DNA of 64,000 nucleotides, taken from assembly GCA_013373085.1 (NCBI GenBank), contig JABXIM010000045.1, forward strand, positions 473-64,472. The letters are read 5' to 3'. The notes beneath the pieces were generated by a model. It searched no databases and was not told the DNA's origin. It was given only the letters and a program-made list of their open reading frames with translations. The stretch is from Oceanospirillaceae bacterium. GTDB taxonomy: Bacteria > Pseudomonadota > Gammaproteobacteria > Pseudomonadales > Balneatricaceae. This document shows positions 1-64,000 of the stretch, piece after piece (position 1 is the stretch's first letter; each line of letters starts with the position of its first letter). A program made the position numbers and the translations under genes.

Positions 1-1
1 G

Positions 2-1078
2 CCGGCGGCGCAGGTGCAGGTGCCGAACGTCGAAGTCGAAACCCTCGTACCCGAGTCGGTGCAGCTCTGGAAGACGTTCTCGGGGCGCCTGGAAGCCGTC
101 GAACGCGTCGAGGTGCGGCCCCGGGTCGGCGGCTCGATCGTCGAGGTGCTGCACGGGGAGGGTAGCCGCGTGAACGCCGGCGATCCGCTGTACGTCATAG
201 ACCCGCGGCCTTTCGAAGTCGCGGTGGCCAGCGCCCGTGCCGACGTCGCATCGGCGAAGTCCAGGCTCGAATTCGCCCGGGTGGAGCTGGCGCGGGTCAA
301 GGGGCTGGAAAACAAGCGGGTGGTTTCCAAGAGTCACGTCGACTCGGTGCGTAACGATTTCCGCGTTGCCGAGGCGGATCTGAGCGCGGCCGAGGCGGCG
401 CTGGAGCGGGCCACGCTCGACCTCGAGTACGCCCATATCAAGGCCCCGGTCGGCGGTCGCATCAGCCGTGCAGAGGTGACCCGAGGCAACCTGGTGGAGG
501 CGGGCGCCAACGCCCCGGTGCTGACGACCATCGTCGCCGACGATCGCCTCTATGCCGAGTTCGAACTGGACGAGCAGACGTATCTCGGTCTCGTGCGACA
601 GGGCGGCGACGGTCCCATTCCGGTGAAGCTGCAGCTGGCCGGCGATAGCGAAGCCGGCTTCGAAGGGCGGCTGCACGCGTTCGACAACGAGATCGACACC
701 CGCACCGGCACGATTCGTGCCCGCGCGCTCTTCGACAATACCGACGGTGTGCTGATTCCCGGCATGTTTGCGCATATCAACGTTGCGGTGCCCGGCCGCG
801 ACGTGGGCCTGCTGATTCCGGAAAGGGCCGTCGGTACCAACCAGAGCCGCAAGTTCGTCTATGTCGTCGATGCCGAGAACCGAGTCGCCTATCGCGAAGT
901 GGAACTCGGCGCCGTGATCGACGGACGGCGGCTGGTCGTGAACGGCCTCGCAGCGGGGGACCGGGTGATGGTGAACAGCCTGCAGCGGGTGCGGCCCGAG
1001 ATGCAGGTGACGCCGGTCGAATCGAATCGCGTCGGCGAACTGGCCGAGGCCAGCAACGGGAGCCGGATCAATCTCTGA
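2..1078 (+). CDS. RND efflux periplasmic adaptor (MFP, AcrA/HlyD family), 5' truncated by the window edge
   Basis: Barrel-sandwich/hairpin motifs VEVRPRVGG..V...EG..V..GD.LY.ID and IKAPVGGRISR; beta-barrel FDNEIDTRTGTIRARA and LIPERAV. The frame is open from position 2. Confidence 0.9.
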   Translation, partial: PAAQVQVPNVEVETLVPESVQLWKTFSGRLEAVERVEVRPRVGGSIVEVLHGEGSRVNAGDPLYVIDPRPFEVAVASARADVASAKSRLEFARVELARVKGLENKRVVSKSHVDSVRNDFRVAEADLSAAEAALERATLDLEYAHIKAPVGGRISRAEVTRGNLVEAGANAPVLTTIVADDRLYAEFELDEQTYLGLVRQGGDGPIPVKLQLAGDSEAGFEGRLHAFDNEIDTRTGTIRARALFDNTDGVLIPGMFAHINVAVPGRDVGLLIPERAVGTNQSRKFVYVVDAENRVAYREVELGAVIDGRRLVVNGLAAGDRVMVNSLQRVRPEMQVTPVESNRVGELAEASNGSRINL

Positions 1079-1106
1079 TTCCGCCCCGCAAACATAGGAG
1101 AAGAGC

Positions 1107-1451
1107 ATGAGCGATACAGTTGCAGTGGTAACCGACGCCACCTTCGACGAGGCGGTACTGAAATCGGATCTGCCGGTAGTGGTGGACTACTGGGCCCCCT
1201 GGTGCGGCCCCTGTGGCGACGTGGCGCCGGTGGTGGAAGCGTTGTCGAAGGCCTACGCCGGCAAGGTGCGCTTCGTCAAGCTGAACGTCGACGAGAACCC
1301 CGACGTCACCCGCCGGATGGGGATCCGGGGGCTACCGACCCTGATGCTCCTCAACGGGGGGGAGGTGGTCAACACCAAGGTCGGCGCCATGCCGCAGGCC
1401 GCGCTGACGCAGTGGCTGGACGGCCGCCTGACCCGCTGTCAGTCGGCCTAG
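1107..1451 (+). CDS. Thioredoxin
   Basis: VVDYWAPWCGPC active site; cis-Pro motif GLPTL; 114 aa; RBS AGGAG upstream. Confidence 0.92.
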   Translation: MSDTVAVVTDATFDEAVLKSDLPVVVDYWAPWCGPCGDVAPVVEALSKAYAGKVRFVKLNVDENPDVTRRMGIRGLPTLMLLNGGEVVNTKVGAMPQAALTQWLDGRLTRCQSA

Positions 1452-1495
1452 GCAGAAAATTGCTCCTGCATTTCTGCACACAGGCCATCCATGGC

Positions 1496-1969
1496 CTAGG
1501 CGTGCTTGCCGGCATCGACGACCCGGGTGCCCGAGAACAGGCGCCCGAACGTCTCGCCGTCGAAGCGGATCAGCGTCTGGTGGTCACCGGACTCGATGAA
1601 CACCTCGGGCTGTTCCAGCAGACCGCGATCGACCAGGGTCTCGATCCCGTAAGCCGCACCCAGCGCAGGTACAGCACCCTCGAAGCAGTCCGGAAAGAGG
1701 GTGTTCAGTTCCGCTTCGCCTGCCAGGCAGACCTCTTCACCCAGCAACTGGTGCAGGCGTCCGAGGTGGACGCGGTAGTCCGACGGCAAAACTACCAACA
1801 GAAAGCTGTCGTCCATGCGCTTGAGCACCACGGCCTTGGCCAGGTGATGGCCTGGGATATGTGCGGCCTCCGCGGACCGCGCACTCGACGGCGTGAAGGT
1901 GTGGGACCTCGTCTCAAAAGGTACCGCGTTGCGTTCCAGGTACGCAGCCAGTGATTTCGCGATCGGCAT
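1496..1969 (-). CDS. YbaK/ProX-family aminoacyl-tRNA deacylase-like protein
   Basis: LAKAVVL, LLVVLP, FPDCFEGAVPALG and ESGDHQTLI are typical of the YbaK/EbsC fold. Confidence 0.8.
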   Translation of the reverse strand: MPIAKSLAAYLERNAVPFETRSHTFTPSSARSAEAAHIPGHHLAKAVVLKRMDDSFLLVVLPSDYRVHLGRLHQLLGEEVCLAGEAELNTLFPDCFEGAVPALGAAYGIETLVDRGLLEQPEVFIESGDHQTLIRFDGETFGRLFSGTRVVDAGKHA

Positions 1970-2030
1970 CTCAAGGCCTCCGGTGAACAGCCAATTCCTG
2001 TCTTCAGCCTAGACCAGCTGTCTCGGCTTC

Positions 2031-3497
2031 TCACCCGATACCGAACACCAGGCCGGCCAGCAGGTACATCGCCAGAAAGGTAATGGCAACGGCGGTGATA
2101 TTGAGCCAGAAACCGGCCTTGACCATATCCTTGAGCGTCATTTTGTCGTAGGAAAACACGATCGCGTTGGGCGGAGTGGCGACCGGCATCATGAAAGCCA
2201 TCGACGCGCCGACGGCGACCGGAACGGCCAGCAGGCGGGGGTCGAGCCCCAGGCCGACCGCAACGGCGCCGAGTATCGGCAAAAAGGTGGCGGTCGAGGC
2301 GGTGTTGGAGGTGATTTCGGTCAGATAGATGATAGCGGCCGCGACCACCAGTACCAGCAACCAGGTACCGATGTCGAAGCTGGCGACCGCATTGCCGATC
2401 CAGTCAGCCAGCCCGCTTTCCTTGAAGCCAGCCGCCAGGGCCAGGCCGCCGCCGAACAGCAGCAGTACGCCCCAGGGCAGTTCGCGGGCGGCGCTCCAGT
2501 CGAGTACGAACTCGCCGCGGCTGCGCGACAACGGCCAGGCGAACAGCACCAGTACCGCGAGCAGGGCAATGCTGGTGTCGTTTAACGGCAGACCGGTCAA
2601 CTCGACGATCTGCGCGCGCAGGATCCAGCCCGCCGCAGCCGCGAGAAATACGCCGGCCACCACTTTCTCCGCGCGGCTCATCGGCCCCAGGGCCTCCAGC
2701 TCCTGCCGGATAACGCCGCTGGCGTCGCCAATACGAATACGGTGCGATGGAAAGATCACGCGGGTCAGCAGCAGCCAGGCTGCCGGCAGCATTACCAGGA
2801 CTATCGGTATGCCGAATTTCATCCAGGTGAAGAAATCGATACGGATGTTGTAATTGCTGGACAGAAAGCTTGCCAGCAGGGCATTCGGAGGTGTGCCGAT
2901 CAGGGTGCCGACGCCCCCGATGGAGGCGCTGTAGGCTATGCCAAGCATCAGCGCGACGCCGAAGTGGTGGACCATCTCGTCGTCATCGGTCTTGCGGGCG
3001 ACAAAGTCGATAACCGAGAGTCCGACCGCATACATCATGATGGTGGTGGCGGTGTTCGAGATCCACATCGACAGGAAGGCGGTGGCCAGCATAAAACCGC
3101 CTATGACACTCCCGGGGCTGGTGCCGACCACCGCGACGATTTTCAGCGCAATGCGTCGATGCAGGCCCCAGCGCTGCATGGCGGCGGCAAGCAGAAAGCC
3201 GCCGAGGAACAGGAAAATCAGCGGATTGGCATAGTGCGCGGCGACCGGCTTCATCTCATCGATACCGTAAATCGGCATCATCGGAATGGGCAGCAGTGCC
3301 GTTGCCGGGATCGGAATAGCCTCGCCGAGCCACCAGATCACCATCCAGGCGGCCATCGACACCAGTTTCCAGGCCTCCACGTTCATGCCGCCGGGAGGAG
3401 GAATCACAAGCAGTAGCAGGGCGACGAGCGGACCGGCGAGCAGCGCGCCGAGTCGAAAGCGCGAGATGGCGTTATCCTGTTCTGTTTTCCGGTTCAT
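2031..3497 (-). CDS. SLC13/DASS-family sodium:dicarboxylate/sulfate symporter
   Basis: Hairpin motifs WISNTAT, GTLIGTPPN, EITSNTAST and PVATPPNAIV; many TM segments. Confidence 0.9.
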   Translation of the reverse strand: MNRKTEQDNAISRFRLGALLAGPLVALLLLVIPPPGGMNVEAWKLVSMAAWMVIWWLGEAIPIPATALLPIPMMPIYGIDEMKPVAAHYANPLIFLFLGGFLLAAAMQRWGLHRRIALKIVAVVGTSPGSVIGGFMLATAFLSMWISNTATTIMMYAVGLSVIDFVARKTDDDEMVHHFGVALMLGIAYSASIGGVGTLIGTPPNALLASFLSSNYNIRIDFFTWMKFGIPIVLVMLPAAWLLLTRVIFPSHRIRIGDASGVIRQELEALGPMSRAEKVVAGVFLAAAAGWILRAQIVELTGLPLNDTSIALLAVLVLFAWPLSRSRGEFVLDWSAARELPWGVLLLFGGGLALAAGFKESGLADWIGNAVASFDIGTWLLVLVVAAAIIYLTEITSNTASTATFLPILGAVAVGLGLDPRLLAVPVAVGASMAFMMPVATPPNAIVFSYDKMTLKDMVKAGFWLNITAVAITFLAMYLLAGLVFGIG

Positions 3498-3627
3498 TAA
3501 TGGCGCTCCTGCGGTATTCCTGGATCGAAGGCAGGGACAAGAATAGCAGTATCACAATCGGGCGCCGTCGATGCTGAATCGTTCGAAAAGGCTTGAAATT
3601 TTCCGATAATGGCAGAAACTTCAAGGC

Positions 3628-4341
3628 ATGCTGAAACAAGGACTGATTCCCCTGTTCCTGCTGGCGGGAACCCTGGCGGCTCCAGGATGGGCAGATGAAA
3701 TAAGACGTATCACGCATCCCGACGGGCGCGTGGAATATACCAACGTCGGCTCGGCGGCCCGCGGCGAAAAGGTGGCGATAGGCGCGTCCGGCAGTGCCAT
3801 TTACAAATACCGCAAGCAGGACGGTGTGCTGACGTTTACCGACGTCAAGCCGGTGGGGCGCGAATTCGAGATCGTCAAGGTCGAGTGCTACGCCTGCAAT
3901 CCGGCTTCGCCGGTCAACTGGAACAATACCCGGCTCAACCTGACCGCCTATGCGGCGGCGGTGGAAAACGCCGCACGCCACCACCGGGTGGATCCTGCGC
4001 TGATTCGCGCGATGATCCATGCGGAGTCGGCGTTCAACTCCACCGCAGTGTCGAAGAAGGGCGCCCAGGGGTTGATGCAACTGATGCCAGCGACAGCGGC
4101 CGAACTCGGGGTGACCAACGCGCTGGACGTGCAGCAGAACATCGATGGCGGCGTACGCTACCTCGCCAACCTGTTGAAGACCTTCGAAGGCGATACCCGG
4201 CTGGCCGTCGCGGCCTACAATGCCGGACCCGGCGCGGTACGAAAATACGGCGGCATTCCGCCGTACGCCGAAACCCGCGTCTACGTTCAGCGCGTCGCCA
4301 TCCTGCGGGACCGCTATCACGGTGCCGGCGTCACTTTCTGA
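3628..4341 (+). CDS. Secreted lytic transglycosylase (SLT domain) with N-terminal DUF4124-like region
   Basis: Signal peptide; IHAESAFN catalytic Glu; GAQGLMQLMP; AAYNAGPGAV. Confidence 0.9.
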   Translation: MLKQGLIPLFLLAGTLAAPGWADEIRRITHPDGRVEYTNVGSAARGEKVAIGASGSAIYKYRKQDGVLTFTDVKPVGREFEIVKVECYACNPASPVNWNNTRLNLTAYAAAVENAARHHRVDPALIRAMIHAESAFNSTAVSKKGAQGLMQLMPATAAELGVTNALDVQQNIDGGVRYLANLLKTFEGDTRLAVAAYNAGPGAVRKYGGIPPYAETRVYVQRVAILRDRYHGAGVTF

Positions 4342-4527
4342 AACCCTGTAGCGAAATGACCGCCCCTGCTGGTGTCCCGCCGCCGTTGGCGGTACCCTTA
4401 GCGCACCTGCGGCTATAGCGGTTTCGCAGCGGGCACTCGTCTGCATCGAAAACGTCTAATCAGCTGCCCATCCAGTTTTTCGATCCGGCACGGGCATGCC
4501 GGAACAATCGTTTTCCAGGGGGAGTTC

Positions 4528-5580
4528 GTGACCATTCTGAACCAACTGCGTATCCGCTGTCCGGATGACTGGCACCTGCACGTACGCGATGACGAGGTAA
4601 TGCACCAGGTACTGCCGGAGACCACCCGCTGGTTTCGCCGTGCGATCATCATGCCCAACCTCAAGCAGCCGATCGTCACCACCGATCAGGCGATAGCCTA
4701 TCGCTCGCGAATCGATGCCGCCACTCCGGCGTCCGCGCGCTTCACTCCGCTGATGACGCTGTATCTGACCGAGAAAACCGATCCGGCCGACGTGCGCAAG
4801 GGCTTCTCCGCCGGCCATATCGTCGCCGCGAAACTCTATCCGGCCGGCGCGACGACCAACTCCGCCGCCGGGGTCAAGAACATCGAGGCGATCTTCGATG
4901 TGCTCGCGACGATGGAAGAGATCGGCATGCCGATGCTGGTGCACGGTGAAGTGGTGGATCCGGACATCGATATCTTCGATCGCGAGGCGGTCTTCATCGA
5001 CCGCACCCTGAGCCGGGTCCGCGAGCGTTTCCCGAAGCTGAAGATCGTGCTCGAGCACGTTACCACGCAGCAGGGAGTCGAATTCGTCAAATCCTGTGAC
5101 GCCAACACCGGCGCGACCATCACGCCGCATCACCTGGTGATCAACCGCAACGCCATGCTGGTCGGCGGTATCAAGCCGCATTACTACTGCCTGCCGGTCG
5201 CCAAGCGTGAAAGCCACCGCCTCGCGCTGCGCGAAGCGGCGACGTCGGGCGACCCGCGTTTCTTCCTCGGTACCGACTCGGCGCCGCACCTGCGCTCGGC
5301 CAAGGAAACCGCCTGTGGCTGCGCCGGCATCTTCAATGTCCAGGTCTGCCTCGAAACCCTGGCGACGGCGTTCGAACAGGACGGTGCTCTGGACCGGCTG
5401 GAAGCGTTCACCTCGCTCAACGGTCCGGCGTTCTACGGGGTCGAGCCCAACAGCGATTTCCTGGTGCTGGAGAAAGTGGCGGAAGAGCTCCCGCTGCCGC
5501 AGCCGGTGACGGCAATGGGCGAAACCATCGAAGTCTTCGACCCGGGCTTCCCGCTGCACTGGCGCGTGCGCGAGGCTTGA
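4528..5580 (+). CDS. pyrC: Dihydroorotase (homodimeric type)
   Basis: PDDWHLHVRD, IMPNL, KLYPAGATTNS, HGE, LEH and FLGTDSAPH. Confidence 0.96.
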   Translation: MTILNQLRIRCPDDWHLHVRDDEVMHQVLPETTRWFRRAIIMPNLKQPIVTTDQAIAYRSRIDAATPASARFTPLMTLYLTEKTDPADVRKGFSAGHIVAAKLYPAGATTNSAAGVKNIEAIFDVLATMEEIGMPMLVHGEVVDPDIDIFDREAVFIDRTLSRVRERFPKLKIVLEHVTTQQGVEFVKSCDANTGATITPHHLVINRNAMLVGGIKPHYYCLPVAKRESHRLALREAATSGDPRFFLGTDSAPHLRSAKETACGCAGIFNVQVCLETLATAFEQDGALDRLEAFTSLNGPAFYGVEPNSDFLVLEKVAEELPLPQPVTAMGETIEVFDPGFPLHWRVREA

Positions 5581-5591
5581 GTTTACGACTG

Positions 5592-5623
5592 ACGGTAAAC
5601 AGCGGCGGGCCGCTGTTTACCGT
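5592..5623. terminator. Perfect hairpin between convergent pyrC and pbpG (likely bidirectional terminator)
   Basis: ACGGTAAACAGCGG-CGGG-CCGCTGTTTACCGT, a 14-bp stem. Confidence 0.7.
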
Positions 5624-5641
5624 ATCTGCGCCTATCCCGCC

Positions 5642-6538
5642 TTATCGGGCCAGCAGTTCGGCTGTCTTTCGGCGCTCGTAGTTCGCTGCGGCGCTGGCAA
5701 TCTGGCTGACACTGCCGGTTTCGAGCCACTTGCGAATACGGCTGGCATCACCCACCGGCGACAGTTTGCCGAACGAGTCCAGCATCACCATCGCCACTTC
5801 CCGGTTGTCGACGTCCATGACCATGACCAGGCAGCGACCCGCCTCGTCGAGGTATCCGGTTTTGCTGAGATGGATATCCCATTTGCCGCTGCGCACCAGG
5901 GCGTTGGTATTGGTGTAGCCGACGCGATAGCGGGGACGATTGAAGTTGGCCGTATAGACCTTGGTGGTGGAGTAGTCGCGTATCTGGCTGTAGCCGGCGG
6001 CAGCGCGCACCATGCGGGTCAGGTCGGATGCGGTCGAGACATTATCAGGCGACAGTCCGCTGGGGCCGACGAAGCGGCTGTGCTCCATGCCGAGCGCCCT
6101 GGCCTTGGCGTTCATCGCCTTGACGAATGCGTTGAAGCCGCCGGGGTAGTGGGTTGCGAGCGTCGTGGCGGCAAGGTTTTCCGACGACATCAGCATGATT
6201 CGCAGCAGGTCGCCACGGCTGAGTTCGGAGCCGGTGCGGATACGGGAATAGTAGTTGTGGGCGAGTTCACGATCGCGCTTGTCGATGCGGATGGCCTCAT
6301 CCAGCGGCTGCCCGGCATCGAGAATCACCATTGCTGTCATCAGCTTGGTGATCGACGCGATCGGCACCGCCAGGTTTTCGTTCTTGGCGACCAGTGATTT
6401 GCCGCTCTGCAGGTCGACGACAGCGGCGCTGACCGACGCCAGCTGGGGTTGCCTTTCATCGGCGCTGACCTGGGCGCTGCCCAGCGTCGAGGTGGCGAGG
6501 AGCAGCAGTGTTGCCGAGAGTTTCTTCAGTCGTTTCAT
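5642..6538 (-). CDS. pbpG: D-alanyl-D-alanine endopeptidase PBP7 (peptidase S11)
   Basis: SxxK (IASITKLM), SxN (SSEN), KTG (SKTGY); signal peptide. Confidence 0.88.
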   Translation of the reverse strand: MKRLKKLSATLLLLATSTLGSAQVSADERQPQLASVSAAVVDLQSGKSLVAKNENLAVPIASITKLMTAMVILDAGQPLDEAIRIDKRDRELAHNYYSRIRTGSELSRGDLLRIMLMSSENLAATTLATHYPGGFNAFVKAMNAKARALGMEHSRFVGPSGLSPDNVSTASDLTRMVRAAAGYSQIRDYSTTKVYTANFNRPRYRVGYTNTNALVRSGKWDIHLSKTGYLDEAGRCLVMVMDVDNREVAMVMLDSFGKLSPVGDASRIRKWLETGSVSQIASAAANYERRKTAELLAR

Positions 6539-6710
6539 GATGTCCTTTCGTCGCGCTCTACGTCTGCACGGAAGATCAGCGGCGCATGATACCTCAACGC
6601 GGCCCCAGGTGCCGCGTGTGAAAATTTCATGCTCTCAGAGCTTGAACTGTCCTTAAAAGCGCATTTTTTTTCAACAGGTTAAGACTACTTCTCCGAAATC
6701 ACTTCCGGAG

Positions 6711-6917
6711 TCAGGCGTCCTCTTCGTGCATCATGCCGTCGACAAGTTCCATCTTTTCTATAAAACGGTCGTCATGGCGTGCCAGGCGGTAGCTGCCATT
6801 GAGCATATTGATCAGATAAATGCTGTCGCCCTCGGCGGCATCGAGACTGTCGATGACTTCCTTGGGCAGCACCACACCCAGTTCGTTGCCCAGCGCCTGC
6901 AGTTTCAGTTCGATCAT
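6711..6917 (-). CDS. AbrB/MazE/SpoVT-family DNA-binding protein (antitoxin-like, 68 aa)
   Basis: MIELKLQALGNELGVVLPKEVI AbrB motif; GGAGG RBS upstream of the ATG at 6917 (shorter than the ORF-track call). Confidence 0.75.
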   Translation of the reverse strand: MIELKLQALGNELGVVLPKEVIDSLDAAEGDSIYLINMLNGSYRLARHDDRFIEKMELVDGMMHEEDA

Positions 6918-7171
6918 GGTTGCCTCCATCGGTTTGCGTCGCTGTATCTCATCACCCTTAAGTGTAATGGGCCCCGGCGCATTCGCAGCACAAGGTGTGA
7001 CCTGAAGGGCGTTATTGCATGAACGAATACGGGCGGCAGGCTCGCCCGGCCAACCCGTGATTGGGCCGCTGGTCGAGGGGCAGGGACGCAGGACAGGGGC
7101 TATCGGTCGGCTATACTCTGAGCGGAATCTCCCATGAGCAACAGGGTGCAGTGGCACCCGGGACCGACGTT

Positions 7172-7636
7172 ATGGCTGAACTGGACAAAGATCAGGTCGT
7201 CGATGTGCTGAACCGTTTGCTGGAAGCGGAGCTTGCGGGCGTGGTGCGCTACACGCACTACTCGTTTCTGGTATTCGGTTTTGGCCGCATCCCCATCGTG
7301 TCCTGGCTGCGCGAGCAGGCCGACGAATCGCTGCGGCACGCCCAGATGGTCGGCGAATGGATCACCACGCTTGGCGCCTATCCCTCGCTCGAGATTGGTG
7401 CCTTGCTCGATTCACACAAGACCGAGGTAGGCGCCATTCTGCGCGAGTCGCTGGAGAACGAAGGCGAGGCGCTGGCGCTGTACCGCGAGTTGCTGTCGCT
7501 GGCGGAAGGGCGCTCGGTAGCGCTGGAAGAGTTCGCGCGTCAGATGATACAGACCGAAGTGATGCATCAGGCCGAGGTCGACAAGATGCTGCGCAATCCC
7601 GGCGAAGTCGCGCCGTACTGCAAGGAGACACTCTAG
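7172..7636 (+). CDS. Bacterioferritin-like (ferritin-like superfamily) protein
   Basis: LNRLLEAELAGVVRYTHY, four-helix pattern, EVMH ExxH; start placed at ATG 7172. Confidence 0.8.
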   Translation: MAELDKDQVVDVLNRLLEAELAGVVRYTHYSFLVFGFGRIPIVSWLREQADESLRHAQMVGEWITTLGAYPSLEIGALLDSHKTEVGAILRESLENEGEALALYRELLSLAEGRSVALEEFARQMIQTEVMHQAEVDKMLRNPGEVAPYCKETL

Positions 7637-7729
7637 CTTGCCAGGCCGGGGTAACGATACCGTTCGTCGATCACCCGGGCACATCTGGCTGACCAGCACG
7701 GTCAAGGTGCGGCAGAGGGAGACGTGCGC

Positions 7730-9490
7730 CTATGCCGTCTCGGCGGTGAATTGAAGCCGAGCGAGGCCCGCGTAGAGTGGGCAGCTTTCCAGCAAGGCTG
7801 CGTGGCTCCCCTGGGCGATCAGTCGCCCCTGGTCCAGCACCGCAATGCGGGCGGCGTTTTGCACCGTGGCGAGGCGGTGCGCAATCACCAGGGTGGTGCG
7901 GCCACGCATCAGCCGCTCCAGCGCCTGTTGCACAAACTGTTCGCTGCGGGCGTCGAGGGCGCTGGTGGCTTCGTCGAGCAGCAGGATGGGCGCGTCGGCA
8001 AGCAGCGCCCGGGCAATCGCCAGACGCTGTTTCTGCCCCCCGGAGAGGCCGCTTCCGGCGTCGCCCAGGCGGGTCTGGTAGCCTGCCGGCAAGGCTTCGA
8101 TGAAATCGTGCGCATGGGCGGCGCGGGCCGCGGCGAACATCGCCTCCTGGTCCGCGTCCGGGCGGGCGTAGCGCAGGTTGTCCTCGACGGTGCCGTGAAA
8201 CAGCACCGGCGACTGTGACACCAGCGCGAAGCAGCTGCGCAACTCGGCCGGATCCAGCTGGCGGATGTCGACACCCTCGAGGAGGATGCTGCCGCCATCC
8301 AGATCGTAAAACCGCAACAGCAGATCGAACAGCGTTGACTTGCCGGCACCCGAGGGGCCTACCAGGGCGAGTGTCTCGCCGGGCTGCACATGCAGCGTCA
8401 GCGCATCGATCGCGAGGCGTTCCCGGCGCGCCGGATAGGCGAAACTGACCGCACGCAGTTCGATTTCGCCGCGCACCGCCGGTAGCCGCGTAGACCGGTC
8501 CGGCGCCCTGATCTCGTTACGGGCATCGAGCAGTTCGATCAGTCGCTCGGCGGCGCCGGCCGCGCGTTGCAGTTCGCCGATCACTTCGCTGAGGGCGCCG
8601 ACAGCGGCGCCGACGATGACGCTGTAGAAAACGAAGGAGGCGAGCTCGCCGGCGCTGATGCGTCCCGACACGACGTCCAGACCGCCGACCCAGAGCATCA
8701 GCCCAACGGCACCCAGGACCAGCAGGATCACGATGGCGATCAGCCAGCCGCGCTGCAATGTGCGCCGGATGGCAATGGCGAAAGCCCGTTCCACCACGTC
8801 GCCGAAACGTGCCCTGTCGATGGCCTGGTGATTGTAGGCCTGCACTGTCTTGATTTGTCCCAGCACTTCGCCTACGTAGGCGCCGACATCGGCGACGCGG
8901 TCCTGGCTGTGCCGCGAAAGGCGACGCACACGGCGCCCGAATATCAGAATCGGCGCTACCACCAGCGGTACCGAGACAAGCACCAGCGCACTGAGCCGGG
9001 CGTTGGTCAGGAACAGCCAGACGATGCCGCCCGCCAGCAGAATCAGATTGCGCAGCGCCACCGACACCGATGAACCGATGACGGACTGCAGCAGGGTGGT
9101 GTCGGCGGTCAGCCGGGACTGGATTTCAAGGCCGCGGTTGCGCTCGAAAAATCCGGGATGCAGCGATATCAGGTGGTCGAACACGCGTCTGCGGATATCG
9201 GCTACGACGCGCTCGCCGATCCAGGTAACCCAGTAATAACGCGCGAAGGTGCCGGCGGCGAGGGCCAGTACCAGCAGCAGAAACAGCAGGACATGCTGGC
9301 CCAGTCGCTGGGCGGAGCCGGTCACCAGTCCCTCGTCTATGATCAATCGCACACCCTGGCCGATGCTGAGCGTGACGCCCGCGGTGAACAGCAGTGCGGC
9401 CAGTGCGTAGACGACCTGACGGCGATACGGACGGATGAAATGGATCAGGGTGCGGGCGACGTGCCAGCTCTGTGCGGAATCTGTCGACAT
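7730..9490 (-). CDS. ABC exporter, fused TMD-NBD (MsbA-related)
   Basis: Walker A GPSGAGKST, signature LSGGQKQR, Walker B ILLLDEATSALD; N-terminal 6-TM domain. Confidence 0.92.
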   Translation of the reverse strand: MSTDSAQSWHVARTLIHFIRPYRRQVVYALAALLFTAGVTLSIGQGVRLIIDEGLVTGSAQRLGQHVLLFLLLVLALAAGTFARYYWVTWIGERVVADIRRRVFDHLISLHPGFFERNRGLEIQSRLTADTTLLQSVIGSSVSVALRNLILLAGGIVWLFLTNARLSALVLVSVPLVVAPILIFGRRVRRLSRHSQDRVADVGAYVGEVLGQIKTVQAYNHQAIDRARFGDVVERAFAIAIRRTLQRGWLIAIVILLVLGAVGLMLWVGGLDVVSGRISAGELASFVFYSVIVGAAVGALSEVIGELQRAAGAAERLIELLDARNEIRAPDRSTRLPAVRGEIELRAVSFAYPARRERLAIDALTLHVQPGETLALVGPSGAGKSTLFDLLLRFYDLDGGSILLEGVDIRQLDPAELRSCFALVSQSPVLFHGTVEDNLRYARPDADQEAMFAAARAAHAHDFIEALPAGYQTRLGDAGSGLSGGQKQRLAIARALLADAPILLLDEATSALDARSEQFVQQALERLMRGRTTLVIAHRLATVQNAARIAVLDQGRLIAQGSHAALLESCPLYAGLARLQFTAETA

Positions 9491-9554
9491 TCGCTGTGTT
9501 CCCGGTTAAGACATTGGGGCAGCTTAGCGCAATAGACGAAGCGAGGAGACGCCA

Positions 9555-10532
9555 GTGAAAGTCGCGATACCGGACGATTATCAGGATGTGGTGCAGGGGT
9601 TGGATTGCTACTCGTTGCTGGACGGTTTCGATGTCGTTCTGTATCGCGACACCTGCAGCGACGTCGATACGCTGGCGCAGCGGTTTGCCGGCGCCGATGC
9701 GCTGGTGCTCACGCGGGAGCGTACCCGTATCGATGCCGAATTGCTGGCGCGGCTGCCGGAGCTGAAACTGATCAGCCAGACCGGCAAGATTGCCGGCCAC
9801 CTCGACCTCGAGGCTTGTACGCGGGCGGGCGTTGCCGTGGTCGAAGGACAGGGCTCGCCTGTCGCCCCCGCGGAACTTACCTGGGCATTGATCATGGCCG
9901 GCATGCGGCGGCTGCTGCCGGCCGTCGAGGCGATGAAAGCGGGCCGGTGGCAGGTCAATATCGGCGACTGCCTCGCCGGCAAATTGCTGGGTATCTGGGG
10001 TTACGGCAAGATCGGCAGGCGTATTGCTCGCTACGCAGAAGCCTTCGACATGAAGGTGACGGTGTGGGGCAGCGAGGCGTCCCGCGCCGCTGCCGTTTCC
10101 GATGGTCATGCGGCTGCTGCAAGCCGCGAGGCCTTTTTCGCCGATGTCGATGTGCTCAGCCTGCATCTACGCCTGAACGATGCGACCCGTGGGCTGGTAC
10201 GCTTCGACGACCTGAGCCGGATGAGGCCGGAGACGCTTTTTGTCAATACCAGCCGTGCCGAGCTGGTGGAGCCCGACGCCCTGCGGCGGGCATTGCAGGC
10301 CGGGCGCCCGGGACGTGCAGCGCTCGATGTCTTCGAGCAGGAGCCGCTGATCGACCCCGGCCACTGGGCATTGCAGATGCCTCAGGTGCTGTGTACCCCG
10401 CATCTGGGGTACGTCGAGCGGCAGGGTTACGAGCTCTATTTCGGTACCGCCTTTGCGAATATCGTGGATTTTTTCGAGGGGCGGCGGGATGCGGTGATCA
10501 ATCCCGCGGCGTTGGGGGAATCGTACGGATAG
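9555..10532 (+). CDS. D-2-hydroxyacid dehydrogenase family protein
   Basis: GIWGYGKIG Rossmann motif, VNTSRAELV, ALDVFEQEP and TPHLGY. Confidence 0.9.
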   Translation: MKVAIPDDYQDVVQGLDCYSLLDGFDVVLYRDTCSDVDTLAQRFAGADALVLTRERTRIDAELLARLPELKLISQTGKIAGHLDLEACTRAGVAVVEGQGSPVAPAELTWALIMAGMRRLLPAVEAMKAGRWQVNIGDCLAGKLLGIWGYGKIGRRIARYAEAFDMKVTVWGSEASRAAAVSDGHAAAASREAFFADVDVLSLHLRLNDATRGLVRFDDLSRMRPETLFVNTSRAELVEPDALRRALQAGRPGRAALDVFEQEPLIDPGHWALQMPQVLCTPHLGYVERQGYELYFGTAFANIVDFFEGRRDAVINPAALGESYG

Positions 10533-10570
10533 AACTAAGCTGAGAGGGTAAAAAGGCACTGGAGGCAGCA

Positions 10571-11929
10571 GTGAAGATTACCTTTCTCGGCGGGGCCGAA
10601 ACGGTTACCGGTTCCAAGTTCCTGGTCGCCAGCGGCGACACCCGTGTGCTGATCGACTGCGGCCTGTTCCAGGGGTACAAGTGGCTGCGTGAGCGCAACT
10701 GGGAAACACCGTCGCTGGATATCGACCGCCTCGATGCGATCGTCCTGACCCATGCCCATCTCGATCATTCCGGCTACCTCCCCGTGATGTACCGCAAGGG
10801 ATATCGGGGGCCGGTATACTGCCACGACGGCACAGTGGCCCTGTGTGGCGTGCTGCTGCCCGACAGCGGCCACCTGCAGGAAGAGGATGCCCGCTACTAT
10901 ACGCGTCACCGGATTGGCCGGCATGCCCATCCGGAGCCGCTCTACGATCGCGCCTGCGCGGAGCAGTGCCTGTCGTTGCTGCGCGCCGTGCCGTTCGATC
11001 AACCGTTCCGGGTCGGTTCGCTGCAGCTGCAGCTGCAGCGGGCGGGGCATATCCTCGGGGCCGGCTCGGTCATCGTCGAAGGCGAGGGCAAACGTGTCGG
11101 TTTTTCCGGCGATGTCGGCCGGCCGGACGATATTTTCATGCGCCCGCCGGATCCGCTGCCGCCGCTCGACCTGTTGATGCTCGAGTCCACCTACGGCGAT
11201 CGCCGTCACGACCCCACCGATCCATTCGACCAGCTGGCCGAGGTGGTCAATGAAACGGCGCGCCGGGGTGGCGTGTTATTGATCCCGAGTTTCGCCGTCG
11301 GGCGGGCGCAGGTGCTGCAGCATATGCTGGCGAAATTAATCGACGATGGACGGATACCGAAGCTGCCAATATTCCTCGATAGCCCGATGGCGATCGACGT
11401 CACCGAAATCTACTGGCAGTTTCACGCTGAACACCGTCTCAGTCGCGACGAGTGCCAGCGCCTCGGGCGCCGGGTGCAGCAGGTCAAGTCTGTCGAGGCA
11501 TCGCAGGCGCTGGCGGATCAGGCGTTTCCCCATATCATCATCGCCGGCAGTGGCATGGTGACCGGCGGGCGCATTCTGCACCACCTCAAACGGCTGTTGC
11601 CGGAGCCGAAGACCAGCGTGCTGTTGTGCGGATATCAGGCCGGGGGTACGCGGGGCGCCAAACTGGAGCAGGGTGCTGAAGTCGTCCGGATACACGGCGA
11701 GTGGATACCCAATCGCGCCAATATCCGGATGATCGAGGGGCTGTCGGGACACGCCGATTATGTCCAGATGGGGGCCTGGCTGGCCAGGTCCCAGCTGCAA
11801 CCCTCAACCCAAATCAAGCTGGTCCATGGCGAGCCCGAGGCCCTGGAAGGGATGCGGGACTACCTGCGTCAGACAACGCCGTTTGACGTATCGGTCGCCG
11901 GGTACCGGCATATACTGACGCTGGACTGA
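10571..11929 (+). CDS. Metallo-beta-lactamase/beta-CASP ribonuclease-like hydrolase (Ysh1-like)
   Basis: LTHAHLDHSG, AGHILG, FSGD, ESTYG, PSFAVGRAQ, SGHAD and LVHGE. Confidence 0.9.
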   Translation: MKITFLGGAETVTGSKFLVASGDTRVLIDCGLFQGYKWLRERNWETPSLDIDRLDAIVLTHAHLDHSGYLPVMYRKGYRGPVYCHDGTVALCGVLLPDSGHLQEEDARYYTRHRIGRHAHPEPLYDRACAEQCLSLLRAVPFDQPFRVGSLQLQLQRAGHILGAGSVIVEGEGKRVGFSGDVGRPDDIFMRPPDPLPPLDLLMLESTYGDRRHDPTDPFDQLAEVVNETARRGGVLLIPSFAVGRAQVLQHMLAKLIDDGRIPKLPIFLDSPMAIDVTEIYWQFHAEHRLSRDECQRLGRRVQQVKSVEASQALADQAFPHIIIAGSGMVTGGRILHHLKRLLPEPKTSVLLCGYQAGGTRGAKLEQGAEVVRIHGEWIPNRANIRMIEGLSGHADYVQMGAWLARSQLQPSTQIKLVHGEPEALEGMRDYLRQTTPFDVSVAGYRHILTLD

Positions 11930-12058
11930 ATCATGAACCGGCCGGGAGGCAAGGCTGGCGGGGAATCGGCCGGCTTTGGCTCGAATACAATCAATCGCGG
12001 CGGAGCTCAAGCGCCGAGACGTTTAGTGGTCCCCGGTCTCGATAGCGGAAAGTCCCGG

Positions 12059-12640
12059 ATGCGGAAGAATTGCGTGAAGATGCTCGCGGCCTGTCTGGCA
12101 GCGGTTGTTTTGCCGGCGCTGGCCGAGCGGGCGCTGTTCGCCGGCGGTTGCTTCTGGTGTATGGAGCAGGCGTTCGAAGAGGTCGAAGGCGTGGTCAGCG
12201 TGGTCTCGGGGTTTACCGGTGGAGCGCTTGAAAATCCAACCTACGACGGCAATCACGAGGGGCATCTCGAGGCAGTCGCGGTCGAATTCGATCCGCAGCG
12301 GGTCAGTTACGAGGCGCTGCTGCGGGTGTACTGGCGCAACATCGACCCGTTCGACGACCGTGGCCAGTTCTGCGACAAGGGGCCCAGTTACCGTAGTGCC
12401 ATTTTCGTCGCCACTGCGCAGCAGCGGCGCCTGGCCGAGGCGTCGCGGCAAGTGGTCGTCGAGCGCTTTCCTGACCTCGAGGTGGTGACTCCGGTGCGGG
12501 ACGCCGGTCCCTTCTATCCGGTCAAGGAATACCATCAGGATTACTATCGCAAGAATCCGCTGCGGTACCTCTTTTACAAGACCACCTGCGGTCGCCCGGC
12601 GCGACTCGAGGAAATCTGGGGCGAGAGCGCGGTGCACTGA
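12059..12640 (+). CDS. msrA: Peptide-methionine (S)-S-oxide reductase, probably exported
   Basis: FAGGCFWCME and EYHQDYY; hydrophobic signal-like N-terminus; start chosen at ATG 12059 (uncertain). Confidence 0.9.
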   Translation: MRKNCVKMLAACLAAVVLPALAERALFAGGCFWCMEQAFEEVEGVVSVVSGFTGGALENPTYDGNHEGHLEAVAVEFDPQRVSYEALLRVYWRNIDPFDDRGQFCDKGPSYRSAIFVATAQQRRLAEASRQVVVERFPDLEVVTPVRDAGPFYPVKEYHQDYYRKNPLRYLFYKTTCGRPARLEEIWGESAVH

Positions 12641-12706
12641 GGCGACTTTGCGCAGCGACCGGTTTAAGCTACCGGCACAAGATTCGGTTCAGAGGGAGTG
12701 CTGACG

Positions 12707-13312
12707 ATGAAACTGTATTTTTCCCCGGCTTCGCCATTCGCGCGCAAGGTCCTGGTGGTCGCCCACGAAGCCGGCATGGCCGACCGTATTGAAATCCTCG
12801 GCAGCAAGGCCAGTCCCGTCGCCACCGACATGACGATAGCCGCGTCGAACCCGCTGGGGCAGGTGCCGTCGGTGTTGCTGCCCGACGGACAGCCGCTGCA
12901 TGACAGCCGGGTGATCTGCGAATATCTGGACAGCCTTGCGGGCGCCGGGCTCTTCCCCGCCGGCGAGGCGCGCTGGCCGGTGCTGACGCTGCAGTCCCTT
13001 GCCGATGGCATTCTCGACGCGGCGCTACTGGCCCGCTACGAGACCGCGTTGAGGCCTGAGCCGCTGCGTTGGAAGGCCTGGGAGGACGGGCAGATGCGCA
13101 AGATTCAGCGCGGGCTCGATCAACTCGATGCCGAGGCAGGCGGCTTTGTCGACCGGGTCGATATCGCCACCATCGCCATTGGCTGTGCGCTCGGTTATCT
13201 CGATTTCCGTTTTCCGCACTTTGACTGGCGCGGCGGCCGCGACAGGCTCGACGCCTGGTATGCCGGATTTGCCCAGCGCCCGTCGATGCAGGCGACCCAG
13301 CCTAAAGGCTGA
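12707..13312 (+). CDS. Glutathione S-transferase family protein
   Basis: MKLYFSPASPFARKV, NPLGQVP and DSRVICEYLD. Confidence 0.9.
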   Translation: MKLYFSPASPFARKVLVVAHEAGMADRIEILGSKASPVATDMTIAASNPLGQVPSVLLPDGQPLHDSRVICEYLDSLAGAGLFPAGEARWPVLTLQSLADGILDAALLARYETALRPEPLRWKAWEDGQMRKIQRGLDQLDAEAGGFVDRVDIATIAIGCALGYLDFRFPHFDWRGGRDRLDAWYAGFAQRPSMQATQPKG

Positions 13313-13330
13313 GCCGGTGCGGCGCAGGGG

Positions 13331-14479
13331 TTAGTCGTCCGAGTAAAAGACGCCCTGGTTGACCAGCTGGGTCAGTAGTTCGATGGCGAAATCGGTATCG
13401 TCACCGAGGTCGAGGCCACCGCCACCGCAGATGCTGGCGAACAGCGGACCCTGCTGGGTGCTGCCCTCGTAGCATTGGCCGTCGGCGAACAGCTGCCAGC
13501 CTTCCCCCTGACGACGAAACGCCAGGCGTGCGCCTTCGTTGCGGCTGAGCGAGCCGCCACCGGCGAGAAAGTCGCGCAATTCGTCCGTCGTGACCTTTTC
13601 CTCCGGCGCCTGATCCAGTTCCGGGTATTTGGCTTCGGTCATATAGCGGCCGAACCATTCGCCGAGCAGGGCGTCATCGTCGATATAGCGGTGCAGTGCC
13701 GCACGCAGTCTGCCGATGGCATCATCGCCAATCTCGGCCGGGTTGGCCTGCACGTCCAGGTCCGGGTCGCGATAACGGTCTTCCCCGCGCAGTCGCTCGC
13801 CGACGAAATCGGTGAAATGGCGCATGATTTCGGCGTGGGAGGGCGCGCGAAAGCCGACTGAATAGGTCATGCAGCCATCGCCGACGGCGAAACCGTTATG
13901 GCCGACCTGGGGCGGTACGTAGAGCATGTCGCCGGGCTCCAGTACCCAGCTCTCCTCGGCCGTCCACTCCGGCAGAATCATCACCGGCGCGTCGTCGCGG
14001 CGCGGCGAGGACTCGTCGTATAGGCCGCCGACTTCCCAGCGCCGCTGGCCCGCGGCCTGGATCAGGAATACGTCGTAGTTGTCGTAATGGGGGCCGACAC
14101 CACCGCCGTCGACGGCGTAGCTGATCATCAGGTCGTCGCGCCGCCAGTTGGGGATGAAGTCGAACTGAGCCAGCAGCTCGGCCGCGTCCGGTACCCAGTG
14201 GTCAACCGCCTGCACCAGCAGGGTCCAGTGGGACGCCGGGAGCGAAGCGAAATCCTGTTCGTCGAACGGCCCCTGGCGCAGGCTCCAGTCATCGCTGTCC
14301 GGCGACTGCACCACCAGTCGCGCCTCAACCTCCTCCTCGCAGGCCAGTCCCGCCAGTTCGTCCGGCTCGATAACGGGCTGGAAGTCCGCAAAGGCCTGGC
14401 GGATGAGCAGGGGTTTTTTCTGCCAGTATTCCCGCAGAAAGCGTTCGGGCGTCAGTTCGCCCAGATTCAGTATGTTCAT
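13331..14479 (-). CDS. roxA: JmjC/cupin 2OG-Fe(II) oxygenase, ribosomal protein uL16 hydroxylase (YcfD/RoxA)
   Basis: FLREYWQKKPLLIR, WRRDDLMISYA, GPHYDNYDVF (HxD), LEPGDMLYVPP..GH and YSVGFRAP. Confidence 0.88.
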   Translation of the reverse strand: MNILNLGELTPERFLREYWQKKPLLIRQAFADFQPVIEPDELAGLACEEEVEARLVVQSPDSDDWSLRQGPFDEQDFASLPASHWTLLVQAVDHWVPDAAELLAQFDFIPNWRRDDLMISYAVDGGGVGPHYDNYDVFLIQAAGQRRWEVGGLYDESSPRRDDAPVMILPEWTAEESWVLEPGDMLYVPPQVGHNGFAVGDGCMTYSVGFRAPSHAEIMRHFTDFVGERLRGEDRYRDPDLDVQANPAEIGDDAIGRLRAALHRYIDDDALLGEWFGRYMTEAKYPELDQAPEEKVTTDELRDFLAGGGSLSRNEGARLAFRRQGEGWQLFADGQCYEGSTQQGPLFASICGGGGLDLGDDTDFAIELLTQLVNQGVFYSDD

Positions 14480-14508
14480 TGAGAACTCGGTTCGGTTGGG
14501 AGTTATCC

Positions 14509-14583
14509 GTAGGCGCCGCGTCTTAGGTACGGCGAATTATCGGTGGTCGGTCATGTTATTCGCGACGGGGACGCCGCGCCCAC
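14509..14583. repeat. REP doublet (REPIN), family B (GTRGG.GCGGCGYCCCGYCGCGAA-like)
   Basis: Left GTAGGCGCCGCGTC..GGCGAAT; right reverse-complement GTGGGCGCGGCGTCCCCGTCGCGAAT; resembles 59804-59887. Confidence 0.6.
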
Positions 14584-14607
14584 GGCTCACTGCTCGCGGC
14601 TTCCCAT

Positions 14608-14859
14608 TTACCTTTTGATCAGTTCCTGCAGCTCGTTGGCAGCGCTTTCGAGTTCGTCCATCACCTTGCGCTGCTCCTTGGACGGCAGCGCGGCGGTGCG
14701 GTTGTTGCCCACCAGCCGGACGCACTGCTGGATGGTGTCGACGCAACGCTCGATACCGGCGAGGTTGTACTCGAAGTTGCGGCTCAAGTCGGCGAACTGG
14801 TGGATGCCATTACGCAGTTCGTCGGCCTGGGTCATCAGTTGCTGCAGTTGCTTGTCCAT
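14608..14859 (-). CDS. Hypothetical small helical/coiled-coil protein (83 aa)
   Basis: GAGG RBS, host-like codon usage and heptad Leu pattern; no family recognised. Confidence 0.7.
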   Translation of the reverse strand: MDKQLQQLMTQADELRNGIHQFADLSRNFEYNLAGIERCVDTIQQCVRLVGNNRTAALPSKEQRKVMDELESAANELQELIKR

Positions 14860-14951
14860 GGGCTACCTCGGCATTACCGGTCTGTTGTCATGAGTCGATA
14901 ACTTAACCCGGCAGCCGGCGGCCGGACAACAGCTGGAGTGCCGAGTGGCCG

Positions 14952-15680
14952 CTATTCCTTGCCCTCGGCGTCGAGCACCTCTTCGACCGATGCCAGGATG
15001 CCGCGCAGCATATTGAGTTCGGTCCGTTCCGGCCGCGAGCGATTGAAATAGCGGTGCAGCTTGTCCAGCACCCTGCCTTCATGCTGAGGGATGATGAAGC
15101 GGGTGCGGCGCAACACATGCTCGAGGTGTTCGTAGAACAGCTCCATTTCGCCTTGGCGAGGATATTCGGCACGGCGTTCCGGCAGCATTTCGGCGTTGTC
15201 GTGCGCCATCCAGACCTCGTAGCACAGCAGCTGAATCGCCTGTGCCACGTTGAGTACCGGGTAGTCCGGATTCGCCGGTATGTAGACATGGAAATTGCAC
15301 TTGGCGATCTCGTCGTTGTGCATGCCCATGGTTTCACGGCCGAAGACAATGGCGACTTCGCCGTCGCGCGATTCCGACGCGCACCTGAGGCCGCATTCGC
15401 GGGCGTCGAGCAGCGGCAGGTCAAAGGTGCGGTTGCGGGCGCTGGTGCCAATAACCAGCTGGCAGTCGGCAATGGCCTCGTCCAGCGTCGCGACCACGCG
15501 CGCGTCGGCCAGCAGGTCCTTGGCGCCGGCAGCGCGGGATTCTGCGTCCGGATGCGGAAATTCCAGTGGATCGACCAGCCACAGCTGTGACAGGCCCATG
15601 TTCTTCATGGCCCGCGCCGCGGCGCCGATGTTGCCGGGGTGGAAGGTGTTGATCAGTACTATGCGGATATTGTTCAGCAC
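14952..15680 (-). CDS. trmJ: SPOUT tRNA (C32/U32)-2'-O-methyltransferase, TrmJ/LasT family
   Basis: IVLINTFHPGNIGAAARAMKNMG, VIGTSAR, IVFGRE and LNVAQA. Confidence 0.88.
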   Translation of the reverse strand: MLNNIRIVLINTFHPGNIGAAARAMKNMGLSQLWLVDPLEFPHPDAESRAAGAKDLLADARVVATLDEAIADCQLVIGTSARNRTFDLPLLDARECGLRCASESRDGEVAIVFGRETMGMHNDEIAKCNFHVYIPANPDYPVLNVAQAIQLLCYEVWMAHDNAEMLPERRAEYPRQGEMELFYEHLEHVLRRTRFIIPQHEGRVLDKLHRYFNRSRPERTELNMLRGILASVEEVLDAEGKE

Positions 15681-15712
15681 AAGCTCTAGGTCTCAAGCTG
15701 GAGAAGCAGCAG

Positions 15713-16084
15713 GTCGAATGGATGGCGCCGCGTTACCAGCGCGCAACGGAGGTTGTCGCGGCGTAACCCATCAGGGACGTCGGGTGCCGTATTACGACAC
15801 AGACAGCACGCAGGATGGGTGGAAGCGCATTGCACTCTGTTTAGCCGCGCCCGAGCGTCATGGGCGCTGTAACCCATCAATGTTGCCCGATGAGTTACGC
15901 GGTGCCCGCAATACCAGCCACCCGGAAAGCAAGTAGGCTGGGTGACGGCGCATTGCCCAATGGTTGGCCGTGCCTGAGCGTCATGGACGCCGTAACCCAT
16001 CAACTTTGTCCGATGGGTTATGCGGCGCCCGAATTACCGACCACCCGGTAAGTATCTACCGGAGCGCCGCTCCACCCATCCTAC
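15713..16084. repeat. REP/REPIN cluster, family A (GTAGGATGGGT...GTAACCCATC), including a 123-bp tandem duplication
   Basis: Forward modules at 15713-15772, 15810-15878 and 15933-16001; reverse module at 16012-16084 ending CCACCCATCCTAC; units starting at 15810 and 15933 align throughout. Confidence 0.8.
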
Positions 16085-16096
16085 GGGTTTACAGCG

Positions 16097-17485
<1,389 letters not shown>

Positions 17486-17598
17486 TTACAAAAAAAGTGC
17501 GCGCATTATAGCGGAAAGCACCGGGCGCGGCATGCGTTAGTGGCCATTAAAAACAGCAACGGTTAAGCGGCAGGCAATCGTAGGATCGGTTTGGTGGC

Positions 17599-17710
17599 AT
17601 CGGGTGGAATGAGCGAAGCGAAATCCACCAACGGTTGCAACAAACGGGGCCCGTCTCGAACGGGCCCGCTATCGGTGGAATTGTCACCTTTGGTGCTCAT
17701 TCCACCCGAC
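17599..17710. repeat. REP doublet (REPIN), GGGTGGAATGAGC-type variant
   Basis: ATCGGGTGGAATGAGCGAAGCGAAATCCACC ... GGTGGAATT..GCTCATTCCACCCGAC inverted ends with an internal GGGCCCGT/ACGGGCCC hairpin. Confidence 0.7.
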
Positions 17711-17733
17711 TTACAGCCGCGCGGCGTTATCGC

Positions 17734-18411
17734 TCAGTCGTGCGCCTGCAGTCGCGCCAGCGACGGCCGTACCCGATGCTTGAAGAACATCAGGTGCCAG
17801 CGTCGGCCGCCGACCTGGCGCCAGAGCATGGCGGCGCGAATGCCGGCCAGCAGCAGGGCGCGGATCTTGGCGGCGTTCTCCGCATTTTGCAGGTGGCGCG
17901 GGTCGCCGCCCACGTTGATGCGGAAACTGAAGGTGCTGATCGTTTCCTGGTACAGGCTGGCGATGTTGGCGACGATGCTGCTGTGAGTGAAGACCTCGGG
18001 ATGGTCGAGCGGGTCCCCCTCCTGATCCTGGCCGGCGAAGTAGCGTGCCTGCTGGCGAATCTGTTCGATACGCTTGCCGAGCGTATCGAGCATCTGATCG
18101 TTGGCTGCAAGCTTCATCTGCAGCGTGATCATGCTGAGCACGTAGTTGATCTGGTTGCGGTTCTGCTCGCCGCGGCGCTTTTCGACCAGGTCCGAGAGGC
18201 ATTTGAGGCCGAGGCTGAGGTTGTACGGCAGTTCGCGGGCGCCGCCGTAGATCTCTTCAGTATTATGCGGATGGGTGACGAAAATACTGCGCAGGCAGGT
18301 TTCGTAGCTGTTCTGCGGCACCATGCCGCGGGTCGCGATCTGGTCGACCAGGCTTGCCGCCTGGCACATCGCCGCCAGTGCGATGGTCTGCTGATCCTGT
18401 TGCCGTGACAT
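17734..18411 (-). CDS. hflD: High-frequency lysogenization protein HflD
   Basis: TIALAAMCQAA and KIRALLLAGIRAAMLWRQVGG; conserved position between mnmA and purB. Confidence 0.93.
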   Translation of the reverse strand: MSRQQDQQTIALAAMCQAASLVDQIATRGMVPQNSYETCLRSIFVTHPHNTEEIYGGARELPYNLSLGLKCLSDLVEKRRGEQNRNQINYVLSMITLQMKLAANDQMLDTLGKRIEQIRQQARYFAGQDQEGDPLDHPEVFTHSSIVANIASLYQETISTFSFRINVGGDPRHLQNAENAAKIRALLLAGIRAAMLWRQVGGRRWHLMFFKHRVRPSLARLQAHD

Positions 18412-18412
18412 C

Positions 18413-19543
18413 TTATGCCTGCTCCGTGCCGGCCTTGCCGGTGTTTTCGATCACGCCGCCGCCGAGGCAGGTCTCGCCGTCGTAAACGACTACCGACTGA
18501 CCCGGCGTAACCGCACGCTGCGGTTCGTCGAAGCGCACTTGGTAACCGCCATTGCCGTCATCTTCGATCACGCAGTCCTGATCCGCCTGGCGGTAGCGCA
18601 CCTTGGCGCGGCAGCGGTACGGCAGCGCGGGGCGCTCGCCGTTGATCCAGAAAATATCGGAGGCGGTGAGCCAGTCGCTGTACAGCAGCGGGTTCTGCTT
18701 GCCCTGTACCGCAATCAGCACATTGCGTTCGAGATCCTTGGCCGCGGCGAACCAGGGCTCTTCCGGGTAATCCTTGAGACCACCGATTCGCAGTCCCTGG
18801 CGCTGGCCGATGGTGTAGTACATGAGGCCGGCGTGCTCGCCGATGACGTCGCCATCCGGTGTTTCGATCTTTCCGGGCTGGGCCGGCAGATACTGCTTGA
18901 GGAAGTCGGCGAAGCGGCGTTCACCGATGAAGCAGATACCGGTGCTGTCTTTCTTGTCATGGGTGACGAGATCATGCTCTTCGGCGATACGCCGTACTTC
19001 CGGCTTTTCCAGCTCGCCGACGGGAAACAGGGTCTGCGCCAGCTCCGCCTCGCCGACCTGGTGCAGGAAATAGCTCTGGTCCTTGTTGTTGTCGAGGCCC
19101 TTGAGCAGATAGGTGCGGCCGTCGCGGTCGAGCCGGCGAACGTAATGTCCGGTGGCGATCAGGTCGGCACCGAGTTCACGGGCATAGTCGAGAAAGGCGC
19201 GGAACTTGATCTCGCGGTTGCAGAGTATGTCCGGGTTGGGGGTGCGACCGGCACGGTACTCCTCAAGGAAGTGCTCGAACACGTGATCCCAGTACTCGGC
19301 AGCGAAATTGGCCTTGTGCAGACGGATTCCGAGACGGTCGCAGACCGACTGGGCATCGGCGAGGTCGGCGAGGGCGGTGCAGTATTCGGTGCCGTCGTCC
19401 TCGTCCCAGTTCTTCATGAACAGGCCTTCGACCTGATAGCCCTGCTGCATCAGCAGCAGCGCGGAAACGGAAGAGTCGACGCCGCCGGACATGCCGACGA
19501 TTACCTTTATTTCCTGGAGAGGGGTGTTCTGGGGATCGCTCAT
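18413..19543 (-). CDS. mnmA: tRNA-specific 2-thiouridylase
   Basis: [37 protein letters not shown] and [13 protein letters not shown]. Confidence 0.98.
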
Positions 19544-20007
19544 AGAGGTGTCGATGGGGTCTCTGAATGTTCTACAACGAAGTCGAGCGGGAAGCGCCGG
19601 CCTGCCAGATAGTCGTCAATACAGCGTAGCACCAGCGGACTGCGAAGCTGCTCGTGGCGGGCGGCGAGTTCCTCGCGGGTCAGCCAGATCGCGCGAACGA
19701 TATCGCTGTCCAGTCGCGCCGTCGGGTCTTCCGACAGCGCCCGGGCGGTGTAGCAGAATCGGTAGTAGGTCACGCCATTGCTCGGCGCACGGTAGGTATA
19801 GAGTCCGACCAGGTGCTCCGGAACCACGTGCCAGCGCGTTTCCTCCAGCGTCTCGCGAACCGCCGCAGCCAGTATCGTCTCGTGCTCCTCGACGTGCCCG
19901 GCGGGCTGGTTGATGACGCGCTGGCCATCGGATATCTCCTCGACCAGGAGGAAGCGTCCGTCACGCTCGACGATGGTGGCCACGGTGGCGTGGGGTGTCC
20001 AGCACAT
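19540..20007 (-). CDS. nudJ: NUDIX hydrolase, NudJ-like
   Basis: WTPHATVAT and Nudix box [21 protein letters not shown]; ATGA overlap with mnmA; start reset to 20007. Confidence 0.85.
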
Positions 20008-20135
20008 GAAACTTCTGTCCCGATGACTAAAGGCGCACACAATAGCATTTCTGTTACTATTTTGCCCCCTCGGGGTCCTGTGCGGCTGATCCGCCATTTA
20101 CCCCGATGCAGGGCGCCGATATCAAGGAGAACAGG

Positions 20136-20588
20136 ATGGCCGATCAGATCAGTATTCAGACTGCGGATTTCGATGTTGCGGCGTTGCACGAGACGTTACG
20201 CGCCGACGATGCCAGCTGCGGCGCGGTGGTGACCTTCACCGGAATCGTGCGCGAACTGGCCGGCGATGATCGACTGCGCGGCATTTTCCTCGAGCATTAT
20301 CCCGCCATGACCGAAAAGGCGCTGCGGCGCATCGTCGAGCAGGCACGCGAGCGCTGGGCGTTGGGTGAAGTGATCCTGATTCATCGCATCGGCGAGCTGC
20401 TGGCGAACGACAATATCGTCTTCGTTGGCGTGGCCTCGCGTCATCGCGCCGCCGCGTTCGAGGCCGCGCAGTTCATCATGGACTACCTCAAACGCGACGC
20501 GCCGTTCTGGAAGAAGGAACTGCTGCAGGACGACGAGCGCTGGGTCGAGCAGAAAGGCAGCGACCTGGATGCCGCCAAAAGGTGGTGA
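20136..20588 (+). CDS. moaE: Molybdopterin synthase catalytic subunit
   Basis: GAVVTFTGIVR, LEHYPAMTEK, HRIGEL and MDYLKRDAPFWKKE; AGGAG RBS. Confidence 0.93.
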   Translation: MADQISIQTADFDVAALHETLRADDASCGAVVTFTGIVRELAGDDRLRGIFLEHYPAMTEKALRRIVEQARERWALGEVILIHRIGELLANDNIVFVGVASRHRAAAFEAAQFIMDYLKRDAPFWKKELLQDDERWVEQKGSDLDAAKRW

Positions 20589-20614
20589 ACGGCGTGAAGA
20601 TGCTTGGCCTGTGC

Positions 20615-21271
20615 TTATCCTTTTCGCGGCGGGGCGCCGTTCCCACGAAAAGACGTCCGCCGCCGTGACCGCTTGGTGTTGGCCCGGGCGCCGTTGCGTT
20701 CATGCGTCGCAGGTTGGGGGGCGAGGGACAGACTGACCTGTTCGAACCGGTATTCGCCCGGCCCCAGCGTACCCAGTGACCAGGGGCCGATGGCAACCCG
20801 GATCAGGCGCAGCGTCGGAAAACCTACCGCTGCGGTCATGCGCCGTACCTGGCGGTTGCGTCCTTCGCTTATCTTCAGCTCGAGCCAGCTGGTGGGAATG
20901 CTGGCGCGTTCGCGGATCGGCGGGTTTCGCGGCCAGATCTCCGGTGCCTCGATCCGGCGTGCCCTGGCCGGACGGGTACGGCCATCCTTGAGCTCGACGC
21001 CGCTGCGCAGTCGCGCCAGCGCCTCCTCGCCGATGTCCCCTTCGACCTGTGCCAGGTAGGTCTTTTCCATCTTGAACTTCGGATGGCTGAGCTGGTGCTG
21101 CAGCGCACCGTCGTCCGTCAGGATCAGCAGCCCTTCGGAATCGTAGTCCAGCCGGCCGGCGGCATAGAATCCCTTTTGATCGATGAAGTCGGCCAGCGTA
21201 GCGCGGTTATCCGCGTCGGTGAACTGTGTAAGTACTTGAAAGGGCTTGTTGAACAGGATGAGTTTCGACAT
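20615..21271 (-). CDS. rluE: 23S rRNA pseudouridine synthase E (RluE-like)
   Basis: [26 protein letters not shown] and [12 protein letters not shown]; divergent from icd as in other gammaproteobacteria. Confidence 0.88.
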
Positions 21272-21417
21272 GGGTCCATTTCGGTGCAGGTGCCGGTTCT
21301 ACTTCGGAGGCATGGTATATACTGACTGGCGCATGTGCCATACCGAGTGCCTGCCCCGGGAAGCCTGGTGGCGCGGTCAAGGCACAATTCTACGAACGCA
21401 TCGAGTGGAGTTAAAGC

Positions 21418-22674
21418 ATGGGATACCAGAAGATCCAGGTACCGGCACAAGGCCAGAAGATCCAGGTAAACGCCGATTTCTCCCTGAATGTCCCCGACAA
21501 CCCCATCATCCCGTACATCGAAGGTGACGGTATCGGCGTTGATGTCACGCCGCCGATGCTCAAGGTGGTGGACGCCGCCGTCGACAAGGCCTACGGCGGC
21601 CAGCGCAAGATTTCCTGGATGGAGGTCTACGCTGGTGAGAAGGCAACGACGATTTACGACCAGGACACCTGGCTGCCGGAGGAGACGCTGGAGGCCTTCA
21701 AGGAGTTTGTGGTGGGTATCAAGGGGCCTCTGACGACGCCGGTGGGCGGCGGCATTCGCTCGCTCAACGTGGCCTTGCGCCAGGAACTCGACCTCTATGT
21801 CTGCCAGCGACCGGTGCGCTGGTTCAAGGGCGTGCCCAGCCCGCTGGTCAATCCGGGCGACGTCGATATGGTGATTTATCGCGAAAACTCCGAGGATATC
21901 TATGCCGGGGTCGAGTGGAAGGCCGGAACGCCCGAAGCCGACAAGGTGATCAAATTCCTCAAGGAGGAGATGGGTGTCACCAAGATCCGCTTCGATACCA
22001 TGTGCGGTATCGGTATCAAGCCGGTGTCGGAGCAGGGCACCAAGCGCCTGGTGCGCCAGGCGTTTCAGTATGCCATCGACAATGACCGTCCGTCGGTGAC
22101 CCTGGTGCACAAGGGTAACATCATGAAATTCACCGAGGGCGCCTTCAAGGACTGGGGGTATGAGCTGGCGAAGGAGGAGTTCGGCGCCGAGCTGCTGGAT
22201 GGTGGGCCCTGGATGCAGTTCACGAATCCGAAAACCGGCAACCGCATCGTGGTCAAGGACGTCATTGCCGATGCAATGTTGCAGCAGATTCTGCTGCGTC
22301 CGGCCGAGTATGACGTGGTCGCGACGCTAAACCTCAACGGCGACTACCTGTCCGACGCCCTGGCAGCGGAAGTCGGCGGTATCGGTATCGCGCCGGGGGC
22401 CAATCTTTCGGACAGCGTAGCGATCTTCGAAGCCACCCATGGTACCGCGCCCAAATATGCGGGGCAGGACAAGGTCAATCCCGGGTCGGTAATCCTGTCG
22501 GCGGAGATGATGTTGCGTCACATGGGCTGGACCGAAGCGGCTGATCTGGTCATCAAGGGCATGGACGGCGCGATCGCCGCGAAGACGGTGACCTACGACT
22601 TCGAACGCCTGATGGAGGGCGCCACGCTGCTGAAAAGCTCCGAGTTCGGCGACGCCATTATCAGCCATATGTAG
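21418..22674 (+). CDS. icd: NADP-dependent isocitrate dehydrogenase (dimeric)
   Basis: [40 protein letters not shown] and [12 protein letters not shown]. Confidence 0.98.
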
Positions 22675-22697
22675 ACGAGACAGCCCGTTAATAACCG

Positions 22698-22737
22698 ACA
22701 AAAAGCCCCCGGTTGCTGCGCACCGGGGGCTTTTTGT
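22698..22737. terminator. Bidirectional rho-independent terminator between icd and cspD
   Basis: ACAAAAAGCCCCCGGT-(8 nt)-ACCGGGGGCTTTTTGT with A/T tails on both sides. Confidence 0.85.
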
Positions 22738-22803
22738 TTACCGAAAATGGCGAGTGGCGCGTGGTGAGCAGTAGGCGGTGTACTGCTCCCTGGCGTTCCC
22801 GGT

Positions 22804-23016
22804 TTAGCTGGACTCGATGGGCTTGATGTTGACGGCGTGAATGCCTTTGGGGCCTTCCTTGGTCTCAAATTCGACCAGCTGTCCTGCCTTGAGACTGCGG
22901 TATCCTTCGGACTGAATTGCGGAGTAGTGGGCGAACAAATCCTCGTTGTGGTCATCGGAAAGGATGAATCCGTATCCTTTCGCGTTATTGAACCACTTCA
23001 CTTTCCCTGTCTGCAT
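22804..23016 (-). CDS. cspD: Cold-shock domain protein CspD
   Basis: GKVKWFNNAKGYGFI and LFAHYSAI; divergent from clpS (conserved synteny); start at ATG 23016. Confidence 0.92.
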   Translation of the reverse strand: MQTGKVKWFNNAKGYGFILSDDHNEDLFAHYSAIQSEGYRSLKAGQLVEFETKEGPKGIHAVNIKPIESS

Positions 23017-23226
23017 ACAGTAACTCCCGTCGTTTTCTCCTGTGAGCGCTCGTCTGCAGGAAACAAGGCTCAACTACCCTCAACTTCCAAGTCTGAGGGC
23101 CTGCAAGAAAAGTCCCAACTGTCTTCTGCGGCCTATTAAGCGTACAGTTTCTTTAGTGACCCTGGCGGAACGTCGAATGTTCGCACTGTGCGATCCGTGC
23201 TATGCGCCACAGGTCTGTTGGGCTTG

Positions 23227-23255
23227 TTCGCAGGCTCCCTTGGTCTTGCTACAAT
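23227..23255 (+). promoter_or_regulatory. Candidate sigma70 promoter for clpS-clpA
   Basis: Extended -10 TGcTACAAT (TACAAT at 23250-23255) with TTCGCA 17 bp upstream. Confidence 0.35.
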
Positions 23256-23409
23256 GTCGAAGTGACCTTCGGGCGACTTCTTTACATCGGGGCAGGTACT
23301 GCTGATACTGGATCCCTCCTGCTCCACGGCAGTATAGCACCGGCTGTTCGGTGCGCTACTTACCCCTCTCTTTTTCATCTTCCGGGCAGAACAAGGCTAG
23401 AATTCAGGC

Positions 23410-23772
23410 ATGAGCAGTACCCTACCAGTCAGGACGTCATCGGACGATGGCAACGATCAGGAGATTCACCGGGACCACGGAGGCGGCCTGGCGACCGAGG
23501 AGACGAAGCCGCAACTCAAGCGTCCTCCCATGTACCGTGTGGTGCTGATGAACGACGATTACACGCCGATGGACTTCGTCGTCGAAGTCCTAATGATTTT
23601 TTTCTCGATGGACCAGGAAAAGGCCACGCAGATCATGTTGGCAGTCCATACTCAGGGAAAGGGCGTCTGCGGAATCTACACGCGCGACGTGGCGGAAACT
23701 AAAGCAGCCCAAGTGAATCAATACTCAAGGGACAATAAGCACCCCTTGCTGTGTGAAGTAGAAAGTGTCTGA
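23410..23772 (+). CDS. clpS: ATP-dependent Clp protease adaptor ClpS
   Basis: [23 protein letters not shown] and [10 protein letters not shown]. Confidence 0.96.
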
Positions 23773-23786
23773 TACAGGAGGCCGCC

Positions 23787-26057
23787 ATGCTTAATCGAGA
23801 GTTGGAAGAGACCCTCAGCGCAGCCTTCCGGGCCGCCAGGGACAAGCGGCACGAGTTCATGACGGTCGAGCACCTGCTGCTTGCCCTGTTGGACAACCGC
23901 GAAGCTCAGGGCGTACTGAAGGCCTGCGGTGCGGATATCGACAAACTGCGTCAGGCGCTGACCGCGTTTATCGATGAAACCACGCCGTTGCTGCCGGACA
24001 ACATACCCAATATGGAGACCCAGCCCACGCTCGGATTTCAGCGTGTGTTGCAGCGTGCGGTGTTCCACGTGCAGTCCTCGGGGCGGCACGAGGTAACCGG
24101 CGCCAATGTGCTGGTGGCGATTTTCAGCGAGCAGGAGAGTCAGGCAGTCTACGTGCTGCAGCAGCAGGGCATTGAGCGCATCGACGCGGTGAACTTCATA
24201 TCCCACGGCATTTCGCGGGTCTCCGATCACGAAGCGCCGGAAAACGAGTCACCGGTCGACGGCGAATCCGGCGACGAAAAGGAAAAGAGTGCGCTGGCCA
24301 AGTACGCGGTCAACCTCAATACACTGGCCCAGCAGGGGCGTATTGATCCGCTGGTCGGGCGTGATGCCGAGGTCGAGCGGGTGGTCCAGATCCTGTCCCG
24401 CCGGCGCAAGAACAATCCGCTGCTGGTGGGCGAGGCCGGTGTCGGCAAAACCGCGATCGCCGAGGGGCTTGCGAAACTGATCGTCGAGGGCCGGGTGCCC
24501 GACGTGATCGCCCAAAGCGTGGTGTATTCACTGGATCTCGGGGCGCTGCTCGCCGGCACCAAGTACCGTGGCGATTTCGAGAAGCGTCTCAAGGGGCTGC
24601 TGAGCGAAATCCGCGGTCAGGATCACGCCATACTGTTCATCGACGAGATTCATACCATTATTGGTGCTGGCGCTGCCTCGGGCGGATCGATGGATGCTTC
24701 CAATCTGCTCAAGCCGCTGCTCAGCTCTGGCGAAATTCGCTGCATCGGTTCGACCACCTTCCAGGAATTCCGCGGTATCTTCGAAAAAGATCGCGCGCTG
24801 GCGCGTCGCTTCCAGAAGATCGACGTGCTCGAGCCGAGCGTTCAGGATACCTATCAGATCCTGGTGGGCCTGAAGAACCGTTTCGAGCAGCACCATCAGC
24901 TCAAGTACACCGACGGCGCGCTGCGGGCCGCTGCTGAGCTGGCGGACCGCTACATCAACGACAAGCATATGCCGGACAAGGCAATCGACGTGATCGACGA
25001 GGCCGGTGCCTACCAGCGCCTGCTGCCTGAAGAGCGCCGCAAGAATTTGGTCGATGTGCCGGAGGTCGAGGTGGTCGTGGCCAAGATCGCTCGCATTCCG
25101 CCTAAGAGCGTTTCGGCGTCCGACAAGGACCTGCTGAAGAAACTCGATACCAACCTCAAGATGGTGGTGTTGGGGCAGGATGAAGCCATCGATACGCTAT
25201 CGGCGGCGATCAAGCTGTCCCGCGCCGGACTCAAGGAGCCGAACAAGCCGGTCGGTTGCTTCCTTTTCGCCGGACCCACCGGGGTCGGCAAGACCGAGGT
25301 CACGACTCAGCTGGCGCGCATTCTCGGTATCGAGTTGGTGCGTTTCGACATGTCCGAGTACATGGAGCGACACACGGTATCGCGTCTGATCGGTGCGCCG
25401 CCGGGATACGTCGGCTATGACCAGGGTGGCCTGCTGACCGAGGCGATCACCAAGTCACCGCACTGCGTCCTGCTGCTAGACGAAATCGAGAAAGCGCACC
25501 CGGAGGTCTTCAACCTGCTGCTGCAGGTGATGGACAACGGCACGCTGACGGACAACAACGGGCGCAAGGCCGACTTCCGTAACGTCATTATGGTGATGAC
25601 CACTAACGCCGGCGCCGAAGCGATGAGTCGGCCGTCCATCGGTTTCACTCACCAGGACCATGCAACCGATGGCATGGCGGCGATCCGCAAGATGTTCACG
25701 CCGGAATTCCGTAACCGTCTTGATGGCATCATCCAGTTCAAGTCGCTGACGCCGAAGATCATTCGCGGTGTTGTCGATAAATTCCTTACTGAACTGCAGG
25801 CGCAGCTGGATGAGAAAAAGGTCGTGCTGCACGTCGACGATGCCGCCTGTGCCTGGTTGGCGGAGAAAGGCTACGACGACACCATGGGCGCGCGTCCGAT
25901 GAAGCGGCTGATACAGGAACAGTTGAAGAAGCCGTTGGCCGAAATGATCCTGTTCGGGGCGCTGGCCGAAGAGGGCGGCACCGTCGAAATCGGCTTGGGC
26001 GACAACGGCGAGCTTTCGCTGGAGGTCGTATCCGAGCAGCCGGAAGGGTGTCACTGA
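23787..26057 (+). CDS. clpA: ATP-dependent Clp protease ATP-binding subunit ClpA
   Basis: Two AAA modules (GEAGVGKT, GPTGVGKT), RLIGAPPGYVGY and N-terminal RHEFMTVEHLLLALL. Confidence 0.98.
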   Translation: MLNRELEETLSAAFRAARDKRHEFMTVEHLLLALLDNREAQGVLKACGADIDKLRQALTAFIDETTPLLPDNIPNMETQPTLGFQRVLQRAVFHVQSSGRHEVTGANVLVAIFSEQESQAVYVLQQQGIERIDAVNFISHGISRVSDHEAPENESPVDGESGDEKEKSALAKYAVNLNTLAQQGRIDPLVGRDAEVERVVQILSRRRKNNPLLVGEAGVGKTAIAEGLAKLIVEGRVPDVIAQSVVYSLDLGALLAGTKYRGDFEKRLKGLLSEIRGQDHAILFIDEIHTIIGAGAASGGSMDASNLLKPLLSSGEIRCIGSTTFQEFRGIFEKDRALARRFQKIDVLEPSVQDTYQILVGLKNRFEQHHQLKYTDGALRAAAELADRYINDKHMPDKAIDVIDEAGAYQRLLPEERRKNLVDVPEVEVVVAKIARIPPKSVSASDKDLLKKLDTNLKMVVLGQDEAIDTLSAAIKLSRAGLKEPNKPVGCFLFAGPTGVGKTEVTTQLARILGIELVRFDMSEYMERHTVSRLIGAPPGYVGYDQGGLLTEAITKSPHCVLLLDEIEKAHPEVFNLLLQVMDNGTLTDNNGRKADFRNVIMVMTTNAGAEAMSRPSIGFTHQDHATDGMAAIRKMFTPEFRNRLDGIIQFKSLTPKIIRGVVDKFLTELQAQLDEKKVVLHVDDAACAWLAEKGYDDTMGARPMKRLIQEQLKKPLAEMILFGALAEEGGTVEIGLGDNGELSLEVVSEQPEGCH

Positions 26058-26243
26058 TACTACTGCCGTGGCGGCGGCCGGGGCTCCGGCTGCCGCGACA
26101 TACATCGGTACAGGCCTTTAATTGCTGACTGACGGATGGAGTCTGGCGTTCGCCGGGCTTACGGGGGCGTAGACTGCGGCTGCAACGATGCAGCGGCGCA
26201 CAGCCACTGCACCAAGGGCGGCGGAAGAGAGCGGGTGCGTGTA

Positions 26244-26462
26244 TCAGCGGGCGCGGTAGACGATGCGGCCCTTGCTCAGGTCGTAAGGGGTCAGCTCGAC
26301 CTTGACCTTGTCGCCGGTGAGGATGCGGATGTAGTTTTTGCGCATCTTTCCGGAAATATGAGCGGTGACGACGTGTCCGTTTTCCAGTTCCACCCGGAAC
26401 ATGGTGTTCGGCAGCGTGTCGATCACGGTGCCTTCCATTTCAAAGCTGTCTTCTTTAGCCAT
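26244..26462 (-). CDS. infA: Translation initiation factor IF-1
   Basis: [30 protein letters not shown]...RIVYRAR. Confidence 0.98.
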
Positions 26463-26647
26463 TCAATACTTACCTTGTTGATTACCGGTAATCGGGCGTC
26501 GCGCACACCTTTTACAGGGTCGGTGATAAGGCACTTTCCCGAAGAAGCGCAGTATTTTGCCTTAAAACCGGTGTTATATCAAAGAGATTCGAGCGGCTAG
26601 GGCGTATCTTGCCGGTGCTGCGGCGGCTGTCAGGCCGGCGCGCAAGG

Positions 26648-27355
26648 CTAGCGCAGGGTTACCCAGTGGCCGTCGAGAAGCAGCTGCAGCGGGCGGTAGG
26701 CGATCTTGTAGTTCATTTTCTGGCATTGCTTGACCCAGTAACCGAGGTACAGATACGGCAGGCCCAGCAGCCGGGTCTGTTCGATCTGGGTGAGAATACT
26801 GAAGGTGCCGAGGCTGCGTCGGGGTTCATCCGGGTCGAAGAAGGTGTAAATCGCGGACAGGCCCCGTCGCAACTCGTCTGTGACGGCGACCGATAGCAGG
26901 CGTTCGCCGTCGCGGATTTCATAGAAAAAGCTGCAGTCGTGTCCTTCCACCAAAAACGCCTTGAACTGCTCGACGGTCGGCGGAAACATATCGCCGTCCG
27001 AATGGCGTTGGTGGATATAGCGTGAATAGAGTCTGTAGTGTTCGTCGGTCAGTACCGGCGTCACGCGCTCGATCCTCAGGTCCCGGTTGCGGTTCAGAAG
27101 CCGGCGCTGGCTCTTGCTCGGCTTGAAATTGTCCACTGGGATGCGAACTGACACGCAGGCTTGGCAGTTCTCGCAGTGAGGGCGGTAAATATGCTTGCCG
27201 CTGCGGCGAAAACCCAGGTCGGAGAGCTGGCTGTAAGCATCGGTGGTGATGATCGCCTGCGGGTCGACGAACAGGGTCCGCGCCATGAGTCCGTCTATAT
27301 AGCTGCACTCATGCTCCGGCGTTGAATAAAAATGCAACTGTCGAAGAGTGGTCAC
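26648..27355 (-). CDS. bpt: ATE1-like aminoacyl-protein transferase (Bpt-type Asp/Glu leucyltransferase, often annotated arginyltransferase)
   Basis: HECSY, GFRRSG..IYRPHCENCQAC, LSAIYTFFDP and YLYLGYW..C.KMNYK. Confidence 0.9.
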   Translation of the reverse strand: MTTLRQLHFYSTPEHECSYIDGLMARTLFVDPQAIITTDAYSQLSDLGFRRSGKHIYRPHCENCQACVSVRIPVDNFKPSKSQRRLLNRNRDLRIERVTPVLTDEHYRLYSRYIHQRHSDGDMFPPTVEQFKAFLVEGHDCSFFYEIRDGERLLSVAVTDELRRGLSAIYTFFDPDEPRRSLGTFSILTQIEQTRLLGLPYLYLGYWVKQCQKMNYKIAYRPLQLLLDGHWVTLR

Positions 27356-28068
27356 GGCGCTTTACCTCCAAACACACCGGCGTCGATTTCGAATTTCCAG
27401 CTCGGACTGCAGGCTACGTCGACAAGTCTATCCAGTTCGCACATGAATACCCCGCGCGGAATTTCCTCAGCGCCAAGGGTAACAAGGTGCGGGTTGTGGA
27501 CCTGGCAATCCACTAAAGGATAGCCCCAGTTTTTCAGTTGTTCGACCAGCCAGGCGAAGGCGATTTTAGAGCCGTTGGGTTCGCGGCTGAACATCGATTC
27601 GCCATAGAACATCTGACCGATGGCGACGCCATAAAGTCCCCCGATCAGTTGATTCTCCCGCCATACCTCGACCGAATGGGCGTAACCGAGGCGGTACAGC
27701 TGTGCATAAGCGACCTGCATGTCGTGACTGATCCAGGTGCCGCTGCTGCTGTCGCGCGGGGCGGCGCAGGCATCCATGACCGAATTGAAACACTGATCGA
27801 AGGTGACGTGGTAGTCATCGCGACGGAGCTGCTTGCGCAGGCTGCGGGAAATGTGGAGGCGGTCGGTGTAGAGCACGCAGCGGGGGTCGGGGCTCCACCA
27901 GAGAATCGGTTCGCCGGGATTGAACCACGGGAAAATACCCTGGCGATAGGCCTGCAGCAGGCGCTGCGGGCTCAGGTCGCCGCCGGCTGCCAGCAATCCG
28001 TTGGGGTCCTGCAGTGCGGCTTCCGGCGGCGGAAAACGCATCGAGTCCCGTGACAGCCACGAAATCAT
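27352..28068 (-). CDS. aat: Leucyl/phenylalanyl-tRNA--protein transferase
   Basis: GLLAAGGDLSP.RLL.AY..GIFPW, WWSPDPR, GGLYGV, FYGESMFS and DCQV; start reset to ATG 28068. Confidence 0.95.
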   Translation of the reverse strand: MISWLSRDSMRFPPPEAALQDPNGLLAAGGDLSPQRLLQAYRQGIFPWFNPGEPILWWSPDPRCVLYTDRLHISRSLRKQLRRDDYHVTFDQCFNSVMDACAAPRDSSSGTWISHDMQVAYAQLYRLGYAHSVEVWRENQLIGGLYGVAIGQMFYGESMFSREPNGSKIAFAWLVEQLKNWGYPLVDCQVHNPHLVTLGAEEIPRGVFMCELDRLVDVACSPSWKFEIDAGVFGGKAP

Positions 28069-28087
28069 CAAAAGACCTCTGGTGACG

Positions 28088-28112
28088 AAAGGGGGCGGCG
28101 AAGCCGCCCCCT
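28088..28112 (-). terminator. Hairpin/terminator downstream of trxB
   Basis: On the minus strand: GGGGGCGGC-TTC-GCCGCCCCC followed by TTTC. Confidence 0.6.
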
Positions 28113-28117
28113 GGATG

Positions 28118-29266
<1,149 letters not shown>

Positions 29267-29528
29267 TCATCCTGTGCCGGTAACCTGAAGCAGGATGCCG
29301 GGTCGCAAGCGATGCGGCGCCTGGCACGCCTCGCTCGCTTTTGAGCGGCTAACTATCGCCGATTCGTTAGCCTGCATCAATAGCCGCGGGCAGGTGAATT
29401 GTCCCCGGGTAGGTGAAAGAGGCTCGGTGCAACCGCACAAATATGGTATGTTATCCGGCGCTGACGCTGCTGTTTCAAAGCAGGAATTTTCTCTCGGTCG
29501 GGGCCTAAGGAAGGGATTTAGCCTTTTG

Positions 29529-29557
29529 TTTTCAATTGATTAGCAGGGACATATAAT
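29529..29557 (+). promoter_or_regulatory. Candidate sigma70 promoter upstream of ftsK
   Basis: TTTTCA-17 bp-TATAAT (perfect -10 at 29552-29557) in an AT-rich patch. Confidence 0.5.
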
Positions 29558-29741
29558 TCAAGTCTTGAATTGTAGTTTCGAGTCCTGCCGGTAGCAGGCT
29601 CCCGTCCGGTGCCGCGTCACTCGCGAGCGCAGTTCCACCATGTGCAAAACGTGGTTGCGCTCAGGGTCTGCACGCGGACTTTCCGGCTCGGTCTCGGTCC
29701 CCCAAATTATCATGCGTTTTTCCGGGCTAGGGGTTTGTTGT

Positions 29742-32459
29742 TTGAGTGATCAGAAGTTGAAAGCGCCGCCGTCGTTTGCCGGTTTGATGGCGCAAATAGC
29801 CAAGGAGTCGGCCCTGGTCCTGGTGCTGGGCGGCTGTTTTTATCTGATGCTGGCGATTGCCGGTTACGACAGCCGCGATCCGGGCTGGTCCCACCTGGGT
29901 TACCAGCCGGAGGTCGACAACCTGGCGGGCGCCGCGGGTGCCTGGGTGGCCGACCTGCTGTATTCGGTTTGCGGTATCGCCGCCTGGCTGGTGCCGCCGC
30001 TGCTGGCCTGGCCCAGCCTGCGCTTTCTCATGCGGCGCGGCCTGTCATTGCTGGATGGCATTCCGTACCTGATTCTGCGCGCCACCGGCGCGCTGATGTT
30101 CCTCGCCGGTTTTTGCGCGCTCGCGTCGCTGCATTTTTCCAACCGGGACCTTGAATACCCCTTCACGGCCGGCGGCCTCGTTGGCCAGGCGCTGTCGGAC
30201 TGGAGCGTGTCGCTGTTCAGTGTCGCCGGCAGTTCCGTGGTGCTCTGGACTTTGATGCTGCTGGGGCTGACCTGGTATCTGGAGGTGTCGTGGCGTCAGG
30301 GGCTGGAGCGGCTGGGTGGCGCCATGGTCGGAGGCTGGGAAAAACTGCTGGCTCTGTTCAGCGGCGCCGGCGTATCGCTCCGCCAGCGCCGTACCCGCCG
30401 CGCCGAGCTCAGCGCAGAAAAGCCGCAGCCGAAATCCGAACCGCAGCATACCAGCCTGTCCAGCGTGAGGGTCCGTAAACAGCCGCCGCCCGAACAGCAG
30501 GAGCCGCTGTTCCTGACGGATGCGCCGCCGATGCCCGAGGCGCGGATCGAGCCCCGGTTCGCGTTCGAACGGGAAGCCGAAGCTGCTCCAGCTCCCGCTC
30601 CCGCTCCGTTCGACGACGCGCCGCCCTGGGCCGCTGATCGCATGGCTGAATCCTCTGCCCAGGTCTCGACCGAGCCCCGGACGGAGTCCCGGCCGCGTTA
30701 CGAAGAAGCTCCGCGTACGGTAATGGCAGTCGTCGATGAAATGGCTGAACGAATCGCCGATACCGATACCGGCTCTGTTGTCGATAACGATGCCGGCGTC
30801 GAGCAGGCCGAGGCGCACCCGGCCCCGGCTGCTGCGGCGGAGGCCGCACGCAAGGGGGTCCGTATTGTGCCCCTGGCCGAGGCGCACCGGCCAATGCAGG
30901 ACAGCGATCTGGGGCTCGATCACGATTCGGCGAAGGGGCAAAGCCGCCCGACCCGGGTGCCGGTACCGTCGCTGGACCTGCTGGATCCGCCGGAGTTGCA
31001 CCAGGATGCCGGGTACTCCGACGAGCAGCTGGAGCAGATGTCCCGTCTGCTCGAAAGCAAGCTGAAGGACTTCGGTGTCGTCGCCGAAGTGGTGGAGGTG
31101 AATCCCGGACCGGTGATTACCCGTTTCGAGCTGCAGCCGGCGCCCGGCGTCAAGGCCAGCAAGATCACCAACCTGTCTCGAGACCTGGCGCGCTCGATGG
31201 CGGTGTTCAGCGTTCGTGTCGTCGAGGTCATACCGGGCAAGTCGGTTATCGGAATCGAGATTCCCAACGAATCGCGGCAGATGGTTCGCCTCAGCGAAGT
31301 GCTCAATTCCAAACCCTACAAGGAAGCATCGTCGAAGCTGACGCTGGGGCTGGGCAACGATATCGCCGGTAACCCGGTGGTGGCGAACCTGGCCAAGATG
31401 CCCCACCTGCTGGTGGCGGGTACCACCGGTTCCGGTAAGTCGGTCGGGGTCAACGCCATGCTGCTGAGCCTGCTGTTCAAGGCGACGCCCGACGAGGTGC
31501 GACTGATGATGGTCGACCCGAAAATGCTCGAACTGTCGATCTACGAAGGCATTCCGCACCTGCTCACGCCGGTCATCACCGACATGAAGGAAGCGGCCGG
31601 CGGGCTGCGCTGGTGCGTCGCGGAGATGGAGCGGCGCTACAAGCTGATGGCGAAGATGGGGGTGCGCAACATCTCCGGCTTCAACGACAAGCTGATCCAT
31701 GCCCGCGACCAGGGCCAGCCGCTGCGTGACCCGCTGTGGAACCCGGAGAACGAGGGGCTGCCGGCGGATACGCCAGCGCCGGAACTCGATACCCTGCCGT
31801 ACATCGTGGTCGTGATCGACGAATTCGCCGACATGATGATGATCGTCGGCAAGAAGGTCGAGGAACTGATCGCCCGTATCGCGCAGAAGGCGAGGGCGGC
31901 CGGTATCCATCTGATCCTGGCCACGCAGCGGCCGTCGGTGGATGTGATCACCGGCCTGATCAAGGCTAACGTGCCAACCCGAATCGCGTTCCAGGTGTCG
32001 TCCAAGATCGACTCCCGCACCATTCTCGACCAGTCCGGTGCCGAGAACCTGTTGGGCAATGGCGACATGCTCTACCTTCCGGCCGGTGTCAGCGTGCCGA
32101 ACCGGGTCCATGGCGCCTTCGTCAGTGACGACGAGGTGCACCGAATCGTCGAGGCCTGGAAGCAGTACGGCGCGCCCGAGTATATCGACGATATCCTGGC
32201 AGAGCCCGGCGCCGAAGCGGGCGCGGGCGGCGGTGGTGGCGGACTGTTCGACGAGGAGCAGGATCCGCTTTACGACGAGGCCGTCGCCTTCGTCACCGAG
32301 AGCCGCAAGGCCTCGATCTCCAGCGTGCAGCGCAAGCTCAAGATCGGCTATAACCGCGCCGCGCGGATGATCGAAACCATGGAAGAGGCTGGCGTGGTGA
32401 CGCCGGCCGGCAGTAATGGACAGCGTGAAGTGATCGCGCCGCCCCCACCCAGAGACTGA
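29742..32459 (+). CDS. ftsK: DNA translocase FtsK
   Basis: N-terminal TM domain, Pro/Ala/Glu-rich linker, [30 protein letters not shown] and gamma domain DPLYDEAV...GYNRAAR; start uncertain (TTG 29742 chosen). Confidence 0.96.
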
Positions 32460-32461
32460 TT

Positions 32462-33094
32462 ATGAAACAGCTAGTTAGAGCCGTTACCTTAAGTTGTGCC
32501 TGCTTGCTTTCAACGCTTTCACAGGCTGCGGATGCGGCCGACAGTCTGCAGCAGCTGCTGCAGGGCTACCGGACATTCAGCGCCGATTTCGAGCAGTATT
32601 CGGTCACGGACGGTCAGCGTACCGAGGCCTCCCGGGGCAGCCTCGAACTGCGCAAGCCGAACCTGTTTCGCTGGACCAGCGAAGAGCCGTTTCCGCAGGT
32701 GATCGTCAATGACGGCACCTACCTCTGGATCTACGATCCGGACCTGCTGCAGGTCACGCGCAAGCCGTTCGACCGCAACAACAACAGCGCACCGGCGCTG
32801 ATACTGAATGGCCAGATCGACCGCCTGGACGATGACTTCAGCATCAGCCTGGTGCGCGAAACCGATTCCGAGGCGCTGTACGAACTGCTGCCGAAGGACG
32901 AGCAAAGCACCTTTACCCGCATCCGGCTGTTTTTCCAGCAGCAGCAGGTGTCCGAACTGATGCTGCAGGATTCCCTCGGCCAGCGCACCACCATTCGCTT
33001 CTTCAATCAGCAGCAGAATCCCGAGCTGCCGGCCGAGCGTTTCAGTTTCGAAGTGCCGAAGGACGCCGATCTGATTATCGATCCGGGGGTCTGA
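32462..33094 (+). CDS. lolA: Outer-membrane lipoprotein chaperone LolA
   Basis: Signal peptide, FSADFEQ, KPNLFRW, IYDPDL.QVT and DSLGQRT; follows ftsK. Confidence 0.95.
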
Positions 33095-34446
33095 TGCAGG
33101 ATCTGTTTGCCGACAGTCAGCCCGGCTACGAGCCGCTTGCGGCCCGCATGCGGCCACAGAGCCTGGACGAATATTCGGGTCAGCAGCATCTGCTCGGTAC
33201 CGGAAAGCCCCTGCGGCTGGCGCTGGAGCAGGGGCTGGTCCATTCGATGATCTTCTGGGGGCCGCCCGGTGTCGGCAAGACCACGCTGGCGAAGCTTCTG
33301 GCACGTCAGGTCGACGCCCATTTCCTTACCATTTCGGCGGTGCTGTCCGGCGTCAAGGAGATCCGCGCTGCGGTCGACGAGGCGCGTGTGATCAAGGCGC
33401 AGTCCGGGCGCAAGAGCATTCTGTTCGTCGATGAGGTGCACCGTTTCAACAAGTCGCAGCAGGATGCCTTTCTGCCCTATATCGAGGACGGCACCGTCAT
33501 CTTCGTCGGCGCGACGACCGAGAACCCGTCGTTCGAGCTCAATAACGCACTGCTGTCCCGCGCCCGCGTCTATCTGCTGCGCGGGCTCGAGCAGAGCGAT
33601 CTGCTCGGGGTACTCAACCGGGCGCTCGGCGACAGCTCGCGCGGGTTGGGGCAGCGTCGCCTGCGCTTCGGCGAAGGTGTACTGGAGCAGCTGGCCGCCG
33701 CGGCCGACGGCGACGCCCGCCGGGCGCTGAACCTCCTCGAGATCGCGTCGGACCTGGCGCAGCCGGACGGCGATGTCGAGGTTGTCGACAATGATGTGAT
33801 GACGGAAGTGCTGGGCGCCGGTGGCCGTCGTTTCGATAAGCAGGGCGACCTCTTCTACGACATGATATCGGCGTTCCACAAATCGGTGCGCGGCTCTTCG
33901 CCGGACGGCGCCCTGTACTGGTACTGTCGCATGCTCGACGGCGGTTGTGATCCGCTCTACGTCGCGCGGCGACTGGTGGCCATCGCGTCCGAGGATATCG
34001 GCAACGCCGATCCGCGGGCGATGCAGGTGGCGATCTCGGCCTGGGATGCATTCGAACGCGTCGGACCGGCCGAAGGCGAGCGCGCCATCGCCCAGGCCGC
34101 CATCTATTGTGCCTGTGCGCCGAAGAGCAATGCCGTCTACAAGGCTTTCAATCAGTGCCGCGCCGATGTCGCCAGGGAGGCCAGCTACGAGGTCCCGGTG
34201 CACCTGCGCAATGCCCCGACCAGCCTGATGAAGGATCTGGGTTACGGCGACGAGTACCGCTATGCCCACGACGAGGAAGGCGCTTATGCCGCTGGCGAGA
34301 AGTACTTGCCGCAGGAGATCGCCGATCGTCGCTACTATGCGCCTAGCCGGCGTGGGCTTGAGCAGAAAATAGCCGACAAGCTGGATTATCTCGCGAGTCT
34401 CGATGCGAACAGCAGCCGGCGCCGCTACGACAGGGACGATCGGTAA
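33094..34446 (+). CDS. rarA: Replication-associated recombination protein A (MgsA)
   Basis: [34 protein letters not shown] and [10 protein letters not shown]. Confidence 0.96.
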
Positions 34447-34579
34447 TGACAGGTGCTGGCGATACAGGGACCCGATACCGCGGTCGGCTGCAGACAATCG
34501 CCGGCGAAACACTTCCGGATTATTTGGCAACGCCCGGAGCGCTCGGCTCGCGGCGGCGCCATGGAGGCAAAGGATCCCG

Positions 34580-34951
34580 ATGCTGCATCTGATTGCCATC
34601 GCCTGTGGCGGAGCCCTGGGGGCCCTGGGACGCTACTGGGTAAGCGGCGTTCTCAACAACGCCGAGCACCGGCTGCCGTTCGGAACCCTGGCGTGCAATG
34701 TCGGTGGCTCGCTGATGATGGGGGTGCTGTTCGTGCTGGTGCTGGAAAAAGCGCGGCTGAGTCCGGAGCTTCGACCGCTGCTGATGGTGGGCTTCATGGG
34801 CGCCTTCACCACCTTCTCGACGTTCTCACTGGAGACGGTGGCGATGTTGCAGGAGGGGCATGTCATGTCCGCCCTAATCTATGTATTATTGAGCGTTATT
34901 CTGTGTATTGCCGCCCTTTACGCCGGCATCTCGATAACCCGGCTGTTCTGA
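34580..34951 (+). CDS. crcB: Fluoride efflux channel FluC/CrcB
   Basis: GGALGALGRY, PFGTLACN.GS and GFMGAFTTFSTFS.E; start reset to ATG 34580. Confidence 0.95.
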   Translation: MLHLIAIACGGALGALGRYWVSGVLNNAEHRLPFGTLACNVGGSLMMGVLFVLVLEKARLSPELRPLLMVGFMGAFTTFSTFSLETVAMLQEGHVMSALIYVLLSVILCIAALYAGISITRLF

Positions 34952-34968
34952 TATTCAAGGTGATTTGA

Positions 34969-36249
<1,281 letters not shown>

Positions 36250-36334
36250 TCCGTTGGTCTGCGCAGCCCGGAGTCCCGGGCTGCGCTCTCCGGGGCTGGG
36301 ATGCCTTGTCGATTGCTGGGATAACGGGCGCGTT

Positions 36335-37546
36335 ATGAAATCTCGATACGATGTTGTGATCGTTGGCGGCGGCATGGTCGGCGCCTCCCTGGCCTGTGCG
36401 CTGGGCGACAGCGGTCTGTCGGTGGCCGTGTTGGAACGGGATTTCCCGCAGCCCTTCGATGCGGGGCAACCGTATGACCTGCGGGTCTCGGCGCTGAGCG
36501 CGGCATCGCGCAATATCCTCGAAGCGCTGGGCGTCTGGGGCGGTATCAGCAGTCGCAGACTCTGCCCCTACCGGCGCATGAAGGTCTGGGAAGCGGACGA
36601 TCATCGTGCCGCGACCGAGTTTCGCGCCGAGGAGATCGGCTGCGAAGCGCTCGGGCATATCGTCGAGAACCGCATTATCCAGCTGGCGCTGATCCAGCGC
36701 CTGAAGGCGTTCGGCAATATCGACCTGATCTGTCCGGCCCGCACAGAACTGATCGAGTACGCACCGGGCAGCAGCCTGGTGCGGTTGCACGACGGGCGCG
36801 AGATTGTCGCGCGTCTGCTGGTTGCGGCGGATGGGGGCCAGTCACGGGTACGTGCGGCAGCCGGTATCGGCGTACACCAGTGGGACTACGACCAGCATGC
36901 CCTGGTGGCATCGGTCGACACCGCCTACGAACAGCAGGACATCACCTGGCAGCAGTTCACGCCGACCGGCCCGCTGGCGTTCCTGCCGCTGGGCGGCCCG
37001 CATGCCTCGCTGGTCTGGTACGAGCGCCCTGATGCGGTCAAGCGCCTGATGGGTCTGTCCGATGATGCTTTCCTTGCCGAGCTGCACGCGACCTTCCCGG
37101 AATGTCTGGGCCGTATCGAGCGGGTTGTCGAACGCGGTTATTTCCCGCTGCGGCGCCAGCACGCGTTGAAATACGTGGGCGAGGGAGTCGCGCTGGTGGG
37201 CGATGCCGCCCACATGATTCACCCGCTGGCCGGTCAGGGTGTCAATATAGGCCTGCTCGACGCCGCGGCGCTGGCGGAAACGCTGCTCGATGCGCGTGCG
37301 GCCGGCGAGCGTATCGACGACCTGGCTGTGCTGCAGCGCTACGAGGACGCCCGGCGCAACCACAATCTGCTGATGATGCAGGTAATGGACAGCTTCTACC
37401 GCGTGTTCACCAACGACAGCCTGCCGTTGCGCGTGCTGCGCAACGTCGGCCTCGGTATCGCCGAACACGCGGGACCGGCCAAGCGCAAGGTGATCCGGCT
37501 GGCCATGGGCCTCGACGGCAAGCTGCCCAGGCTGGCTCAGCGGTAG
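36335..37546 (+). CDS. UbiH/UbiF/UbiI-family FAD-dependent ubiquinone-biosynthesis hydroxylase
   Basis: VVIVGGGMVG, RVSAL, LLVAADGGQSRVR and LVGDAAH.IHPLAGQGVNIG; start at ATG 36335. Confidence 0.88.
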   Translation: MKSRYDVVIVGGGMVGASLACALGDSGLSVAVLERDFPQPFDAGQPYDLRVSALSAASRNILEALGVWGGISSRRLCPYRRMKVWEADDHRAATEFRAEEIGCEALGHIVENRIIQLALIQRLKAFGNIDLICPARTELIEYAPGSSLVRLHDGREIVARLLVAADGGQSRVRAAAGIGVHQWDYDQHALVASVDTAYEQQDITWQQFTPTGPLAFLPLGGPHASLVWYERPDAVKRLMGLSDDAFLAELHATFPECLGRIERVVERGYFPLRRQHALKYVGEGVALVGDAAHMIHPLAGQGVNIGLLDAAALAETLLDARAAGERIDDLAVLQRYEDARRNHNLLMMQVMDSFYRVFTNDSLPLRVLRNVGLGIAEHAGPAKRKVIRLAMGLDGKLPRLAQR

Positions 37547-37559
37547 GGCATATTGCCGT

Positions 37560-37615
37560 GTAGGAAGTAAGGCGTAAGTCTTGGGTTCCCGCAACCCTTG
37601 CGCCTTACCCTTTAC
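37560..37615. repeat. Imperfect GTAG-led inverted repeat (degenerate REP-like)
   Basis: GTAGGAAGTAAGGCGTAAG ... CTTGCGCCTTACCCTTTAC. Confidence 0.4.
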
Positions 37616-37997
37616 GCCTCACGATGGGCTCTTCTCCCTCCGTCACGACCCGTTCAATGAAGTTTTACCCCGCGACAGTTCGCCGCTAGTCTGGTTAGAC
37701 AGTTGCGATCGTTGAAATGGAGTGCATGCTTCCGACGACGCAATAGCCAAGCATGGCGTCACCGTTTCACATCGCCGTACGGGCAGGCCGCAGCGAGCCT
37801 GGTCGCCGTCGCGATTATTGCAGGCCCCCGGGCCCCGACCAGTCCGACTGAGGGTCTGGGTCGAGTACCGATAGTAATCGATCACCCGTCGACTGTAGCG
37901 GTGAAGCCGCATGTAAGCCGCGACGGACCAGAGAAAGGTGGGGGATATGAGGCTGAAGGCTTCATTAATAGAAGGTTTATCTGAGGAGTAAGCCAAC

Positions 37998-38372
37998 GTG
38001 AAGTACTTTAAGAATCTCGATCAGATAGTTGAATCGCTCGAAGCGGATGAATCGACAAAAAACGATCCAATTAAAAGAGCTTTCGTTTTCGACGGGAGAC
38101 ATTTAACTGCAAATGTCGGAATAGTTCGTGATAGTGGAAATGCGCTTCATACTCAGAAGAGCCATGACGAGATACTCGTAATTATTGAGGGCAACGTCGA
38201 CTTTAAAGTGGGTGTCGAAGTGATGAAAGTGAGTAAAGGGGATCTGGTCTTCATCCCGCAAAACACACTCCACGGACCGATACTGGAGGAAGGGCAACGT
38301 TTTGCAGCGCTTTCTGTGTTCGCGCCTTATTTTGACAGGTCCAAGAACAATATAGAGTGGGACAGAGATTAG
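37998..38372 (+). CDS. Cupin domain protein (low-GC, probably horizontally acquired)
   Basis: H-x-x-x-x-H-D-E (HTQKSHDEILVIIEG) and KGDLVFIPQNTLHG cupin motifs; GAGGAG RBS before GTG; hand count 166/375 = about 44% GC. Confidence 0.8.
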   Translation: MKYFKNLDQIVESLEADESTKNDPIKRAFVFDGRHLTANVGIVRDSGNALHTQKSHDEILVIIEGNVDFKVGVEVMKVSKGDLVFIPQNTLHGPILEEGQRFAALSVFAPYFDRSKNNIEWDRD

Positions 38373-38455
38373 CTTATTTAAGCAGGTGCCTGACTATGCG
38401 TGTTCCCGCTTTCTAATGGTCTGCTCAAGCCGAAGGGGGCTGCTGGGCTCTAAGT

Positions 38456-38479
38456 AGGCGAAGCCCAACGGCTTCGCCT
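38456..38479. terminator. Hairpin between the convergent cupin genes
   Basis: AGGCGAAGCC-CAAC-GGCTTCGCCT, a perfect 10-bp stem. Confidence 0.6.
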
Positions 38480-38495
38480 GTCTTGGCCAGAAAGC

Positions 38496-38840
38496 TTAGG
38501 CGAAGACGAAGTACTTGCGTACGGTCTCAACGACTTCCCAGGTGCCCTTCATGCCGGGTTCGATGACGAACACGTCGCCGGCCTTCAGGTGCTTCGGCTC
38601 TTCGCCTTCCGGCGTGATGATGCAATAGCCGTCGAGGAAGTGGCAGAATTCCCACTTGTCGTAATTAACCTCGAACTTGCCCGGAGTGCAGATCCAGGTG
38701 CCCATGATCTTGCTACCGTCGTTGGAGACGTAGGCGTTGAGGTTCACGGTGTGCGGGTCGCCGCCGATGCGCGTCCACTTGGTGGCGTCAACGACCGGAG
38801 TCGGGCAGGTTTCGCGCAGGACGGTGATGAAATCGGACAT
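38496..38840 (-). CDS. Cupin_3 (DUF861/EutQ-like) protein
   Basis: GTWICTPGKF...WEFCHFLDGYCIITPEG and AGDVFVIEPGMKGTWEV.ETVRKYFV. Confidence 0.85.
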   Translation of the reverse strand: MSDFITVLRETCPTPVVDATKWTRIGGDPHTVNLNAYVSNDGSKIMGTWICTPGKFEVNYDKWEFCHFLDGYCIITPEGEEPKHLKAGDVFVIEPGMKGTWEVVETVRKYFVFA

Positions 38841-39017
38841 GTCAGCTCCAGACGATCAGATGAAAAGTCCGCCATTGTAGGCACGGAGCACAAACGGAGA
38901 TTGTCTGGTTCCGACACCGACAGGGCTGAAACGCGCCTGCAGAATTTCGTGATCCGGAACATCTTAAAGCAGCCAGGGATAGCGAGACCGGCAGGGGGGA
39001 TCTGCTAGAGTACAATG

Positions 39018-39046
39018 AAATAAAAAAAGGCCGCCGGGAGGCAGCC
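39018..39046 (-). terminator. Rho-independent terminator downstream of the phasin gene
   Basis: On the minus strand: GGCTGCC-TCCC-GGCGGCC-TTTTTTT. Confidence 0.75.
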
Positions 39047-39110
39047 TCAAGAAGGTCCGGCGGGGGCCGGACCCGAGTGGTTGGGGGCAAGGGGCCCCCA
39101 GAGAGCATCG

Positions 39111-39572
39111 TTAAGCGGCAGAAGTTGCCGGAGCCGCAGCTTTGCGCGGGGCAGCTTTGGCCGGTGCTTTTTTGGGCTCAGCCTTCTCGGTTTCGAAGAA
39201 GGTGGGCATGAACTTGCTGAAATCCTGGAAGTAGGAGTAGGAAGCCGGCAGTTCGGTGATTTCCGACATGCTCTTCTCGACGATTTCGCTCAGCTGGTCG
39301 CGGACTTCGGTCAGGGTGGCGATTTCCTGCTCGGCAACGTCGGTGATCTTGGCTTCGACATCCTTGAAGAATTTAACCTGCAGCTCGATCGCAGCTTTCG
39401 GCTCGCGGATCTCGCTCATGGCCTTGACCTGACCCAGGCCAGCGTTGAACAGGTCGGTGACGCAGGACGTCTGCAGCGCGATCAGCTTTTCCGCAGCCTT
39501 TTTGTTGATCTCGGTGATCTCAACGACCGGCTGCATTTTTTCTTTCAGGTCCTTCATCATATCTTCGTACAT
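39111..39572 (-). CDS. phaP: Phasin (PHA granule-associated protein) with Ala/Lys/Pro-rich tail
   Basis: Amphipathic helical pattern (INKKAAEKLIALQ...LFNAGLGQVKAM...AIELQ) typical of Phasin_2; KAPAKAAPRKAAA tail; GAGGT RBS 8 nt before ATG 39572. Confidence 0.75.
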   Translation of the reverse strand: MYEDMMKDLKEKMQPVVEITEINKKAAEKLIALQTSCVTDLFNAGLGQVKAMSEIREPKAAIELQVKFFKDVEAKITDVAEQEIATLTEVRDQLSEIVEKSMSEITELPASYSYFQDFSKFMPTFFETEKAEPKKAPAKAAPRKAAAPATSAA

Positions 39573-39622
39573 GCTCATATACCTCAAGATTGGTTTGGTG
39601 CGGCAGTAAATTCAGATTCTTG

Positions 39623-39634
39623 TGCGCTGCAGCA
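39623..39634. promoter_or_regulatory. PhaR-like operator 1
   Basis: TGCGCTGCAGCA fits the TGCRNYGCASMA-type PhaR box (consensus recalled from the literature); upstream of the phasin. Confidence 0.55.
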
Positions 39635-39683
39635 TTTAGGGTGAATATAGTGGCCGTGGTGGCCACTGTCAAGCCTGAAATGG

Positions 39684-39695
39684 TGCGGTGCACAA
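39684..39695. promoter_or_regulatory. PhaR-like operator 2
   Basis: TGCGGTGCACAA, a second match to the same pattern. Confidence 0.55.
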
Positions 39696-39973
39696 AAAGT
39701 TCGTCGGGCAAAATTGCGTTGTAATCCTTTAGTTTACAGGTGCTGCGACAACGGGCATTTCGCCCGGCTGTTCCCGCTTGACGCAGCTGCGGCGGAGCCG
39801 GTTGCCGGGCGTTGGGGCATTGTGCCCGAGCGTCCGGGAAAACAGGATCCGGGGACAGGATACCGGCCCAGTGCAACAGTTTTTTGAAACCGCACGCCAA
39901 CTCGATAGAATGAGGATTCAATACAACGAAGGTCGCCACGCGGCCATGGACAGGTTGAGGCATACCGCATTAC

Positions 39974-42892
39974 ATGCAGACACAGAACTGTCATCCCAGC
40001 TTTCGTTATCTTCGCAGCGAAACCATAGCCTCGTTGAACATCGACGTGGCCGAGTACGAGCACATCAAGACCGGCGCCCGCCACTACCATATCGGTGCCG
40101 ACAACCAGGAGAACGTTTTTCTCGTCGCCTTCCGTACCGTGCCGATGGACTCCACCGGTGTGGCCCATATCCTCGAGCACACCGCGCTGTGCGGCAGCGA
40201 GCGCTATCCGGTTCGCGATCCCTTCTTCATGATGACCCGGCGCTCGCTCAATACCTTCATGAATGCGTTCACCAGTTCAGACTGGACGGCTTATCCGTTT
40301 GCCAGCCAGAACCGCAAGGACTTCTTTAACCTGCTCGACGTCTATCTCGACGCGACCTTCTTCTCCCGTCTCGATCCGCTGGATTTCGCCCAGGAAGGGC
40401 ACCGGATCGAATTCAGCGAGAGCGGCAATGCCGAGTCGCCGCTGGTGTACAAGGGCGTGGTGCTGAATGAAATGAAGGGGGCCATGAGCTCGGCCGTATC
40501 GACGCTGTATCAGACCCTCGGCAAATATCTGTTTCCGACTACCACCTACCACTACAACAGTGGCGGCGATCCGGCCTGCATCACCGACCTGACCTACGAA
40601 CAGCTGCTCGAGTTTTACCGCACGCATTACCATCCGAGCAACGCGGTATTCATGACCTTCGGCGATATACCGGCTGAGGAACTGCAGCAGCGCTTCGACG
40701 ATCAGGCGCTCAACCGCTTCGAGCTGCTGGACGAACACATCGAGGTCACCGACGAGAAGCGCATGCATGCGCCGCTGCGCGTCGAGGAAGCCTATGCACT
40801 GGACGAGGAGGAGACCTCGGGCAAGACGCACCACGTGCTCGGCTGGCTGCTGGGACGCTCGATCGATCTTGAAGCGCAACTCAAGGCGCACCTGCTGTCC
40901 CGTGTGCTGCTGGACAACAGCGCTTCGCCGCTGCGCCATGCGCTCGAGTCGAGCTCCCTCGGCAGCGCGCCTTCGCCGTTGTGTGGGCTGGAGGACTCGA
41001 ATCGTGAAATGAGCTTCATGTGCGGTCTCGAGGGCAGCGATCCGGAGCATGCCGAAGCTTTCGAGAAGCTGGTGCTCGATACCCTCGCCGAGGTGGCCAG
41101 GAAGGGTGTGCCGCAGGAAATGCTCGAGGCGCAGTTGCACCAGTTGGAACTGACCCAGCGCGAAATCAGCGGTGACGGCTATCCCTACGGCCTGAACCTG
41201 ATCATGTCGTCTATTTCGGCGGCCATGCACCGCGGCGATCCGATCGCGGTGCTGAATCTCGACCCGGTACTGGAGAAGCTGCGCGAGGCGATTCGCCAGC
41301 CGGACTTCATCCAGACGCTGGTACAGGAAATGCTCCTCGACAACGGCCATCGCGTCCGCCTGACCCTGCGTCCTGACAACGCGCTTAATCAGCGTGTCGA
41401 AAAAGCGGAAGCCGAGTACCTGGAAGCCCTGCGTCAGCGCCTCAGCGACAGCGAAAAGCTGCAGCTGATCGAGCAGACCAGCGCGCTCGAGGCACGCCAG
41501 ATGCAGCAGGACGACGAGAGTATCCTGCCGAAGGTGGGCATCGAAGACGTTCCCGCGGAAATGAAGATTCCGCAGGCCCAGCAGAGCTTCGAAGCGCCGC
41601 TGCACCTGGACTGCTACGACCAGGGCACCAACGGCCTGGTGTACCAGCAGGTGGTGGTCGAGATGCCGGCGCTGAACGCCGAAGAGCGTCGCCTGCTGCC
41701 GCTGTTCAGCCACTGTCTCACGGAGCTCGGTTGCGGCGAGCGCAGCTACCAGCAGAATCAGCAGTACCAGTCCCAGGTCTGCGGCAGCCTGACGGCCTAT
41801 ACCGAGGTTCGCGGTTCGGTGCAGGACGAACAGCTGGTCAGCGGTTTCCTGGTGCTGTCCGGCAAGGCGCTGGCGGCGAAACAGGACGAACTGGCGGCGC
41901 TGATGCATGAAACCCTGCACCAGGCCCGTTTCGACGAACTCAAGCGCCTGCGTGAAATCGTGGCGCAGCAGCGTACCCGCAAGGAGCAGAGCATCACCGG
42001 TCAGGGGCACGCGCTGGCGATGACCGCGGCCACCGCCCGCATGAGCCCTTCGGCGCAGCTGGCCCACGAGTCCCGCGGCCTCGAGAGCATTCGCTTCGTC
42101 AAGGCCCTGGATGCGGCATTGAAAGAGGAACAGGCGCTGGCGGACCTCTCGGCCCGGCTGGAAAGCATGAAGCAGAAATTCCTCCAGGCACCGCGCCGCT
42201 TCCTGCTGGTGGGCGAAGCGGAACACCGGGATGCCATGCAGCAGGCCGTCAGCGCGCGCTGGCAACAGGCGCCGGTGGCGGCGGAGTTCGCGGCCTTTGC
42301 GCTGGAGCCGGTTCGCGAAGCGGTGCGTCAGGCCTGGACTACCAGCACCCAGGTCAACTTCTGTGCCAAGGCGTTCCCGACGGTGCCGGTGGAGCATCCC
42401 GACGCGGCAGCGCTCACGGTGCTCGGCGACTACCTGCGCAACGGTTACCTGCATCGCGCTATCCGCGAGAAAGGCGGGGCCTATGGCTCAGGGGCAGGGC
42501 AGGATTCGGGCGATGCGGTGTTCCGCTTCTTCTCCTATCGCGACCCGCGACTGGCCGAGACGCTCGAAGACTTCGATGCCTCCATTCGCTGGCTGCTGGA
42601 TAGCGAACAGGATCCCCAAAAGCTCGAGGAAGCGATCCTCGGCGTGGTCAGCTCGATCGATCGCCCCGGCTCGCCGGCGGGAGAGGCCAAGCAGGCCTAT
42701 CACAGCACCCTGTTCGGACGCACGCCGGAGCAGCGCCGCGCTTTCCGGCAGCGGATCCTGGAGGTCGGCCTCGACGATCTGCGTCGGGTCGCAGAGCGTT
42801 ATCTGACCGGTGACAACGCCAGTATCGCCGTGGTCACCAACCCAAGCCGGGCTGCAGCTCTCGACGACAGCTTCGAAACCGTCGCCATCTAA
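39974..42892 (+). CDS. Insulinase/M16C metallopeptidase (PreP/Cym1-like)
   Basis: Inverted zincin HILEH (DSTGVAHILEHTALCGS), FMNAFT..DWTAYPFAS, GVVLNEMKG and IREKGGAYG...FFSYRDP. Confidence 0.93.
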   Translation: MQTQNCHPSFRYLRSETIASLNIDVAEYEHIKTGARHYHIGADNQENVFLVAFRTVPMDSTGVAHILEHTALCGSERYPVRDPFFMMTRRSLNTFMNAFTSSDWTAYPFASQNRKDFFNLLDVYLDATFFSRLDPLDFAQEGHRIEFSESGNAESPLVYKGVVLNEMKGAMSSAVSTLYQTLGKYLFPTTTYHYNSGGDPACITDLTYEQLLEFYRTHYHPSNAVFMTFGDIPAEELQQRFDDQALNRFELLDEHIEVTDEKRMHAPLRVEEAYALDEEETSGKTHHVLGWLLGRSIDLEAQLKAHLLSRVLLDNSASPLRHALESSSLGSAPSPLCGLEDSNREMSFMCGLEGSDPEHAEAFEKLVLDTLAEVARKGVPQEMLEAQLHQLELTQREISGDGYPYGLNLIMSSISAAMHRGDPIAVLNLDPVLEKLREAIRQPDFIQTLVQEMLLDNGHRVRLTLRPDNALNQRVEKAEAEYLEALRQRLSDSEKLQLIEQTSALEARQMQQDDESILPKVGIEDVPAEMKIPQAQQSFEAPLHLDCYDQGTNGLVYQQVVVEMPALNAEERRLLPLFSHCLTELGCGERSYQQNQQYQSQVCGSLTAYTEVRGSVQDEQLVSGFLVLSGKALAAKQDELAALMHETLHQARFDELKRLREIVAQQRTRKEQSITGQGHALAMTAATARMSPSAQLAHESRGLESIRFVKALDAALKEEQALADLSARLESMKQKFLQAPRRFLLVGEAEHRDAMQQAVSARWQQAPVAAEFAAFALEPVREAVRQAWTTSTQVNFCAKAFPTVPVEHPDAAALTVLGDYLRNGYLHRAIREKGGAYGSGAGQDSGDAVFRFFSYRDPRLAETLEDFDASIRWLLDSEQDPQKLEEAILGVVSSIDRPGSPAGEAKQAYHSTLFGRTPEQRRAFRQRILEVGLDDLRRVAERYLTGDNASIAVVTNPSRAAALDDSFETVAI

Positions 42893-42916
42893 TACGCCTC
42901 CCCAGGCGTCAGAAAC

Positions 42917-42943
42917 CGGACCGCAGCCCCAGGCTGCGGTCCG
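42917..42943. terminator. GC-rich hairpin downstream of the M16C peptidase
   Basis: CGGACCGCAGCC-CCA-GGCTGCGGTCCG, a 12-bp stem with no clear U tail. Confidence 0.45.
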
Positions 42944-43233
42944 CGCTGTTATCGCCGGCGTTGCTGCTTGCGGCCATCGCTGCCGGCATTTCCTGCTCGT
43001 CACCGGGCTTGGGACTGCCGCAGGAACAATTTCATTCTCTGGAATCCTAAGTCCGGCTCGGGAACTGATGAATAAGTCCCAATGAGTCTCTGGCTTTCAG
43101 CGCGAGCCGGAATCGAGGCGCAGCTTTGAAGGCATGCTGGTGGCCTGTCGAGAAGCGGTTCCCTAGAACGCGGCGGCGGCTAAGGCTTTCGCAAGATTAC
43201 CTCATGCCTCAAATTGATATTTAGGGCTAGAAT

Positions 43234-43247
43234 AATCCAATTGGATT
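43234..43247. promoter_or_regulatory. Perfect palindrome, candidate repressor operator
   Basis: AATCCAATTGGATT directly after a TAGAAT -10-like hexamer (43228-43233), 27 bp before the ATG at 43274. Confidence 0.45.
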
Positions 43248-43273
43248 TTCAGGGCCGCACGCAAGGAGCTTCG

Positions 43274-46200
43274 ATGGGTCTGTTGGCATCTCAACGGTTT
43301 TTACCACTCTTCCTGACTCAGTACTTCGGAGCCTTTAACGACAATTTCTTCAAGAACTCGCTTTTGGTTTTCATCATGTTTGCCATGGTGGGACAAACGA
43401 GTATCGATTCAGCCATGCTGATGCCATTGGGCGCCGGGCTGTTCATTTTCCCCTTCTTCCTGTTCTCGGCCCTTGCAGGCCAGCTCTCGGATCGCTTTGA
43501 GAAAGCCACCCTGATCAAGGGGCTGAAAGGCCTTGAGGTTCTCATCATGGGGCTTGGGGCAACGGCACTGCACCTGGAAGCGGTTAACCTGATGATGGGC
43601 ACTTTGTTCCTGATGGGGACGCAGAGCGCATTTTTCGGACCGCTCAAGTATGCCATCCTGCCCGAACTGCTGCAGGAGGATGAGCTTGTAACAGGCAACG
43701 CCTGGATCGAAGCGGGTACTTTCCTGTCGATTCTGCTGGGGACCATTGCGGGTGGACTGCTCATTATGCTGCCTGATGGCGCTTTGTGGGTCAGTGCCGG
43801 CCTCCTGGCTGTCGCTGTCTGCGGATTTCTGGCAAGTCTGTTTATTGTCAATACGCACGTGCGTGCGCCCGATCTTGCAATCAACCCCAATATCCTGGGC
43901 GAAACCATTCAGATCATCCGTGACCTGCGTGCCAACCGGACCGTGTTCCTGGCGGTAATCGGCATTTCCTGGTTCTGGTTTGTCGGGGCCACCTTCCTGT
44001 CTCAGTTCCCGACGTTTTCCAAAGACCTCATCGGTGGTGACGAAAAACTCGTTACGCTGTTCATGACGGTTTTCTCCATCGGCATCGGTATCGGTTCCTG
44101 GCTGTGCGCAAAGCTGCTCAAGGGCAAAATAAGCGCGAATCTGGTGCCGCTATCGGCAATCTTCATGGCCGTTTTCTGTGTTGACCTCTATTACGCCTCG
44201 ACCGCCTTTGGCATGGAGCCGGTTGATGCGATGTCGGTCTCTGCCACAGCGTTCGCTTCCAGCGTCCAGGGGGCACGCATTCTTATCGACCTGACGTTGC
44301 TGGCCATTGCCGGTGGTCTATATATCGTACCGCTGTATTCGATTATCCAGGTGCGCAGTGCCGAGCATGAGCGGGCCCGCATGGTCGCAGCCAACAACAT
44401 CCTAAATGCGTTTTTCATGGTCGTATCATCGGTGGTCTTGATGGCTGTCTTTGCCTTTGGGGGCGCGATACATGATGCCTTCCTGCTGATGGCCGGGGCC
44501 TCGGTCGTTGTGGCGATCTACATTTGTGGCCTGCTGCCGCGTCAGTTGTTCCGCAGCCTTGCCGTGATCGTCTTCAAAACCCTCTTCAAAGTGGAAGTGC
44601 ACGGCGCCAGTAACTTCCAGAAGGCAGGGGACAGGGCTGTCATCGTCGCGAATCACGTATCCTGGCTGGATGGTCCGCTGATGGCGGCGTTCGGTCCGGA
44701 GGACGCCCTGTTTCCAATCAACACCTTTGTCTTCAAGAAGTGGTGGGGCGGGCTTTCGCGGAAATTTGCCAATATGATCCCGGTCGATCCGTCGAGCCCC
44801 TACGCCACCAAAACCATGATCAAGGCGGTGGAAGAGGGTAATCACCTGATGATCTTCCCGGAAGGGCGTCTCACCGTGACGGGGTCGCTGATGAAGATCT
44901 ACGATGGTCCGGCGCTGATCGCGGACAAAGCCAGGGTGAAGATCGTGCCGGTTCGCCTGGACGGTGTGCAGTTCTCCAAGCTTTCACGCTTGAAGGGCAA
45001 AATGCCCGTGAGCTGGTTCCCGAAAATCACCATCACCGTGCTTGAGCCCGTGACTCTGGAGGTGCCTGAGGCGATTCGGGGCCGTGAGCGGCGCAAAGTG
45101 GCCGGGCAGAAACTCTATGATCTGATGTCCGAGATGATGTTTGCCACCAGCAGCAATCTCGACAACACCCTGTTCAATGCGCTGCTGGACGCCAAAGCGG
45201 TCTATGGACCGAAACATCAGGTACTGGAAGATCCCCAGACGATGGCCCAGCCAGTGCCATATCAGGACATCCTCAAGGGCAGTTTTGTACTGGGACGATA
45301 CCTGAGCCGAAGCACCGACGCCGCCGAGCGAGTCGGTGTACTCCTGCCCAACAGTGTCGGGACCGTCGTGACCTTCTTTGCGCTCCAGGCTTTCGGTCGG
45401 GTACCGGCCATGCTGAACTTCACCATGGGCCCTGGCACCCTGGTCGCCGCCTGCGAAACGGCACAGGTGCGAACGGTACTGACATCCCGCCGGTTTGTGG
45501 AAATGGGTAATCTGACCGCGGTTATCGAAGCGCTCTCGGAGCAGGTTTCGGTCTGTTACCTCGAGGACCTCAAGGATCAACTGAGCCTGTCCGACAAGGT
45601 AAAGGGGCTGCTGAGCGGTCTGCGTCCGCGCACCCATGCGTCGGCGAACCCGGATGCACCCGCGGTGGTGCTCTTCACCTCCGGATCGGAGGGCGCGCCG
45701 AAAGGTGTCGTGCTGAGTCACCGCAACCTGCTGGCCAATCTCTGCCAGATCGGTGCCCGGGTCAGCTTCAATACCCAGGACATTATCTTCAATGCAATGC
45801 CGATGTTTCATAGCTTCGGACTGACAGGCGGCACACTCCTGCCCGTCCTGTCGGGGTTGAAAACCTTTCTGTACCCCAGCCCGCTGCACTACAAGATAGT
45901 CCCGGAGCTCATTTACGAGACCAACGCGACCGTTGTGTTCGGCACCGATACCTTTTTGAGCAACTATGCCAAAAAAGCCAATCCGTACGACTTCTACAAC
46001 GTGCGCTACATCATCGCCGGCGCCGAGAAGGTCAAAGCCGAAACCCGTGCCGTCTACATGGAGCGGTTCATGAAGGGGATCCTGGAAGGCTACGGCGCCA
46101 CCGAGACCGCGCCGGTAATCGCGGTGAATACTCCGATGCACAACAAGGCCGGTACCGTGGGTCGCCTGTTGCCCGGAATTGAAGCCAGGCTAGAACCGGT

Positions 46201-46678
46201 ACCCGGTGTCGAGCGCGGTGGCCGCCTGTGGGTCAAGGGCCCCAACATCATGCTGGGCTACTTCAGGCACGATCAGCCCGGCGTGCTGCAACCGCCGGAA
46301 GAGGGCTGGTATGACACCGGCGACATCGTGGATATCGATGATCTCGGCTATGTCGAGATCCTCGGCCGGGCCAAACGTTTCGCCAAGGTCGCCGGCGAGA
46401 TGGTATCTCTGACCCAGGTGGAGGCCATGATCAGCAAGCTATGGCCGGATGACGCCAGCGCTGTGGTGTCCATCCCGGATCCGAAGAAAGGCGAACAGCT
46501 GGTCCTGTTTACGACCCGCGCCGATGCCGAGCGTCAAGCCATCAGCGCTCATATCAAAGGGCAGGGCGGCGCCGAGCTGATGGTGCCCCGGGACATCCGG
46601 GTGGTCGACAAGCTTCCGGTGCTGGGCACCGGCAAAACCGACTATGTATCCCTTGGGAAAATGGCCCTTGAAGATTAA
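43274..46678 (+). CDS. aas: Fused MFS lysophospholipid transporter (LplT-like) / acyltransferase / acyl-ACP synthetase (Aas-type)
   Basis: MFS N-terminus (GAFNDNFFK, AGQLSDRF), PlsC NHVSWLD and FPEGR, AMP-binding FTSGSEGAPKGV, GYGATE, WYDTGD and RFAKVAGEM; AAGGAG RBS. Confidence 0.92.
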   Translation: MGLLASQRFLPLFLTQYFGAFNDNFFKNSLLVFIMFAMVGQTSIDSAMLMPLGAGLFIFPFFLFSALAGQLSDRFEKATLIKGLKGLEVLIMGLGATALHLEAVNLMMGTLFLMGTQSAFFGPLKYAILPELLQEDELVTGNAWIEAGTFLSILLGTIAGGLLIMLPDGALWVSAGLLAVAVCGFLASLFIVNTHVRAPDLAINPNILGETIQIIRDLRANRTVFLAVIGISWFWFVGATFLSQFPTFSKDLIGGDEKLVTLFMTVFSIGIGIGSWLCAKLLKGKISANLVPLSAIFMAVFCVDLYYASTAFGMEPVDAMSVSATAFASSVQGARILIDLTLLAIAGGLYIVPLYSIIQVRSAEHERARMVAANNILNAFFMVVSSVVLMAVFAFGGAIHDAFLLMAGASVVVAIYICGLLPRQLFRSLAVIVFKTLFKVEVHGASNFQKAGDRAVIVANHVSWLDGPLMAAFGPEDALFPINTFVFKKWWGGLSRKFANMIPVDPSSPYATKTMIKAVEEGNHLMIFPEGRLTVTGSLMKIYDGPALIADKARVKIVPVRLDGVQFSKLSRLKGKMPVSWFPKITITVLEPVTLEVPEAIRGRERRKVAGQKLYDLMSEMMFATSSNLDNTLFNALLDAKAVYGPKHQVLEDPQTMAQPVPYQDILKGSFVLGRYLSRSTDAAERVGVLLPNSVGTVVTFFALQAFGRVPAMLNFTMGPGTLVAACETAQVRTVLTSRRFVEMGNLTAVIEALSEQVSVCYLEDLKDQLSLSDKVKGLLSGLRPRTHASANPDAPAVVLFTSGSEGAPKGVVLSHRNLLANLCQIGARVSFNTQDIIFNAMPMFHSFGLTGGTLLPVLSGLKTFLYPSPLHYKIVPELIYETNATVVFGTDTFLSNYAKKANPYDFYNVRYIIAGAEKVKAETRAVYMERFMKGILEGYGATETAPVIAVNTPMHNKAGTVGRLLPGIEARLEPVPGVERGGRLWVKGPNIMLGYFRHDQPGVLQPPEEGWYDTGDIVDIDDLGYVEILGRAKRFAKVAGEMVSLTQVEAMISKLWPDDASAVVSIPDPKKGEQLVLFTTRADAERQAISAHIKGQGGAELMVPRDIRVVDKLPVLGTGKTDYVSLGKMALED

Positions 46679-46765
46679 TCCGCTTTCAGACGAAGGCTGC
46701 TCCAGTTCCGCCACCCGGGCGCCCGCGCTCGACGACGGCTTCGAACACGCAGCGATCCGGCGCCT

Positions 46766-48892
46766 GTGACCGATCAGCACCGGGCAGCGGGCCGCAGACG
46801 CAGAATGCGCTCCGCGCTGTTGCTTGTGGCAGTTTCCCTCGCGGCGGTGCTGCTGGCGCTTTTCGCCGCTCATCGCGCGCGCGACTGGACGTTGCAGCAG
46901 TTGCACCGACAGGGCGCCGAAACTCTGCTCGAGCGGGTCAGCGAGATGCGCGGCTGGCTCGACGGTTACGACTATCTGCCGTTTCTGCTGACCCAGAACC
47001 GCGATGTGCGTGCACTTTTGCTGTACCCGAACCAGGAAATGGGCGTCCGGGTCAGTCGCTATCTCGAGCAGACCAGCCTGGTGGCCGGCTCGACCGCGCT
47101 CTTTATCCTCGATGTCGGCGGTCGCGCCGTCGCATTCAGCAACTGGCGCGACCAGCAGGATTTCTATTTGCGCAGTCACGCCCGCCGCAACTATTTTCTC
47201 GATGCCCGCAAGGGCGAGCAGGGGCGGCGTTTCGCGCTGGCCGGCGATACCGGCAGTCCGGCGTTTTATCTGTCGGCACCGATCTACGACGCCCGCCGCT
47301 TCGTCGGCGCAGCGGTGGTTCGACTTAATCTCGAACTGCTTCAGCGCCGGCTCGGCAATGCCGGTCTGCCCTGGCTGCTGAGCGGTCCGGAAGGTACCCT
47401 GATCGCTGCGTCGGAGCCGACCTGGGTGGGGCGGGCGCTAGCGTCGCTGTCGCATTCGGAGCAAGTTCAGCGGCTGCTGAATGGAACCGAGATCAGGCGC
47501 TGGCCCGAGGTACTGGAAGGTCGGCGACTGGCTCAGAGTGTCGAGCTGGACGACCTGGGCTGGACGCTGACCGTACTGCAGGACAGCGAACCGGCGGAGC
47601 GAAACAGCCGCACCGCAGGTCTGTTTACGCTCGGTGGCAGCATCGCCTTCTGTTTGCTGTTGCTGTACCTGCGCGAGCGCAGGCTCAAGCACCGCTCGCA
47701 ACGGGAAACCCAACTGGCACTACGGCGTTCCGAACAGCGTCAGCGCGATATCATCGACACCGCTCAGGTGGGGCTGATCACCGTAGACAGTGCCGGCCGC
47801 ATGTTGTTTCTCAACGGCATGGCACTGAAGCAGTTCGGATTGTCGCCGAAGCTGGCGCTGCAGCAGCCGCTGAGCAGACTGTTCTGCATGAGCCAGGCTG
47901 CCGGGCCGCTCGAGGCGGCGCTGTCTCGGCTTGGCAGTAGCGGTTTTGCGCCTCTGACCGGCCAGGAGGCCGTTGGCCGGCGTGCCGACGGCTCGGAATT
48001 TCCGCTGATGTTTTCGATCCGCGAGATGCCGGGAAATGGCCAGCGTCGCTTTTTGGTGACCGTGATCGATATCTCGCGGCGCAAGCGGCTCGAGCAGGCG
48101 TTGCGTGACGCTCGCGATTCGCTCGAGGACAAGGTCGAGGCGCGCACCCGGGAGCTGCATTCTATGCAGCAGGAACTGATTCAGGCTGAAAAACTGGCGG
48201 CGCTGGGACGAATGTCCAGCGCCGTAGTGCACGAACTCAATCAGCCGTTGACCGCAATGCGCACCTATGTCGCCATCTGCCGCCAGCTGAACGAGCGACC
48301 GGACCTCCTCGCCGGTAACCTCGAACAGATCGATGCGCTGGTGGATCGTATGGCACTGATCACACGACAGCTCAAGACTTTCGCCTACCGCAAACCGGAG
48401 CGGCTGGAGCCGGTATCCCTGGGCGACTGCATCGATCGCACGCTGGCCCTGTTCGGTACGCGATTCGACGAAACCGGCGTCGAGCTGAGTGTCGAGCGCT
48501 GTAGCGGCGAAGACCGGGTCGCGGGGGATAGCGCCCGTCTCGAGCAGGTGCTGATCAATCTGATTGGCAACGCCCTCGATGCCATGACGGACACTCAGGG
48601 GACGCGCCGGTTGGCACTGCGCTTGACCAGCCGCGGCGAGCAGCTGCAGCTGGAGGTCTGCGACAGCGGCGGCGGGATTGCCGAGGATGTGCTGGACAAG
48701 CTGTTCGATCCATTTTTCACCACCAAAAGCATCGGCAGCGGGCTCGGCCTGGGGCTGGCGATCGTCCGCAGTATCCTGCGCGATCTAGGCGGCGATATCG
48801 ATGCGCGCAACCGGGCTGGCGGCGGCGCCTGCTTCCGGCTATGGTTGCCCGCCTGGGTCGAGGTCACGACAACCAACGACAGAGAGACATGA
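46766..48892 (+). CDS. DctB-like sensor histidine kinase (periplasmic Cache + cytoplasmic PAS + HisKA/HATPase)
   Basis: TM-Cache-TM layout, PAS-like IIDTAQVGLITVD...GRRADGSEFP...DISRRK, H-box VHELNQPL, N-box NLIGNALDA, G-boxes DSGGG and GLGLGL. Confidence 0.9.
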   Translation: MTDQHRAAGRRRRMRSALLLVAVSLAAVLLALFAAHRARDWTLQQLHRQGAETLLERVSEMRGWLDGYDYLPFLLTQNRDVRALLLYPNQEMGVRVSRYLEQTSLVAGSTALFILDVGGRAVAFSNWRDQQDFYLRSHARRNYFLDARKGEQGRRFALAGDTGSPAFYLSAPIYDARRFVGAAVVRLNLELLQRRLGNAGLPWLLSGPEGTLIAASEPTWVGRALASLSHSEQVQRLLNGTEIRRWPEVLEGRRLAQSVELDDLGWTLTVLQDSEPAERNSRTAGLFTLGGSIAFCLLLLYLRERRLKHRSQRETQLALRRSEQRQRDIIDTAQVGLITVDSAGRMLFLNGMALKQFGLSPKLALQQPLSRLFCMSQAAGPLEAALSRLGSSGFAPLTGQEAVGRRADGSEFPLMFSIREMPGNGQRRFLVTVIDISRRKRLEQALRDARDSLEDKVEARTRELHSMQQELIQAEKLAALGRMSSAVVHELNQPLTAMRTYVAICRQLNERPDLLAGNLEQIDALVDRMALITRQLKTFAYRKPERLEPVSLGDCIDRTLALFGTRFDETGVELSVERCSGEDRVAGDSARLEQVLINLIGNALDAMTDTQGTRRLALRLTSRGEQLQLEVCDSGGGIAEDVLDKLFDPFFTTKSIGSGLGLGLAIVRSILRDLGGDIDARNRAGGGACFRLWLPAWVEVTTTNDRET

Positions 48893-50277
48893 TGAAAACC
48901 AAAGGCCGGGTGCTGCTCGTCGATGACGAGGCCATGGTGCGCAACGCCACCGAACAATGGCTGCGGATGGCGGGGTTCGAGGTCGACGCCTGCAATAGCG
49001 CCGGGCCTGCGCTGCAACAGCTGCGGCATGGCTTCAACGGCGTGCTGGTGACAGATGTCCGCATGCCCGGCATGGATGGCCTGGAGCTGATGCAGAAGGC
49101 GCTGGAGACGGTGCCCGGGCTTCCGGTGATACTGATTACCGCCCACGGCGATATCGACATGGCCACCGGCGCGATGCGCGACGGCGCCTATGATTTTATC
49201 GAAAAGCCCTTCGTGCCGGAGCGCCTGGTCGAGACCATCCAGCGTGCCTGCGACAAGCGCCGGCTGATGCTGGAGAACGAGCGATTGTCCCGGGATATCG
49301 CCTCGCGCACCGGTATCGACGGTCGCCTGATTGGCCTGTCGACGTCGATGCAGCGTCTCAAGGCAGAACTGCTGGCGTTGGCCGGCATCGATACCGGCGT
49401 CATCATTTACGGTGAAACCGGCACTGGCAAGGAACTGGTGGCACAGTGCCTTCATGAATTCAGCCCCCGCAGCAAGGGTCACTTTGTGCCGATCAACTGT
49501 GGCGCTATCCCGGAGTCGCTGATCGAGAGCGAACTGTTCGGTCACGAAGCGGGTGCGTTCACCGGCGCGGTGAAAAGGCGCATCGGCAAGCTCGAGTATG
49601 CGTCCGGCGGCACCCTGTTTCTCGATGAAATTGAAAGTATGCCGGCGCATCTGCAGATTCGCCTGTTACGGGCGTTACAGGAAGGCGTGGTCGAACGGCT
49701 CGGCGGCAACAAGCCGATCCCGGTCGACCTGCGGGTAGTGGCCGCCGCCAAGGTCGACCTGCTCAATGACGAGGGCTTTCGCGATGATCTCTACTATCGG
49801 CTTAACATGTCTCAGTTGCATATTCCGGCGTTGCGAGACCGTATCGAGGACGTACCGCTGTTGTTCGACCATTACGTCCAACGCTGTGCGGCGCAGCATC
49901 ACCGCGAACCGCGCCGCTTATCGGAACTCGATCTGCGCACGCTTCAGCGCCATGGATGGCCAGGTAATGTCCGCGAACTGAAGAATATCGCCATGCGCTT
50001 CGCCCTTGACGAGCGGTCGCAGCTGGCCGATCTGCTTTTCCCGAGAAATTCCGCGTTGCAGTCGAAACCGGTCGAGCCGGGTCTGCAACCGCTGGCGGTG
50101 CAGGTGGCAGCATTCGAGTCCGAGGTTATCCGCGCGTCGTTACGCCGGCATCGTGGCAATATCAAGGCGGTTCTCGACGAACTCGACCTACCGCGCCGGA
50201 CGCTGAATCAGAAGATGACGCGTTATGGCATCAACCGAGCCGACTTCACCGGCGATGATACCCGTCGCATGGAATAA
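48889..50277 (+). CDS. DctD-like sigma54-dependent response regulator
   Basis: Receiver LLVDDE...DVRMPG.DG...IEKP; AAA GETGTGKE, ESELFGHEAGAFTGA, LFLDEIE and WPGNVREL; C-terminal HTH; ATGA overlap with the kinase. Confidence 0.93.
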   Translation: MMKTKGRVLLVDDEAMVRNATEQWLRMAGFEVDACNSAGPALQQLRHGFNGVLVTDVRMPGMDGLELMQKALETVPGLPVILITAHGDIDMATGAMRDGAYDFIEKPFVPERLVETIQRACDKRRLMLENERLSRDIASRTGIDGRLIGLSTSMQRLKAELLALAGIDTGVIIYGETGTGKELVAQCLHEFSPRSKGHFVPINCGAIPESLIESELFGHEAGAFTGAVKRRIGKLEYASGGTLFLDEIESMPAHLQIRLLRALQEGVVERLGGNKPIPVDLRVVAAAKVDLLNDEGFRDDLYYRLNMSQLHIPALRDRIEDVPLLFDHYVQRCAAQHHREPRRLSELDLRTLQRHGWPGNVRELKNIAMRFALDERSQLADLLFPRNSALQSKPVEPGLQPLAVQVAAFESEVIRASLRRHRGNIKAVLDELDLPRRTLNQKMTRYGINRADFTGDDTRRME

Positions 50278-50363
50278 GCACGGGCCCTGGTCCTCTGCAT
50301 ACCCAAGACTCCTGCCCATCGGCCGAATCCTGCCGATTTTTCCATGTCCCGCGTCCCCTGACG

Positions 50364-50438
50364 GGCTTTTTCTGCCCCCATGGCTGCAATCGGCCATTTT
50401 TTGCTTACCGGGGCTGCCACTGATAGGCAGAAAATGGC
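50364..50438. promoter_or_regulatory. Candidate enhancer (UAS) sites for the DctD-like activator
   Basis: Three related 12-mers: GGCTTTTTCTGC (50364-75), GCCATTTTTTGC (50393-404) and inverted GCAGAAAATGGC (50427-38), 75-150 bp upstream of the sigma54 site. Confidence 0.45.
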
Positions 50439-50512
50439 TTATATCTGCATTTCTTAGCGCAATCGCGAAAAATACACTATACAAAACAAGGACTAACTGG
50501 CGCTTTCATAGT

Positions 50513-50528
50513 TGGCATCGCGCTTGCT
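50513..50528 (+). promoter_or_regulatory. sigma54 (-24/-12) promoter of the TAXI-TRAP-lhgO genes
   Basis: TGGCAT-CGCGC-TTGCT against the consensus TGGCAC-N5-TTGCW, with correct GG/GC spacing; adjacent to a bEBP gene. Confidence 0.8.
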
Positions 50529-50570
50529 ATCAGTCATTGCGACTGACCACAACAACAGCAATAAGCAGGT

Positions 50571-51599
50571 ATGAGCATGAAAAAACGTACGCTTCTCAAA
50601 GGAATGGCACTGGCACTGAGCGCCGGTACGCTCTGTGCAACGGCAACCCTGGGGCAGGCGGCGGACAACCGCAACTACATCCTGGCGACCGCCTCCACCG
50701 GCGGAACCTACTACCCGGTAGGTGTGGCGCTGGCGACGCTGGCCAAGGTCAAACTGGAACCGACCCAGGGAATGGCGATGTCGGCCATCAACTCGGCCGG
50801 GTCCGGCGAGAACATCAAGCTGCTGCGTGAGAACGAGGCTCAGTTCGCGATTCTGCAGGGGCTGTACGGCGCCTGGGCCTGGAATGGCGAAGGCGCCCTG
50901 GCGAATTCCGGGCCGCAGCAGCAGCTGCGCTCGGTGACCATGTTGTGGCAGAACGTCGAGCAGTTCGTGGTGAAGAGCGAATACGCCAAGACCGGTACCA
51001 TCATGGATATGGCCAACCTCTACGACAAGAAATTCTCCATCGGTCCCAAGAACTCAGGCACCGAAGGCTCCGGTCTCACCATCCTGGGCAACCTGGGTCT
51101 CGACGCCGACAAGTTCGACATGGCGTACATGGGTTATGGCCCCTCCGCCGATGCGCTGCAGAACGGCACCGTCGATGGCATGAACATCCCGTCCGGCGTG
51201 CCGACCTCGGCGATTACCCGCGCCTTCGCCGCACTGGGCAGCGATATCCGTATCCTCGATTTCACCGACGAGGAGATCGAGAAGGCCAACGGGCGCTACA
51301 AGCTGTGGACCCGCTTCACCATCCCGGCCAACACCTATCCGGGACAGACCCAGGAAGTCCAGACCATGGCGCAGCCGAACTTCCTCGCGGTGCGGGATGA
51401 CGTGTCCGAAGAGGATGTTTACCAGCTGACCAAGACCATCTATGAAAACCTGGCGTTCCTCAACGGTATACACAAGGCCACCGAAGCGATGGCGCTGGAC
51501 AAGGCGATAGCCGGTCTGCCGGTACCGCTGCACCCCGGTGCGGCCCGCTACTACCAGGAAGTGGGGGTCGAGATCCCCGAGCACCTGATCGCCCAATAA
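50571..51599 (+). CDS. TAXI-family TRAP transporter solute-binding protein
   Basis: Signal peptide; ILATASTGGTYYPVG, SAGSGENI, SIGPKNSGT and VPLHPGAARYY. Confidence 0.93.
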   Translation: MSMKKRTLLKGMALALSAGTLCATATLGQAADNRNYILATASTGGTYYPVGVALATLAKVKLEPTQGMAMSAINSAGSGENIKLLRENEAQFAILQGLYGAWAWNGEGALANSGPQQQLRSVTMLWQNVEQFVVKSEYAKTGTIMDMANLYDKKFSIGPKNSGTEGSGLTILGNLGLDADKFDMAYMGYGPSADALQNGTVDGMNIPSGVPTSAITRAFAALGSDIRILDFTDEEIEKANGRYKLWTRFTIPANTYPGQTQEVQTMAQPNFLAVRDDVSEEDVYQLTKTIYENLAFLNGIHKATEAMALDKAIAGLPVPLHPGAARYYQEVGVEIPEHLIAQ

Positions 51600-51613
51600 G
51601 AAAGCGTCAAATT

Positions 51614-51774
51614 GTAGGATGGGCGAAGCCGCAATGGCACGCCGGCAACGGTTTACAGCATATCGTTTTGCGGCGGAATCCATCGTCGTTTTCGCCCCTC
51701 TGATGGGTTGCGCCGTCGCTGGAATGCAGTGCAGATCCTCTGAAATGTGCCGGCGACGGCTTCATCCATCCTAC
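51614..51774. repeat. REPIN, family A
   Basis: GTAGGATGGGCGAAGCCG ... GGAATCCATC ... GATGGGTTGCG ... CGGCTTCATCCATCCTAC: two inverted REP modules. Confidence 0.8.
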
Positions 51775-51848
51775 GGCGCAGCAATCGCATCCAGCCGGTA
51801 CCTGTGGGTACCGGCACCTTCTGACGTTCCAAGACTGCGGACAGACCT

Positions 51849-53987
51849 ATGAGTACCGAACACCTGGACACCGATCAGGATACGGCGGACAAGCTGAAGA
51901 GCCTCGAGCTTGCCCAGCGTACCGAAGATTCCGCACCCGGCCGCTTCATTTACTGGGCCGGTGTGCTGTTTTCGCTGGCCCATATCTATTTCAACACCCT
52001 CGGCACCTGGTCCGAGCTGTATGTATCGGCGATCCACTTCGGTGGTTTCGCGCTGATCTGCGCGCTTATGGTTCCGGGCATCAAGCGCGCCGGGGCCGCG
52101 ACCAGCAAGGCGGTACTGGCATTCGATATCCTGGTGGGGCTGGCGGCCATTGCCTGCGCGCTCTACCTCATTGGCTTCGAGGATGCTCTCTACGACCGCG
52201 GTGTCAATTTTGTCGCCTCGGACTGGTTCTTCTCGGCGCTGGCGATCATCGTGGCGCTGGAGATGGCGCGTCGCACGACCGGCTGGTTCATTCCCTGCCT
52301 GATCATCGTCGCCCTGACCTATGTCTTCTGGTGGGGCCCCTACATCGAGGGCATGTTCGGATTCGCCGGACTCAGCCTGGAAACGCTGCTGTACCGGTCC
52401 TACTTTGGTTCCGACGGCATGTTCGGTTCCATTGCACGGATTTCCTGGACCTTCGTCTTCATGTTCATTCTGTTCGGCGCCTTCCTGGTTCGGTCCGGCG
52501 CCGGCGACTTTATCATCGAACTGTCGCGCTGTGCTGCCGGTCGTTTCGTCGGCGGCCCCGGCTTCGTTGCGGTACTGGGTTCGGGGCTGATGGGTTCGGT
52601 GTCCGGCTCGTCGGTGGCGAATACCGTCTCCACCGGCGTCATTACCATTCCGCTGATGCGCCGCGCGGGTTTTCCGGCCCGGTTTTCGGCCGGCGTCGAG
52701 GCCGCGGCGTCCACCGGTGGCCAACTGATGCCGCCGGTCATGGGGGCAGGGGCCTTTATCATGGCCTCCTATACCCAGATTCCTTACGTCGAGATCATTG
52801 CCTACTCGGCATTGCCGGCGCTGATGTACTTCCTGTCGGTCGGCTTTTACGTCCGGGTCGAGGCGATGCGCAGCCATGCCCATGCGGTCGAGGTCGAGAC
52901 CCGTCCGCTGAAAGACGTGCTCAAGGAAGGCTGGCACTTCCTGCTGCCGTTGGCGGTGCTGGTGGCGTTGCTGATCTACGGCTTCACCCCGACCTATGCC
53001 GCCGGCATCTCGATCATCGCGGTGGTGGTGTCGTCCTGGCTGTCACGGAATCCCATGGGACCGAAGGCGGTGTTCGATGCCCTGGCTCAGGGCGCGCGCA
53101 ACATGGCGACCACGGCGATGTTGCTGGTCGCGGTGGGGCTGGTGGTCAACGTCGTGGCGATGACCGGCATCGGCAATACCTTCTCGCTGATGGTCAGCGA
53201 CTGGGCCGGTGGCAGCCTGCTGGTTACCATCCTGCTGGTCGGGCTGGCGTCGCTGGTGCTGGGCATGGGCCTGCCGGTGACCGCGGCCTATATCGTGCTG
53301 GCGACGCTGTCGGCGCCGGCGATCTACAATCTGATCGCTGAAACCCGGCTTATCGAGCTGATGATGAGCGGCGGGCTGCCGGAAGCGGCGCGAATGATCT
53401 TCATGCTGGTCGACCCGGAGAAGGTTACGGCGCTGGCATCGCCAATGTCCGAGGCCGATGCCCGGGCGCTGCTGGCACAGGTTCCGCAGGACTTCACCGG
53501 CCAGCTGATGTCCCAGGCACTGGATCCGACGGTGCTGTCGATGGCGTTGCTGTCGGCGCACATGATCATTTTCTGGCTGTCGCAGGACTCCAACGTGACG
53601 CCGCCGGTGTGCCTGACCGCGTTCGCGGCGGCGGCGATCGCCAAGACACCGCCGATGGCCACCGGCTTCACGGCCTGGAAGATCGCCAAGGGCCTTTACG
53701 TGGTGCCGCTGTTGTTCGGTTACACCAACCTGATCGGCGGCAGCGCCGAAGAGGTGACTCGGGTCTTCGTGTTCGGCATCTTCGGTCTCTATGCCTTCGT
53801 CGGCTTCATGGAAGGCTACCTCGAAGGCCGCCTGAACCTGTTGCTGAGACTGGTATCGGGTGCCTCCGCACTGGCGATGCTCTGGCCGCACCACAACCTG
53901 CTGATCGATCTGGCCGGGCTGGTGGTCTTCATCCTGCTCTTTGTTTACAGCCGCCGTGCCGGCAAGGTCGCGGCTGCATCGGCCTGA
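51849..53987 (+). CDS. TRAP transporter 4TM/12TM fused permease
   Basis: LEMARR..G, GSSVAN.VSTG.ITIP.M, EAAASTGGQLMPPVMGAGAFIMA, GMGLPVTAAY and SNVTPPV. Confidence 0.93.
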   Translation: MSTEHLDTDQDTADKLKSLELAQRTEDSAPGRFIYWAGVLFSLAHIYFNTLGTWSELYVSAIHFGGFALICALMVPGIKRAGAATSKAVLAFDILVGLAAIACALYLIGFEDALYDRGVNFVASDWFFSALAIIVALEMARRTTGWFIPCLIIVALTYVFWWGPYIEGMFGFAGLSLETLLYRSYFGSDGMFGSIARISWTFVFMFILFGAFLVRSGAGDFIIELSRCAAGRFVGGPGFVAVLGSGLMGSVSGSSVANTVSTGVITIPLMRRAGFPARFSAGVEAAASTGGQLMPPVMGAGAFIMASYTQIPYVEIIAYSALPALMYFLSVGFYVRVEAMRSHAHAVEVETRPLKDVLKEGWHFLLPLAVLVALLIYGFTPTYAAGISIIAVVVSSWLSRNPMGPKAVFDALAQGARNMATTAMLLVAVGLVVNVVAMTGIGNTFSLMVSDWAGGSLLVTILLVGLASLVLGMGLPVTAAYIVLATLSAPAIYNLIAETRLIELMMSGGLPEAARMIFMLVDPEKVTALASPMSEADARALLAQVPQDFTGQLMSQALDPTVLSMALLSAHMIIFWLSQDSNVTPPVCLTAFAAAAIAKTPPMATGFTAWKIAKGLYVVPLLFGYTNLIGGSAEEVTRVFVFGIFGLYAFVGFMEGYLEGRLNLLLRLVSGASALAMLWPHHNLLIDLAGLVVFILLFVYSRRAGKVAAASA

Positions 53988-54046
53988 CGGCGAAAGGGGG
54001 CGGTGACCTAGCCCCCCTTGTTTCAGCCCATTCGAACGGAACCACC

Positions 54047-55249
54047 ATGAACAACCGCTACGACTTTATCGTGATTGGCGGCGGGATCCTCGGGATGTCG
54101 ACCGCCTGGCAACTGCAAAAAGCCTGGCCGGGGCGCCGCGTGCTGGTGCTGGAAAAGGAGTCGGGCCCGGCCCGGCACCAGACCGGCCACAATTCGGGCG
54201 TCATTCATGCCGGTGTCTACTACAAGCCGGGCAGCCTCAAGGCGCGTTTCTGCAAGGAGGGCAACGTCGCCACCACGGCGTTCTGCGACGAGCATGACAT
54301 TCGTTACGACCGCTGCGGCAAGTTGCTGGTGGCCACCAGCGACATCGAGTATCAGCGCATGATGAACCTGGTCTCGCGCTGCGAACAGAATCAGCTCGAG
54401 ATCGAGGTGCTGTCGCAGCAGCAACTCGCGGCACGGGAGCCGAATATCGTCGGCGTCGGCGCCATCTTCGTGCCGTCGACCGGCATTGTCAGCTTTACCG
54501 AGATCACCGCCAGGATGGCCGAGCTGGTGGCTGCGGCCGGCGGCGAGATCCGTTATGGCACCGAGATGGTCGCTGTTGACGAGACCGCGCAGGGCATTGA
54601 GGTACGTACCGACCGTGGTGTGCTGCACGGTGATTACCTGGTGTCCTGCGCCGGACTGATGTCGGACCGGGTGGTGCGTATGCTGGGACAGGAGCCTGGG
54701 TTCCGGATTATCCCGTTTCGCGGCGAGTATTTCCTGCTGCCGCCGCGACACAACCGCATCGTCAATCACCTGATCTACCCGATCCCGGATCCGGAGCTGC
54801 CGTTTCTCGGCGTCCATCTGACCCGGATGATCGACGGTACCGTAACCGTCGGTCCCAACGCGGTGCTGGCGTTCAAGCGCGAAGGCTATGGCAAGTTCGA
54901 TTTCAGCCTCGCGGACAGCGTCGAGATGCTGCGTTATCCGGGATTGCGGCGAGTGGTGATGAAAAATCTGCGCGCCAGCCTCAACGAGCTGAAAAACTCC
55001 CTCAGCAAGCGCGGTTACCTGAAGCTGGTGCAGAAATACTGCCCGCAACTCACCGTCGCCGATCTGCAGCCTTACCCGGCGGGCATCCGCGCCCAGGCGG
55101 TGGCGCCGGACGGCAGCCTGGTGGACGACTTTCTGTTCGTCACCACCGGGCGGGCGCTGGTGGTCTGCAACGCCCCGTCTCCGGCCGCCACCTCGGCGAT
55201 TCCGATCGGCGCGCATATCGTCGAGCGGGTCAAACAACTCGTGACATAG
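54047..55249 (+). CDS. lhgO: L-2-hydroxyglutarate oxidase/dehydrogenase
   Basis: YDFIVIGGGILG, HQTGHNSGVIHAGVYY.PGSLKA, PFRGEYF, PFLGVHLT, GIRAQAV and CNAPSPAATSA; start at ATG 54047. Confidence 0.92.
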   Translation: MNNRYDFIVIGGGILGMSTAWQLQKAWPGRRVLVLEKESGPARHQTGHNSGVIHAGVYYKPGSLKARFCKEGNVATTAFCDEHDIRYDRCGKLLVATSDIEYQRMMNLVSRCEQNQLEIEVLSQQQLAAREPNIVGVGAIFVPSTGIVSFTEITARMAELVAAAGGEIRYGTEMVAVDETAQGIEVRTDRGVLHGDYLVSCAGLMSDRVVRMLGQEPGFRIIPFRGEYFLLPPRHNRIVNHLIYPIPDPELPFLGVHLTRMIDGTVTVGPNAVLAFKREGYGKFDFSLADSVEMLRYPGLRRVVMKNLRASLNELKNSLSKRGYLKLVQKYCPQLTVADLQPYPAGIRAQAVAPDGSLVDDFLFVTTGRALVVCNAPSPAATSAIPIGAHIVERVKQLVT

Positions 55250-55409
55250 GTTGGGTGGAGCGGCGAAGCCACGCAACCCCACACGCCATCCCGCAGGTGC
55301 CGGCCGCCGCCAATCGATCTGTAATGCGATCGATTTGGCGGGTTTTGCAGTGCCCGGACGTTGTCGGAGACGTCGACACTGATGCAGACGCATTGCGTCA
55401 CCCGCCTGA
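55246..55409. repeat. Degenerate REPIN overlapping the lhgO stop codon
   Basis: ATAGGTTGGGTGGAGCGGCGAAGCC..CAACCCCA at the left end; GCGTCACCCGCCTGA at the right; internal inverted repeats. Confidence 0.55.
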
Positions 55410-55490
55410 AATATGCTCGTTGCAATTTCAGGATTTCCAGCTTCCTTGGCGGTCATCCTACGCTGTAGATAGTGCAGGAGGGCGTCCCGA

Positions 55491-57701
55491 GTGAGTGAGA
55501 GCACGTTAACCCAGTGGCGTCGGCGGCATATCAGCGGGCCATTGCTGCAGCGGATTCGCCGACTGCTGCCGCCGATCTCCAGGACCGAGCGTGAGGCGCT
55601 GGAGGCCGGCGGGCTCTGGTGGGACGCCGAGCTGCTGTCCGGCAAGCCGGACTGGCAGCGTCTGCTGGATATCGGGTCACCCCGCCTGACGGACGCGGAA
55701 CAGGCGTTTCTGGACGGCCCCGTCGAGGCGCTGTGCGCGATGGTCGACGACTGGCAGATCAGCTTCGAACAGCGGGCACTGCCAGACGAGATCTGGTCCT
55801 TCCTGGCCGATAACGGCTTCTTCGGCATGATCATTCCGCAGGCGTACGGCGGGCTTGGGTTCTCCGCGCTGGCCCATTCCGAGGTTGTGGCGAAGGTGGC
55901 TGCGCGCAGTATTTCCGTGGCGGTCACGCTGATGGTGCCAAACTCCCTCGGCCCCGGCGAGCTGCTGCTGGAGTACGGTACCGAGGCGCAGAAGGACTGG
56001 TATCTGCCACGGCTTGCAGACGGCCGCGAAATTCCCTGTTTCGCGCTGACCAGTCCCGAAGCCGGTTCGGACGCCGCCTCGATGGTGGATCGGGGCGTCG
56101 TCTGCGAAGGCGAATACCACGGCGAGCCTGTGCTTGGCATCCGCGTCAACTGGCGCAAGCGCTATATAACACTCGGCCCCAGGGCGAGCCTGATGGGCCT
56201 GGCATTCAAGCTCTACGACCCCGACCACCTTCTCGGTAACGAGGCATCGCTGGGAATCACCCTGGCGCTTATCCCCACCGATACTCCGGGCGTCAGTATC
56301 GGCAGGCGCCACTACCCGGCGATGCAGGCCTTTCTGAACGGCCCCAACGAAGGCCACGATGTGTTCGTGCCGATGGACTGGGTGATCGGTGGCCGCGACC
56401 GTCTCGGGCAGGGCTGGATGATGCTGATGAGCGCGCTGTCGGCCGGGCGCAGCACGTCGCTGCCGTCACTGAGCGTCGGCGCATCGAGGCTCGCCTGCCG
56501 CGCCACCGGCGCCTACGCGCGCATCCGTGAGCAGTTCAATGTGCCGATAGGCCGCTTTGAGGGCGTTCAGGAAGTCCTCGGGCGCATGGCGGCGGAACTT
56601 TATCTGCTCGATATGGCGCGGCGGGCCACGGCGCAGGCGCTTGATGACGGGCACAGTCCGGCGGTGATTTCGGCCATTCTCAAGGTTCAGTCGACGCAGC
56701 GGCTGCGCAAGATCATTCTCGATGCCATGGATGTGCACGGCGGCAAGGCGATCTGCGACGGGCCGAACAACTATCTCGGCAATATTTTCCGCGCCTTGCC
56801 GGTGGCGATCACGGTTGAGGGCGCCAATATTCTTACCCGCAGCCTGATCGTCTTCGGACAGGGGGCGCTGCGCTGCCATCCCTACCTGTTGCGCGAGATC
56901 GAGGCGGCGGCGCAGCCGGACTCCGATCAGGCAGTCGCGGCCTTCGACGGCCTTCTGCTGGACCACCTGGAATTCTTCTGTGCGACCTATGCCCGGGTGC
57001 TGGTGCACTCGCTGACCTATGGTCGTTTCGCTTCGGCGCCGTCCGGCGTTGGCGATCTGAAACCGGCCTACCGGCAGCTCAGCCGCTATTCGGCGGCGTT
57101 GACCTGGATCTCCGAGATGGCGCTGCTGTCGCTCGGAGGCGAACTGAAGCGGCGCGAAATGCTGTCGGCCCGGCTCGGAGACGTGCTGGGGGAGCTGTTT
57201 CTGCTGAGTATGCTGCTCAAGGGATTCGAGGACGCAGGCAGGCCCGACGGCGAGAGGCCGTTGCTGCAGAGCTGCCTGCAGCAGGGTTACTACCGTATCG
57301 AACGACAACTGGATGCGGTGATCGCCAATTTCCCGTCCCGGCCACTGGGCTTCCTGTTCCGGCGGGTGCTGTTCCCATTCGGCCGCTGGCAGCGGCCGCC
57401 CGGCGACGACCGGGTCAAAGCCTGCGCCGAGCTGCTGATGACCGACGGCCCGGTGCGGGAACGCCTGACCGGCGGCATTTTCCTTGGCAATCCGGGCGAT
57501 GGCATCGACCGGGTCGAGCAGGCATTCCGTCAGGTCCTGGCGGTCGAGCCGTTGCAGCGGCGTCTGCGGCAGGCCGGTGTGGAATCGCCGCTGGATGCCC
57601 GCGAACGGGGGCTGATCAATGATGAGGAATTTGCCCGGCTGGAAGCCGCCAGCGCGGCTGTGGCGCTGGCCATCGAGGTGGATGCATTCGACGCGCTCTG
57701 A
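55491..57701 (+). CDS. fadE: Acyl-CoA dehydrogenase, FadE-type (with C-terminal DUF1974-like domain)
   Basis: LPPISRTEREALEAG..WW, MVPNSLGPGELL, CFALTSPEAGSDA, KRYITL, GRSTSLPS and ITVEGANILTR. Confidence 0.9.
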   Translation: MSESTLTQWRRRHISGPLLQRIRRLLPPISRTEREALEAGGLWWDAELLSGKPDWQRLLDIGSPRLTDAEQAFLDGPVEALCAMVDDWQISFEQRALPDEIWSFLADNGFFGMIIPQAYGGLGFSALAHSEVVAKVAARSISVAVTLMVPNSLGPGELLLEYGTEAQKDWYLPRLADGREIPCFALTSPEAGSDAASMVDRGVVCEGEYHGEPVLGIRVNWRKRYITLGPRASLMGLAFKLYDPDHLLGNEASLGITLALIPTDTPGVSIGRRHYPAMQAFLNGPNEGHDVFVPMDWVIGGRDRLGQGWMMLMSALSAGRSTSLPSLSVGASRLACRATGAYARIREQFNVPIGRFEGVQEVLGRMAAELYLLDMARRATAQALDDGHSPAVISAILKVQSTQRLRKIILDAMDVHGGKAICDGPNNYLGNIFRALPVAITVEGANILTRSLIVFGQGALRCHPYLLREIEAAAQPDSDQAVAAFDGLLLDHLEFFCATYARVLVHSLTYGRFASAPSGVGDLKPAYRQLSRYSAALTWISEMALLSLGGELKRREMLSARLGDVLGELFLLSMLLKGFEDAGRPDGERPLLQSCLQQGYYRIERQLDAVIANFPSRPLGFLFRRVLFPFGRWQRPPGDDRVKACAELLMTDGPVRERLTGGIFLGNPGDGIDRVEQAFRQVLAVEPLQRRLRQAGVESPLDARERGLINDEEFARLEAASAAVALAIEVDAFDAL

Positions 57702-57775
57702 AATCTGCCGGTCAAAGCCGACGAAACATCGGGCGCCTGCTGTTGCCTAACGCAGCAACCGTTGGGAGGCTTGTT

Positions 57776-59710
57776 ATGCAACAGAATCTGGCGCAAAAGC
57801 TGATTTCCTCGCATCGGGTCGATGGCTCGATGCGTCCCGGCGACACGGTCGCGCTGCGTTTCGACCAGACACTCTGCCAGGATGCGACCGGCACGCTGGT
57901 GATGCTGACACTGGAGGCGATGGCGCTCGATCGGGTCAAGACCTCCGTCTCGGTACAGTACGTCGATCACAACCTGATCCAGGAAGATAACCGCAATCCG
58001 GACGATCACCGCTTTCTAGAGAGTGCGGCGCGACGTTTCGGCATTTGGTTCAGCCGGCCCGGCAACGGTATCAGCCATCCGCTGCACATGCTCAATTTCG
58101 GCGTGCCGGGCGAGACGCTGATCGGCTCCGACAGTCACACCCCGGCCTGCGGTTCGCTGGGGATGCTGGCGATCGGCGCCGGCGGTGCCGATGTCGCCAC
58201 GGCGATGGCCGGCGAACCGGTCTGGCTGCAAATGCCGGAAATATGGGGTATCGAGCTCGCAGGCGAGCTGCCGGACTGGGTCAGCGCCAAGGACGTGATT
58301 CTGGAACTGCTGCGCCGGCACGGGGTCGAGGGAGGCGTCAACCGCATCATCGAATACCATGGTCCGGGCGTCGCCGGTCTCAGCGCCATGGATCGCCATG
58401 TCATCGCCAATATGGGGGCGGAACTCGGCGCCACCACCAGTGTTTTCCCGTCCGACCGTGAAGTGAAGCGCTTTCTCGACAGTGAAGGGCGCGGCGCGCA
58501 CTGGCGCGAGCTCGGCGCCGATGCCGGCTGCGACTACGACCACCATGAACGTATCGACCTCGGCGGTCTCGAGCCGCTGATCGCCAAGCCTTCGAGCCCG
58601 GGCAATGTCGTGCCGGTGCGGGAGGTCGAGGGCGAGCCCATCTACCAGGCCTACATCGGGTCGTCCGCCAACCCGGGCTTTCGCGATTTCGCCGTGGCGG
58701 CGCGCATGGTGGCGGGAAAGCAGGTCGTGGACGGCGTGTCCTTCGATATCAATCCGACCTCCCGCCAGCTGCTGCAGCGGCTGATACGCTCCGGCGATCT
58801 CGACCGGCTGGTCGCCAGCGGCGCCCGGCTGCACCAGGCCGGCTGCAATGGTTGTATCGGCATGGGACAGGCGCCGGCGACCGAACAGAACAGTCTCAGG
58901 ACCACGCCCCGTAACTTTCCCGGTCGCTCCGGCACCCCCGAGGACCGGGTCTGGCTGTGCAGTCCTGAGACGGCCGCGGCCTCGGCATTGCGGGGCTGCA
59001 TCATGGATCCGCGCAACCTTGGCCTGGACTATCCCGCCATCGAACCGCCCGAGGGGGCAGGGCTCGATACCACGCACTTCATCGCACCTGACCAGGCAGA
59101 TGCGGAAACGGCGCTGGTCAAGGGGCCGAATATCGCGACACTGCCCGCCTTCGAAGCGCTGCCGGACCGGCTCGAGGTGCCGGTGCTGCTCAGGGTCGGC
59201 GACGACGTCTCGACCGACGAGATCATGCCGGCCGGTGCGCGCGTGCTGCCGTACCGCAGCAACGTGCCGAAAATCGCCGAATTCGTCTTCGAACATTTGG
59301 CGCCGGGCTACGTCGAACAGGCGCAGGAGGGCAAAGAGCAGGGCGGGCATGCGATCGTCGCCGGTCGCAACTACGGCCAGGGCTCGAGCCGCGAGCACGC
59401 CGCTATTGCACCTCGCTTTCTGGGATTGCGCCTGGTAGTGGCGAAAAGCTTCGCCCGCATCCACTGGCAGAACCTGATCAACTACGGGGTGCTGCCACTG
59501 ACCTTTGCCGATCCGCAGGATTACGGCCGGCTGGCGCCGGGCGCGATGTTACGACTGGAGGGATTGCGCAGCCTTGCGCCTGACACGCCTGTCCAGGCGC
59601 GGCTCCAGGATGGTACGACGGTCACGTTCGAACACCAGCTGTCACAACGTCAGTGCGAGCTGATCCTGGCTGGTGGCCTGGTCAACTGGCTAAAGCAGAA
59701 AGCGTCGTAG
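57776..59710 (+). CDS. Aconitase-family hydratase (PRK07229-like, single chain)
   Basis: QDATGT, YVDHN, GNGISH, GSDSHTP, GCNGCIGMG, RNFPGRSG, STDEIMPAG, NYGQGSSREHAA and KSFARIH; start at ATG 57776 after GGAGG. Confidence 0.88.
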   Translation: MQQNLAQKLISSHRVDGSMRPGDTVALRFDQTLCQDATGTLVMLTLEAMALDRVKTSVSVQYVDHNLIQEDNRNPDDHRFLESAARRFGIWFSRPGNGISHPLHMLNFGVPGETLIGSDSHTPACGSLGMLAIGAGGADVATAMAGEPVWLQMPEIWGIELAGELPDWVSAKDVILELLRRHGVEGGVNRIIEYHGPGVAGLSAMDRHVIANMGAELGATTSVFPSDREVKRFLDSEGRGAHWRELGADAGCDYDHHERIDLGGLEPLIAKPSSPGNVVPVREVEGEPIYQAYIGSSANPGFRDFAVAARMVAGKQVVDGVSFDINPTSRQLLQRLIRSGDLDRLVASGARLHQAGCNGCIGMGQAPATEQNSLRTTPRNFPGRSGTPEDRVWLCSPETAAASALRGCIMDPRNLGLDYPAIEPPEGAGLDTTHFIAPDQADAETALVKGPNIATLPAFEALPDRLEVPVLLRVGDDVSTDEIMPAGARVLPYRSNVPKIAEFVFEHLAPGYVEQAQEGKEQGGHAIVAGRNYGQGSSREHAAIAPRFLGLRLVVAKSFARIHWQNLINYGVLPLTFADPQDYGRLAPGAMLRLEGLRSLAPDTPVQARLQDGTTVTFEHQLSQRQCELILAGGLVNWLKQKAS

Positions 59711-59714
59711 CGTC

Positions 59715-59887
59715 GTAGGATGGGTGGCGCCGCCATAGGCAGCGGCCGGTGAATCGGCACGCTGCGTGAGGCGGCGTAACCCATCAGCAGGTATGTAAGC
59801 GCCGTGGGAGCGGCGCCCCGCCGCGAACGACCCGGGCACCGAGGCTGATCGCGGCGGGCGCTATTCCCGGCGGGGCGCCGGTCCTAC
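59715..59887. repeat. Composite REP locus: family A module (59715-59785) plus family B REPIN (59804-59887)
   Basis: GTAGGATGGGTGGCGCCGCC...GGCGGCGTAACCCATC; then GTGGGAGCGGCGCCCCGCCGCGAA with inverted partner GTAGGACCGGCGCCCCGCCGGGAA. Confidence 0.8.
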
Positions 59888-59889
59888 AG

Positions 59890-63591
<3,702 letters not shown>

Positions 63592-63664
63592 CTGTACGGC
63601 CCCGGTCCAGTGTCGATCCATAAACAAAGTTCGCTATTGTAAATCAAAAGCTTGTCGATTTTCC

Positions 63665-63677
63665 TGAGGGCTCTTCA
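63665..63677. promoter_or_regulatory. Possible MetR-type LysR box upstream of metH
   Basis: TGAGGGCTCTTCA against the TGAA-N5-TTCA consensus (one mismatch), T-N11-A. Confidence 0.3.
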
Positions 63678-63916
63678 TCCACAGTTGAAAAAAACTGCGT
63701 TTAGGGCCCGTGGTGCGAAACGGCGGCCAGCGATTTGTGCAGTGCGGGAAAAAATTGCCGGGCGATGGGATTTTTTTAACCCAAAACGGGTAGAATCTGC
63801 TCGCCGGCAGAGCAACCTGCGCCTTGCAACCGCACATTTCAGGCTTCCTGGAGCACAAGAGAAGAGATGGGTGCGCAGGTTCCGAGGCCGTACCGGCGTT
63901 GCAGAAGGTAGAACAG

Positions 63917-64000
63917 ATGACAAAGAAAACGAAGGCAGCCGAGGTCAGCATGGAAAATCTGCTGCGGATTTTCACCGTTCCCGAAGCGCCCGGGTCGACC
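63917..64000 (+). CDS. panP: 5' end of a pyridoxal-dependent aspartate 1-decarboxylase (PanP-like), truncated by the window edge; absent from the ORF track
   Basis: Manual translation MTKKTKAAEVSMENLLRIFTVPEAPGST; LLRIFTVPEAP.ST is what I recall of the PanP-family N-terminus; only 28 codons visible. Confidence 0.7.
   Translation, partial: MTKKTKAAEVSMENLLRIFTVPEAPGST

Follow-up and report, generated by a model that had tools for sequence, protein, structure and literature searches.

To our knowledge, the majority of TAXI-TRAP transporters are still orphans, and the Psest_0084/0085 pair may, going by fitness data, be an alpha-ketoglutarate TAXI-TRAP system. In P. aeruginosa, PA5530, the target of MifS/MifR, is an MFS carrier and not a TAXI-TRAP transporter. 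The control that MifS/MifR and RpoN exert over uptake of the C5 dicarboxylate alpha-ketoglutarate is specific for that compound (PMC4482717). The V. cholerae TAXI-TRAP system VCA0144/VCA0146 includes a binding protein, VCA0144, with a solved structure (PDB 9ibp) and an unknown cargo (Potapova et al. 2025, PMC12718363), and its promoter, TGGCATCTTCTTTGC, is RpoN-dependent (PMC3439928). V. cholerae GluP (VC0430) and Thermus TtGluBP are glutamate-binding TAXI proteins of the same fold family as the one described here (PMC11574862). The P. mirabilis PMI1055 system, likened to ours by description, is likewise made up of a fused permease and its TAXI binding protein, and it is described as proton-coupled; its reported specificity is for 2-oxoglutarate and 2-hydroxyglutarate (Roden et al. 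2023, Biol Chem 404:715, as cited in PMC12344293), and it is also described as an alpha-ketoglutarate transporter (PMC11574862, PMC12344293). With this report, an earlier note on this DNA is out of date where it states that few TAXI ligands are known. As for the enzyme, the same LhgO converts L-2-hydroxyglutarate (L-2-HG) to 2-oxoglutarate in the csiR-csiD-lhgO-gabDTP loci of E. coli and P. putida KT2440 and in the lhgR-lhgO locus of P. putida W619 (PMC6265302, PMC8206213); P. putida grows on L-2-HG through LhgO, and L-2-HG is known to form promiscuously from 2-oxoglutarate (PMC8206213).

The window, that is, the whole 64-kb stretch of DNA analysed here, comes from the marine bacterium Marinobacterium. 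It contains a kinase gene, a regulator gene, a TAXI gene, a fused permease gene and lhgO, all five co-oriented on the + strand, with the following features:

46766..48892, + strand: DctB-type sensor histidine kinase with TM, periplasmic dCache_1, TM, PAS, HisKA and HATPase_c (Pfam)
48889..50277, + strand: DctD/NtrC-type sigma-54 enhancer-binding response regulator with REC, Sigma54_activat, AAA_lid_14, HTH_8 and GAFTGA
50393..50438, no strand assigned: inverted repeat GCCATTTTTTGCTTA / TAGGCAGAAAATGGC, candidate upstream activator site, lying some 75-135 bp ahead of the -24/-12 element
50513..50528, + strand: sigma-54 -24/-12 promoter TGGCATCGCGCTTGCT, pattern TGGCAY-N5-TTGCW
50571..51599, + strand: TAXI-family TRAP solute-binding protein with Sec-type signal peptide (TIGR02122), orthologue of VCA0144 (PDB 9ibp)
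51614..51774, no strand assigned: REP-like element with inverted ends GTAGGATGGGCGAAGCC ... GGCTTCATCCATCCTAC, within the 249-nt TAXI-permease spacer
51849..53987, + strand: fused TRAP (DctQ-DctM type) permease, 712 aa (TIGR02123)
53981..54029, + strand: GC-rich hairpin between the permease and lhgO genes; the sequence after it is GTTTCAG and not a U-tract
54047..55249, + strand: lhgO, FAD-dependent L-2-hydroxyglutarate oxidase/dehydrogenase, 400 aa (NF008726 equivalog)

We read this cluster as an inducible module for the uptake and oxidation of an external C5 2-substituted dicarboxylate, for which L-2-HG would be the best candidate, with 2-oxoglutarate probably accepted too, and we put the probability of this reading at roughly 0.55. 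The five co-oriented genes claimed in the earlier note were borne out by domain and family models, and the GAFTGA motif was read in the translation. Residues 46-232 of the kinase, its sensor region, gave matches to the structures 3by9, 2zbb and 3e4o of DctB sensors, so that a DctB-related periplasmic double-PDC/dCache sensor precedes HisKA and HATPase. The regulator combines REC, an AAA+ domain with GAFTGA and a Fis-type HTH, and both a target -24/-12 promoter and, in the genome, an rpoN gene were found. Its open reading frame begins at 48841, but translation probably starts from the ATG at 48889, where start and kinase stop overlap as ATGA. By description, the arrangement resembles MifS/MifR, a DctB/DctD-family two-component system acting with sigma-54 in C5 dicarboxylate uptake, as proposed here; unlike this locus, the MifS/MifR system does not include LhgO. 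A separate DctB/DctD-DctPQM system lies on another contig (C59) of the same genome, and its kinase, encoded beside dctPQM, is a paralogue with 34% identity to that of the window. Since a canonical DctBD-DctPQM system is present elsewhere, the window's system is not the only one of the C4-dicarboxylate type, and a signal other than C4-dicarboxylates is plausible for its kinase.

The pattern TGGCAY-N5-TTGCW had a single match on both strands of the 64-kb window, against 0.20 expected, and this match is the -24/-12 site that had been claimed, 43 nt upstream of the TAXI ATG. It closely resembles the VCA0144 promoter, whose RpoN dependence gives experimental support to sigma-54 control of that orthologue (PMC3439928). 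When the strict pattern was applied to related loci, roughly half of them had a -24/-12 site between -60 and -110. Words related to TTGCTTA/TAAGCAA recur 5' of the TAXI gene (top 8-mer in 44 of 61 loci), and the palindrome TAAGCAA-N4-TTGCTTA was found there in about 10 loci. We infer that the inverted repeat at 50393..50438 is bound by the regulator.

The TAXI protein scored 333 bits with TIGR02122 (cut-off 84) and E = 3.5e-110 with PF16868, and an N-terminal signal peptide was read from its translation, as befits an exported solute-binding protein. On the same strand, 249 nt downstream, follows the single fused DctQ-DctM component (TIGR02123, 644 bits versus a cut-off of 321). VCA0144 is orthologous to the TAXI protein (phmmer E = 1.7e-146, about 70% identity), and at the positions aligned with the GluP pocket the two are identical in 13 of the 14 residues checked; the exception is position 208, with Ser in our protein and Ala in VCA0144. 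GluP itself is more distant, with about 30% identity. Its N-lobe residues Y45, S75, Q93 and E125 are conserved in the TAXI protein, whereas the lobe-II pocket differs (D157 replaced by T, H123 by N, and a divergent Y200-G203 stretch). The residues of VcGluP that hold the amino group, Y45, Q93 and E125, are kept as Y47, Q96 and E130, and from these an amino-dicarboxylate other than L-Glu would be a possible cargo. Apart from rare substitutions, the residues aligned with the GluP pocket are the same in lhgO-linked and unlinked TAXI proteins and in VCA0144. Since over half of the family genomes have the same transporter and pocket residues without lhgO next to them, the ligand could be a more general metabolite.

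LhgO matched NF008726 over model positions 1-389 with 598 bits, above the cut-off of 299, and its best relative in the PDB is 8w75 (E = 8.5e-89); it is predicted from this family assignment to oxidise L-2-HG to 2-oxoglutarate stereospecifically. No signal peptide was found in LhgO, so its substrate must be inside the cell. The open reading frame listed from 53609 overlaps the permease gene, whereas the gene really begins with the ATG at 54047, which leaves 59 nt between it and the permease stop. A promoter scan found no sigma-70-like promoter ahead of lhgO, and lhgO would be co-transcribed with the transporter genes, although the intervening hairpin counts against this. The gene is present as a single copy. 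No match to CsiD (PF08943) was found in the genome, which is 100% complete, nor did tblastn with a relative's CsiD give one. Thus, with a single lhgO and no CsiD, the genome has no internal glutarate route to L-2-HG. The earlier note had also stated that csiD/glaH, gabDT and a GntR-type regulator are missing from the window. This proved correct: no gabD, gabT or CsiR/LhgR-like GntR homologue was found there, CsiD is missing genome-wide too, and the best genomic match to a CsiR/LhgR-type GntR, with 33% identity, lies on another contig. The locus therefore differs from the csiD- and lhgR-type loci, in that neither CsiD/GlaH nor a GntR/FCD regulator accompanies lhgO, which instead follows a transporter gene and is placed under putative sigma-54 two-component control. 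The contrast drawn in that note with CsiD/GntR-type lhgO loci holds, and such canonical loci do occur inside the same bacterial family.

We surveyed 190 species genomes of this family. A TAXI orthologue was present in 128 of them, and lhgO lay directly 3' of the permease gene in 56 of these 128, distributed over 10 genera, so that conservation of the linkage in relatives, a check set beforehand, was not refuted. LhgO was found in 147 of the 190 genomes, namely in 123 of the 128 with a TAXI gene versus 24 of the 62 without one. Among TAXI genomes, lhgO followed the permease in 47 of the 68 lacking csiD but in 9 of the 60 bearing it. These 9 genomes hold a second lhgO, beside csiD in the 8 for which a position was listed. 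Where lhgO was located elsewhere, the loci examined were mostly canonical GntR-CsiD-LhgO. The gene thus appears to sit with the source of its substrate, either beside csiD or after the permease. The gap between permease and lhgO is 17-92 nt in most linked loci, and lhgO is the sole enzyme gene recurring beside the TAXI transporter; where it is missing, sequence reading shows mutually unrelated genes downstream (Sel1/SPOR-like, aminotransferase, RapA-like helicase and others). TAXI-linked LhgOs are not monophyletic (AU p = 0.00024), mapping lhgO adjacency on the transporter tree takes no fewer than 9 gains or losses, and a distant gammaproteobacterium (genome G392) has the different order usp-lhgO-TAXI-permease. 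Since the linked LhgOs are not monophyletic and the gene order differs in G392, the linkage is not a single inherited accident and, judging from these sequences, is one that arose more than once. In the nearest species, M. nitratireducens, the TAXI protein is 91% identical and the order is TAXI-permease-fadE; neither lhgO nor a kinase/regulator pair was found at that locus. The reading given in the earlier note stands in part: the lhgO linkage, the contrast with CsiD/GntR loci and the RpoN dependence of the orthologue speak for it, while the equal conservation of the transporter where lhgO is not adjacent and the absence of lhgO and of the kinase/regulator pair from this locus in the nearest species speak against it, and L-2-HG is a putative ligand for both sensing and import.

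In the mechanism that we propose, the periplasmic dCache domain of the DctB-type kinase would detect the external compound, and the kinase would then phosphorylate the DctD-type enhancer-binding regulator. The regulator would bind the upstream repeats and activate the sigma-54 promoter at 50513-50528. The TAXI protein would capture the ligand in the periplasm and pass it to the fused TRAP permease, and cytoplasmic LhgO would turn imported L-2-HG into 2-oxoglutarate, which would enter the TCA cycle. Comparison with the relatives suggests that the cargo of the importer may be L-2-HG or a close C5 dicarboxylate. By analogy, the ligands of the P. mirabilis TAXI system, the uptake controlled by MifS/MifR and RpoN, and growth of P. 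putida on L-2-HG may serve as precedents for the module. For the PMI1055 system, the texts consulted mention neither a link to lhgO nor sigma-54 two-component control.

The system might instead serve chiefly to import 2-oxoglutarate, in the manner of MifSR-PA5530 or the P. mirabilis TAXI system, with LhgO riding along as a repair enzyme, which we consider unlikely. LhgO would then clear the L-2-HG that arises from a side reaction of malate or lactate dehydrogenase when the 2-oxoglutarate pool rises. The promiscuous reaction from 2-oxoglutarate to L-2-HG is documented (PMC8206213), and the near-universal presence of LhgO in the family, in several contexts, fits a general clean-up role. However, a repair enzyme induced solely by an external signal would leave basal L-2-HG unrepaired, as would happen in the 47 csiD-less genomes whose only lhgO is the TAXI-linked one. 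The description of the P. mirabilis TAXI system as an alpha-ketoglutarate transporter (PMC11574862, PMC12344293) and the specificity of MifS/MifR/RpoN for this compound (PMC4482717) both argue for 2-oxoglutarate, as does the fact that the transporter is kept with or without lhgO while its pocket-equivalent residues barely vary. Against this, direct catabolism of L-2-HG explains the repeated independent recruitment of lhgO more simply, and the conserved E130, which corresponds to the contact of GluP with the C2 substituent, would suit a hydroxyl donor more than a keto group, a weak indication drawn from an alignment of 30% identity.

It is quite improbable that the cargo is another amino- or C4/C5-dicarboxylate unrelated to 2-HG and that lhgO, with a transcription of its own, came to its place by neutral rearrangement. 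In favour of this reading, the adjacency is patchy, with those gains or losses on the tree, the closest species has no lhgO at the locus, REP-like repeats and a hairpin flank the gene in the window, the GluP residues that bind the amino group are kept, and VCA0144 has no known cargo (PMC12718363). Against it, no gene other than lhgO recurs as a same-strand neighbour, the gaps being 17-92 nt; the linkage arose at least twice and occurs in two gene orders; it is complementary to the presence of csiD; and the scan found no sigma-70-like promoter before lhgO. Glutarate as the cargo that explains the link to lhgO was rejected because CsiD is absent.

Sources of L-2-HG outside the cell include hypoxic animal tissue and other microbes. 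The repeated recruitment of lhgO to the transporter, mostly without the CsiD route and under putative sigma-54 two-component control, leads to the hypothesis that L-2-HG, 2-oxoglutarate or both are the cargo. Under this uptake and oxidation reading, the locus would represent a third context of lhgO beside the two described, csiD-type and lhgR-type, and L-2-HG would come from outside and not from glutarate. In the literature searched, we found no description of a bacterial L-2-HG uptake system and an extracellular sensor, and confirmation of our reading would identify both. A bolder proposal, which we regard as tentative and on balance doubtful, is that VCA0144-type TAXI proteins are dedicated high-affinity L-2-HG receptors and that their partner DctB-type kinases are the first bacterial sensors of extracellular L-2-HG. 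If this were true, L-2-HG would serve marine and host-associated Oceanospirillales, and by extension Vibrio, as a nutrient and as an environmental cue alike, and a cargo would be assigned to the orphan crystal structure 9ibp.

Further elements of the window and the genome were also considered. The hairpin between the permease gene and lhgO (-23 kcal/mol, z = -0.3) is not distinctive and was rejected as a terminator, since it folds no better than shuffled sequence; a terminator scan did not call it. In the spacer between the TAXI and permease genes, the predicted fold of the REP-like element was no better than that of shuffled sequence, and the spacer hairpin was likewise rejected as a terminator on that ground. 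The genes downstream of lhgO, fadE and an aconitase-like gene, were rejected as members of the module: their conservation does not extend beyond the genus, and they also come after the permease in loci lacking lhgO. The end motif of the REP-like element is present in 53 copies in the genome within 2 mismatches. A GluP-like gene, with 59% identity to VcGluP, is located on another contig.

The five co-oriented genes described in the earlier note, for a DctB-type kinase, a DctD-type regulator, a TAXI binding protein, a fused TRAP permease and LhgO, the enzyme oxidising L-2-hydroxyglutarate (L-2-HG) to 2-oxoglutarate (2-OG), were all found on the plus strand, together with the following elements of the 293-nt region between the regulator and TAXI genes:

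46766-55249, plus strand: five-gene module, all genes co-oriented
50393-50438: inverted repeat GCCATTTTTTGCTTA/TAGGCAGAAAATGGC in the regulator-TAXI intergenic region
50513-50528: -24/-12 site TGGCATCGCGCTTGCT, with the TAXI start codon 43 nt downstream

The kinase contains dCache_1, PAS, HisKA and HATPase_c domains, the periplasmic portion matching DctB sensor domains of known structure (3by9, 2zbb and 3e4o). The regulator consists of REC, Sigma54_activat, AAA_lid and HTH_8, carries in its translated sequence the GAFTGA motif attributed to it previously, and likely starts at ATG 48889, in an ATGA overlap with the kinase stop codon. The TAXI protein and the permease scored 333 bits on TIGR02122 and 644 bits on TIGR02123, respectively, and LhgO 598 bits on the equivalog model NF008726 (cut-off 299). 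A gap of 59 nt separates the permease from lhgO, which starts at 54047, the longest ORF, opening at 53609, not having the real start. The hairpin inside this gap is devoid of a U-tract, its fold is no more stable than that of shuffled sequence, and a consensus scan called neither a sigma-70-like promoter nor a terminator there. The 249-nt TAXI-permease spacer is filled by an inverted pair (51614-51774) of a REP-like repeat family, with a consensus of about GTAGGATGGGTGGAGCC and an end motif present in 53 copies genome-wide within 2 mismatches; a related motif follows lhgO at 55250-55285.

We put at about 0.55 the probability that these genes form an inducible C5-dicarboxylate sensing, uptake and oxidation module with L-2-HG as the most likely cargo and 2-OG probably also accepted. 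The module would inducibly sense an external C5 2-substituted dicarboxylate and import it, and the imported compound would pass through LhgO to 2-OG. The TAXI protein is 70% identical (E = 1.7e-146) to PDB 9ibp, which is V. cholerae VCA0144 (PMC12718363), whereas the glutamate-binding TAXI proteins VcGluP and TtGluBP are only about 30% identical to it. When aligned with GluP, Y45, S75, Q93 and E125 are kept as Y47, S78, Q96 and E130, while D157 and H123 are replaced by T164 and N128 and the Y200-G203 stretch differs. With VCA0144, 13 of 14 pocket positions match, the exception being position 208 (Ser in the window, Ala in VCA0144). Since the positions equivalent to the GluP pocket are nearly invariant across orthologues, whether lhgO is adjacent or not, one ligand is expected for the whole orthogroup. 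Among characterised TAXI systems, that of P. mirabilis is reportedly specific for 2-OG and 2-hydroxyglutarate (PMC12344293; PMC11574862). As to regulation, the nearest published parallel is MifS/MifR/RpoN of P. aeruginosa, which serves alpha-ketoglutarate use (PMC4482717). The main rival, that the module is mainly a 2-OG importer with LhgO clearing L-2-HG from side reactions, is rather unlikely in our estimation; judging from a distant alignment, the conserved acidic residue at the C2-substituent position would go better with a hydroxyl or amino substituent than with a keto group.

The -24/-12 site noted earlier proved to be the sole match to TGGCAY-N5-TTGCW on both strands of the 64 kb, with 0.2 expected, and rpoN is encoded elsewhere in the genome. 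It is very close to the VCA0144 promoter TGGCATCTTCTTTGC, which is bound by RpoN and RpoN-dependent (PMC3439928). The commonest shared 8-mers 5' of the TAXI gene were words such as TTGCTTAT/ATAAGCAA (44 of 61 loci). In about ten loci such words are arranged as TAAGCAA-N4-TTGCTTA palindromes some 100-130 bp upstream of the -24/-12 element, sometimes with an extra copy one to three helical turns off, and the repeat at 50393-50438 is a degenerate version of this palindrome. Neptuniibacter loci retain the sigma-54 site as well as the palindromes while lacking an adjoining kinase and regulator, and therefore the regulators can act from elsewhere in the genome.

With respect to the neighbourhood, the kinase-regulator-TAXI-permease order was the rule in Oceanospirillales relatives among 80 related loci, and lhgO directly followed the permease in 18 of them. 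In loci without lhgO, the genes 3' of the permease were mutually unrelated and housekeeping-like, and thus lhgO is the only enzyme that recurs beside the transporter. A survey of 190 species genomes of the family detected LhgO in 147, a TAXI orthologue (E < 1e-100) in 128 and CsiD in 67. Linked lhgO, lying 2.2-4.0 kb after the TAXI gene on the same strand, was present in 56 of the 128 TAXI genomes, from 10 genera (51 by coordinate matching and 5 by direct inspection of 13 further loci). Absence of the linkage from relatives had been named earlier as a refuting outcome; with lhgO linked in these genomes, the idea was not refuted, and M. nitratireducens lacks the linkage. LhgO occurred in 123/128 TAXI genomes versus 24/62 without the TAXI gene, raw counts that ignore kinship and include one clade of small genomes without both. 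An unrelated cargo, with lhgO beside the transporter by chance, is the weaker rival and appears quite improbable.

The assembly studied here is 100% complete and encodes exactly one LhgO. The window had been described as devoid of csiD/glaH, gabDT and a GntR-type regulator; CsiD/GlaH was absent from the whole genome, and no CsiR/LhgR-like GntR, gabD or gabT homologues were found within the 64 kb. Across the family, CsiD coordinates directly adjoin lhgO, and in the 15 loci examined among those with lhgO away from TAXI, LhgO is encoded together with CsiD and a GntR/FCD regulator, in many cases also with GabD and GabT. Of the 68 TAXI genomes without CsiD, 47 have lhgO after the permease, there as the sole copy, versus only 9 of the 60 with CsiD; all nine have a second lhgO, beside csiD in the eight with a listed position. 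The TAXI-linked and CsiD-linked arrangements are complementary: in short, lhgO adjoins either CsiD, through which L-2-HG is known to arise inside the cell, or the TAXI importer. A genomic-neighbourhood study defined only csiD-type and lhgR-type contexts of lhgO (PMC8206213), in agreement with the earlier claim that characterised loci are CsiD- or GntR-type, and no description of the module arrangement was found in the papers searched for TAXI/TRAP with lhgO or 2-hydroxyglutarate. TAXI-TRAP, DctBD/sigma-54 control, LhgO and a TAXI taking 2-OG/2-HG are all known kinds; new are their combination, the complementarity of TAXI-linked lhgO with CsiD, and a cargo hypothesis for the orphan structure 9ibp.

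TAXI-linked enzymes form two or more well-supported groups on the LhgO tree, and each of these stands beside CsiD- or GntR-linked ones. Forcing the TAXI-linked enzymes into one clade changed the log-likelihood by -226 units (AU p = 0.00024, for a group defined after a first tree was seen), and adjacency takes at least nine gains or losses on the TAXI-plus-permease tree. An independent assembly of the lhgO and TAXI-transporter pair is found in a distant gammaproteobacterium (G392, 2.0-Mb genome), with no kinase or regulator nearby:

G392:C1:1717000-1735000, 6347-13653, one strand: locus L102, tandem usp, lhgO, TAXI, permease and carrier genes (the carrier CitMHS/SLC13-like with TrkA_C domains)

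The closest relatives place our genome in Marinobacterium, with M. nitratireducens as the nearest. Its TAXI protein and permease (L081, G045 C1:573000-592000) are 91% and 93% identical to those of the module; there, fadE follows directly with no lhgO at the locus, an M16/PreP-like peptidase gene occupies the upstream position where the module has its kinase and regulator, and lhgO is found on another contig, within a GntR-CsiD-LhgO locus (L082). In M. aestuariivivens (G044, L115, C1:5018865-5025500), the linked permease and lhgO were each split over two frames in tblastn, possibly by frameshifts, which would reflect either pseudogenes or errors of assembly; the match to CsiD in this species is partial as well (model positions 79-294). 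Overall, the lhgO linkage is frequent and recurrent, yet easily lost.

A second DctB/DctD pair adjoins classical DctP-DctQ-DctM transporter genes on another contig (C59:1-7300; kinase 34% and regulator 49% identical to those of the module), and therefore the module is not the only DctBD-type system of the cell. On a further contig (C227:8538-9407) lies the gene for another TAXI protein, this one GluP-like (59% identity to V. cholerae GluP) and provided with a permease of its own. Directly 5' of the kinase gene, 43214-46678 encodes a 1154-aa MFS (LplT-like)/acyltransferase/acyl-ACP synthetase triple fusion (1602 bits on NF005291, acyl-[ACP]-phospholipid O-acyltransferase), which seems unrelated to the module, and downstream of fadE, at 57743-59710, there is a gene of the aconitase family (PRK07229 type, 902 bits).
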